Under the pieces are notes generated by a model. It ran no database searches, was not told where the DNA came from, and saw nothing but the letters and a program-made list of their open reading frames with translations. A program made the position numbers and the translations under genes. A stretch of DNA of 62,980 nt, counting the filler, from Reclinomonas americana ATCC 50394 (taxonomy: Eukaryota), in NCBI GenBank assembly GCA_048213135.1. It is 9 parts of 9 records of this genome, joined end to end, with 100 filler letters (N's around TTAATTAATTAA, not from the genome) between each part and the next. Parts side by side here need not be neighbours in the genome. Positions count along the whole stretch, not along the records: positions 1 to 14,335 come from AFZH01018053.1; 8 more parts are not named here. The stretch is one strand, 5' to 3'. Positions 1 to 62,980 of this stretch are shown here, piece after piece (within the stretch, counting starts at the first letter, position 1; every line of letters starts with the position of its first letter).

Positions 1-3000
1 ACTTGCTAACATCTCCACTAACGGCAGCCGCCTGCATCTGGGATCCGCGGCTGCCCGTGCTCCGACGATCCGACTGCAGTGCATTTTTCACAACATCGGA
101 AATGGTGTGCCCACCAGAATGCAGCGCTGGTGGCGGGCTGGCAAACTTCTGCAGCCTGATGGGCGGCGCGGGTTCGAGCGATTTCACGTATCCCAACCAG
201 CCGCTGCGTGCGGCGACAAGTAGACAACGATGTGAGCGGCGACAAATACACGGAATTGAAGCGTGGAGCAAATTCAACTCTCGATCCATGGCTTCCACCT
301 CCACTTGGCGCTCCCTGAATAGCGCCTCGATCCGCCGCACGTCTCGAGACTTGGAAAACAACATGATCACAGTGCGTTCAGGATCACTCTGTGCGGCAAC
401 TTTGATAAACGTGCCAACAAGCCCGCCCTCGGGGGGTATGCTGCAATTGTGCCTGATCACAAGCGCCAGTGATCTCCCGACGTCCGAATCGCCAAGCAGG
501 GCGCAGTACTGCGCGACCGTAGAGAAGTCAGTGCGACGACCGTGTTGCAGGCAGCACTGGTCACGAAGGCGACGCACGTAAGCAACAGCAATGTGCTCCC
601 ATCTGATATACACTGAGCACTCGTCTTGCACCGGTCGGCACGCGAGCTTAATTTCATTCTCCACTATAAGCACGGTGGCGACGAGGATCAAAACGAGAGT
701 CACCAAGCGGAGTGCAAGAAAGCGACGCAACTCAGAGTCAACGTCGCGTTTCCCACATTTTTGCGTGTGTGAAAGTGCACCTGTGCTCGAAAAACGCAGT
801 GAGAAAGCGCTCACGAAGACAGCCATCACCGGGAAAGCTCACCGCATCAAGTTTGATGCTTCTGCAACAAAAAGAATGGAGGGTCAGACAGAATGAGCGA
901 TGCCATGCAGGGAGCACTCCAACGATACTCACTGCCGTTGTGACGGAGCAGGGCGTTTAGTAGCCGGCTGATCCGCACTGTCACTCCGACCGTCATCAAC
1001 ATCATCCCTCGGGCGCTTGTTGGGCGGCTTGTTGGCATACGAGTTCATGGGGTCGGCCATTTTCTTCCGCGGCTTGCTTGCCTGCCCGCGTGAGACTTCA
1101 AGCACTGCATCGCCATCGTCGGCATCGCTGTCAACATTAACAACCTGCACCAGCAGTGCACGAAGAAGGGGAGCACGCGAGTGAGAAAATGAGACTTTTT
1201 TTGTCAAACTCGTGTTGTCTCTGATGCGCGCACCTCGCCAGCAGATAATCTTGGTGACGGTGACACCCCTGGTACCGTGTACCGTCGCGAAGTTTTGCCA
1301 GCCTCGTCAAACATGTTGTTTTGCTTGCCAGTCAGACTCATCACAGCTCACACACACACACGCAGACAACTGCGAGGACACACGCAATGTCAGTGTCAGC
1401 TGTGGTGCTCGAGCATCTCCTCCCTCCTTGTGTCATCTCCACACACACGCAAACGTGCACGCGCAAACACACATGAACTATGTAAGTGGGCGGAGGCAAA
1501 CCCCAATTTATCACACTCAACTGCGTACACCAACAACACACAGGAACTTGTTTCTCCGGCAGGTTGAATGCGTGTCCTCGCCCGTGCAAGTGTTGTGTTG
1601 CTTTCAGGTCTTCGCGCGTCTCTGTGTCGGCGACGACGGAGTGGTGATGGTATGGGGTCGAGTCGACGCGGGACATGGGGACATGGATTCAACCACGACG
1701 ACGTGCGTCGCTTCACTTAGGTGTGCGCCTCGAGAGACGCACACAATTCGGTCCACACCGGATGCATGTGCAAGGGTCGCCGCTCAGCATCCCCTGGAAC
1801 CATGCAAACGTCCGTGGGAAGCCGACTTTTGCGATGGTCCTCGGCGTGCTGCACGATAACAATTTTCTTTGCGGCCAGCACCTGGACCACAGAAAAGACG
1901 TATCCGACCTTGAACGAGGGCCCATCCCCGTCTGAGCGCACATGAATGGGTCGCCTCAGCTCCACAGTTGGCAGCATGGTGGTCAGCGGTCGGTCGCCGC
2001 CGCCGCCCGCCAGCGACCGCAATGGCAGCCGAGGTGGTGATACCGCCGCCGCCGCATGCAATGGTGGTGGTGGTGGTGGAGGCGGTGGAGAGAGGCCGTC
2101 CACCTCGACCGCCGCGGCGGCATCCGGGTCAGACAAATCCCCATCGTCGTCATCACCAACGTCGTCCTCTTCATCGTCGTCGTCGGCGTCATCGTCGGTA
2201 AATATGGGCGCCTGGGGCGACAAGAGCGAGCCTGTTGCTGTCTGGAAGCGGTTCGGATACACAGGCGTTGTGTTGTCGCTGGACGGCGTCATCTCCTGCG
2301 CGCTGGTGCGATCGTCACCGCCGCCGCCAGCCGCAGTGTCCCCGTCTGCTGAGTTGTCCCACATCCATCGCGGGCCCACCTCGTCATCCTGCGCGCAAAG
2401 CAAGCGTCACATACATCACGCCTGGTCAATGGCTGTGTGTGCGTGTGACTTACTTGCAGGGGCAAGAGAGAGCTGGACACGGGCACAGACGACGACATTG
2501 CCGGCGGCGGCGGCGGAGCGAGTGTCACAGGTGCGTTCGGAATCGCCAGCTGTTTCGCCCAGTCCACCGGCTCTCGCAGACGCAACAGCAGCGCAGCGGC
2601 ATCGATCACCGTTGGACGATAGATCACCAGCTGCACGGGGAATGACACCGCGTAAGCGGCGACAAAACTTGATAATGGACTTTGATCGCATCGTCGACAC
2701 ACACACTCACCTCATCGCCGAGACCAGCATCACTGCAGTGCAGCAAGCCGACGTGCTCCGGTCGCATGACCGCCTGCGTCACATCGGACGACACTTGAAT
2801 CGCTCTGTGCCGCACGCCGTGAGCTCGCGCACAACACACACCGCCACACCACGCAGCGTCAACGCAACTCCGACACCGTCATGAGGCCCATCACGAGGAG
2901 GGTGCGACTGAGATCAGCACTGTCACCCTTTTGCGTCAGGGTTGTCCTCTCCAACAGCTCAAACGGCAACTCGACCATCTGCACCGTCCATCGATAAGCA

Positions 3001-6000
3001 GAGCAGTACCGATGGTGGGCATGAAGGGGCACAGCACGTAACGGCATCGAATCCAGCGGCACAGCCCTCGACCCCTGTGAAGCGCAACGCCGATCCGACC
3101 AACGACACCTTCATCGACACGCAAGTCACACCCGAGGCATCTGCTGGTGGCAGCAGAATCGGTGGAGCACACAATACTGGACCACTGCGTGCACGCGCAT
3201 CAGCAGACAGTGTGAGTGTGTGTGCAGAGTGCGCGTGAAAACGCACCCGTTTTCGAAAGCGGCGTCATCCTCCGCACACCACATGCACAGGGCGCGATAG
3301 TCGGCGAGTGATTCGTGCTCGGTGGCCACCCATGTATGCAGCATGCGGTGCGACACTGTGCTGCAAACATACGAGGGCGTGCTGTCGGGTGCGGGTGCGC
3401 TGCCGCCGACTGTGCCCGAGATCAGCGTCGAAAAATCCAAGTGGCGCAAGGAGAGCGGTCGTCCAATGTTGAAGCGGCGAAGCTGCGGAGCGGCCTGGTA
3501 CTCGGGGTGACAGGAGGTGCCAGCCGTGTGCTGCAGCCCGTACACAGACGATTCAAGCATGCCGGCAGCGGGTCTGTGCCAGAAAACGGTCGGTGGCTGC
3601 ACGAAATTGCCTAACAAACACAACAACTCACGCAACATTCGTTGCGCATCTTCGTCGCGAAGCTCTAGACGCAGAAAGCACGGACCGCGGAGCAGTGCCG
3701 TGAAACTGGCGTTGATGAGCAGCAACTGCTGCTGCGCCACAGCATAGGTGTGCTGCTGGCGAATGGGTATGGTGGACAGCACCGTGCCCGTGTCTGTCAC
3801 CACCTGCAGACGGTCGGTCGGGCGAACTAGGGGAACACCGGCGGGCAACTTTGCCATCTGCCGAGGACGTGAGAAGTGAGCAGACAAAAACGGGAGACAC
3901 CACATGTTGAATGTAACACGCACCAAACACAACGAACAGCGCTGCAGAGGTGACATGGCGTGCACCATCCACTCGTTGCGCAGTACCGGCACCTCGAGCA
4001 TCATTTCCAGCGGGATCGGGGACGCCGCCGACAGCGCACACGTGTAGACGAGCTCCAGCACTGTCGAAAAGTGCTGTCGATGAGCGACAGACAGCGGTCG
4101 GCGTCACAAAAAAACGGGAATTAACGAAACATGGATCGATCCAGCACCCACTCTGGTGCAGCGTTCGTGATCGCTCTGACGAGCCCTCCAGACCGCAGGC
4201 CCACTCAAAGAGCGCCTGCCAGCTATCTCCGTCCTGTACAAATGCGCGCCCAGCATATGATATGAGGCCAACACAAGCGGAAAATGGGCGGCGACAGGAA
4301 GACTGACACGCAACTGAGAAGATCGCACGGGGAGTGGCGAGTGGCGTTCCGCGACCGCCGACCGGAGGCGTTGGTGCGACAGCAGCTAACGTGGCAGTGG
4401 CAGCGGCAGCAGACGCTGCCGTCAATGTGCCACGCTCGTCAGTGCGGCTGACAATGTTGGCCGCTCGTTGCATGTGCGACAGCTGCTGCTGACGCAGTCG
4501 AACACAGCGCTGTGCGTACTGCTCGCACAACTCACGCACTTCCTCCGAGTCGTCTCCGATCGTCTGCACACACTCCACTCGTCAGACACGGTCGTTTGTG
4601 ATACACACGTGTGTGCAAGCACCACGCAACCTCTCGTGCGACACGTGCAATCTTGTCGGTCAACAACTGCAGCGTCGAGGCGTCGTGCTCCCAGTGCTGC
4701 AGAAAGGCGCAGAGGGCGGAAACTGTGCGTGTGAACACACGATGAGAAATACGCAGCGTGGCCGTGTATCTTCTCCAGCACACGCACTGGCGGCCACCAA
4801 CAGTGGCGGGAGCGTGCTCGCACGAGCGGCCCAGTTGAAGGCTCCGTTCTCGTCAAACAACGTCGAGGCCATGGGCTGAGGGTGGCAATAAGGCAGGGTA
4901 ACAAAGCAATCGGGAAATAATCGACGTTGGCTCACCATCTCAGGGGTTTCACCAACGCGGAGGCAGCGCATGCTGGAGAGTATGGCTCGTTCATCTGCTC
5001 ACGGTACAGCATGAGATGCCATCGCCATTGCTCAAAACACACGCGAGGTAGTCCCACGTACGCACCGCGCAGGAGCGCAATGAGCAGCAGGATGAGCGAG
5101 TCCGAGAACGAGACTGCGCCATCGAATTCGTCGACAACATCGGGCACCGCACCGGCGCGATCACCGGCAAACTATTGTGCGACATCGTCAGACGACACGT
5201 GACGTGCAAACCCCACTACGGCGCGACTCACCGACACGGACGGACGCCGACGCCGAGTGCTGGTCACCAGTGCCATGAGCGTCTCATGGAGGCGCAGATT
5301 GGTGACGGATTCGCGGGCACTCTGCAATCCGAGATGTCTTGCGCGGCCTCGCCAGTCAGCATCATCAATTAGAGAGACACGGGAGAGCGTGATTGCTCAC
5401 CTCTGCAGGAGACGCTGCAAGAGAACGCACGGGTCGCCCTTTGGTCGCGGCGACTCTGGCAGTCCATAATGCAACGCCTGCACGGCCGGATGTGACTGGT
5501 AGTCTGTGGTCTCCCGCAAGTGCTCCAAGAACGCTGTGGCAAAGACCGGGAACTCCACCGACGAATGCATGGCACCGATTCGAGACGACCAAAAGACGCG
5601 CGCCTCCCGCAGCACGAAAATCGACGTTGCATCAAACACATTGTCCAGCGCCAGCAGTTGCACTGCAACGGCAGCGATGAGCACGAAAAGTGCCAAAGAA
5701 GCGAGTTGCAGTTCGTCGTCGTCGTCGCTCACCATGCAAGCACGTCGACTGGATGCGAGTCTGCAACAGCAACACATGCTGCCGCACATCGACCACATCC
5801 TGTTCCATCAGCGATCGTAGTCGCTTCACGCGTTCCGCATCGGGCGAACCGCGACCGCACCAGAAACTGCCGACCTCCGCCCCGTCACGATGCATCGCAA
5901 CCATGTTGCCGAAATCCTGCTTGATTCGATCCTGCCAACAAAGGAAGCATGAGACCACGCCAGCAAACCGCAAGCAGTGCAACAGAGAGCACGAGCGAGA

Positions 6001-6637
6001 ACCAGCACATGACTGGTGTCGAGAATGGCGTTGACCAACTCCCGAATGAGCTGCATCAAGTCGGCCCCTGTCACGTGTCATGACGACCCGGTGAGTATAT
6101 GGTGCGCGAGGGGGCAACAGCGCCAGCCGTCACGCAACGGCGATCGGGAGGCGCTGCACCCTCCAGTGCGATAGCAGCAGCGGCCGAGTCCACCGCCGCC
6201 GACTGCGTTGGCGAAGGCTGCGTAGGCAACTGGACATATTGCTGCTGCGGTGGCTGCTGCTGCTGCTGCTGCTGACCCAATGCCCGCGCACGGTACCTCT
6301 GTTGTGTCTGCAGTCGGCTCTCTTGCTCCAGCAGGTGACTCGGCAGTGACTGTGCGCGGATTGCGCGCGAAATGCATGAGTGACTTTTTGTTGATGAATT
6401 GTGATCTGTGCTCTGTGTATGGGGGCGACTCAACTCGCAGCAGTGGCAGCACAGCGGCGAGGGTGCGACAGGCGCCACGTGCGCGGGCCACCAGCTCAGG
6501 CTCAATGCCGCCAGTGTCTGTGTGTTGATCATGATGAGAAGAAGTGAAAGAGAGTGATGGGGGGATATCGTGGCCAACCGCTGAGGTAGTAGAAGAGGTC
6601 TTGTGACTTGGTGAGAAGTACTTGCCCCACGCCTTCC

Positions 6638-6639
<2 letters not shown>
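1..6639 (-). CDS. Large multi-exon hypothetical protein; 3' end runs off the window start
   Basis: ATG at 6639 (MEGVGQVLLTKSQDLFYYLS). Minus-strand ORF pieces chain through GT-AG introns (5826-6074, 5397-5798, 3628-4578, 3126-4061, 1717-2403, 929-1207). The apparent stop at 929 lies in a CA|GTGAGT donor, so the frame continues (SIKLDA-VHFHTRKNVGNATLTL...). No family recognised; could be more than one gene. Confidence 0.55.

Positions 6640-6640
<1 letters not shown>

Positions 6641-6680
<40 letters not shown>
6641..6680. repeat. (TC)n(AC)n compound microsatellite
   Basis: Directly visible between the LysRS stop and the next ATG. Confidence 0.95.
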
Positions 6681-6726
6681 TGAGGGCGATGATTGATTAT
6701 CATGACACAGGACAGCTTCGTTCGTT

Positions 6727-9369
<2,643 letters not shown>

Positions 9370-9459
9370 GATTGCGGCGATGTCCTGCTTCGTTGTCAGC
9401 GTCGAACTGATCACAATACGCCTTCTTTTCGTGCACGCGCACACCAACCGCCGTCGTGT

Positions 9460-10689
9460 ATGGCATCCTCCTCTGGTGCGTTATATGATTTGACCTCACG
9501 AGCACGAGCGAGACGCTTGTGCCTTGTGTCTGTGCACTTACGTGCAAGCAGAATCCCCGCGCACGTGTGTGATCTTTGTTCACGGGCGTCTCTCGACAAG
9601 TGAGGACGTATACGTAGGAGAGAACCTCCAAATCGAGCACCCAGAGGTCACAGTGCGCCACTTCGACCACCGTCATCTCATCAATGGTGATTTTGTCACC
9701 CGAGTTCTGCGGCGCGATATGCGAAAGACAATCGGGGAGCCTGGCAGCAGGTCACGTGTGGTAGTGGTTGGCTTTGACGTCGGCAGCGTGTTAATTGCTT
9801 CCGCGCTGCAGCAGCTTGACTCCGTCGAGCGAGGTACTTTCCATTTTGCTTCTCCATGTTCATCAGCTGCGGCCTCGCTCATGCGTCACGCCAGGCTTTA
9901 TCAAGCACATTGTCGCTGTGAACCCCATTGCAACGCGAGTGGAGGCTCTCTTGGTGTGTCACCGGATCGAGACGGCAAGTGCATCAGCCGATCTGGACGC
10001 GGAGCGGTACTTCATCCGATCACTGCCGTGGTCATCTAGATCTGGCATCGGGCCGTGGTACCTGTCGGAGCCAGACTCCACGGTACGGAAGACCGCACTT
10101 GTTACACAGGTTTGCAAAGCAAAATGACGAATATGATGAATACCGCAGCGTGGCCGACCTTACCTTATATCTTCCTACGTTGTCACCGTAGGCCGCGCTC
10201 GGGTCGTCGAAGGGGTTCACTCTGTCCGTGGAAGAGTCATGGACAGTCAAGGAGATTGACCAAGTTGGCGTGCCATCAAGCACACAGAAAGGGGAGGGAG
10301 GGAGCGACAATCCACTCGAGGCTGGCAGCCGATTGGCCAGCGAGATCACCAACATTATCGTCGAGCCCAGGGAGTAGAAAAGATATTGATCATATCAAGA
10401 AGAACAGTGGGGCAAGCATTGGGAAACTGTTACTTCTCTCACACCACACCACCATGAGCAAGTTGCACTCCGGCCTGAAGCTGTGCACCACCCACTCCCT
10501 TGCATCGTTGGACAAACATCGAGTACCTTGTACGTAAGCTTGTCGTGCAAACGTTAACGGGCATCTCTCGCCTTGCCCTGAGCCACCACGTCATGGGTTC
10601 CAGCAGCAGCCTTCTGCAGAAAGTCGACAAAGGCACCACACTTCCGCAAGGCCTTCCAGCTCACAATGTGGCGCTTGGAGTATATATGA
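9460..10689 (+). CDS. Alpha/beta-hydrolase-like protein; 3' exons uncertain
   Basis: IFVHG oxyanion-like motif, VVVGFDVGS nucleophile-elbow-like motif, IKHIVAVNP strand. The 3' exon chain was not fully resolved. Confidence 0.5.
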
Positions 10690-10760
10690 AGTGTGAGATT
10701 GACGGCCTCGGAGGACATTGCGTTCTTTGCCGGAAACCAACACGACGAGATCCGGCAAGA

Positions 10761-12042
10761 ATGGGCTTCGAGTGGCGTGTGTTTGTGGAGTGCACGGCAC
10801 TCTCACCCGCGGCCATCGCCGAGCACGGGCCCACCCTGCGCTCTCTGACAGCCCTCGACAGCATGTCCACACAGCGCGTCGCAACATTGCCGCCGCAGCG
10901 CACCGACATTTATGTGCCTTGTGATACGCGGTCTGTGCTCGCCAGTGAGGTATGGTGGTGGTGGTGGTAGTGTGCTTGCTCGCTCATGCGTGTGGAGCGC
11001 AGGATCGGGGTCAAGCTGCGCGAAGGCGATTTGGAGGTCAAGGTCCGACGATGCAAGGCGGCCGACGAGGAGCGCCGACAGACCACATCGCCACCGCAGA
11101 TGGTGGATCGGTGGAAGAAGTGGTCGGTGGAGTACAGTTCGCCTGCGGATGGTGTGGTAGTGTGGGGCGGCACACTCAGTCAGTCATTCAGGCACTGACA
11201 ACGGCAACGCAGGCGTCCCGATCAGGGTGGAAGATGTGCTGGAGGTGCTCGATCGCCTGGTGCAAAGCAAGATGAAGAGCAAGTACAGCCGACCGGTGGA
11301 GGAGTACTTGCAGCGGTAAGTGCGGGTGCGCGGCCATGCGGCTGCTGTTGCGCGCTCACTATTTGAGCAACAACAGCACGCGAGGAAGGCACGTGGTTGA
11401 CGCGGTCGCGACAACTGCGGCGGCCGGAAGCGACTCGACCGTGTTTCTGACGGAGCATGGCTCGTCGGCGGCTGGCGAGGATGATGCACCGCGGCGAGCC
11501 GAGTCGCCACAGCCACCAGCGTTGCGTTTCTTTCTCTCTGTCTCTCACTCCGCTTGCAGTCGGGATTGTTCCTCATTGTTCTCCGGGCGCAGGGTGCCAC
11601 AACACTTGGTGGGTGTGCAGAAGCGCCGTGTGCAGGCATTCGCGGCCGGGTTCAAGTCGGTGGTCGTGGAGCTGGCGTACCTCGAATGCCAGTTGCTGCA
11701 ACTCAACGGCGAACCTGTTACGTTTCTATGCTACCTCCACTTCCACCGCCTCGATCGCACTCTGAACCGTGCACGCAGGCCGCGGAGCACCGGAAACGAC
11801 TGTTCTTCTCGTTGTCGGTGGAAAGCGACAAGCTGGCCGACGTACAACACTTCCTGCAAGCCACCAATGTGCCGATGCGAGTCATGATGTTTGTAGAGTC
11901 GCTGCGTGAGCACGCAACGGCAGCGTCGCCTTCTCCTCTACTTCTCTGGTCCGGCTACCCGAAGCTGGCGATAGAGATGGCCGACGTGGACGACGACGAC
12001 GAAGAAGACGACGACGAAGTGTCCTCGCGTCCGTCTCAATGA
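10761..12042 (+). CDS. CYTH-like (triphosphate tunnel) domain protein, 5 introns
   Basis: The spliced product has EWRVF, RTDIY, IGVKLREG.LEVK, WKKWS, VQKRR, VELAYL, SVES and SGYP in the order expected for CYTH-like proteins. Confidence 0.65.
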
Positions 12043-12053
12043 AACCCTGTCAC

Positions 12054-14104
12054 ATGTTGCTCTTGCAGCGCGGACTGTGTCGCATACCAGGCCGTCTGCT
12101 GGTGACAGGCGGACGAGCGCTGCTGACCACTGGCACCACTGAAAGCACAGTCAAGTCGACTGTGGAAGCAGGCAGCACGACTGCATCATCGACCACACTC
12201 GACGATGCAGAGGAGTCGGCCACGATTCGCGAGATTAGAAAGTGTTGCGTGCACGCAGAGTATGCGTGTGTGTATGTGTGACTCGCACACTCATCGCTCG
12301 CACACGCATACGCAGCACTGGGTCACCTGAAGCCAGGCAAGGTGGTGGCTGAGTTGGATCGGCACATTGTCGGGCAGACGGATGCAAAGCGCGCTGTCGC
12401 CATTGCTCTGCGTTGCGTCCTCCAGCCCCCCCTGCTGCGCACTGTGTGCGTGCGTGCTACTGAGAGTGGGTGCAGGCAATCGATGGCGAAGAACGCAGCT
12501 GCCGCGCGGCGTGCGCGACGAGTATGTGCCGCGTAACATTCTCATGATTGGACCGACAGGTGTTGGCAAGACCGAGATCGCCCGACGAGTGGCCAAGCTG
12601 TGCGAGTCGCCCTTCCACAAGGTGGAGGCCACGCAGTTCACCGAGGTCGGCTTCCACGGACGCGATGTGGATTCGATCATTCGCGACATGGTGGAGAGTG
12701 CGATCGTGAGGACGCGCACCAAGGTGAGAAAGCGAAGAGGGCGACGCTTCTCCAGTGACGCCTCATCTTGAATGGGAGGGGCAGATGCGTGAGGGTCTCT
12801 CCGAGGATGTGGTGTTGGCGGTGGAGGAGCGCATTCTGGAGGCTCTCACGGGACCCGACAGTCGACCGGCCACACGCGACACCTTTCGCAACATGCTACG
12901 CGACGGCCAGCTGGAGGATCGAATCATTGCGGTGGATGTGCCGGTGCACCATTCGGGCGGTGGCGGTCGCGATCTCATGGACGGCGTTCTCGGCGGCTCC
13001 AGTCACGGTGGCGGTGGCGCCGGCGGTGACTCGGGACTGGGAGTTGCGTGACGGCAAGTGTCGTCGTGGTAGCCGCGACGAGATGGTAACATCGTCGGGT
13101 GTGGTGCGACAGAGACTGGACGACCTGGTCTCCAACTTTCGGCAAATGATGGGCAGCTCGGCCACACGGCGGGTCATGATGACCGTGCGGAAGGCACGCC
13201 CCATCCTCGAAGAGAAGGAGGCGGAGGCGCTGGTGAATGAGGAAACGGTGGCGCGTACGGCCATTGAGTTGGTGGAGCAGTCGGGCATTGTGGTGATTGA
13301 CGAGATTGACAAGATTTGCACGCCGGTCGGTTCGCGCGACGGAGCCGACGCAAGTGCCGAGGGCGTTCAACGGGATCTGCTGCCACTCATCGAAGGATGC
13401 TCCATCTCCACCAAGTACGGCAACGTGTCGACCGAGCACATTCTCTTTATCGCCTCGGGAGCGTTCACACATTGCAAGCCGTCGGATCTGTTGCCGGAGC
13501 TGGTGAGCCGCTGCACTGTTGCTGTCGTCGTCATTAGTGGTTGTGTTACTAACGTGTTTCTTTGTTCATGTGTGTGCATGTACTTTTCGGAGAGCAGCAA
13601 GTTGCGTGACTGTCGTGAAACGCGACACGCACTCACCACTGGGAACTCACGACAACAACGTGCACACAGGGTCGCCTGCCGATTCGCGTGGAACTCAAAG
13701 CACTCACCCGGCACGACCTCGCACGCATCCTGCGCGAACCCGAAAACAACGTGATCCAGCAGCAGACGGAGCTGCTGCGCACCGAGGGCGTCATTCTCAA
13801 GTTCACCGACGACGCCGTCGACGAAATCGCCCGCCTCGCCGCCGAAGTCAACACCACCGTGGAGAACATTGGCGCCCGCCGTCTGCACACCATCATGGAA
13901 CGCGTCATGGAGGAAGTCAGCTTCGACGCACCCGACATGGCCAAGAACACGGTTAGTCACGGGTGCAGGAAGAATCCGAAGAAAACCATGTGCTGAACTC
14001 GTGTTCTGTTGACCTTGCAGACGGTGATTGTGGACAAGGCATTTGTGCGAAGGCGGATCGGCGATATGCTGTTGAAGACCGACCTCACGCGCTACGTGTT
14101 GTAA
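12054..14104 (+). CDS. hslU: ATP-dependent protease ATPase subunit HslU/ClpY with a mitochondrial-type presequence (7 introns; alternative in-frame ATG at 12039)
   Basis: [99 protein letters not shown]-terminal DLTRYVL. Confidence 0.96.
13598..13600 (+). other. Predicted 3-nt micro-exon (CAA, Gln) of HslU
   Basis: cag|CAA|gttgcg between introns 13503-13597 (TACTAAC at 13547-13553) and 13601-13669; restores the conserved PELQGR motif. Confidence 0.8.
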
Positions 14105-14198
14105 GCGACGACGGAAGTGCGACAATGTAGAAGTCCCTGTGTCAGTTGTCTCCTCTCGTTTGGCGATCGATAGTGTGTGTGTGTGTGTGTGTGTGTGA

Positions 14199-14852
14199 AT
14201 GGAGGTGGATCCGCCTGCACCAGAGGCCGCAGTGCCCTCTGCCGCTCGCATTCTCGACCAGCTTCTTGCCGACGAGGATGCCTTCAGTGACAGCGACAGT
14301 GAAGGCAGTGGTCGCGGTCGCCGCCATCGTCGGGGNNNNNNNNNNNNNNNNNNNNNNNNNNNNNNNNNNNNNNNNNNNNTTAATTAATTAANNNNNNNNN
14401 NNNNNNNNNNNNNNNNNNNNNNNNNNNNNNNNNNNAAGGACAACACACGGACCACTGTGGCCGCTGGAGCGTCTGTGGCGGTGGCTCAGAAGAACACCGC
14501 CACCGCCAGATCTGGTGCGTTGCCCTCCTGGTCTCTCACTCTGTCACGATCGTCGTGCGTCCCTCATTGTGCGACAGCCCCTGCAACGTGTTGGCGACTC
14601 GCCTTTCCTCAAGCACCGACTCAATGTGTTTGTCAAGCACTCGCGCGATGGAGTGGTGTGTCACGCCTCTCTGCATGTTCTTACCCGCGTCCTCGCTGAC
14701 GCGTGTGCGTGCAGCACGAACTGTCGCCCGCCGACGCCAAGCACGCTGAGCTGAGGAGACACATGAAGGAGAAGCTGCTGGGAGACGATCCGTTGCTCTC
14801 GTCGACAGACGAGGATGACGAGGAGAGAGAAGCGACACGGAACCGGAGGTAG
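14199..14852 (+). CDS. Hypothetical protein fragments on both sides of a gap (one gene or two)
   Basis: ATG 14199 (MEVDPPAPEAAVP...) is open into the gap. After the gap, three spliced exons end ...DEDDEEREATRNRR*. Confidence 0.45.
14336..14435. other. Artificial assembly gap spacer
   Basis: N44-TTAATTAATTAA-N44. Identical spacers at 21663-21762, 31530-31629, 37272-37371, 45768-45867, 47602-47701, 55009-55108 and 61745-61844. Confidence 0.97.
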
Positions 14853-14915
14853 TAGCGTGTTGTGTATCGATTTGCAGCGCGCGCGCCGTGGTAAACTCGA
14901 CGCTGTGTGCTGCTG

Positions 14916-16802
<1,887 letters not shown>

Positions 16803-17340
16803 GCATAGCAGAAGCGTGCGTTGCTGTGAAGGCGATGGTGAGCACCGACAACTCGAACGCGAATTCGCGAATGTTCGATCGTTCGGATTTGAACCAGTTT
16901 TCGAAGTCGAAGGGAGCAATGCCTCTGCTACAGCAACTTCATGCAAGCAGAGACACGCAGACAGATGCTGGTGCAGGTGCTGCGCGTCGAATCAATCGGG
17001 GTATGCAGGATTTCGAATTCGAATTCAGCGCGCGCCCGCGAGCTCAGCGTTCTCCTGCAGACCTGCAGCTGCAGTGTAAGCCTGCTTGTGACCGCTTTCC
17101 CTCATCTGCTGTCGCCTGCTTGCATTCGTGCGAGGCTCCACGCGCAGTTTTAAATTTTGCGACAACTTCGCGTGGGCAAGACCACCTGCAGCATCGCCAG
17201 CAGCTCCACAGTTCTGCCACCATGAAACGAAGCATCACCTACCGCAACGCATCGTTTAAAGCCTCGTACCCGTTAACACAAAGAAAACGCTGTCCCACCA
17301 CCAGTGAGTGAGTCCCGCGCTCACAACACGCACGCAAAGC

Positions 17341-20300
17341 ATGTCTCGTCGATACGAGATGCACGATCGCCGGCATGGTGATGGTGGCGACGGTGGTGGC
17401 GGCAGTGGCAGTGGTGATTACCACTCACGTGGACCGCGGCAGTACAACGAAGGACGGCGATGTTGCGTGTGGACATTACGCGCCCGTCTCTTCTTCTTTC
17501 TCTCCTCGCCCTCTCTGTCTCTCGCCACTTCCCACTTTGACAAGTCGCACATTTCTCTTCTGTGATCTCGTCGCTTTTCGTTGTCTCTCAACAAGAGTCC
17601 ACTTGTCTCACGACTTTTTTCATGCAAATACATGCACAGCGTGGGGTGGTGGTGGCGATGATGCGCGTCACTATCAACCGCGTGGTGGTCGCGGTGGTTA
17701 CCGCGCACGAGGAGGCCCGCGTGGTGGAGGTTTGCCGCACACATCACTTTTTTTGTCGCCCATCAAAGTGTGCATTCAAGTCGTTGCGCAGGTCGCCCGG
17801 GAGACCGACGCAGCTATGATGGCGGCGGCGGCGGTGGTGGTGGTCACTATCGTCCAAGGGAGGAGCCTCTGCCGCCACCTCCTCACGAGATCGAGCTCGA
17901 CAACATTCGCAATGTGCTGGTCGGCATTGGCGATGTGGGTGCGCATGCGGTGGACGAGCAGCTGTCGGCGCTGGCGGACTTCCTGCTGGATCAGCCCGCG
18001 GATAATCACGACGACATAATCTACCTGTTGCTGCGATGGTGTGTGTGTGCGCGCGCGCGATGAGTGTGGGCGCATGTGCTCATTCTACGTGCAGCATCGA
18101 TGAGCTGTCGACCAAGACGCCGATCTACGGCACGCTGATCGGGCTGATGCACCGAACGGACCCTGGCTTTACTGAGCGGCTGTTGCGGCGATTGGTGAGC
18201 GGCCTGCGTCGGCACTGGCAGAGGGGGCGGTGGTTGCAGGCGAAGAACTCGGTGCGCTTTGTGTGCGAGCTCGCCAACTCGTGCGTGGTGCGCGAGTCGG
18301 ATGTGCTGCGGATGCTGGTCATGTTCGCCGATGAGGCACGCAAGGAGGGTGTGCGACGCGAGCGAGCCGACTACTTTATGCTGCTGCTGCTGTCTGCGTT
18401 GCCGTGGGTTGCGTAAACAAACTGCATGCTTGTTTTCTGTCGTATGGATGCCGTGACTGACTTGCCACGCTGTGCAGGTTGGCAAGACCTTGTACAGTGG
18501 AAAGAAGGCCGACCTGCTGGATCTGATTACGGGTGTGACGGCGTACATGGACGCACGCGCAAAGGACGTGGACCAGTCGGCGCTGGCCATTTTCAAGAAT
18601 GACGGAGTTGCGCCAGAGTCTCTCTGCTCGTGTGCGCAGTTGTCGTCACTCATATTTATTCGATTGCAGAGAGAGGCGTACGACATGCTGGCGTATGTGT
18701 GGGGCTGCATTAGGGTGCTGCGACAGCGCGACTGGCAAGTGGCGACCACCTTGCAGCCGTACAAGGCGCGCATGGCCGAGTTGCACAAGCTGCACCCGAT
18801 CGAGTTGCCGGAGATTGTGATTCCAGCGGATGTGCGTTGTGATTGCGGTTGACTGAATCGAGTTGTGCGTCGTGGCTAATGATGGTGTGTGTGTGTTATT
18901 CGCAGGATCCCTCTGCACAATACCCCGTGTGTCGATCACAACTGTGGCTGTTTCCGGTGTCGGAGAAGATTGCACTGCCAGGTGAGTTGGTGGTGGAGAT
19001 TAATTTGCAGACGCTGCCGTCATGGCGAGCTCACGAGCCATCGGTCGCCTTGCACATGCGCAGTGGACGAGGACATGGTACGCACGGAGCTGGACCCGGA
19101 TCTCTTGGTCGCACGCGAGTACATTGTGGAGACGCTGTACTTTTTCAACGCCACCCCCGACGAGTGCGTCCGCCGCCTCGCAGCACTCCCACTCAACTTT
19201 GAATATCGCCTGTTGTTGATTGAGGTGTGTGTTGGTTGTACAAATACACTCGCTGTTCCCCCTAAATCTGAACCGCATCTGCAGACGCTGATTGGCGAAG
19301 TGCTGCGATTGCCGGTGCCACCTTTCCGCATGCCGTACTACACGCTGCTGATGGTGGCGCTCACCAAGGCCGACGCGGGTCTGGCGCCCATGGTGAGTCT
19401 GCTTGCTCATCACGTTGTCATCCTGCCGCATGCTCAAACATCGGTGTGCTGCGGTGCAGTTTGGTCGTGCCATCAACAGAATTGCGGCGCGGGCGGACGA
19501 CATGGACTTGGAGTGCATCGATCGTTTCGCGTCGTGGTTTGCACAGTACATTTCCAACTTTGCGTTCCAGTGGATGTTCACCGCCGACTGGTAACGAACT
19601 GCACGCGCATTTCCTATTCCCACCGGCCTCGTGGCTCATTATCAACGCGCGCGTGCGCAGGGTGTCGTTTGCGGAGGAGCCAGCATTGTCGCCACGACGG
19701 TACATGCTGCAGCAGGTGATTGACAACTTTGTGCGCCTGTCGTTTGCGGAGCGCATCCGGGAGATACTGCCGGCGGCGCTGCACGAGTTTGTGGCCGCGG
19801 AGCCTGCGCCGCTGTTCTCGTACGCCGAAGAAGGTTTGCCGCGTGTGCACGAGCATGTGTCGATTCATAACTTCTCATCGCGTGACAGAGGTGGCCGGTT
19901 CGCGTGTGGCGAATCAACTGGAGGAGATGTTCAAGCGCAAAGCCCCGGCCGACGCGGTGTTGGCGTTCTTCAGAAAAATCGCCGGCGAGCGCGTAGAGGA
20001 GATGGAGGAGGACGGCGACGATGCCAGCGCTGCTGCCGCCGCTGCTGAAGTACCCGAGCCTGACGAGCTGATCGAGAGTGAGCAGGAACGTGTGAGGCTC
20101 TTTACGCAGTGCCTGTTGCTGTTTGGCAGCCGCAGCTTGACGCACACGGTGACGGTGTTGGAGCGGTACCGCGCAGTGTTTGCCGAAATGTGCTCACACG
20201 GCATGGCCTGTCGCACATCGGCTCTGATGGCAGTTGCCGAGGTGTGGGCGCTGTCCACTCAAGTTGCGTGCCCATGCAGATGCACACACGCATTATCATC

Positions 20301-21220
20301 GTGGAACAGCTCTCATTCCTCTTGCACAGTACATTACAATTGTCGTGGATCGACTGCTGACGTACATGATTGTTGACTGCTCGGCCATCATCCACTGGCT
20401 CTTCTCGGAGGAGATGGCGCCGATGTTTGAGCAGTTTTGTGCCTCGTCGTTGTCTTTCTTCCGCCTCTCACATTGCTCAGCTCATGGTGCTGCTGCTGTC
20501 GCAGAGGTTTCATGTGGGAGATTATGCGCGACACCTTTTACAAGTCGGTGGCGCGCATCGATGTGGTGGCCAGTGATTTGGCCAAGGCCGAGAAGCTCTT
20601 GCATCGCGAACACAGGAAAGCTGCCCGTCATGGTCGGTCGTCTCCTCCCGCGTCGGACTCGGCGCCGTCGTCAGGCGACGAGGCTGTCGACGAGGGCGGG
20701 CGTGCCGATGAGAGCCTCGAGGACCGCATTGAGCGCATTCGTGCCACGCTGGAGCAGGTCAAGCGTGAGCAGCGCGACATGTTCCTCATCCTGTTCCAGG
20801 TACAACAACAAAGCAACAGCGCCACTGTGTGTTGTCACTTTGCCGTCGTGCGCTGACACTTTCTCTTTTAGCGCTTCACGATGAGCGTGGATCGACGCAT
20901 CTCGGAGGGTGCCGACGATGCGTGGGTGACGTACACGCTGCAGCGCATGAAGGAATTCGGTCGCAAAGTTACGCGCGCTCAGTGGAGCACGAGCGACCTG
21001 CGCACTCGATCGTTCTGACTGACCTCGGTGGGCTGCACAGTTCCGCGCCGAGATCGGCTCGTACCTGCGCACCCTCGGCGAAGTTGTCTTTACCAGCGAA
21101 GTCGATCCGGCCATTCGCGACGAATTCAATCGGTGGCGTGATATTTACACGGAGCGCACGCTGTCGCTGTCGGGTCTGCACACAACGTCCAAGTTGCTGA
21201 GTTGCTTCCCCAACATGTGA
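17341..21220 (+). CDS. NCBP1: Nuclear cap-binding protein subunit 1 (CBP80), 15 introns
   Basis: KTPIYGTLIGLM, RADYFMLLLLSALPWVGK, DRFASWFAQYISNFAFQW, FGSRSLTHT, IVVDRLLTY, FMWEIM; all introns join in frame. Confidence 0.9.
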
Positions 21221-21310
21221 AATGAAAAAAAGCAACAACGTCGAGGTCAACTCCGCAACGGGTGCGTCCTGTGTTCAAACGAATCATTTTTTTGTGGAGA
21301 AGAAGAAAAG

Positions 21311-21621
21311 ATGTCTGCGCAGCATCGTTTGTCTGTGTTGGAGAAGCACTTGAACCCCGTCGGTGCGGGAGGCTCGCGCTCTGCGGAGGAGGAAGAGAGG
21401 GTTGTCGCGGCTCCCATGGCCGCGGAGATTGATGCCGGAGTTGGCGAGGATGAGGATGGAGAGGAGCATGTTGACACGGGTATGTCTTTGCACACACGCA
21501 CACGCACGCACAGAGGGGAGAGAGAGTGAGAGAGTGCGAGAGATGCAGTCACAGGGAGCGAGACGCACACACTGCAGTGCGTTGTGTGCTTGTTGCGCTC
21601 TCCCTGCGTATGCGTGTGCGT

Positions 21622-21662
<41 letters not shown>

Positions 21663-24336
21663 NNNNNNNNNNNNNNNNNNNNNNNNNNNNNNNNNNNNNN
21701 NNNNNNTTAATTAATTAANNNNNNNNNNNNNNNNNNNNNNNNNNNNNNNNNNNNNNNNNNNNCTCGTTCTCTGTCAAGCGTTTGCAGGGCCTGTTTGCGT
21801 CCGAGTACCCCGAACTGCGTGTGGCCATGCTGAAGTTGCGTCGTTCTGCATCTCCCTCTCTTGTATCCATCCCTACGTGATGTGTGACTGGTACGCTTGC
21901 AGTTTGTTCCGTGAGCCGATCTTTGCGCCGCGCTACGACCTGGGCTACCAGCAGTTCCGCGAGGTACATCTTGCTGTTTTGCTCCCTCTTTTCCTCCCCA
22001 TCAAGTCTGAACCCTGTTGCGTCCTCCCGCTGCAGTTGACGCTGCAACGGTGCAAGCGTGTGGCCGCGAGCGGTCTCATCAACCTCCGTGACTACAAGAA
22101 GGAGCCTCTGCGGTACCTCTCTGGTCTGGAGTACGCGGCACTCGTCGACTCGTCGATGGCCACCAAGCTCGGCGTGCAGTTCTCGCTGTTTGGCGGCTCG
22201 GTGCTGTCGCTCGGCTCCGAGCGTCACGATCACCTGGTCGACGACATTGGCGCGCTGCGCCTGCCGGGCGTGTTTGCGCTGACGGAGTTGGGCCATGGCT
22301 CGAACGTGCGTGGCATTGAGACCACGGCCGTGTACGACCACGCCACGCAGGAGTTTGTCATCAACACTCCGAATGAGACGGTTCGCGTGTGTGCATTGTA
22401 CAACGTGCTTGTGAAGATTCTGACATCCCTTGCGACGTTTGCAGGCGCAAAAGTGCTGGCTCGGCAACGCCGCCAAGCACGGCGTGATGGCCACCGTGTT
22501 TGCACAGCTGACGCTCGGGGGCGAGGACAAGGGCATCCACGCGTTCTTGGTGCCGATCCGCAACGCCGACACGATGGAGCCGGTGCCGGGTGTGCGCATT
22601 GCCGACAATGGCGCAAAGATGGGCCTAAACGGCGTCGACAATGGTCGCCTGTGGTTCGACAATGTGCGCATTCCGCGCGAGAACCTGCTGAACAAGTTCA
22701 TGGACGTGGACGCCAACGGCAACTACGTCACGGCGCTGGCGAGTGCCGATCTGCGCTTTGCCACCATGATTGGTGAGTGGTGATCCTTGCGCTCTCCTCT
22801 CCACTCCGCATCTCATCTGTGGCATCGGTGCAGGCGAGCTGGTGGGTGGACGTCTGGCAATCTCTGGTGGATCGCAGACGCTGTGCAAGGCGGCACTGAC
22901 CATTGCCATCAAGTACGGCTCCACTCGCCGCCAGTTTGGCATGCCGGGCGAACCGGAGACGTTCATTCTGGACTACAAGACGCACCAGATGCGCCTGTTC
23001 CCGCAGCTGGCCAAGACCTACGCGTACCACTTTTTGTTTGCCGACGCCGCCGTCAAGTACGCCAACCGCTCGCCGGCGACGATGAAGGAGGTGGGTGGAG
23101 GTCGTAGTGGCGGAGGCGGTGGTGCGATGTGATGCGCGAATCTCATTGTGGTGATGACTGCAGGTGCACGTGCTGTGTGCCGGTCTCAAGCCGCTGACCA
23201 CGTGGCACAAGGTCGACACGCTGCAGAATGCTCGCGAGTGCTGCGGTGGCATGGGCTTCCTGGCCGCCAACCGCATCGGACCGTACAAGACCGACACGGA
23301 TGTGGAGCAGACCTATGAGGGTGACAATGGTGCGAAGAGGAAAAACCGTCGATCTTCTTGAAGATGATTTGGCTGACTCGATCGTCCCCGCGCAGTGGTG
23401 TTGCTGCAGCAAGTGACACGCTCGCTGCTGTCGGACCTGAAGCGCGACATGCGCTCTGGTGGCAAGCTGTCGGCCGTGCTGAAGGTGGCCGAGCACGAGT
23501 TCTGGCCGTACCTGCACGACAAGAATCCGGTCAAGCGCCGCATGCTCAGCGATGTGCGTCAACACCAATTCTCCTTCCCCTATTGTGGTTGGTACTCACA
23601 CTAGTGTTGGTGGCACAGGAAAAGACCAGCGACCCGCGGTTCTACCAGCGTGCGTTCGAGTACCGCCAGTTCAAGATGCTGATGAAGCTGGCGGCCAAGT
23701 TGGAGAAGTTGTCGGCGTCGCGACAAATGACGCCGCTGGAGGCGTGGAACAACTGCCTCGACCTGGTCATTGACACGGCCCTGGCGTACATGCACAAGTT
23801 GGTTTTGGAGAAGGTTCGTGTACATGCGCGTGTGTAATTGCAGCTGATTGTGTGTCATGGCGCGCTCACCCTTTCTGATGCAGTTCCTGGAGGGCATTGA
23901 GAAGGCACATGCTGGCGACCGCGACATGCTGCGCGTGCTGTGCTCGCTCTACTCACTCAACTACCTGGAGGAGAACATGGGCTGGTACCTGTCGAACAAG
24001 TACTTTGCGCCGAGCAAGGCCGACGCCATCCACGAGCAGATTCTGCGCCTGTACGACGTGATCCGCCCGGTGGCAGTGGACCTGTGCAACGGTTTTGGCT
24101 TGCCGGAGGACCTCATCGGTGCTCCGATTCTCGGCGATTGGGTCGAGGCCATGTCGTGCGTGCACATACTGCTGCTGCTGCTGCTCCCTCCCTTGTGTTT
24201 CAGTCGTCTGACTTGCGGGTGCGTTAACAGGTGGCACAACACACCCGAGGCCAAGGCCGCGTCAGGGTCGTCGTCCTCATCTGGCACTGCAGCCGCCCCG
24301 TCCGCATTCGACATGTCACGCGCCTCACGCAAGTGA
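21311..24336 (+). CDS. Peroxisomal acyl-CoA oxidase with N-terminal PTS2; interrupted by the gap at 21663-21762
   Basis: [65 protein letters not shown]. The first exon before the gap carries RLSVLEKHL. Confidence 0.92.
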
Positions 24337-24520
24337 GCAGAGAGACGCGTGCGCAACCACATACACGCCGGTTTTTTTGTTGTTGTTGCATCACCCAAGG
24401 ATTGTATTGTTTTTTCGTATCTCTCGTCGGCTGCGCGCACACCGCTGCCGTCCCCCAGCCATCTCACTGTGAAACATGTATATTGTATGCGTCGCCAAAA
24501 AAAAGCATGGACCTCCCCGC

Positions 24521-25311
24521 TTATTTGCCCTTCTTGAGCACGTGGATCTCGTCGAGAATGTGCTGGTGCTTTTGCAGGATGCGCTGCACCAACACCAGAA
24601 TGCTGCAGGCGCACGTCAAAACGCATCGCCAGTGAGTGAGTGAATGGGAGAAAGAGAGAGACGCAACACTTGCACGAGAAGGCTGCAGGTGGCAATCCAA
24701 AAGTTGCGCTGGGCACTGTGTGGAGGAAGAAGAACAAGAGGACTCAGTCGCTCACTCGGAACAACATTGAGAGCAAAGGAGAGCGCACCGGAAGTGACGC
24801 GCCATGAGCTCTGCAAACGATTGCGCGTGCGTCTCTGCTGTGAGAACCGGCAGCGGGTACGTCACAGTGAAAGCCTCGTACTCCACTGATGAGCAAAACA
24901 ATGAGCGCTGAGTGAGTGACAAAATGCACACAGCTATGCATGCATGCATGCACTCATTCTCTCTCAAGTGCTGCTTGTTCTCCTCCTGCTCCTCATCTTC
25001 TTCTTCTCTCTCACACACCGTAGACAGTGAATGCGCAGAGAGCGGCCAAGATGAGCATGCCCAGCAGGTTCTTGCTCATCAGTCGCTGCAGACGACGTGC
25101 GATCATCTGTGGTGCAAACAGCACCAACACCAGCATGCCAACCTGTGTTCATATGTGCGAGAGAGAGAGAGAGTGAGTGACACGTGTTATTCCCTCCACC
25201 GCGCGTGCGTGTGTGTTCTCTCTCTCTCTTCTTCTGCACTGAGTATACCTCGGAAATGACGAGGGCGTTGAGGAACCACCAGAAGGAGAAGTACTTGACA
25301 AGGTCGTGCAT
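24521..25311 (-). CDS. BAP29/BAP31-like ER membrane protein, 4 introns
   Basis: Three hydrophobic segments, HFRAQRNFWI (Bap31 FRAQRN motif), C-terminal KKGK dilysine ER-retrieval signal. Confidence 0.8.
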
Positions 25312-25508
25312 GGCGGAAACTTGGGGGAAAAACTAAAGTGCAGGACCGCGGAATGAAGGGCGCTGAACGTATAAACGTGACATGAACGTGCAGGTGCGCT
25401 CCATTGGGCATTCATTCATTGGAAGGGTATTCGGAGGGCGATTGGCAAGCACCGTGAAAGGATACAGAAAGAGTGAGAAAGAGAAAGAGAGAGACCACGC
25501 AGAGCTGT

Positions 25509-28500
25509 TCAGAAGCCGCGAGTGAAGTGGAACTTGACCTGCGAAGTGTGTTTCGTGGTGAGTGAGCGCGGTGGTGGGGATGGCGAAGAAGTAGAATGCA
25601 GGGATTGACACACCATGAGAATGTAGTTCATGAGCACTGCGAGGCAGTGTGAGAAGTCGGTCTGCTGCATGCACATAGAGACAACATGGAAAACGACAAA
25701 CCTTGCGCCTCGTCGTACACGATAAACCTGCAAGCGCGGAAAAACAAAGACCAAAGTCAGGAAACGCAATCAAGCGTGCGTGCACCTCTCTGTATGCGTT
25801 ACGCACTCGTTGTAGAGCAGCGAGGTCGCGCGATTCGACTTCTTGAGGTTGCCCATGGGAATGGTGACGTCGCCGGCGCGCGGAGACGGGCGGGTGGTCT
25901 TGTAGAACTTCTCGTCGGGCTCCGTGCCACCCTGGCCCCACGTCGAGTGGTAGCCAGACTGTAATTGTCGTGTTTGCATAAGTGAACATGAGAAGAGAGG
26001 GTGCTTTGTGTGACCACAGACCTTTGGTTTCTCCATGTACTCGGCACGCTGGCACTCGTACATGTCACCTGCGCGCGCGCACACACACAGAGGCGTCAGC
26101 ATCCACTCCAATTGAATACACCACTGGCACACACGAACCGAGGGCGACGTCGCACAGGGCCAGCACGCCAATCGGATCCTGACGGTTGACGCGGCAGTAC
26201 TGCGCGCTCTTGGACACTGCGCGTGGGAGCGAGGTGAGCTAGCAAGCACAGAGAGGCTGCAAAATACAGGAGCGACCGCTCACCAGCGTCGGCAAAGTAA
26301 ACGCCCTTGCTGTTCAGCACCAAGGCCATGCAGGTGAGTTGTCTGTCGGGGAGGGGAAGCCATAGAAGACACGCACACGCAGACCACTCACCCAAACATG
26401 TACTGCAAACGCGAGACGGAAAAACAGTGAGCAACCATTCCAACAGCAGTTACACACACAGAAACACGCACCCCAGTGGCCGGCGCCTCTGGCGGCGCAA
26501 TGCGGAGACCCTGCGACAAAATGCCCTGCGCACACAGACGACCACACGATCAACTAGAGATGCAACACACACACATCTCCTTCCTCCCACCTCCCTCACT
26601 CACCATCCAGTTGGCGAGACGACTGCCGTGCCACAGCAGGCGGTGATTGTGCAGCTGGACGTACGGCTGGAAGCGCTCAGGCTCGCCCTCACTGCGCGCA
26701 CGCGTGCGATTAGCGGACATACTTGATGCACACGGCTACACAGAAGCCATCAAAAGCACACGCACCGCTCGACACGGAACACATCGAGGACTTCCAGCTC
26801 GAAGCCGCGGTGCGTGGAGGCGTGCGTGTTGGCCACGTACTCGACCAGCGTCTGGAACTCGTCCGAGGCATGGTCCAGAGGCTCGAGATTGGCGTGCAGC
26901 GACTCGTACGCCAAATCGAGCTCGTTGCGGTTCTTCTTGGACTGGCCGAGAATCTTGCCGGCCACCTCCAGCTCGCTCAGCACCTCGAGCATGCGGATCT
27001 TTTTCTCCACATCGTCCTTGGACTCAATGATCGGCAGGCGCTGGTTGCGCGGCGACTCGTGCGGAATGATCTGGGAGGTTACGTAAGCTACTTTTCGTCG
27101 CACCTCGTGAACCGACTGTGCGACTCACCGTGTAAAACTGTGAGCTCAGCTCCGTGAGCTCGTCGCGACGGCGGGAGGCCGACAGCTGTGTCTTGCCCTC
27201 GACAATGTCATTGATCTTGGAGATGACGTCGTAGCCGCGCTTGATTTGTGCTTTCGACAGACTGCCGAGCGGCGAGCGCTTCACGTCGATCTCGAACTCG
27301 CGCATCGTGCGATTGATCATGTCAATGTTCTGCAAGACGGCAAAGCATCGTGAGGCGGATGCTGCGTGGTTCAACAACGCACGCAGACGCCACGCACCGA
27401 AATGAGGGAAACGAAGCGCCGCACGGCGTCGGGCAACACGCTGGCCGGCGCACTGTCCTGCGCTGCATCGGTCATGTCGGCATCGCCGCTGCCGGAGCCA
27501 GAGGCACCCGCTCCGCTGTCGTCCGGCTCCTCGTCGTAGGCCTGGATGACCAGATCGTACTTGTTCGGGTACCTGACAAAGTCTTCGCGCTCGTCCCAGT
27601 TGTTCCTCGTCTTGTCCTTGAACCTACGCATGTGTTAGCTTCATAACGCACAGAAAATGAAGGCACAGCACAGCACACACGCACTTGGTCTTGAACTGTG
27701 CAATGGCAGGGTCCTTGGAGGAGTACGGGCCAAACGTCTGCGTCGATCCGGGCTCGCCCACTGCAGCAGACATTCAGCACGATCTACGCGCAAGAGAAAA
27801 ACAACAACAATACACACCGCGACCCCAGCGGGTGGTGCAGTGGAACACGTTGCCGGTGTCGCTCTGCACGACTTGGATGGCGTAGAACTGCAACAACAAT
27901 ACAACGAATGAGAAAACCACATGCAGTACTCGTCGGCAACTTGAGGAGAACAAGAGACCTTGTTGTTGTTCTGCAGAACACGTGGAACGAGTCAAATCAC
28001 AAGCGACTCGCTGGGTACGCGCAGTCGACACCACTCACCTGCTTGATGTTGACCTGGTTCAGCATGCAGGACCACACCTCGCCATCCGACGTCTCCAAGA
28101 CGTGGCACTGCAGGCGAGGAACGAAAAAATCAAACACACAAACAAAAACTCGCGCAAAAACAAGACACGCGCAAACCGTCGACGCAAAGCCCGCATACGG
28201 ATCAACCGGCACCTTGCCCTTGGCCACCACCCTGCAGCGCGCGCACACACAGAGAGAGAGATGTCAAGTCTCCACAAGTCAGCAGCAAGCACGGCTGAGG
28301 AAAACAAACTTGATCTTCTTGGGCGCATCGTCGACAACCGCCGGCGGTGCAGCTGCCGTGGCCGCCGCAGTCGCCTTGGTATCGGCCTTCTTTGGGCGCT
28401 TCTTTGGCGGCGATGGAGGCGGCGAGGGCGCCGGGCCAGCAGCCGCAGCCGTACGCTTGCGCGCTCCCTGCACATGGACAACTGAGCAGACGAGTACATA

Positions 28501-29118
28501 CCATGCATGTCACTGCCAGGCACGCAACTCGACCAGTCGACACGGGGTCAGTGGCCATGGGCGCGGCCGCAGAGGCCGGGGTGGGTGTCGCAGCAGCAGC
28601 AGAGGCAGAAGCACCACCGTCGACGGAGAAGCCGGCGTAGGGCTGCTTGGCGCCGAGACGCAGAGACTCGCGCAGCCACTCCTCAGAGACCACGGGCACT
28701 CCAGCCTCGCGTGCCTGCTTGCACTTGGCGCTGACCACGGCGGCCTTGGTGGTCGCACTCAGCACCACAGTGGCCTGTGTGAGTGTGCGTGAGAGAGAGA
28801 CACACACAAAGACACACACAAGAGGGCATGCGCAACATCAGATGCAGAGGCAGACACTTCACCGCCAGCGGCCTCGATCTCGGCAGTGATCGCGTCTTGG
28901 TTCTGTGAGACAGTGCATGATTGACTGCATGTGAGAAGATCTAGAGAGAGAGCGCGGGATTTTACACTTGTGTAAACAAAACACACACACCGCAGACAGC
29001 TTGCCATTCCTACGTGTTGCATGTGCACAGGCCACTTGCGTTAGACACTGTGTGCAAGCAAGAAGGTGCAGTCAAAGGAACGCAACAGGCACACTTTCTC
29101 TCCGCTCAACACACTCAT
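25509..29118 (-). CDS. Poly(ADP-ribose) polymerase, BRCT-WGR-regulatory-catalytic architecture
   Basis: N-terminal BRCT ([10 protein letters not shown]), NNNKFY/RWGRVG WGR domain, [58 protein letters not shown] (intact H-Y-E triad). Confidence 0.95.
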
Positions 29119-29273
29119 TGTAATGAAATGTTCGGGGTCGATGTCGACTTCTTTTTTGTTTTGTTTTTACTCGTCACTCTCTCATCCATTCACCATTTTT
29201 GCATTACACACAAGCCGTCTACGTCACTGTGATCACGAGGTTAGCGGCATGCGCAAGTGAAAACGCTGCATGT

Positions 29274-31529
29274 TCAGCTGGACGCAACGTGCAACTCACT
29301 GGCATCCGACGGCAGTTCGCCAATGTCGAGCTGCACGCGAGGAGAGAGCAAAAATGAGCGTGCGGAGGCATGGAGCATGCACATTAAGAGTCCGACGCAA
29401 CGGTGGTCGACATGGGTCGCGGCCATGACTCGCCCAGTCGCCCGGCGTCGGCCATGGCAGGATCGAGGAGCTGCGATGCTGTGCGTGCGGGAGTTGCCAA
29501 AGTCAGCGCGACGCCAGCGCACTGTGTTTTCTCCAACATGGCAAACCATTCCGCTGATGCTTGTCGAGATCAATAAATTGCTTGGAGCACACGGCGGCCG
29601 ATTCGGGATGCAGCGTGATCATGACAAAGTACGCCGTCAGCGGCTCCACGTCATGCCGCAAGACAGGAGACTGGTGCAAGAAACGTCAGCACACCCCTCA
29701 CTGCGTGGCGTCGACGTGCAGGCGAGACGCAACGGCGAGAATGGCCTTGGAGAAGCGAGCGGTGGCATCGGAGACCACTTGCAGCGTGATCTCCTGTCCG
29801 TTCGGCAGAGTCGACCCAATGCTGTACCAGTCGCGCAGCAGCAAGTACAACTCCTTGACAAGCTGGTGACACGACGTTAGGAATATATGACAAACAACAG
29901 AACAGAAAACAAGAGACGCGCGCACCAGCAACTGATACTTGCGGTTGGAGTCACTGTCGGGGACGATGCGCATCAACTGTGTGCACACACAACACGCGCG
30001 CGCGTGTGAGACAAAAGTAGTCCACAGGAAGGAGGAAGGCGGTAGGAGGCACGGACCTCATTCCAGTTGTCGGAGAAGGTGCCGTCACAGCAGTCCATGT
30101 ACTCGACCAGTATCCGCTGCAGGGCCTCGAATATCTTTTTCTGCGGACGGGATGAGCTCACGAACCTGCATCGCTGCGCGGGTGGGTGCGGTGGACAAAC
30201 CTCCAGGATGGGATAAACTTGACTGTGGATGGACTTGATTTGGTCAGGCGTGAACGACTCCGAGACCGAGAGAAGAATGGAGAGGTACTCGTCGGTGAGG
30301 AACGACAGGGTGTCCATCCACTGCGAGAAAAAGCTGGGATGCGTGGCGGCGAACACGTCGAGTTCGGCGGAGAAAGCGCAGGCCTTGGTCTCAAACAGTG
30401 GCTTTGCAGGTGGTGGAGTCGCCTGCCGCGGTGGTGTCGACGGCTGCGACATGTCGCCGTCGTCAGTGTTGATGGTCGACTGCGCAGAAATAATCAAAAG
30501 AGAGTGAGCGAAAAACAAGAGAAGCAAAGATGTGGATGCACAACGCGCAACATTGACTGTCCTTGGTGCTGACTGTTGTTGCTGTCGTTGCGATTGCTGT
30601 TGTTGTTGTTGTTGTTGTGACGGCTGCTGCAGCTGCTGCTGCTGCTGAACGTGGCCCTTGGTGGCCTTCAAACTCGGCGACGCAGTGCTTGTGCCGTTGG
30701 TGGCCGGCGACTGCATCGACACGAGTGAGCAAACTGGCGACGGTCATCACCACATCATGCCAGTGGCCTCTACGCATACCTCAACGCCGTTGGCAGTCGG
30801 CAATCTCCGTGCGGGTACTGTGCCCTCCTGCTCCAGCTTGGTGCGGGTGGAATGGTAGTGGAACACGCACAGGAACAGGAAGCGATTCATCTCCAACTCC
30901 TGCTGCTCCAGCGAGCGATTCGGGCTGCGTCCAGCATCGTGTACATCCCACGTTAGCATCACTCACTTGCCACCCACCAGTGACGCGGTGCAGCAACTAC
31001 GCAACTCAAAGTACTTTTGCCGCACGACATTCTCCAAGAATTGCAAAAACGAGCGATAAACAATCTGCTGGTGCTGGAACACCAGCTTGCCAATGAGCAC
31101 ACACTGCTCGAAAGTGAGATACACTGGATCCTGTTGGCCAGCGGACGCAGTCAGCGCACGTCCACCACACACACACACACACAAATGAAGAAAAAACAAA
31201 GTGGCTCTCGGACAAACCATCTTGGCACGCACAGCATCTCGATTGCTGCGTCCCAGTCGGGGTCCCGTCATGCCGAGCTCCGACAGGGTCACCGTGCGTG
31301 CAAACAAGAAGAATACCAAGTCATCCTCGTTGTAGGTCTGCAGTATCATCAGCATCATCATGTCAGTCCGGTGGTGCAGCTGGCGCGACCATCAAAGACC
31401 ACCCTCCGGAGACTCACCCCGTCCAGGAATCGTCCCATGAGCTCGAGCTCCAGGAATTTTTCGCGGAAATTGTGGACCGACAAGATGACATCCCACGAGT
31501 ATTGCTCGCCAAGCGCGTGGATACCGTGC
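29274..31529 (-). CDS. Hypothetical multi-exon protein with a poly-Q region; 5' end in a gap
   Basis: Spliced ORF segments ELMGRFLD-TYNEDDLVFFLFAR, QDPVYLTFEQC, ELEMNRFLFL, ELDVFAATHPSFFSQW. Stop position approximate. Confidence 0.6.
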
Positions 31530-31629
31530 NNNNNNNNNNNNNNNNNNNNNNNNNNNNNNNNNNNNNNNNNNNNTTAATTAATTAANNNNNNNNNNNNNNN
31601 NNNNNNNNNNNNNNNNNNNNNNNNNNNNN

Positions 31630-34600
31630 GGTGATGGTATCGTAGTAAAAGACCGGAGCGAACTCCTGCACAGCAAGCACGACTGAGCACAACGGGAACA
31701 CCTGCACGCAGCGGCGCTGTCGTGTGACACACGCACCGACTTTTGCTCGCGCTCCAGTGTCCGCCGCGCAACACCATGCGGCACTTGTAATCTGTGTGCC
31801 AACCGATCCACATGATCAGCACGAGTGGAGAGGAGAATGCACGAGATAACACACACCTCTTTGTGGATTCCGTGGTCAAATACACGGCACGCGAGTCATC
31901 GACTTGAGCTGCATGCACAGGAGCAATCAATATCGCTCCCAGTGACACGTACACTCTGTGGCGCCACGACATACCTCCGACTTGGACGAAGAATGCAACC
32001 GCCGGATGCTCATTCCGCAAAAGCACCGAGCTGCGGTGCACATTCGGCTCATCGACACGTACAAATGGCGGATACATCTGCAATACACGAGAGGGAAGGC
32101 GCTCAGCAAACGCAGCAGCACGCATGCATGTACTCTCGCTGCGCGGAGTACCTGCCCAACACTGTCCGTCCGTGTCAAGGCGATTTCGCTGGCCAGCAAT
32201 CTGTGCGACACGGCGTGTGAGACGAAAACAAACGAGCTCACACAACGTGAGCACACACAAGGCGATGCGCACCGCTGGAGACGCTGATCAACTGGCGGCG
32301 CATTAGGCACGCTCAATGTCGGCGGGGTCACGTGCAGCACACTCGGCGGCACAGCCAATCGATCCAGATCCGCAAAATCGGCCATCTCAGCGTACAAGGT
32401 CTGGGCGACCAGACCGGCTTCGACACGCACAACCAGCGGCACCGTGAGCTGCCGGAAACAGATGCGCGCTGCGTGGAAAAACAACTGCAGGTCAATGGGA
32501 GAGCTCTACCGAGTCGGTGAGGGAGAGGCAACGCACTCGGGCGGTCGGTTCCTGGTGGCGGCTCGTCGGGCGGTGCCGTGTACTTGATGTTGAACTTGCG
32601 CAAGTACTCCTTGACTCTGTGTATATGTGAGAAAGTGTGTTGCAAGTTGGGTGTGCGTAAATGTCGGTGGCGCAACTCGGCGAGCTTGGGTCGGCGGCGT
32701 TCCACGCGCGTCCACGTCCGTCGTCCGCGACCAGCTCGCCCACCGCGGCGATGCTCATGGTCGACGCCGTGCACTGCAGTGGCCACAAGTCAGCACGCGC
32801 ACAACAACTAATACTAATTGGTCCGCCGGAAACGCACCACCAAGCTGCATCTGCTTCTCGAAAAACGTGACCACAGTCTCGGCATCCACTCGCACAATGA
32901 CGGTGCGCGTCTCGCCTGGATTAATGGGCTCGTTGAACTCGACAACTTGCCCGAACGGACACGATTGCTGTGCGAGTGGAGGTTGAGCCCCGAGTGCGAC
33001 AATGGTGACTCGAAAAAAATGAGGAAACGGAGCACACATACCTCTGCGCTGCGGATAGTGACGTGCAAATCCTGCAAAATCTTGCGATCAAGAGCCAACA
33101 CACTCGGCGCGAGAACCGACGGTGCTGCGACTCCCTTGGCGCCGACGACCGGCTTGACCGTGGCAGTGGCTGCGGTGGTGCGAATGTGAGCGACACCTGG
33201 ACACGACAAGCACGGCAGAATTGTTGAAAATTCATCACCAGCTGGATGGGCAGGAGCCGCGGACGATGCGGGGCGCACTGGTGACGCTTGGCGCTGGTAG
33301 CCGGCAAACTGATTGTTGAAGGAGAGAGCCCTCGAGCGCACTGAACAAACATTCGAATCAATCAGCACGCACTGACCCCACGTCCCTTCTCGCAATTCAC
33401 ACAAAGACGCAACGGGGTGCGACAGTCGACCCCGAGTTGAAGGCACTCGCAGGGCGTGCTCCAGCAGTGTCACCAGCAGCGGTCGTGAACGGTCCCGCGT
33501 GCGATACCAGATGACCGGCAGGCTGCACCATAGGTGACGCGGAATCGCCGGGGCGAGCAACTGCGAAGCACAAACTGAGCAAGGCGTGCGCGTGAAGAAG
33601 GCACACGTGCGACACTGCGAGCAGACTTACCAACGAAAGTGGCATCGGAGTCAATCGACTCGTCGTCTGTCGACGAATCCCCCAGAGACTCGTCGCCAAA
33701 CTCGTGTCCCGGTGGCAGTCGGGCGATTGGCGGCCGGAAACTGCACACACACTCACGATCAGTGACAACGTTGCACGGTAACCAGAGCAAGCTTCACTTC
33801 TTACACAACTCTTTCAGCATGCTGTTGCTGATATCCGAATCGACGGACACCACGACACTGGCCACCGGGTGAAGGCCGATGTTGCTGAGCAGCAGCTGCG
33901 TCTCGATGCTGTAAACCGCGCATCGTTAGCACCATCGACGGAGGTGGTCAGCCGACAAGAGAGGCGCACGCACGTTTCACCGGGAAACAGGTCGAACTCG
34001 GTGCTGTACGGCAGCTCAAATGTGGCTGTCAGAGTCGGCAGAGGCGGCAACACGTCCATCGTCGGCACCGGATTCGCTACAATCACCGTCATCGGGCTGT
34101 GACGACCCCGAGTGAGACAAGTGTGCATTTCTTCTGCCCGTTTCCACAACACGTACCAGTTGGGGCACTCACGGCACTTGTACTCCACGTGGCGAATGTA
34201 CAATGTACCGGAAGACACAGCCGCGCCGCGGATGCGAATGTGCTGTCGTGAGCGTGACGGCACAAACATGACGCGCGGTTCGGCATTGAGACGGAAAAAG
34301 TCGGTGCGCACGGGCGTTTCGGCCGTCGGCAACGTGCCCTCGGGCACCAACTGGCACCCGAGTTGCACATCGATAATGTTCAGATCGCACGCCAGCGGAT
34401 TCTCAAAGCCCACTTCCACCTCGCACAGCTCGCCCTCGCTCCACTTGATCTGCACGCGACACATATGCCATCAGCTTCTTGCCTGCATGCAGCAATCTAC
34501 GCAGCAGACACGCGCACCTTTTGTCGATCCTTCTTCTTCTCAAACGGCGAGTAAATGAAGATGCTCTTGCGTGCTCCCGCCAGCTCCTCCACGTGCGGCT

Positions 34601-37271
34601 CCAGGTCACCATGAAGCCTGCGGTGAGCGACAAAGAGAGTGCAGTGATGAGTGGCGCTGTCGGAGGAAGCACGTGCATGACGAGAGTACGCACGGAAGCG
34701 GCATAATGTCGGACAACAGGAGAATGTTGGGCATGATGGTGCGCAACGAGTGCACCGGCAGCGCACTGGAGTACTGGTGCAGCTGCTGCAAGACGTACTG
34801 TTGCTGCGACTCGTCCTCTTTCATGCAGTCGTGAAAACACTGCAGCAAAACACCATACAACCGAGTGCACAGTAGCGAATCTGCGAGCCGCCACCCGTGT
34901 GAGACGCGTCTCGACGTTTCCTCTTGCCACGCTGCTCGCCAAACCTTGTGCATGCACAGCAAGATCGACCAGTTCCCACAGAATGTGGTACTGAATGGTG
35001 CGCCAGCCGTAGATCGGCGACCGCACGGCAACCAGCGGCACGTCGGGCAACGACGAGAAGGAGTGAGGGCCGAGCTGCAAGCAGTCCATGTGGTAGAACT
35101 GCAAGCATCGTTGCAGCACTGAGCACGCCTGTACACACACATACACACGATAGGTGAGTTCGACAGCGCGACTTGAGAAGAAACGACTGACAAGCGAAAG
35201 TGCCTTTGGCGATTGCTCGAGCGAGTCGAGCGCCAGGGCGGCCTGTCGCATGAAAAAGGCGTGCTTGCGGTGCATATTCATCTCGCGAGACAAGGCCGCA
35301 GCCAGCAGACACACAGGAACCTGGGTGACAGCAGATTCGGTGTGAGACAAAGAGAGGAGGAGAGAAATGGGCAGCATCGCACGTCACCTTCTTTCGTCGC
35401 TCTAGGTGCTTGAGCGACAGTTCCACAGCCTCGGTAATGTGATCCTGCGCTTCCACTCGCTGATTCGACACCTTGTGAATCTGGCCGAGCAGCATCATCA
35501 CCTACCACAAGCGGTGAGCAACATGTCAATGAAAACAACTTTGCACACACACATGCGTCGCAACTCCAACTGCCAGGTCCATCGCACGCTCGCCCTGGTA
35601 CAACTTGAGGGCCTCTTTCAGATAGTCAATGGCCTTTTGGTACACCGACTGACGCGTGTTGGACTCGCGCTGCGCCTTCAGCAAGGTGGCGACCGCCAGA
35701 CCCTCAAGCGCACCAGCCACCCACACAGAATCGCTGATAGGCCGCAGCGTCTCGCACGCCAGTTGGTATCTGTGCCGCACCGTCGAGAGTGAGCCACCCA
35801 GGTGGTTGGAAAAGGAAGGGAAAAAACAACGAAACTGCACAATGGCATCGTCAATGTCGCTGAGCAGCAAAAAGTGATCGGCGCGCCACTTGGCCGTCCG
35901 ACCCGTTTCGCGCTTTTGCATCACCTTTGGTTTGGCGGTGCCTGGTGCAGTGCGGATGCCAGAGGCCGCAGACGAGGAGCGCGGTAACTCGGTGGCACGT
36001 GATTTTGTACCCGCCACAGACACGCTGCTCCCAGTACCAGCCGCGGCCGCCGTAAAGTTGGCTGCCACTCTGTGCAGTCACAAATGAACATGTGTGATTA
36101 ATGCATCGCGCCACACACGCCAACACACGGTAAATGGGGCAGCAGGATGACGCACCCTCCCACCGAGTCGAGATCGCCCGTGTTGACGACGCCGAAGTCG
36201 AGGGCCGAGTTGAGAAGGAGCGAGCGATGCTCGTAGTACGACAACTGTGTGTGACGGAATCAGCCAGCGCAGAATGTGAAAGAGGAAGGGACAGACACAC
36301 ACACCAGCTTCTCGGTGTCGGTGAACACGGCCGACACCACGTCGGCAATGAGCGTGCGCAGGAAGAAATCCAGGCGATCCCGAATGTTGGGAATCATCAC
36401 CATGCCGTCCATGACGACATCCTCTTGCCGCTCCATGGGCTCGAAGCAGAAGACGCGCGTGATGACGCCCTGCGTCGAAAGAACATGTCCGTGTTAGACT
36501 CTATGCGCGCGTGTGTGTGTGCATGTTTGCGTGCGTGGGCACACTCACCCGCAGGGGAATGGAGGACAGCGAGTCCGACTCGTCACTGGCCTCATCGAGG
36601 CTAATGTCCTCCGGATCGACACTGCCTCGCCGCTGTTGCAGCACGTCATCATCGGCACTGCTGCCACCCCGCAGCACCGACACGTCCTCGGCAGAGTGCG
36701 GAACACTGCCCGGACTGCGTTGGCCTGCAGGAGGGGCGAAACAAGAAAAATCGTCAGCCGACAACAAGCAGAGGGGCCACTGTGCAACACAGACCGCCTG
36801 CATTCTGCTGCAGAAACGAGCCATGCGTACCGGTTGAGGAGCGTGTCAGGCGCGTGGGCACGGTACGGGCACGCGCAATCTTGCTCGGCGACGAGGCCAT
36901 GTTGTACGACTCGTTGCCTGCGTGTTTCCGCGATGCGCGTGAGTAAAAAGAAGACGCGTGTGATAGACAAAACAAGCAACACAAAGCGCGCACCCGCCAA
37001 GCTGCCACCCAGTGCATCGTAGGCGTCGGCGAGGGCGCCAGTCTGCGCCTGACTGATTTGCGAAAAACACGACACTCGATCTCGCTGGTACTGCTCATAT
37101 GCCTCCGCCAAGTCTGGGTACTCGACGCAGTGCACCACACCGATAGCCTGCGGTGAGCATGTGTGTGTGTATAGTAGCACACAGAGAGAGAGAGAAGGAG
37201 GGCGGGGAAGACGCACAGCAAAGAGCTTTTGATGTGCGGAAAAGTTGACGTATTCGCCACTGAACTCGCCA
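31630..37271 (-). CDS. TRAPPC9: TRAPP II subunit TRAPPC9/Trs120; both ends fall in gaps
   Basis: FSAHQKLFAAIGVVHC, CFAFEP, GRTAKWRADHFLL, DSVWVAGALEG, RKHAFF, GWRTIQ, FIYSPF, ENPL, FRQLTVPL. Confidence 0.85.
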
Positions 37272-37870
37272 NNNNNNNNNNNNNNNNNNNNNNNNNNNNN
37301 NNNNNNNNNNNNNNNTTAATTAATTAANNNNNNNNNNNNNNNNNNNNNNNNNNNNNNNNNNNNNNNNNNNNGGAGAGCGCGCGCGGAGAGTGGCAGCGAG
37401 GCAATTTGTGACAAGAGGACACTTCGCACGCACACAGTGAATGACTTCCGTGCAAGAAACGCAGTCTGCACTGACTGCTCCTGCGTATCTTGCACGCCAT
37501 CCACGTTGCAGCGCGTCTGTGCAGGTGAACTTTGCATGTGCGACGTCGACGTCGATATCAAATTTAAAGCAATCTCCGACCCTCCGCTGCAGCTTCCAAC
37601 AAGGCGCCACCTGCACGACGACGAGCAGTGTATAGTGCGACACATGCAAGCTCATTAGTTGCTTCTGATCCGCGCGCGCTTTTCACTGTCGGATCCGGAC
37701 TTCGCAGCGCGGTCACCGCTGTGATCTCCACGTGCTCAAAGGCATGCAACATGCAGCCTTGCGTACATGAGAGTGTCATAGTACGCGCGTAGATGCACTT
37801 GCATGCTTGCTCACGCTGCAGCTTGTCGCTGTCTGTCAGGACAACTCTTCTCATCCTCTTTATCGCACTC

Positions 37871-38802
37871 ATGGACGCTGAGTTTGCCGCCAAGCACGCC
37901 GACACTCTTGCTCGCCTCAAGGCCGAGATCGGAGGTACGCACTCTCAGTCAAAACACAAACTGCATTACGTGCTCGTGTCTCTCTCTCTCACACACACAC
38001 ACACAGCATATCCCGACTTCCCCAAGCCCGGTATGCTCCCTCTTTCTCTCTGTGTGTGTGAGTGTTCTCCTCTCTTTCTGACACGCAGTGTGTCAGGCAT
38101 TCTCTTCCGCGATGTGTTCTCTGTCACGCGACTTCCGCATGGAATGCGCATGATCACGGACCTGTTTGTGGAGTTGTACCGCGACAAGGTCGATGTGATT
38201 GTTGGTCTGTGTGTCCTTCTCTCTCTTTTTACAGTGTGCCTGCTTCCTCACATGCGCACACGCGACCCCGAACAGGCATTGAGACGCGTGGTTTCTTCAT
38301 TGGTGGTGCCATGGCCTACGTCATGCAGCTGCCCTTTGTTCCGGCCCGCAAGGCCGGCAAGCTCCCCGGTGAGAACAGGGGGGAAGCAAGGCCTTTGTAT
38401 ATTGATAAAAATGGCTCCAAGGCGGACAGCCTCACCTACCCATTACGTACACAGGTGCCTGTGTGTCGGAGACATACACGCTCGAGTACGGCACCGACAC
38501 GCTGGAGGTGCAAGAGGGCTCGGTGCGACCGGGCGACCGCGTGGTGATTGTCGACGATCTGATTGCCACGGGCGGGACCATGGCGGCCGCAGCCAACCTT
38601 GTGGGTGCGTGCGTGCGAGTTGAGCAAGCAGCTGGTTTGTTTCATTCATTCTTCCGACACACTACTTCCTCTACGCGCCACAGAGAAAATCGGTGGCGTG
38701 GTGGTCGACACGGCATGCATTGTGGAGCTGCCGGAGCTCAAGGGTCGCGAGAAGCTCGGCGATCGCCACCTCACGGTGCTGGTGCAGTACGAGGGTCACT
38801 GA
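37871..38802 (+). CDS. APRT: Adenine phosphoribosyltransferase
   Basis: [58 protein letters not shown]. Confidence 0.97.
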
Positions 38803-38812
38803 TGATGATGAT

Positions 38813-39454
38813 TCACCGGTGCGCACGGCTCTTGGCCACCAGCGCATCCGACAACTTGAGCAGCACCGACTCGAGTGAATCTGTAAGCGTGGCTATGCGC
38901 CGTCGAGCCTCCTCCCTCTCCTGTTCCTCCTCGTGCTCCTGCCACTCCTCCGCAGCAGACCACTGAGTGCTGGCAAACGAGCGGCCCAGACTGTCGCGAC
39001 TGTCGACCAGATCGTGCACGCCCAACCACTCCCGTGTGGCGCGTGGCACGTGCGTGGGCAGCGGTGCGGTCAGCAGCGAGTCGGGCGGCTGACTGACCAC
39101 GCTCGGCACTCCCCTCCCTCGCTCGTGTCGCTGCAATCCGTACGCTGCCGACACTCGTGCAGCGCGACTGTTGGCCTCCTGTGGGCTCACCTCCCCCAGT
39201 GAGCTCGCTGAAACACACATCGAGCTGCATCACCAACTGGTGTACCATGCGCTGCTGCTGCGCCAGCAGTGTCTCCACCTCGTACTGCGTCTTTTGCAGT
39301 GTGGCCTTGGCACGACGCACAGACTCTGTCGACGACCAACGATCAGCAAGCCGGCTTTCCTTCTCTCTTCTTCTCCATCCGTCTCACCTCGAGGCCTTGT
39401 CATGTCGACATACAGCAGCTTTTGTGGGGGGTGGCTGGGGATTGGCTCCAACAT
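38813..39454 (-). CDS. Small hypothetical coiled-coil protein
   Basis: Three exons join in frame (MLEPIP...[15 protein letters not shown]...-EANSRA...AKSRAHR*); no family recognised. Confidence 0.55.
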
Positions 39455-39500
39455 GACGACGAAAAGATTGCCGGGCGCGTGCACAGGACTTCTTATCATT

Positions 39501-41308
39501 TTATTCTGCATCGTCCATCGGCACGGTGTCGTCTTCCACGGAGGCGTACACGGCGTCAAAGAGGGACGCCCACCGCGGGTCGCCACCGAGACCGCCCATG
39601 ATGAGCTTGTTGGGCGTGTAGCCAAAGGCCAGCTCGTTGTCCGGGTCTGCGAAGTTCATTGGTGACAAGTACAAGCTTTGGCCAATGGCAGCTGCTTGCA
39701 CGTACTCACCGGCCCAGCCAACAGAGCCACCACTGCCAGAGTGCCCGAACGTGTTGGGCGTGCGACCGAGGGAGCGCATCTCGGCGTTGAGCAAGAAGCC
39801 GAGAGCGAAGCGGCTCTGCAGACCGAGCAGGATCTGATCGTCGCCACTGCACGGATTGTAAGCGACAGCCGGATTCCTGCGTGCATGGAACGCATGACGC
39901 AACTAGGCTTGCTCGGTGCGCAGCTCGCGCACAGTTTCAGGCTTCAGGAGGCGCACTCGCTCGCCCGTGGTCTCGTCGGCCAGCCCGAGACCGTCGCACG
40001 CCAGCATAGTGTACATGCGCATGAGTGCACGTGCGTTGCTGTGCCCTGTGAGTAGCACGGCATGAGAAGCTGTTGGCCGAGCGTGACAACGCACGCACGC
40101 ACACACGCACACAGAGCGCCTCACCATTGCCGGCAGGGATTTCGGCCTCGATCCACCCCTCGCTGTTGGCCACATTCGGCGCCGCAAAGTCGGCCGGATT
40201 CAGCATGGCCTTGTGCGTCATTGTCGTCGGATCCATCATGGCGGCCATCATGCGACGCACGGCCTCGGGCACACTCTGCTGCATGGCCGCCGAATCCTTG
40301 GGCAGCGCACTGCAGGAGAGAGAAGCGTCACGATCGCGAGAACAGCAACTTCAAATATGAAAGAGCGCAACAATGAAATCACGGGTGCCACTCGCGCCCG
40401 CGTCTCCGCATCGCGCACACCAACGTGCAGGTCGAGCCCGAGTCGCTGCGTGACCTCGCGCTCAAACACATCCGAGAAGCGCGCACCGGGAGTGCCGTCG
40501 GCCCGGCGTACCATCTCGCCCACCAACCACTGCACACAACACACGACGCAATCAGTCACCCGCTGCTTCGCCGTCTCACCACTAGCACTGGCACGCACTC
40601 CAAACGTCAAGGCCTGCGCAGTCCGTCAGTCAACCGCCAAGGAAGGATGCGCGTTCGATTTATGTATGGTGTGCACGCAACGTGATACCCGTGCGCAGTT
40701 CCCGGCTCCCACCACGGCTCCTGCTGCGCCAGCTTCTCGCACATCACCTCCCACTTGTATCCGTCGCCCGGCGCCAGCGTCTCTCGCACCGCCGGATTGC
40801 CGCTCTGGTGCGCCAGCATGTGTCGCAAGGTGGTGCGTTCCTTGCCATTCTGCACCTGCAATGAGCCTCCTTCTCGATGCGTGCACACTGAGCAACAGGC
40901 CTCGCGACGCAACGCAGGCATACTCGGGCCACACATCGCCCACCGGTGCATCCAACGACAGCTTGCCTTGCTCGATCAGCACGTGCGCACACAGGGCAGT
41001 GGCCGCCTATCATGCCACATCAGCGCCATGTGCATGCATTCTCTCACACACACGCAGAAGTTGACCTTGGTGGCACTAAACATGTTCACAATGGTGTCCT
41101 TTTGCCATGGCTGTCTCTCCTCCTCTTGTGACGACGACTCGTTCACGTGCCCCGCCCACAAGTCGCACACAACGCGACCGCGCCACGAGAGTGCCACTGC
41201 AGCTCCACACTCGCTAAAGAGAGGAAAGTTCGCCGCAAAGGCCTCGCGTACGCGTGCAAAGCGCGGGTGGCAGTAGCCAAAGACCTCGGGAACCACGGCG
41301 CTCGACAT
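39501..41308 (-). CDS. Beta-lactamase-family serine hydrolase (family VIII esterase-like), about 7 introns
   Basis: RFARVREAF, GAAVA, DLWAG, catalytic FSATK (SxxK), LAHQSG, WEPGTAHGYHALTFGWLVGE, AEIPAGNG, FGHSGSGGS.WADP. Confidence 0.92.
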
Positions 41309-41803
41309 TGACTGAAAGATGAAGATGCGGCTTGTCCTGTGAGGGTTGCAACAATGCAGCTACCCCTGGTACATCATGGATGGGTAGGAGACTTAGCTGT
41401 AGAAGGCTGCTCCTCTCGGGCCGGTGCATGCGCTGTGAGAAGATCGCGATCGGATAATTCTCGACGTCGAAGTTGTGTACATGTTGTCCATGCGTACACT
41501 GCCCTTGCTTGAGCGTACTTTACCTTCACTGACACGGTGGACGATACACATACTGTCCATCGAGGGACAGCTGTGGAGAGCAGCGCGTGTACGTGTCGTC
41601 GGATACTTGTCGCGAAGTTGTCTCGCGCGTCGAGAGTTCTCGTAGCCGAAGATCCACGGGGACGCAACGAATGCGGTGGGTTGCAAAGTAGTCCTCAAGC
41701 TCCCTCTCCGCGAAACCCCCCTTTGCTCCATTGCGTTTTCCGCGATCGGTGCGTCGAAGCGACTCTCTGTCCTTATTGCCACGTGCAACTCCGTTGCGCA
41801 ACG

Positions 41804-42314
41804 ATGCTCCCGCTTCGCCTCGTGTTCATGTGGGCTGGTGTGGGCGTGGCTGCCGTGCTCTTTGTGGCCTGCACGGTGACATACTACGTGTGGCCTCGCA
41901 TGCTCGTGTGCTTTCCCAAGTGCGGATTGTGGGTCTCACAGGTCGGTCTTCTCTCCCCTCCCTCCCCTCTCGCCGTTTACTCTGTGCTCGCCATGCTGAC
42001 TTGCTTTGTGTGGTGTATGACAGCGTGTGTGGGCGCGCACTCTGGTCGACTTTGTGCGCATGTTGAATCTGCTGGTGGCGGTGGTGAGTCTGGCGACCAT
42101 GTTCTGCATCTGGACAGGCTTTGGAGCGCTGCATTGGGTGGTGTCATCGCTGCTGCTGAGTGTGGCGTGGGCTCTCTTCGGCACCGTCTGGCTGATGGTG
42201 AGCGCGCGCTTGTGCAAATTCGTTGTGTTTTGTTGTTTGCTCACGGTGTCGGTGAAGGCGTCGGCGCGGTTGCCACTGGAGCGCGAGCTGGAGCGACAAA
42301 TGCAACAGCATCAA

Positions 42315-42383
<69 letters not shown>

Positions 42384-45072
42384 TCGTCGCCGGGATCGCA
42401 GTCGACGCCTCCCGGGACGATTGTGGCTGGAGGAGCGGCCGCGGTGTCGTCGTCGAACGAGGGATCGCCGACGCATCTGCTCCCGACGCCGCCACCGCCT
42501 GCCAGACGCGCTCCACCGACCAAGAAGAAGATGAGGAGAAAGGGCGGACGACCGTACCAGCAGGTGTCGAAGCAGTCGTCGAGGTGAGGAGGCGTTGCCC
42601 CCTCTCATCGTTCACCGATCCTGTTTGCCCACAAAGGTCCTCTCCTTCTTGCCGCTGCAGGTTCCACGACGGCGACGACGACGACGACGACTCGTTCGAC
42701 GATGACGACGATTGGACGGAATTGTTGGAGCTCGATCAGGACCAGAAGGGTGGGAGGCGCGGTCGCTCGGGGCGTCGCGGTGGTGAGTCGGACGACGAGG
42801 AGATGGCACTGGATCTGTGGTTGCCCACGGAGAAGCCACGATCGTGCTGGTCGCGTTGCGTTTGCTGCCAGGTGAATTGGTCGCGTATCAAGTGGGCGCA
42901 CGTGGCGGTGTGCGTGACGGTGGTGTGCATCATTGCCGCCGTTCTCAATTACTACTCGCGAGGTCTGTTGGTGGCCGCAGCCGAAGTGTGAGTCAGGAAA
43001 CGTGCTAACCGAGTGTGTGTGTGTGTGTTCGTGTCGGGAGCAGGGATCTGCGTGGCCACGTACCCACTCTCCATCTCCACCACGTGCACGAGGCAGTGGG
43101 GCGACGCTGGCGAGTGTGGCATCGGCAAAATGTGCAACACCATCCTGCTGCTCCCCGAGGATCCCGCCACACAAGCCTTGGTCACCTTCCATCTGACAGA
43201 GACGCCATTGGACGCGTTCATCGAGCTGGCCAGCGCACAGCAGGTTCTTTTGGGGGCACGGCGGCGACGGGCGTTGTTTTCCTCGACTGACTCCCTTCCT
43301 GAGCGCAGTGGACGCGGAAGAGTTGTCGATGGATGCACATGGACAATCTGGCCTTTGAAGTGGACCGCACCGTGGTGTGGTGCACGTTGCACGACCTGCT
43401 GCCTGGCACGGTGTACAACTTCCGCGTTGGTTCGTTGATGGGATGAGCTTCAGTCACTTGTTTCTCACTCCACACGTGCTGACAAACAAAGACTCTTGCG
43501 TCGCACAGGCTTCCACAGCATGTACATTCGAGTGGGCGAAGTCCGCTCCGAACCCCTGAAGCTGCGCACGATGGATGCCACGGGTGTGTGTGCTCGCTGC
43601 TCGTTCCATCACTGCTGCTGTACAAGATGCTGACGTGCACCAGGTCCCATTCGCTTCATCATGGGTGGCGATATGGCGATGAATGACGATGCACTGGAGC
43701 TGATGGAGCGTGCGCAGCACATGGAACCGGCGTTTGTCGGCATTGGTGGCGATCTGACGTACGCCAACGGCATTGCGTGAGTCCTTTGCGATGGAGAATG
43801 TTACAGCGTGCGTATTGTGTGGTACTCATCCACGCGTGCACGCACAGCACATGCTATCGACGATGGGACGATTGGTTCACGCAGTGGAGCAAGGTCATGG
43901 TGTCGGCCGACGGGATCATGGTACGTGCACAATGTGTGACATGTGATGCACTGTGTGCCCGACTCACTCAATGTCCGCGCAGACTCCACTGCTGGCCTCG
44001 ATTGGTAACCACGAGTCCGGTGGCTTTTGGCTGCCGCGAGACGACGTGCCGTTCTACCTGCAGTACTACGTCACGGCCACCGACGAGACGGCGCTGCAGT
44101 CGCTTCCGGCCGCGGGTGAGTTGCCGTACGACACGGTGGTGGCGTCGCGCCCGCTCTGGCATCGTCACAGGTTTGCGACTGCGCTGTGTGCGCCTGAGTC
44201 TTGTGAGCAGTGCGTGACAGATTGGTGTTTGCAGATTATCGGACCACACCGAGGTCTCTGTGCTGGACTTGAGCACAGTGGTGCACGATCAGGCAACCCA
44301 GATGGAGTGGCTCAAGGTGACTGACTTCACTCGCTGTGCGTGCTCCTTGCCACACCCCCCATGCCTCACGCCGTTTATGTGCAGCAACATGATCCACAAC
44401 GTCACAATCATCTCGCCATGTACCACGACTCGCTGTATCCATGGTGTGTGTGCCTGATTCCTCACATCGTGTTCCTCACCCCTTTGTTGCTGACACTCCG
44501 TGGCAGTGTGAGTGCCGGACCGCGCGAGGCTGATGCTCTGCTGCTGCGTGAGCAATGGTCGCCACCAATTGATGAAGCACGGGGTGTGTTGGTGCTGCGA
44601 GTCTCTGTGGTTGTTGCTGTTATGTGTGTCAATGCTGACACGGTGACGCGCAGTGTCAGTGGCGTTTGAGAATCATGTGCATGCCTTCAAGCGCACGCAC
44701 AAGATCTTTGGTGGAAAGGTGAGTGGAGTTGACACACGCATCACTCTCTCTGTCTCTCTCTGACGCAAGTGCGTGCAGCCGGTCCCTGATCACGAGCGAG
44801 GAACGGTGTATGTTGGCGACGGCCGATGGGGCACACCGCGCTTTGTGACCAATCTGCTGCAAAATGAGTTTCTGAACAAGACCTCCATTGACAAGTTGCG
44901 TTCTGCACAGCTGTGCTTCTCTCACTCTGACGACCACCACAACTCACACATCTGCATGTGCAGTCACTTTTGGCTGGTGGAGGCCGCCGCCACTGGAGTT
45001 CAGCTCACAGCCTACAATCTCAACGGGGACGAGATTGACGAGCTGCACGTGGCACCCAACCCTGCTTCATAA
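41804..45072 (+). CDS. Membrane-anchored purple-acid-phosphatase-like metallophosphoesterase (N-terminal TM segments, poly-Q, FN3-like, Metallophos)
   Basis: LHDLLPGTVYNFRVG (FN3-like), GGD, GGDLTYAN, GNHE, MYH, FENHVHAFKRT, YVGDGRWG. Confidence 0.85.
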
Positions 45073-45104
45073 TGGACAATAGTTTGCTGTTTGGTAATGT
45101 TCAA

Positions 45105-45767
45105 TCAACAGAAGGAGCCGCACGAGTGGAAATCGTGCAAATAGCCCGACTGAATCGAGTATCCGCCGTAGATCAGTAATGAGTCGCGGAAACGCCAAGC
45201 CGCAGCGCCGAGCCTCGGTTCTGGTGGACTCCCAATCGTGGATGCGGCACGCCACGACATTGTGTCTGGCGGGTCGACAGTCAGCGTGCGGGACACCAAA
45301 GACTGTGCTTGATAGGCGGAGCACACTTACCGAGACTCAAGATCAGCAGGTCGTTGACACACTCGGCTCCCGTGTAGCCACCAAACACCAGCACCTCGCG
45401 TCGGTCTTCCTCGTAGAACATGTTGAACGAGCCGCGCCCCGACACATGCAAGCCACCGGCAAGCGTGTGCGTGAATTGATTCGTGGACAAGTCGTAAAAG
45501 TATAAGTCATTCAACGAGTACACCAAGTCGGTGGCCACCGTCGACCGAGCCGACACATTGGTGCCGCCCAGAATGAGCAGCTTTTTCAGCTCGCGCAGGT
45601 ACACCATTCCGTGGAAGAGCCGTGGTGGTGGTACGTCACCAATGGGGTGGAAGAGAGTCCACGTCATGGTCTCTGCCATCAGCGATCAGAGCGATGCGTA
45701 CACACAGGCGGCAAACACAGACCCAAACACACCCAAGTCCAATTGATGCAAGTCATTCAGCGCCTCA
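45105..45767 (-). CDS. Kelch-repeat protein, 3' part
   Basis: GDVPPPRLFH...ILGG...NDLYFYD, VFGGY...NDLLIL, GSPPEPR...IYGGY. Confidence 0.85.
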
Positions 45768-46097
45768 NNNNNNNNNNNNNNNNNNNNNNNNNNNNNNNNN
45801 NNNNNNNNNNNTTAATTAATTAANNNNNNNNNNNNNNNNNNNNNNNNNNNNNNNNNNNNNNNNNNNNTTGCGAATTACGAACAAAGACGAGGTCGCTTGA
45901 CAAACAATATCGCAGTCGGCACAGAAACTACTTGGGTTGAGTACAAAGTGGGGGGAAGGGTAGGACCTCTCCGCACCTCACCTCCTTGGAAGCCCGTGGC
46001 AGTCGACGTCGCATAAAAGACAAAACAAACGGTTTGTCCGTTTTCTTTGTCTGATTTTTGCTCGAACACACACACACGCACGAGTGAGGAGCAAGCG

Positions 46098-46800
46098 ATG
46101 GCCAGCGCCCACAGCAGAATGATGGCGCAACGAGCGCAGGAGGACATCATGATGGCACAACAGGAGGACGACTGGGAGACGGTGAAGCGCATGCTCGCCG
46201 CCGACCCGTCGCTCATCTTTGCACACCAAGAGTTTGTCGGCACCGGCCTCGTCCACATGTGCGCAAGCAAGGGACGCACCGACGTCTACGAGGCAGCCAT
46301 GGAGGCCTACGCCAGCAGAGCGCCAGGAGACAGCGCCGCCGGAGAGCCACAAGAGACGCTGGAGGAGTTCACCAACCGCATGCTGGGATTCGCAGTGCAC
46401 ACGTCGGGCGACTTTGCCTCTGGCGACGGCTCCACGGTGGCACAGTTCGCGGCGGCGGCGGGCCAAATGAATGTGCTCGAGTTCATCGTACAGCACGCCA
46501 CCACCGCGGCACAGCTGCTGTCGGTGGCCGCGCGTGATGGGACAACTGCGGCGAGCGATGCCGCTCGTCATGGTTTGTCGCGAGTGGAGAGTGGAGAGTG
46601 GGGGTGGTGGTGGTGGTGGTGGTGGAGGCTAACAGTGTCACGTGTGTGTGCGCGCAGGCTACGCGTACGAGCTGGAGTACATTGTCAAGCATGCTGAGCG
46701 TGGAGTGGAACTGCTCAACCACCCATTCATCGCGTCGGTGGAGAGAAACGATCCCGATTCGCCAGTGGGTCGTGTGATTCGCCGACTAAAGGGTCGATGA
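46098..46800 (+). CDS. Ankyrin-repeat-like protein, 1 intron
   Basis: GLVHMCASKGRTDV, GSTVAQFAAAAGQMNVLEFI, GTTAASDAARHGYAYELEYI. Confidence 0.75.
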
Positions 46801-47390
46801 GGCGCAGCGGGAAAGCGAGCCTCGAGTGGCTGCGTGTGGGGGGGAAAGGCGATCATGCTGCAGACAACAGCTTGTGTGCGGTTTTGGGAGTGAGTGAAAA
46901 CAATGAAAAGAATGTCTATATGCACACTCGTGTTACCGGACACAGGCTTTTGTATGAGGAGACCGATGGTGGCCAGCAGGCAGCCACCGGGGCCGTGGTT
47001 CTCCTGCAGCGAGATGGCGTCCGCCATGTTTGAACGCCAGTTTTTGCCTTTTTCGCTGACTGTGTGCAGCGAATCGTTTGCGCTTCTAGACCTTGCTGAC
47101 GGAAGACGACGTCGTACACCTATGGAGGGGAAGAGACTGCAGTTCCCGGTTGTGCATGGCCGAAACGATGCAAAATCGATATCGAAATCGAAATCGATTG
47201 CAATTGAAATCCTGTTTTTCTTTCTCTCCAAACGCATCCCCCTTATCGGTCGTCCCAATGTCCAGGTCCACCTCACGCGCAGCAACCTTCTCCGTCAGCT
47301 CGCCGCTCCCGCACAGCAGAGAAAAAAGTTGACCGAATCGATCAGCCGACCAACCAACTGGCCGTTATCACTGACTCCCTACCCGCGCGC

Positions 47391-49193
47391 ATGTCATACA
47401 GGTCCGCCCCTCGCTCACTGTGTCTGCGTCTGTGTTGCTGTGCTTTCTTACTCACTCTATGTTGGTTGGGCGAGCAGAGTGGAGAAGATTGCAGAGGGCG
47501 GCTTCCGGTGAGCACACATTCACATTCGTTCTCTCTGTGCTCTCTTTCTCTCTCACTCTCTCACACTCACTCTCTTCACAGCATCTCCTCACCTGTGATT
47601 GNNNNNNNNNNNNNNNNNNNNNNNNNNNNNNNNNNNNNNNNNNNNTTAATTAATTAANNNNNNNNNNNNNNNNNNNNNNNNNNNNNNNNNNNNNNNNNNN
47701 NTAGAGATAGATAGAGAGATGATTCTGCAGAGGAGCTCATGCGCTTGCGTCGTAGGTTGTTGCGAACTCGGGTGGTGTGCCGACTGCGATTGGATTTGAC
47801 CTGTCGGGCATTCTGCACATCTGTGACGTCTCTCAGCAGGCGATTCGTTGCGTGCATTGGTGGTCTCCAAGCAAGCTCTCATGTGCTGGTCGTGCTGTAC
47901 TTGCCCTTCCTCCTTATCATGCTGGACTCGTCACTCTTCGTCGTGTCGTGCTTCGCTCGCCTCTCCTCTTCGTCGTGTCGTGCTTTGCTCGCCTCCAAAC
48001 CTAGTCGCGCCTCTTCTCCATATCGCGCTTCGCTCACCGCTCCTTCTCGTTGTGCTGCACTCGTCTTCCGTTTTGTCGTGGTGCCCTCATCGTCGCGTCA
48101 TTCTACACGCCTCTACTTCTCGTCGTGTTGGACTCATCCGCATCGTGCCACTATCACTTCTCCTCCTCGCCATGCTACACTCGCGCCTCTTCTCCTTTAT
48201 CGTGCTTCGATCATCTCTGTTCCTCATCGCGCTGCGCTCGCCTGCCCTCCTCGTCGTGTCATTCACCTTCCGTACCCTCACTCCCCTTTCTCTCCATTCT
48301 CTCTCCACACCAGTGACGCACGTGGGAGGCGAGCTGGCCGAGTTCGTGCGCGAGTACGAGTCGAAACCCTTCAAGGGCCCATCCGCCATGGTCATTGACT
48401 CTCGCGGCAACATTTATTTCACCGACTCTGGCCCATTTGGCGAGACCACCATCCAGGCGCCGCGTGGCTCCGTCTACGCCATCACCTGCGAGGGCAGTGA
48501 GGCACAACTACTGCAACCGATGGCGCTGGAGTGCCTCGCGCATCCCTCCGGTGTGGCACTGTCACCCGACGAGAGTGTAGTGTTGCGTCACTTTCGCGAG
48601 TGCAGAAGGAGTGCGTTCTTGCTGTTGTTTTGACTGATTCGGAGGATGCGCACGGCAGCTACGTGTCGGAGACCAACATGAATCGCGTGCTGCGCTTCGT
48701 ACAAAAGCCACACGGCGTGTTCCACTTCAGCGTGTTCTACCAGTTCTCGGGATGTGGATTTGGGCCAACGGCACTGGCCTGCGACGCAAGTGGATCGTTG
48801 TATGTGGCACACTTTGATCCGCTGAAGGGACGCGATGACACGAGCCGCATCTCGGTGATCAGTACGGGTGAGTTTGTGTTTGTGTTGGTGCACCTCTTGT
48901 TTTTTTGTTGTTCATTTGCCTCATGTCCTCGTGCAGCCGGCGAGCGGATAGCAACAGTAGAGATTCCGGGTGGCGAGGTGACGGGCATGGTTTTCAACTC
49001 GTTGCGTAGTGTGTGTGTGTGTGAGAGAGAGAGAGACAGCGGAACTGCTTTTCCTCCTGCTCACCCATCTCCCCGTCTTTGCAGAGCTCGCACGGAGCTG
49101 TTTGTGACCGAAGGCTCTCGCAACTGCATCTACGCGGTGACGGTACCCGGCGGTTCACAGAGCCAGAGTGCAGCCAGCAGCGGCCGCCGATGA
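47391..49193 (+). CDS. SMP-30/gluconolactonase-like six-bladed beta-propeller; interrupted by the gap at 47602-47701
   Basis: MSYRVEKIAEGGF before the gap. After it: GGVPTAIGFD, FKGPSAMVIDSRGNIYFTDS, LAHPSGVALSPDE..YVSET, GPTALACDASGSLYVA, LFVTE. Confidence 0.85.
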
Positions 49194-49538
49194 CACGCCA
49201 CGCAGACCCGCCTCGCACCTCATCCCCTCCAGCTTTGCTTTTCTCTTTCTCTTTTGATTCCCGGTAATCGTTCGCAACAGTGTATCCCGTGCACGGTAGT
49301 GTTTGTGTAACAATCCATCCGAAGGAGAGAGATGTCGCTGATGAGCTCAAAGACCCCGCGCACGCTGACGAATACCAGCGCGAGCGAACAGTGAGCGTTA
49401 CTGGCGATTTCGCAGTTGTTGTCGCGCATCGCTGAGAGCAGGCAAGTGCTGCTCTGGCCATACAATGCTCTCCCCCTCTCGAGTCCTCACACCATGCTTC
49501 CTCTCAAGCAGAAGAAGAGAGAGAGAAAGGAAGAAAGC

Positions 49539-51127
49539 ATGACTCGTAAAGTCACCATCCGCACTGACCGGCCGTTCTACGTTGGTGGCGACACTGGTGA
49601 CTTGCATCGTGCTGCTGCACTTTATGCGCCTATCTCTCTCACACACATTACACACACGCAGTGACTGGCCACGTTCATGTCGTCACCTCTGACCGCCTTG
49701 TGTGTCACGGTGAGCAAGCAATCGACTCTCTTTCACACACACTCACTACTCCTTCTCTCAACAACACACATACACTCTTCTCCTTCACACACACACTCTC
49801 TCTCTCTCTCACAGGCGTCAAGCTGAAGGTCAAGGGCGAGGAGAAATGTTGCGTCCGTTAACCACTCTCACTCTCTGATCAACCGTCGACTGACTGGTGT
49901 GCGTTTGCAGGCGAGTTCCAACGGTGGCACGTCACATACACCACAGTGGAGCACCCAACGCAGGGACTGGTGCAGCAGGCGGAACGCGAGGTGCGCACGG
50001 AGAAGGGACACCGCGATTTTCTTGATCGCAAGGAGAACTTTTTGCATGTCGGCCCGCTGGAGCCTGGTGAGACCCGTCGACGATGGCACTGTGCTATCGT
50101 GATCCCTCATGCCGTGGCGAAATGATTTGTAGGCGAGCACAACATCCCTTTCCAGGTGCACTTGCCGCGCAACTTGCCCGGCTGCTTCCACATGAAGGGT
50201 CGGCATGATGGGTTGCCGTGGAGCGCCAAGGTGCACTACAAGGTCAAGGCGGTGGTCGACATTGAGGGACACGACTTGAAGGCCACGCAAAAGCTGGTGA
50301 TCCACGAGCCGACGGAGCAGTCGGCGGGACCCGTGGTCGTCAACAAGCGCGGTGCCGTCGTGTGCTGCTGCTGCATTCCGCGCGGCAGTTGCGTTATCGT
50401 GCATGTCTCCCCTTTCTTCTCCACCGTCTCCTCACCGTCGGTCATACCATTATATAGCGGTGCACATGAGTGCACTGTTCGAGACGCTGCACGTGTTTCC
50501 GGGTCAGCGTCTGAATGTGATGCTGGAGGTGAAGAACGAGTCGTCGATGAATATCACGCGATGCACGCTCAAGCTGATGCGCGTGATCCGCGTGTGTGCT
50601 GATGGCCACTCGTTCATGCTGACCGACGTGGTCGGTAACGCCACCCACTTTACCGGTATTCACAGCATGTCCAGCCTCCAGCAGTTTCGTGTGGCGAGAC
50701 GCACGCACATCTCGCCTCCGCATCTGACTGTCGTCGTCGGTGTAGGGAGGTGTTCCTCGACATTCACCACAGTGTGCAGCCGGCCACCACGCTCGGCCAT
50801 CACGTGTCGTGCTCGTTCCACGTGGACGTGGAGGCCGACATTCCGTGGGCTCCCGATGTGGAGATTCACCAGAAGATCGACGGTGAGTGCGACTGTTTGT
50901 TGTCGACGACAACACTGAGTCTCTCAACACGCACATCGCGGCTGCAGTTCTCGCCCCGGTGCCTGCCGAGTGGGGATCGGATTTCCACGTCAAGGGTGCC
51001 GAGGCGGCCACTTACGAGGCTCACGCGGGCGAGGCGGTGTTTGTTGGTGAGGAGAAATTCTGCAACCCGTGCATGTGCGATATATGCCTTGGCTCACTCC
51101 ACAGCGACAGGAGGCGGCCACCATTGA
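49539..51127 (+). CDS. Alpha-arrestin-like protein, tandem copy A (8 introns)
   Basis: FYVGGDTVTG, GVKLKVKGEE, LEPGEHNIPFQVHLP.NLPGCF, KVHYKVKAVVD, VKNESS. Confidence 0.85.
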
Positions 51128-51392
51128 CAAAGGAAATAAGACAAGCTGGTTATATTGCAGTGGTGAATGTACACAGCTGCGCGCATGACCAACAAACCCG
51201 CGTGGGTGTCTGGGACCCAGTTTCCCTCATCATGACTCGCGCGGGCGACTCGGCTGCACCACAGTCAGGTCCCGACCGGGACTTATTGGCTTCATCGGTG
51301 TGCACAATCTGCGAGTCGCTCGCAAATTAATATTCAGTTTCACATCTCCCTTCTCGCGCGCAAGCACAACACGCACACACACTCACTCATAC

Positions 51393-52891
51393 ATGACTGC
51401 AATGGCGGCCATTTCCCTCCGCACTGATGAGGGTTTCTACGTTGGTGGTGGTGTGGGTACGTTTGCGATAATGTGTGTTCCGTTTTGCGTCTCTCTCACA
51501 CACACACTGGCTCCCTCTCTCGCTCTCTGGTGCACAGTGACTGGGCAGATCTTTGTCAACACGCCCGTGCAGCTCAACTGCGAAGGTATGTGTGTGTGAG
51601 AGAGAAGAGATCCGTCGTGATTGATCACTGCATGTCCTGAAACATCTGTCATGGTGGTGCTTGCTGTTCCCGCAGGCGTCAAGCTGAAGATCAAGGGCGA
51701 GGAGAAGGTCGACTTTGACTACTGGCACTCGTACCAGGTGCAAGTCCGTGCTGCGCACACCTCAGCCGACGGTGTACATCACCCGGCGGTGCACGAGACA
51801 CGTCGCGAGCTGCGTCATGCCCGCGCACGCCGTGACTTTATGGAGCGCAAGGAGACTGTGTTGCACATGGGAGCCCTGTTGCCGGGTACGAACGATCGAC
51901 CGCTCATCCATCCACCCACCCATCTTCCGCTTGCTCATCTCCTCCAACGCAGGTCAGCATGTGATCCCGTTCCAGTTTCAACTGCCAGCCGACTGCCCCG
52001 GAGCGTTCCATTTGGGCGGCCGTCAGAGTGCCGAGCTCAGCTGGTCGGCCAAGATCCACTACAAGGTCAAGGCCGTGGTCGACAGCCACATGGGCAACCT
52101 CAAGGCCACACAGACATTGGTCGTGCATGAGCGCGTGAAGCAGCAGTCCGGTCAGGCCCTCGTCAACAAGCAGGGCGCCGTGCTGTGCTGCTGCTGCATT
52201 CCACGTGGACGTTGCGTCAGCCGCCACCATCCCTTGTGTCTTGGCTCACTGGAACCGCTCGACTGATGCGTGCAAGCAGATGTGTACATGGACGCGCTGT
52301 TTGACTCGCTGCATGTGTTCCCGGGTCAGCGCCTCAACATCCGCCTGCAAGTGCGCAACGACTCCAGCATGAACGTGGACCGAGTCAAGGTCAAGCTCAT
52401 TCGCAACATTGTGCTCTCCGCCGAGGGCCACACCATGCACCTCACCGATGTCATTGGCCCGGCGCCGAATTTCACCGGCATTCACGCTCACGACAAGCTG
52501 GACCAGTTGCGCCGCTTGTTTTTGCTTGCGTTCATGACTTACTGGGTTGCTCCTTCTGCTGCTGACGCGTGTACTGACATGCAGGCAAGTGCACCTGGAC
52601 ATTGATCCGTACGTCGAGCCGGCCACCTCGCAAGGCCAGCATGTGCACTGCGCCTTCCATGTCGACATTGAGGCCGACATTCCGTGGGCACCCGACGTGG
52701 AGATTCACCAGAATGTGGACGGTGCGTCGCGCTATTAACAAGAAAAAATGCGAGAGGTCGTTCACTGACTGAATGTCGCACTCGCAGTGTTGGCACCAAT
52801 CCCGAGCCAATGGGGATCGCAGCTGTACGTGCCCAAGGCTGCACCACCGCAGTACACGGAGGGTGGCGGCGCCAGCGTGATCCACGCCTGA
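51393..52891 (+). CDS. Alpha-arrestin-like protein, tandem copy B (6 introns)
   Basis: FYVGGGVVTG, GVKLKIKGEE, LPGQHVIPFQFQLP.DCPGAF, KIHYKVKAVVD; collinear with copy A. Confidence 0.85.
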
Positions 52892-53025
52892 GAGCGCTGG
52901 CGGCACAGAGTTTTCCCCGTTTCTTGTGTCGTCTTCGCACGCCTGTGTTGTTTCTTTCTTTTTTTGCTTGTTCGCCGCGACTAATTATGTTTCAGCAATT
53001 GAAATCCGTCGTCAATGCGCTTGTA

Positions 53026-54215
53026 TCATCGCTCGCCCTCCTCCTCCGCTGCGCCAGCGGCGTCGTCGTCGGCGTGAAACACGGTGAGACACATGGCGGC
53101 AAAGGCGTCCTCGCGGAACGGAAACAGCGACTCGGGCAACACGTATTCGCGCAGCCGAGGAAGCAACTGCGATCACACATGAGTTCTCCAGCGCCATTTC
53201 CGGGCCTCACACCTCGCCACACATGCTGACCTGCCGCAGCCGTGGAGCCTTCTCCTCCATTTTGGCGTCGCCGAGGCGGATTGAGTAATCCGACATTACG
53301 TTGCCGACCATCACCAGCGATCGGTGCGGCGCAACGTGTGCGGCCAGCACGCGCTCATACAGGAAGCACTCGCAGTGTGGCATGTAGTAGAGGATGCGCG
53401 CAGGCGCCTGCTGCACGAACACCGAGCCATCGGTGAGCCGCGCCTGTGTGTCGACGCGAGTGTCAGCAGCAATCGACAGCATGTATAAGATCTCTGCTGA
53501 ACGCCAACCTCGTCTTCCGCCGTGCGCGCCACACGAAACCCCAACTTGCCGACGACCACGGCCTCATCCACCGCACCAAAGACCGGGTCAAAGAGCCACA
53601 CCTCGCTCGGCGCCACCCGCAAGAAGCGAGCACACGCCACGAGGAACGCCAGCTGACACTGCCCATCGACATGCAATTGTCAAAGCTGCAGCAGCCTCTC
53701 AAGCACATCATCGCACACTGACACGCACCTGCGAGTGAATCGAGCGCTCCACCGACCCAATGCCCAGACACACCACGCCCGTCACGCCGTCCGCATGCAC
53801 ATGCTCCGCCCAGAGCGCACAGAATGTCGACCAGTAGGCCGACGACAGCAGAGCCTCACTGACAAGCGCACATGAGAACGGCCGTGGCGGAGGAGGAGAC
53901 AAGGCAAAAGAGGCACACACCTGCACTGCGCGAGTCGACTGCAACACCACTCCACTTGCTCCTCTTGTGTGCGCTCCACAGGCTACAATGAGGATAGCGT
54001 GAGCAAGCTGCTGAGCGTGTGTGTGTCTCTCTGATGCACACCTGACGACCCTTCCTCTTCTTGCTGTTGCTCTTGCGCGTGGCCTCCTCAATCACACTGA
54101 GCGCCTCCGCAGTCAGCACAGTCGATGTCGACCCTCCAGAGGAAGACGACGAAGAAGAGGAGGAAGCTTGCTTCTTGGGTCGGCCACCGCGACCACCATC
54201 AATCCACTCGCCCAT
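53026..54215 (-). CDS. SRR1-domain protein
   Basis: VVCLGIGS, SQCQLAFL, FDPVF, LYYMPHC...LYE, VGN. Confidence 0.85.
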
Positions 54216-54284
54216 TCGTGATTGACAGTGAGAGAGTGTCAGTCGATTCGTTCTTCTGTCGCTCTTCTGTGTGTGTGTTGCGCA

Positions 54285-55008
54285 ATGGTGTTCAGCTTGG
54301 CAATTGTCGCTCGTCGCATGGCACTGGTGAGTGCGAGTGAGTGTGAGAGGCAGTGCATGATTAGAGAGAGACACACACAGAGATTGATATCAATGCTGTC
54401 TCTCTCTCACTCCCCGTGTGTGTCTGTGTGTGTGCGTATGCCTGAGAGACTGTGCCGTGTGTGCATAACGCGTGCATCCACATTATCGTATCTCTTTCTC
54501 ACACACAGCGCGTCACACTCGCATCTTCTTGCACGCTGCACACCCGCCTTTCCCACTCTCTCACTCTCTCTGTCTCCTGTTGCTCCACTTCTCTCTCCCC
54601 CACTCCATGTCTCTGTCTCTGTGTGCGTGCGTGTGCACCATGGTCAGCGCCATTGCCACTCACTCACTCACGCGCTCATCCGCAGGCGCCCAGTGCATCC
54701 GTGTTCAGGTCAAGTGTCGTACCTGCCATGTACATGAGCACCAAGGCTGTGAGTTGCGTCCATGTACGCAACAGAAGGAGAGGACGAACATTGTGTTTGT
54801 GATTGATTGTGATGAAATCATGCAGAGCATCCGCTGAGCAGCAAGCTGGAGCATGCACGAAAGGAGCTGCTCTCCACCGACTGGTGCGACATCTACTCTC
54901 TCTCTCCTCTCATTCCTATCTCTGTCTCTCTCTCGTCTGATTGTGCGGCCAACAGGAGCGATCTGGATGATTTGGTGCTGGAGGATGCCGACAAGGCGTT
55001 GCAGCAAG
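54285..55008 (+). CDS. Hypothetical protein with a mitochondrial-type presequence; 3' end in a gap
   Basis: Four exons join as MVFSLAIVARRMAL-APSASVFRSSVVPAMYMSTKAV-KHPLSSKLEHARKELLSTDW-SDLDDLVLEDADKALQQ. Confidence 0.55.
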
Positions 55009-55256
55009 NNNNNNNNNNNNNNNNNNNNNNNNNNNNNNNNNNNNNNNNNNNNTTAATTAATTAANNNNNNNNNNNNNNNNNNNNNNNNNNNNNNNNNNNN
55101 NNNNNNNNTTGCACCACCGGCCGCCACCAGCCGCAGCCGACGAAGACGAGGATGTCGACGTTGGTGATTTAGAATGAAAAAACGTATGTCCAGCGCGTGT
55201 CCTCTTGCTCGTCTTCCGTCTTCCGTCATTGTTGTGTTGCATCGGCCACCAGCGTC

Positions 55257-56314
55257 ATGGACAAGGCCAACCTCGATGGCGTTCCCTTCCGGAAAACAGT
55301 GCGTCTTCCCTTGTGAGGCGCACGCGAGAGAGGCAATGTCCGCACCATCACCTCTCACTCTCGCTCACTCTCTCTGCCAACTCTGCCCTCTCTCACTTTC
55401 ACACACACACATCACAAGCACATTCGCATTCAGCCGCAGAGAGAGTGATATGAGGAGAGACATGCATGCATGCGTGACACGCAGACTGTGTGTCTGTGAG
55501 CATGAATAATGAGAGTTCCTCCGAAGTGAGCTGACGTGACTGCTGTGTGGCGTTGTCGCGCAGGTGGCACTCATCAACGAGTTCACATTGCGAACGGGCG
55601 AGTTTCTGAATCGCTTTGCTCGTGCATGCGAGACGAAGCTGCATGAGGTCGGTCAGAATCTGCATCGATTGGAGGTCACACTCGGCATTCTCGAGGGCAA
55701 GTTGCAGAGGTGAGCAGCCGAGGCGAGAGAGAAAGAGACAGGAAGATGACAGGAGTTCGGAGATGCTTGAAACGTGACGGAAGGAGCAGCAAAGGAGTGA
55801 GAACAAGGCAGACACTTGGAGAGTAGAGACAGCACGAGTCAGCTATTCATATCCGCCGTGCAGTATCGAGGGGCTGGATGCTGTCGGACCGGTGGCGCCT
55901 GCCGATGCACCACCACCATCAGCGATTCCACAGGGCACCGGACCGATGATGCCACCAGCGCCAGCACCAGGAGCACCAGGTTTGTAGTGTGTGCGGCATT
56001 TCACGGCACGAGACCCTCTTCCCCAGCCTCATTACGATCTTGTGTATCTTGCAGGCGCAGCACCACCTGCTGGTGGCGATGCAGCAGCAGCAAGTGGCGG
56101 CGGTGCTCCACCGGGTGTGCTGACCAATCGGCAGCACCCGATGCTGATGAGTTTCTTCAAGATGGTCAATTTTGGTGTGCCCGCCGGTGCCGTGAAGCAA
56201 AAGATGGCACTTGCCGGCTTCGACCCGAACCTGCTCGACAGTCCCGACGCACCTGCGCCCGCTGATCTGCCCATACCACCACCAGAGTCCGACTCGGATT
56301 CAGATGGCGATTGA
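55257..56314 (+). CDS. WASHC3: WASH complex subunit 3 (CCDC53)
   Basis: KTVALINEF...FLNRFA..CETKL...LEVTLGILEGKL.SI, Pro-rich linker, FFKMVNFGVP..AVKQKM...G.DPNLLD.PD. Confidence 0.92.
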
Positions 56315-56487
56315 TCGCAGGCAAGTGCGACGCGCACGTGCGACCAGATTGACCACGAGTGCAGCAGAGGAGACCATGTGTTGTGAATGTGCAGCAAAAG
56401 TAGTACACTGGGGGGAAAACATAAGCAACGTTCGTGGTGGGGGCAACGAAGTCACCTGTGTCCTCTTATCTCGTTTCAAGAAAGACA

Positions 56488-57652
56488 ATGTGGTGCAGTG
56501 CGCTGGCGCGACGGCTCTTCTCACGACGTGCAGACTCGCTCAACCCACGGCCACCTGTGCGGTTGCATCGTGTAACACCACTGCGGTGTGCAGCCACCCC
56601 AATCACACTCTCTGATTCTCTCTCTCCACACTCATCCTTCCTTCGTCGCATCAGACCTGTGCCGAGCCACATTCGCCGACCGCCGTACGTGAGCGACCCG
56701 GGCATACTCGACCGCTCGCCACCCACAGCACCCGTGCTAAAGACAGCCGAGCAGATTGATCGCATGCGTGAGGTGTGTGCCGAGGGTCGTGCTGTGCTCG
56801 ACTTTGCGGGCACACTCGTCGCCCCGGGCGTCTCCACCGACGAGATCGATCGGCGAGTGCACGAGTTCATCGTCGGCCGCAACCTGTACCCGTCGCCGCT
56901 GCGATACCGTGGCTTCCCGAAGAGTGTGTGCACGTCGGTGAACGAAATCATGTGTCACGGCATTCCCGACATGCGACCGCTGGAGGAGGGCGACATTGTC
57001 AACGTGGATGTCACGGTGCGAGGGCGGCAGATGCTTCTCCCCTCCCCGCTTCCGTGATCGTGCCTGAGCTCTTCTTTCGGTGCAGGTGTATTCGAAGCAC
57101 GGATTCCACGGCGACTTGTCGGAGACTTTCTGCGTTGGCCAGGTCGACAATGCCGCGCGTGCGCTTGTGGAGGCCTCGCGACGGGCCACCGAAGCAGGTG
57201 TGGCGCGCTGCGGACCGGGGGTCAAACTGCGAGCGATTGGCGAAGCCATTGAGGCGTCGGTGGCGAAGCACTGGCCAGCGCACAGGTGTGCGATTTTTAG
57301 CGATGTGCATGTGTGTGCGTGTGCTTATGAATCTCATCGCCGCGTTTGGGGGCGCAGGTACGGCTTGCCTCCGGATTTCACGGGGCACGGTATCGGAGAG
57401 ACGTTTCACGAACTGCCGTACGTGTACCCGCGTGCCACTGGTGTGGCGCACAATGAAGCCGGGTGCGACGTGCTGCTGCCGGGCATGGTGTTTACCGTGG
57501 AGCCGATTGTTACGGAATCAGGCGAGATCAAGTGGCGCATGTGGCGCGACGGGTGGACCGTGGTGGCAGCCGATCGGAGTCGCAGCGCGCAGTGTGAGCA
57601 CACCGTGCTCATCACACCGCACGGTCACGAAGTGTTGACACGCAAATCATGA
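56488..57652 (+). CDS. Type I methionine aminopeptidase, organellar MetAP1D-like
   Basis: IRRPPY, YPSPL.YRGFPKSVCTSVNE..CHGIPD, DVTV..GFHGD, GHGIG..FHE, FTVEP, SAQCEHT; Arg-rich presequence and no zinc finger. Confidence 0.93.
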
Positions 57653-57740
57653 GTGTACCCCACTCCAACTAGTTTTCACTGACACTACATACTTGCGACT
57701 CCCTCCACATCATCAACTATCGACTGCACGCAACACATTC

Positions 57741-58526
57741 CTAAAACGGCTGATGCACGTCTCTGTGTGTTCGCCTCGCGGCACCACGCACATCGGCGGC
57801 ACCTCGCACCATCACCGACGCCGGTGGGTACGCGACACCAGCTGCTCCCCACGCAGCATCTGTGCACAGCGAGAGAGTGAATGGGTGAGTGAACGGCTGG
57901 AAACTAATGGTCCAACCATCAAGAGACGCACCTCCGAGTCCATTGGCTCCCGCATACGGCATCCCGTTGCCAGCAGCGTACATGGCTCCACCCGAACCAT
58001 ACGCCTGCGGCTGCGGCTGCTGTGGTGGCGGCTGCATCTGCTGCGGTGGTGGCGGCGGCGGTGGTGGCGGTGCTGGCTGGCTCCACGCCGACGATGACAT
58101 CCAGATCGACGAACCCTCCGCATACGGCGGTGGCGATGCCTTTAGTGGTGACGCGGAGGATTGAGAGTGCGAAGCGACAACACCAAGAAGCGACGCCAAT
58201 GACCCCGATGACCCCGATGACGAAACCGATGACAATGTCGACGACGAAGATGCCGGCTGTGACGGCACTGCACCCCCCTGACCGGCCGCGGCAGCTGGTG
58301 CGGGGAACGTATCCGCACGGTAACCCACATGCATCGGCAACAAGTCGCGCAGCGTGGCCTGCATCCGTGCCTGTCACAAGACAGACGCACGCACGTGAGT
58401 AAACGATGCGCAAGAAATATAAATAACAGCATCCCTATCACACTCACTGTCTCGTCAGCCGACAGCAATCCAGATCCGCTCAGACCACCGCCTGCAGCTG
58501 CGGCTGCCGACAGCCGTTGTTGCTGT

Positions 58527-58561
<35 letters not shown>

Positions 58562-61500
58562 TTGCTGTTGCTGAAAGTAGTACTGCTGTTGTTGTTGCTG
58601 TTGTTGTTGCCGTTGCAGCTGCTGCTGTTGGTAGGCGTACTGCTGCTGCTGCTGATGCTGCAGGTACAACAACTGCTGCTCCGTAAAGGCCATGGGTTGC
58701 TGCTGTGGTGCCGCCGCCTGCGACATGAGTGATGACTGACGAAGATACTGCTGCTGCTGTTGTTGCTGCTGCTGCTGCTGCTGTTGAAGTTGCTGCTGTT
58801 GTTGTAGTTGCTGCTGCTGCATTGCTGCATACTGTGCACGTTGCGCCATCATCTCATCCTGTGCCTCCTCTTGCGCAAACTGGAACCGAGACCGGCCTCC
58901 GCGTGAGACGCCACCAGCGCCGACAAGATCCGGTGCCACCGCGGACTGCATCGGCGCCGACATGGACCGCCCGAGAGCAGCATCGCCGCCAAACATGGCC
59001 GAGCTCTGCGCAAGTGACTCCATGCATGTCAACAACACCTCCTCCTCCGCCTTCGGAACACGCAGGAGAGAAACGTACCATGGGTGGTGGCTTGTTCGCG
59101 GGTGGTGTGGCCGCCGCCATGAACCACGACTCGAAGGACGACTTGTCAATCTGCAGCAGCAGCATCATCATGAGCAGCCACAAACACGACACACTGCCGC
59201 TCACGTCCTCAATGGTGACGCAACAGCTCCCGTAGCAGCACTTGCTGGAGGCTTCATGGGCTGGGCGACCTCGGTGGCAAACGCCGATTTGAGAATTTCC
59301 TGCGCACACACACAAGTGGTTAGCGCGCACACACACACACACATTGCTGGTGGTCATAATAGGTGCGACGCAACGCTAATGTTTGGCGCCACAACGACCT
59401 CCACAGTCGCAATCTCCTCGGTGGCCTTGCCCGGTTTCCACAAGTCTACAATCGCGGTGAGCCAGGCAACAACAACAGCAGCAGCAGCAACAACAGCACC
59501 AGCACTTGACAAACCATCGGGTGTTGGTGTAAGCGGTGTCTGCGGCGCAGACGGCATTGGTGTCGGCAGAGAGTGAGATTCCACGACAGCTACTGGTGGT
59601 GTTGGTGGTGGCTGTGCTGGTGGTGGCGCCGACAGGTCGTCTTCGTCTGGTCTTGGTTGTGCCTTGCTGGCGCTGCTCGGTGCAGAGCTGGCAGCGGCCG
59701 CCGCCTGTGCTGGTGGGACCTTGGAGGCAGCCGGAGAAGCCTTGGTGGCAGTAGCCGCAGGCAAGGACGACGCAGCAGCAAGTGACGATGATGACGACGA
59801 TGATGCCTTGGAAGACGACGACGGCGCCTGCTTGCCCCCTGCCGCTTTCCTCTCCGCCACTGGTGGTGTCTGCGGTGTCTGGATGGGCGCAGGGAACGCT
59901 GGTGGCACCGCTGCTGCGGCGGGGGAGCCCTCATTGCGAGTCTCCGGTGGTGATGATGATCCTCGCGCCTTGTTGCCCCACGACGCCGTCCGAGGCAACA
60001 GCGCCGACACAATCTCCTCCTTTTTCTGTTTTCTCAGCTTGTCGTCCTTGGGCTTTTGACAAGCAGAGCGACACACAATGAGTGTCTGACAACGAAACAA
60101 GAAGGGTGGAATGCAGAGTAGTGGTTCGTTGGGCACCTTCTGGTTCTCCGCCGGATTCGCCTTCACATCGAGCACCGTCGGCCACTCACTCGGATTGAGT
60201 GTTGGTGGAGTGACCGCAGGCTTGCTCCCACCCCACGCCTTGCCAAACGAACCCGATCTCGTCACTTCTGCAGCCGAAGACGCAGGGGTTTGGAAATTCG
60301 CCTCATTCTCCCATTCTTCCTCGTCATCTGCCGGCGCATCCGCGTACACTGCGAGGCAAGTGAGCACGACGGACTGACAAAAAAGGGTGGTGGTGTTGGC
60401 GGCGGCGCATAAACTACCTTCCTCGTCTCCAAACACAAACGACATTGGCGGCAGACCCTTGCTGCACTCGCGCACAACAATCGCAGTCAGTCAGTCGGTG
60501 AACATTGGCTATCGCTCGGCACGTGTACACGAACCCCTCAAACTCCTCCACCACTGGGAACGACTCTGGATTCACCGTCGAGCTAAATACACCACGCCTA
60601 CGGCAAATTCGCCAATGAGTGCACCCAAGCAGCTATTTCCCCCTCCCAGCCAAACACACGCACATGTCCAACAGATCCTCCTTGGTGAACGTGTCGGCCT
60701 GGTCACCCACGTAGTGGAGGTACATGCACTCAGGATTCGGGCACGAGATGCCACGCAAAAAGTGACTGCAGTACTTGGTGGTACCAAAGCACGTCCTGCG
60801 CCAGCACACATACACACACTATTTCAGCGATACCTAAACAACGAGACGCTGGTGTATGGCGTTGTTCCGCAGCGCACCGAATCTGCCGACCCTCCAAATA
60901 CGCTCCGTTTGTACAACAAATGGCATTGTACGCATCATCCTCATCCTCGTACGTAATATACGCCGTCGCCGGGCTCTTGTTGCCCACACGCGTCACAACC
61001 ACCTTGGCCACAATACCGTACTGAGCGAAATACTCATGTCTCCGTAGTATCTGCGCGCGCAATGAGCAAGAGTGGCCGGCTCGCACAAGAGAAAAGGCAC
61101 ACAGCGAGCCGGACCTCCTCACGGGCCAGCGACACGGGCAGGCCAATGACATACACCAGGTTGCGCTGCACCACGCGCACATTCTCTAGCGCCCTCCGCT
61201 GCGGTATCACCGGCGGTGGACCCGTCATCATCGGAGCCGGCGGAGCATTCGGATCAAAGTCTGGCACCGCAGGTGGTGAGTTCCCGCGCCGCCCCTCCCC
61301 CGAATGCTGCCGCCGCCGAGGTCCAGCTCGATCACGAGCAGGACCCTCGGTGGCAGCGCTGCCATTTTTGCCACCCGAGCCACCACGCCGCCGTCGCCCT
61401 CGATCCTGCTGCGACTGTATCGCCTGGAGATCGAGGGTGGAGGTCGTCGATTGTGATCCTCTGTGTAACGCCAAGTGAGCACGTGCAACACTCCTCGGTG

Positions 61501-61633
61501 CACGCACGCACACACTCAACTCGGGTGGTGCCTCCAGTCGCACTTTGTCGGGGTCATACGGACTACGGCAGTTCGGGCAGCGACCATCCATCTTCTCGTT
61601 GATGTTGTGGTAGCACCACACACACACCTGCAA
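57741..61633 (-). CDS. CNOT4: CCR4-NOT subunit NOT4 (RING, RRM, C3H1, long low-complexity tail); 5' end in a gap, stop approximate
   Basis: QVCVWCYHNI....GRCPNCR.PY, VRVVQRNLVYVIGL, EYFAQYG, FGTTKYCSHFL...C.NPECMYLH. Confidence 0.93.
58515..58820 (-). repeat. CAG/CAA trinucleotide tracts encoding poly-Q in NOT4
   Basis: (TGC/TGT)n runs on the + strand; a similar tract lies at about 42302-42379 in the phosphatase gene. Confidence 0.9.
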
Positions 61634-61853
61634 TCAACACAAAGTGATGAGCTGGAAGCACCTACACCACGGGAGGTCAGAGGTGCACCACGCAACTCGG
61701 TAGCCACACGGACACGGGCGGAATCGCATGTCTATGCATGCACGNNNNNNNNNNNNNNNNNNNNNNNNNNNNNNNNNNNNNNNNNNNNTTAATTAATTAA
61801 NNNNNNNNNNNNNNNNNNNNNNNNNNNNNNNNNNNNNNNNNNNNGACGACGAC

Positions 61854-61855
<2 letters not shown>

Positions 61856-61948
<93 letters not shown>
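61856..61948. repeat. Long (CA)n microsatellite, intronic, next to a gap
   Basis: About 90 nt of uninterrupted CA repeat. Confidence 0.97.
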
Positions 61949-61950
<2 letters not shown>

Positions 61951-61983
61951 ACAAATCAGTACCCGTCCACCAGCACAAACAAC

Positions 61984-62949
61984 GTGCTGTCGCTCGTCCA
62001 CATTACCAATGCGGTCGGCACGCTTCTGCTGCTCCGTGCGCTCATCGCCAACAGCACCAATGCCGGCCGTGTTGCTGCCGCGGACGCGCACCTCGATCGG
62101 ATTCACAATGCCCTCGCCGACACGACCGAGACCCCGACCCTCCACGTAGCCCATGGACTTCATCATGTTGAGGATCTTGCTGCCGGCCTTGCCCTGCAGG
62201 AAGACGCCGTAGTCGCGTTCCTTGCCCAGTCTGTGCGCGCACACAGCATGAGATGTGCATGCGCGAGACAAGTCGTGAGAACACAAGGAAGAGAAACGCA
62301 CTTGGCCAGCGGCAGCGATCGCTTGGCGACACCCTCCTTTTTCTTGCCCAACACAATGCGTGGCTTGACTCGCGGTCGTGAGGGGTCGTCGTCGTCGTCC
62401 TCCTCACCGTCTCCTGTTGGAAGGTGCACAGATGAGACGAGACACTACTACGCGCACTGCACAGTCAACGCACTTGCGCTCTCCTCGCTCGTGGCACGAC
62501 TGCGACTGCGACGCCGCGAATCGTCGTCATCGTCATCGGCTTCGTCGTCACCGCCCTCCTCGTCATCTTCACTCTCCGGGTCCTCAAAGTTCCGCGCTCC
62601 CAGACCTCGCCGCGGCCTCGTCACATCAGCATCCTCGTCCTCGTCCTCCTCCTCCTCACCCTCCATGCGCACATCGCCAGCTTTGAAGCCGACAAAACGC
62701 GGCGCCGACGACATGGGACTGTCAATGAGAGAGAATGAGAGAGAGAGAGAGGTACACGCTGCACAGTGGCACGCAACTCGTCATCGCCATCGTCGACCAG
62801 CATACCATCTCGCCGTCGCTTTTTACGCGGCAAACCATCCTCGTCGCCGCCGCCACCATCATCATCGTCGCCATAGTCCTCATTGAAGACACCGAGAATG
62901 GCATCCTCCTTGGATCGCCGACCACCATTGGCGGGTTCGCGTCGTTTGC
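61984..62949 (-). CDS. TFIP11: Tuftelin-interacting protein 11 / Ntr1-like G-patch spliceosome disassembly factor, partial
   Basis: SKEDAILGVF (TIP_N-like) followed by the G-patch KILNMMKSMGYVEGRGLG..GEGIVNPI. Confidence 0.75.
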
Positions 62950-62980
62950 CTGCACCAAAAAAACGAGAGACAGTGAGAGA

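Follow-up and report, generated by a model that had tools for sequence, protein, structure and literature searches.

A predicted three-nucleotide exon in the HslU gene of Reclinomonas americana and a candidate variant U1 that fits its donor

Exons of about one codon are already known from several systems. Among the 3-nt microexons of animals are the Gly exon of cytohesin-1/2 (PMC6314551) and those of mouse Ncam and Drosophila troponin T, as cited in PMC8042270. For plants, PMC8831610 describes coding microexons of 1–15 nt, including the 1-nt exons of APC11 and VPS55, and puts forward a sequential removal of the flanking introns. Codon-sized microexons are furthermore arranged in arrays in the NACHT-ANK genes of Tuber melanosporum (Iotti et al. 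2012, as cited in PMC4986451). With regard to donor recognition, U1 arms that co-evolved with their donors have been described in Entamoeba and Mastigamoeba balamuthi, together with the coexistence of a standard and a modified U1 in Physarum polycephalum (bioRxiv 10.1101/2022.06.08.495308). As 3-nt exons are thus established, what sets apart the exon treated here, a single CAA codon in the HslU gene of the intron-dense protist Reclinomonas americana, is its donor, for which a second, longer-armed U1 seems to be responsible. The titles and abstract openings searched, with most subscription journals outside reach, contained no report of the GTTGCG donor class or of the HslU microexon.

The window, i.e. 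the whole stretch of DNA that was analysed (62,980 nt), consists of several contigs with spacers between them; positions 1–14335, which hold HslU, are G000:C2586. The gene around the 167-nt gap was identified by three of four tested exons, which hit TIGR00390 in colinear order (model positions 30–106, 197–320 and 322–413) with summed scores of 409 bits, compared with a whole-protein cut-off of 362; the fourth, the I-domain exon, gave no TIGR00390 match. It is an intron-rich nuclear gene, single-copy except for a second haplotype and, according to the gene model, otherwise intact beyond the gap. The model begins at 12316 and leaves out the N-terminal exons upstream of this position. The HslV partner is encoded in the genome, with intron-split matches on C27 and C29. 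A mitochondrial HslU exists in trypanosomatids (PMC4488524), and the product of the present gene is likely mitochondrial. A separate ClpX-like match lies in a 465-codon open frame at G000:C1:2142590-2142817, on a contig of more than 2 Mb which is possibly bacterial DNA in the assembly. The features of the HslU locus are as follows, slashes marking exon-intron borders.

12316–12411, 12476–12723 and 12785–13042, plus strand: early HslU exons (gene model, spliced profile alignment), followed by introns of 64, 61 and 70 nt, two of which begin GTTGCG
13113–13502, plus strand: HslU exon 5' of the gap, ending ...DLLPEL (TIGR00390 197–320; 5' boundary taken solely from the gene model)
13503–13597, plus strand: predicted intron A, 95 nt, donor G/GTGAGC (canonical U1 fit), acceptor CAG
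13547–13553, plus strand: TACTAAC, candidate branch of intron A, 45 nt before the acceptor (unusually far), kept in haplotype 2
13563–13569, plus strand: TGTTCAT, higher-scoring candidate branch of intron A, 29 nt before the acceptor, kept in haplotype 2
13592–13594, plus strand: GAG, weak tandem acceptor 3 nt 5' of CAG, the use of which would give Gln-Gln
13598–13600, plus strand: predicted 3-nt phase-0 exon CAA (Gln), two codons 5' of the Arg of GRLP
13601–13669, plus strand: predicted intron B, 69 nt, donor A/GTTGCGTG (variant U1 fit), acceptor CAG
13644–13650, plus strand: AACTCAC, consensus branch of intron B, 20 nt before the acceptor
13670–13951, plus strand: HslU exon 3' of the gap, opening GRLPIRV (TIGR00390 322–413)
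14021–14104, plus strand: final HslU exon including the stop codon (spliced profile alignment, gene model)

At the last HslU intron the window's donor, GTTAGT (13952–13957), is replaced by GTCAGT in haplotype 2, i.e. donor position +3 is free where the exon ends in G. Further genes of the window, assigned by Pfam, are in order a class II tRNA synthetase (LysRS, 6726–9466), an AAA ATPase (14915–16684), a MIF4G-like gene (17340–21220) which we take to be NCBP1-like, an acyl-CoA oxidase/dehydrogenase (21300–24336), TRAPPC9/Trs120 (31629–37225) and SRR1 (53025–54215); two tandem arrestin-domain genes with nearly equal exon sizes occupy 49538–52891 on the plus strand.

Read across the gap, the sequence is ...GAG CTG/gtgagc...gagcag/CAA/gttgcgtg...cacag/GGT CGC, with CTG ending at 13502, GT at 13503, CAG at 13595–13597, CAA at 13598–13600, GTTGCG at 13601–13606 and AG ending at 13669. 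The sequence-only reading had proposed that splicing 13503–13669 as one 167-nt intron drops a Gln, and that CAA divides the span into 95 and 69 nt; both statements proved exact. Without CAA precisely one aligned position is lost, since the flanking exons pass from 320 to 322 in TIGR00390 and from 322 to 324 in E. coli HslU (PDB 1g4a), and the protein would lack this residue if CAA were not an exon. The Arg of GRLP that follows the Gln codon is presumably the arginine finger of HslU. By size and signals (internal, at most 27–30 nt, complete signals on both sides) the candidate is a microexon of 3 nt between GT..CAG introns, and profile, structure numbering and alignment all show that it is needed for colinearity with homologues. 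The description of both introns as normal-sized holds for intron B (69 nt, against a median of 68 nt for modelled introns) but less so for intron A, a rather long one: about 10% of the 682 introns modelled reach 95 nt or more, and it marks the upper limit of the 57–95 nt spanned by 35 homology-backed introns. These 35, taken from HslU, acyl-CoA oxidase, LysRS and PARP, remained from 40 aligned introns after five in poorly aligned stretches had been dropped.

The spacing at this site is fixed, and the Gln is conserved yet replaceable by Val. Among 120 homologues, EL/EF-Q-GR[LF]P is present in 113 and ELQGRMP in one, a further two run off past ELQ, and four are uninformative (early end or no anchor); a deletion at the Gln position was found in none of the 114 informative homologues. 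Two loci came out of a metagenome scan for HslU genes in which GT directly follows the Leu codon; both run through this point uninterrupted as ELVGRLP, so that the Gln of PELQGR, previously called conserved, is indeed so but not invariant, and this single scan brought up no relative that shares intron A. The two HslU genes with Val before Gly-Arg lie in the L013:1500 and L014:1500 regions of metagenome_contigs. The two run-off clusters (18 members among the matches listed) continue, where the motif is present, as ELQ-V or ELQ-A followed by non-homologous residues, which suggests that other eukaryotes may have an intron directly after the Gln, at the place of intron B. The second haplotype (C8890, 95.6% identical) keeps CAG-CAA-GTTGCG as well as both branch candidates of intron A, with about ten substitutions and two small indels across introns A and B. 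Intron divergence between the haplotypes is low (28 of 427 nt), such that a 10-nt core would stay unchanged about half the time by chance, and conservation of the CAA exon between them consequently lends weak support.

The splice signals on the two sides are unequal, with 7.3 and 12.3 bits for donors A and B, and 5.2 and 10.3 bits for acceptors A and B. The donor of intron B ranks in the top 1.2% of 570 strong introns; the acceptor of intron A is weak, 14% of 696 normal introns scoring as low. Branch sites in this genome follow the consensus CT(C/G)A(C/T) at a median of 19 nt from the acceptor. The perfect TACTAAC to which the sequence-only reading had drawn attention is present, and at 13547 it is the sole copy on either strand of the window, but it is probably not special: the motif occurs in one of 696 normal introns, a best branch as far as 45 nt from the acceptor is seen in 0.8–1.7% of introns, and TGTTCAT at 29 nt scores better. 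A gene finder self-trained on 426,529 nt (the window and 62 G000 stretches) predicts the CAA exon, its first seed set having contained introns A and B and its later rounds only introns between exons of at least 40 nt. RNA structure around the CAA exon is unremarkable (z −1.22). An origin of introns A and B by duplication was ruled against, as they have just 7 nt in common, and the idea that CAA had been picked to avoid a second CAG acceptor was suggestive, not significant (CAA is the minority codon, 757 of 2643, and occurs at 6 of 34 phase-0 exon ends). Judged from the sequence evidence as a whole, CAA is predicted with very high confidence to be spliced in, as a single-codon exon with a GTTGCG-class donor, which agrees with what had been proposed; the fuller explanation, by which the nuclear HslU gene has a genuine 3-nt exon, probably constitutive and processed by the steps set out further below, is one that we hold with high confidence.

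The donor of intron B belongs to a sizeable class. GTTGCG opens 124 of 696 modelled introns and four of the 35 homology-backed ones, intron B among the four; with GTTACG included, the GTT(A/G)CG donors amount to about 19% of introns. Their use depends on the last exon base, 16 of 462 after exonic G versus 115 of 234 after A, T or C, as expected from a U1 arm with U opposite position −1. A search of G000 with RF00003 returned three full-length U1 genes, one with a canonical arm and two with an identical variant arm.

L006:1501-1673 (C343), minus strand: canonical-arm U1 gene, arm AUACUUACCUGG (RF00003)
L004:1501-1654 (C429) and L005:1501-1654 (C479): variant-arm U1 genes, arm AUACGUAACUUGG (RF00003)

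All three have the U1 fold, an Sm site and an identical stem-loop 4; the variant gene matches the full-length model (positions 1–166, E 3.5e-14) with stem-loops 1–4 and the Sm site. Both types fall below the Rfam gathering cut-off of 69.5, the variant with 64.0 bits and the canonical-arm copy with 63.7. The variant arm is complementary to AA/GUUACGUAU and forms 11 contiguous pairs with the microexon donor, worth −13.0 kcal/mol with 12 arm bases and −10.7 with 11, arm base 12 probably belonging to the closing helix. Against −10.7 kcal/mol with the variant, the duplex of this donor with canonical U1 reaches −1.4; for the donor of intron A the order is reversed (−8.1 canonical, −1.2 variant). Over 131 GTT(A/G)CG donors the means are −1.1 kcal/mol with canonical U1 and −9.2 with the variant, which is preferred by all 131 (partly by construction, the class being defined by that motif) versus 89 of 540 others. 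The variant, devoid of the canonical 5' arm, is thus a candidate gene for an RNA that would work like U1 with a new specificity.

The donor had been described as shifted; the atypical class is real, but it is better read as matched by a second U1 than as an out-of-register target of the ordinary one. An alternative keeps the exon but has ordinary U1 recognise its donor with a shift or bulge in the pairing, or dispenses with U1 there, the variant gene being minor or silent; it is unlikely in our estimate, although it survives best among the alternatives. Shifted and bulged U1 registers are known in humans (PMC9311317), the variant lies under the Rfam cut-off, and the other small RNAs are of standard type: a DNA search of limited sensitivity gave just three identical U6 copies with the standard ACAGAGA box and no variant U6, and only standard branch-pairing U2 arms were found. 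Against it speak the mean duplex energies given above and the consideration that decay would hardly be expected to leave a copy with its fold, Sm site and stem-loop 4 and at the same time to make its arm exactly complementary to one in five donors. With only standard U6 found, the hand-over of the GTTGCG donor to U6 would have to be out of register or loose. The two distinct U2 genes, at L196:1501-1699 and L197/L198:1501-1717, score 114 and about 85 bits, and U5 gives a weak match with the usual loop. No separate branch type was found for the GTT(A/G)CG class, branch motif, branch distance and length being equal to those of the main class, which, as far as a U12-type (minor) identity is concerned, speaks for the major spliceosome.

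Removal of intron A via canonical U1 and of intron B via the variant, with the strong donor protecting the exon, is therefore not the only reading of the locus, but we consider it the probable one on the strength of the complementarities. Each of the two short introns would be recognised alone, in line with the intron definition proposed from the sequence, which is a reasonable supposition, and one removed after the other, since three bases cannot hold two spliceosomes at once. Canonical U1 would open intron A; the variant U1, with its 5' arm AUACGUAACUU, would open intron B by pairing with AA/GUUGCGUG over 10–11 contiguous bases, and this near-maximal duplex would mark intron B such that the exon is protected from skipping despite the weak acceptor of intron A. 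The exon itself would have arisen by crowding, i.e. by the gain of two introns three bases apart, and not as a regulatory switch.

The frequency of such exons can be estimated from the other tiny exons. Of 505 credible internal exons (normal flanking introns and good signals), one measures 1–6 nt, namely the HslU CAA, and seven measure 7–15 nt, compared with 1.6 per base of length at 31–60 nt; tiny exons are depleted about tenfold, yet not absent. A strict genome-wide pattern gave 14, 12 and 11 hits at 2-, 3- and 4-nt spacing (8, 7 and 5 in reversed controls), hence no excess of 3-nt spacing over 2 or 4 nt in this search. The 12 hits at 3-nt spacing are seven distinct sites, five of which are modelled as 3-nt exons; divided by a pattern sensitivity of 2.1%, these five give a rough estimate of about 230 3-nt exons per haploid genome, and 1 in 505 leads, again roughly, to a number of similar magnitude, provided that the assembly is about twice the size of the haploid genome. 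The expectation that more such exons hide in double-length introns is accordingly borne out in part: other 3-nt exons do emerge from the genome-wide pattern, but the rate is low, with the single case among 505 exons and none in 20 strong unsplit introns of 115–260 nt, where no pair came near the HslU score (best 12.7 versus 17.5 bits). The tiny exons considered are listed here.

L159:1524-1526: 3-nt phase-2 exon of an Rh/ammonium transporter, inside a W-x-F-W-P-S-F-N stretch, with GTTGCG donors on both introns
L165, reverse complement 1520–1522 and 1876–1878, minus strand: two 3-nt exons, of 17 modelled, of a mitochondrial carrier
L163/L164, reverse complement about 1030–1960, minus strand: array of about 12 consecutive 3–6 nt phase-0 exons between Cys/His-rich exons
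L162:1526-1528: 3-nt exon in a RhoGEF domain (gene model only)
L170:1530-1532: 3-nt exon in an unknown gene (gene model only)
L173:1527-1530: 4-nt exon near the end of a gene which we take from its motif to be PARP-like (gene model)
L183:1528-1529: 2-nt exon in an unknown gene (gene model)
Window 27970–27959 and 26402–26392, minus strand: exons of 12 and 11 nt in a PARP gene, which has two further exons of 26 nt (homology-backed)

For the Rh transporter (L159/L161) the match to RhAG leaves off at 219 and is taken up again at 222, while the exons on either side have just three bases to spare, and a 3-nt exon is therefore needed. Both 3-nt exons of the carrier (L165/L166) were recovered on alignment to one homologue, P0272, with lenient costs and with one adjacent junction at odds with the gene model. 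The haplotypes of the L163/L164 array differ in at least one codon, the aligned part of the PARP gene contains 16 introns of 57–82 nt, and the PARP-like gene at L173 gave no Pfam hit. Two modelled 14-nt exons on different contigs (L020:7708-7721 and L060:3615-3602), with long exons on either side, are identical in their last 12 bases, and their genes are probably paralogous. A preference of microexons for the variant donor was not supported: in the L163 array, a locus picked for having a GTTGCG donor, four of the 11 listed exons use it, and the choice tracks the last exon base. Introns after tiny exons are somewhat longer (median 79.5 versus 67 nt; n = 18, 11 of them from one array), which may reflect a space constraint.

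These exons also bear on the idea that the HslU exon is a regulated cassette, the skipping of which would give an inactive subunit that damps the HslU ring. The exon is frame-neutral, adjoins the catalytic Arg and has a weak acceptor, and cytohesin-1 offers a precedent for a 3-nt exon under regulation (PMC6314551); with a donor among the strongest (top 1.2%), no regulatory signal seen, and further 3-nt exons spread over unrelated genes and all three phases, which is what random crowding of introns predicts, we regard such regulation as improbable. The wider proposition, that two U1 specificities coexist in the major spliceosome, one for exonic-G donors and one for GTT(A/G)CG donors whatever the last exon base, and that a strong donor independent of exon bases permits exons down to one codon or less, some 200 of them 3-nt exons per haploid genome, seems to us evenly balanced between right and wrong.

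The competing solutions within the gap fare worse still. One is a single 167-nt intron, with the residue lost from the protein and the internal CAG-CAA-GTTGCG present by chance. Genuinely long introns do occur, 34 of 682 modelled introns measuring at least 160 nt, 20 strong ones contain no internal pair, and the position tolerates Val. The spliced profile aligner, which works with flat splice scores, no minimum exon length and AG acceptors only, chose the 3-nt exon in both haplotypes at an intron cost of −9 and favoured a one-residue deletion over it at −14, from which the margin given to the exon by homology alone is about 14 bits. Nevertheless, neither the 114 informative homologues nor the two Val genes show a deletion, the remaining HslU gene is intact and single-copy, and among 3000 simulated 167-nt introns, in which the real first 8 and last 40 nt were kept, 23 had any in-frame pair of 3–15 nt, five an equally strong 3-nt pair and none of those a Gln-coding one; CAG-NNN-GTTGCG is likewise absent from 40,405 nt of normal intron interiors. 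Loss of the residue is very improbable on these grounds. The gap contains only two in-frame, stop-free pairs of an acceptor with a GT donor, in both haplotypes, namely CAA after CAG and CAGCAA after GAG, and CAA is the only in-frame solution that pairs a CAG acceptor with a GT donor. Use of the GAG acceptor, exclusively or in alternation, would give a 6-nt exon CAG CAA (Gln-Gln) that is in frame in both haplotypes; since GAG terminates just 7 of 696 introns, scores 0.05 versus 5.2 bits for CAG, and no homologue has two residues at the site, we give this reading equally little credence. Finally, a Gln supplied by CAG at 13667–13669, where CAG GGT likewise reads Gln-Gly, would demand one 164-nt intron ending in CA, and can practically be dismissed: every homology-anchored junction examined is GT-AG (the aligner permitted AG only), and a complete GT-AG solution is at hand.

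The CAA exon matters beyond its size. Ordinary annotation would drop a residue beside the catalytic arginine, and an intact enzyme would look broken. Fixed by homology, the exon is a good positive control for the one-codon exon arrays proposed in this genome, and a test piece of 200 nt joins two long-standing questions, how spliceosomes deal with an exon that is too short and whether a second U1 serves its own donor class genome-wide. If two U1 types are indeed at work, the 3-nt exons would encode indispensable single residues in housekeeping proteins and also make up long arrays of single codons; flanked by one intron for each U1 type, the HslU Gln would report on such a system most cleanly.

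In comparison with known systems, the gene agrees with HslU (ClpY) as represented by TIGR00390 in its colinear exon order and in the presence of HslV in the genome, and differs in being an intron-rich nuclear gene. With the 3-nt microexons of animals it shares one codon between two GT-AG introns, frame-neutrality and a position within a folded domain; theirs are alternatively spliced, whereas the HslU exon, in a housekeeping enzyme, is predicted to be constitutive, adjoins a catalytic residue and is flanked by two introns of less than 100 nt. Like plant microexons it is required for the correct protein, is missed by annotation and is proposed to have its two introns removed one after the other; those exons have GTRAGT-type donors and are shared across species, in contrast to a GTTGCG donor and an intron A for which the metagenome scan gave no relative sharing it. 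Codon-sized exons link it to the arrays of Tuber melanosporum, and the present genome has an array too (L163), but the HslU exon is isolated, sits in a conserved enzyme, is fixed by homology and does not serve diversification. As in Entamoeba, Mastigamoeba and Physarum, the 5' arm of U1 is altered to complement an atypical donor of the organism. In Entamoeba and Mastigamoeba this is a same-register substitution in a single U1, while the arm found here is one base longer, GUUACGU, with a U opposite exon position −1, and the variant stands beside a canonical U1, the two donor classes being split by the last exon base.
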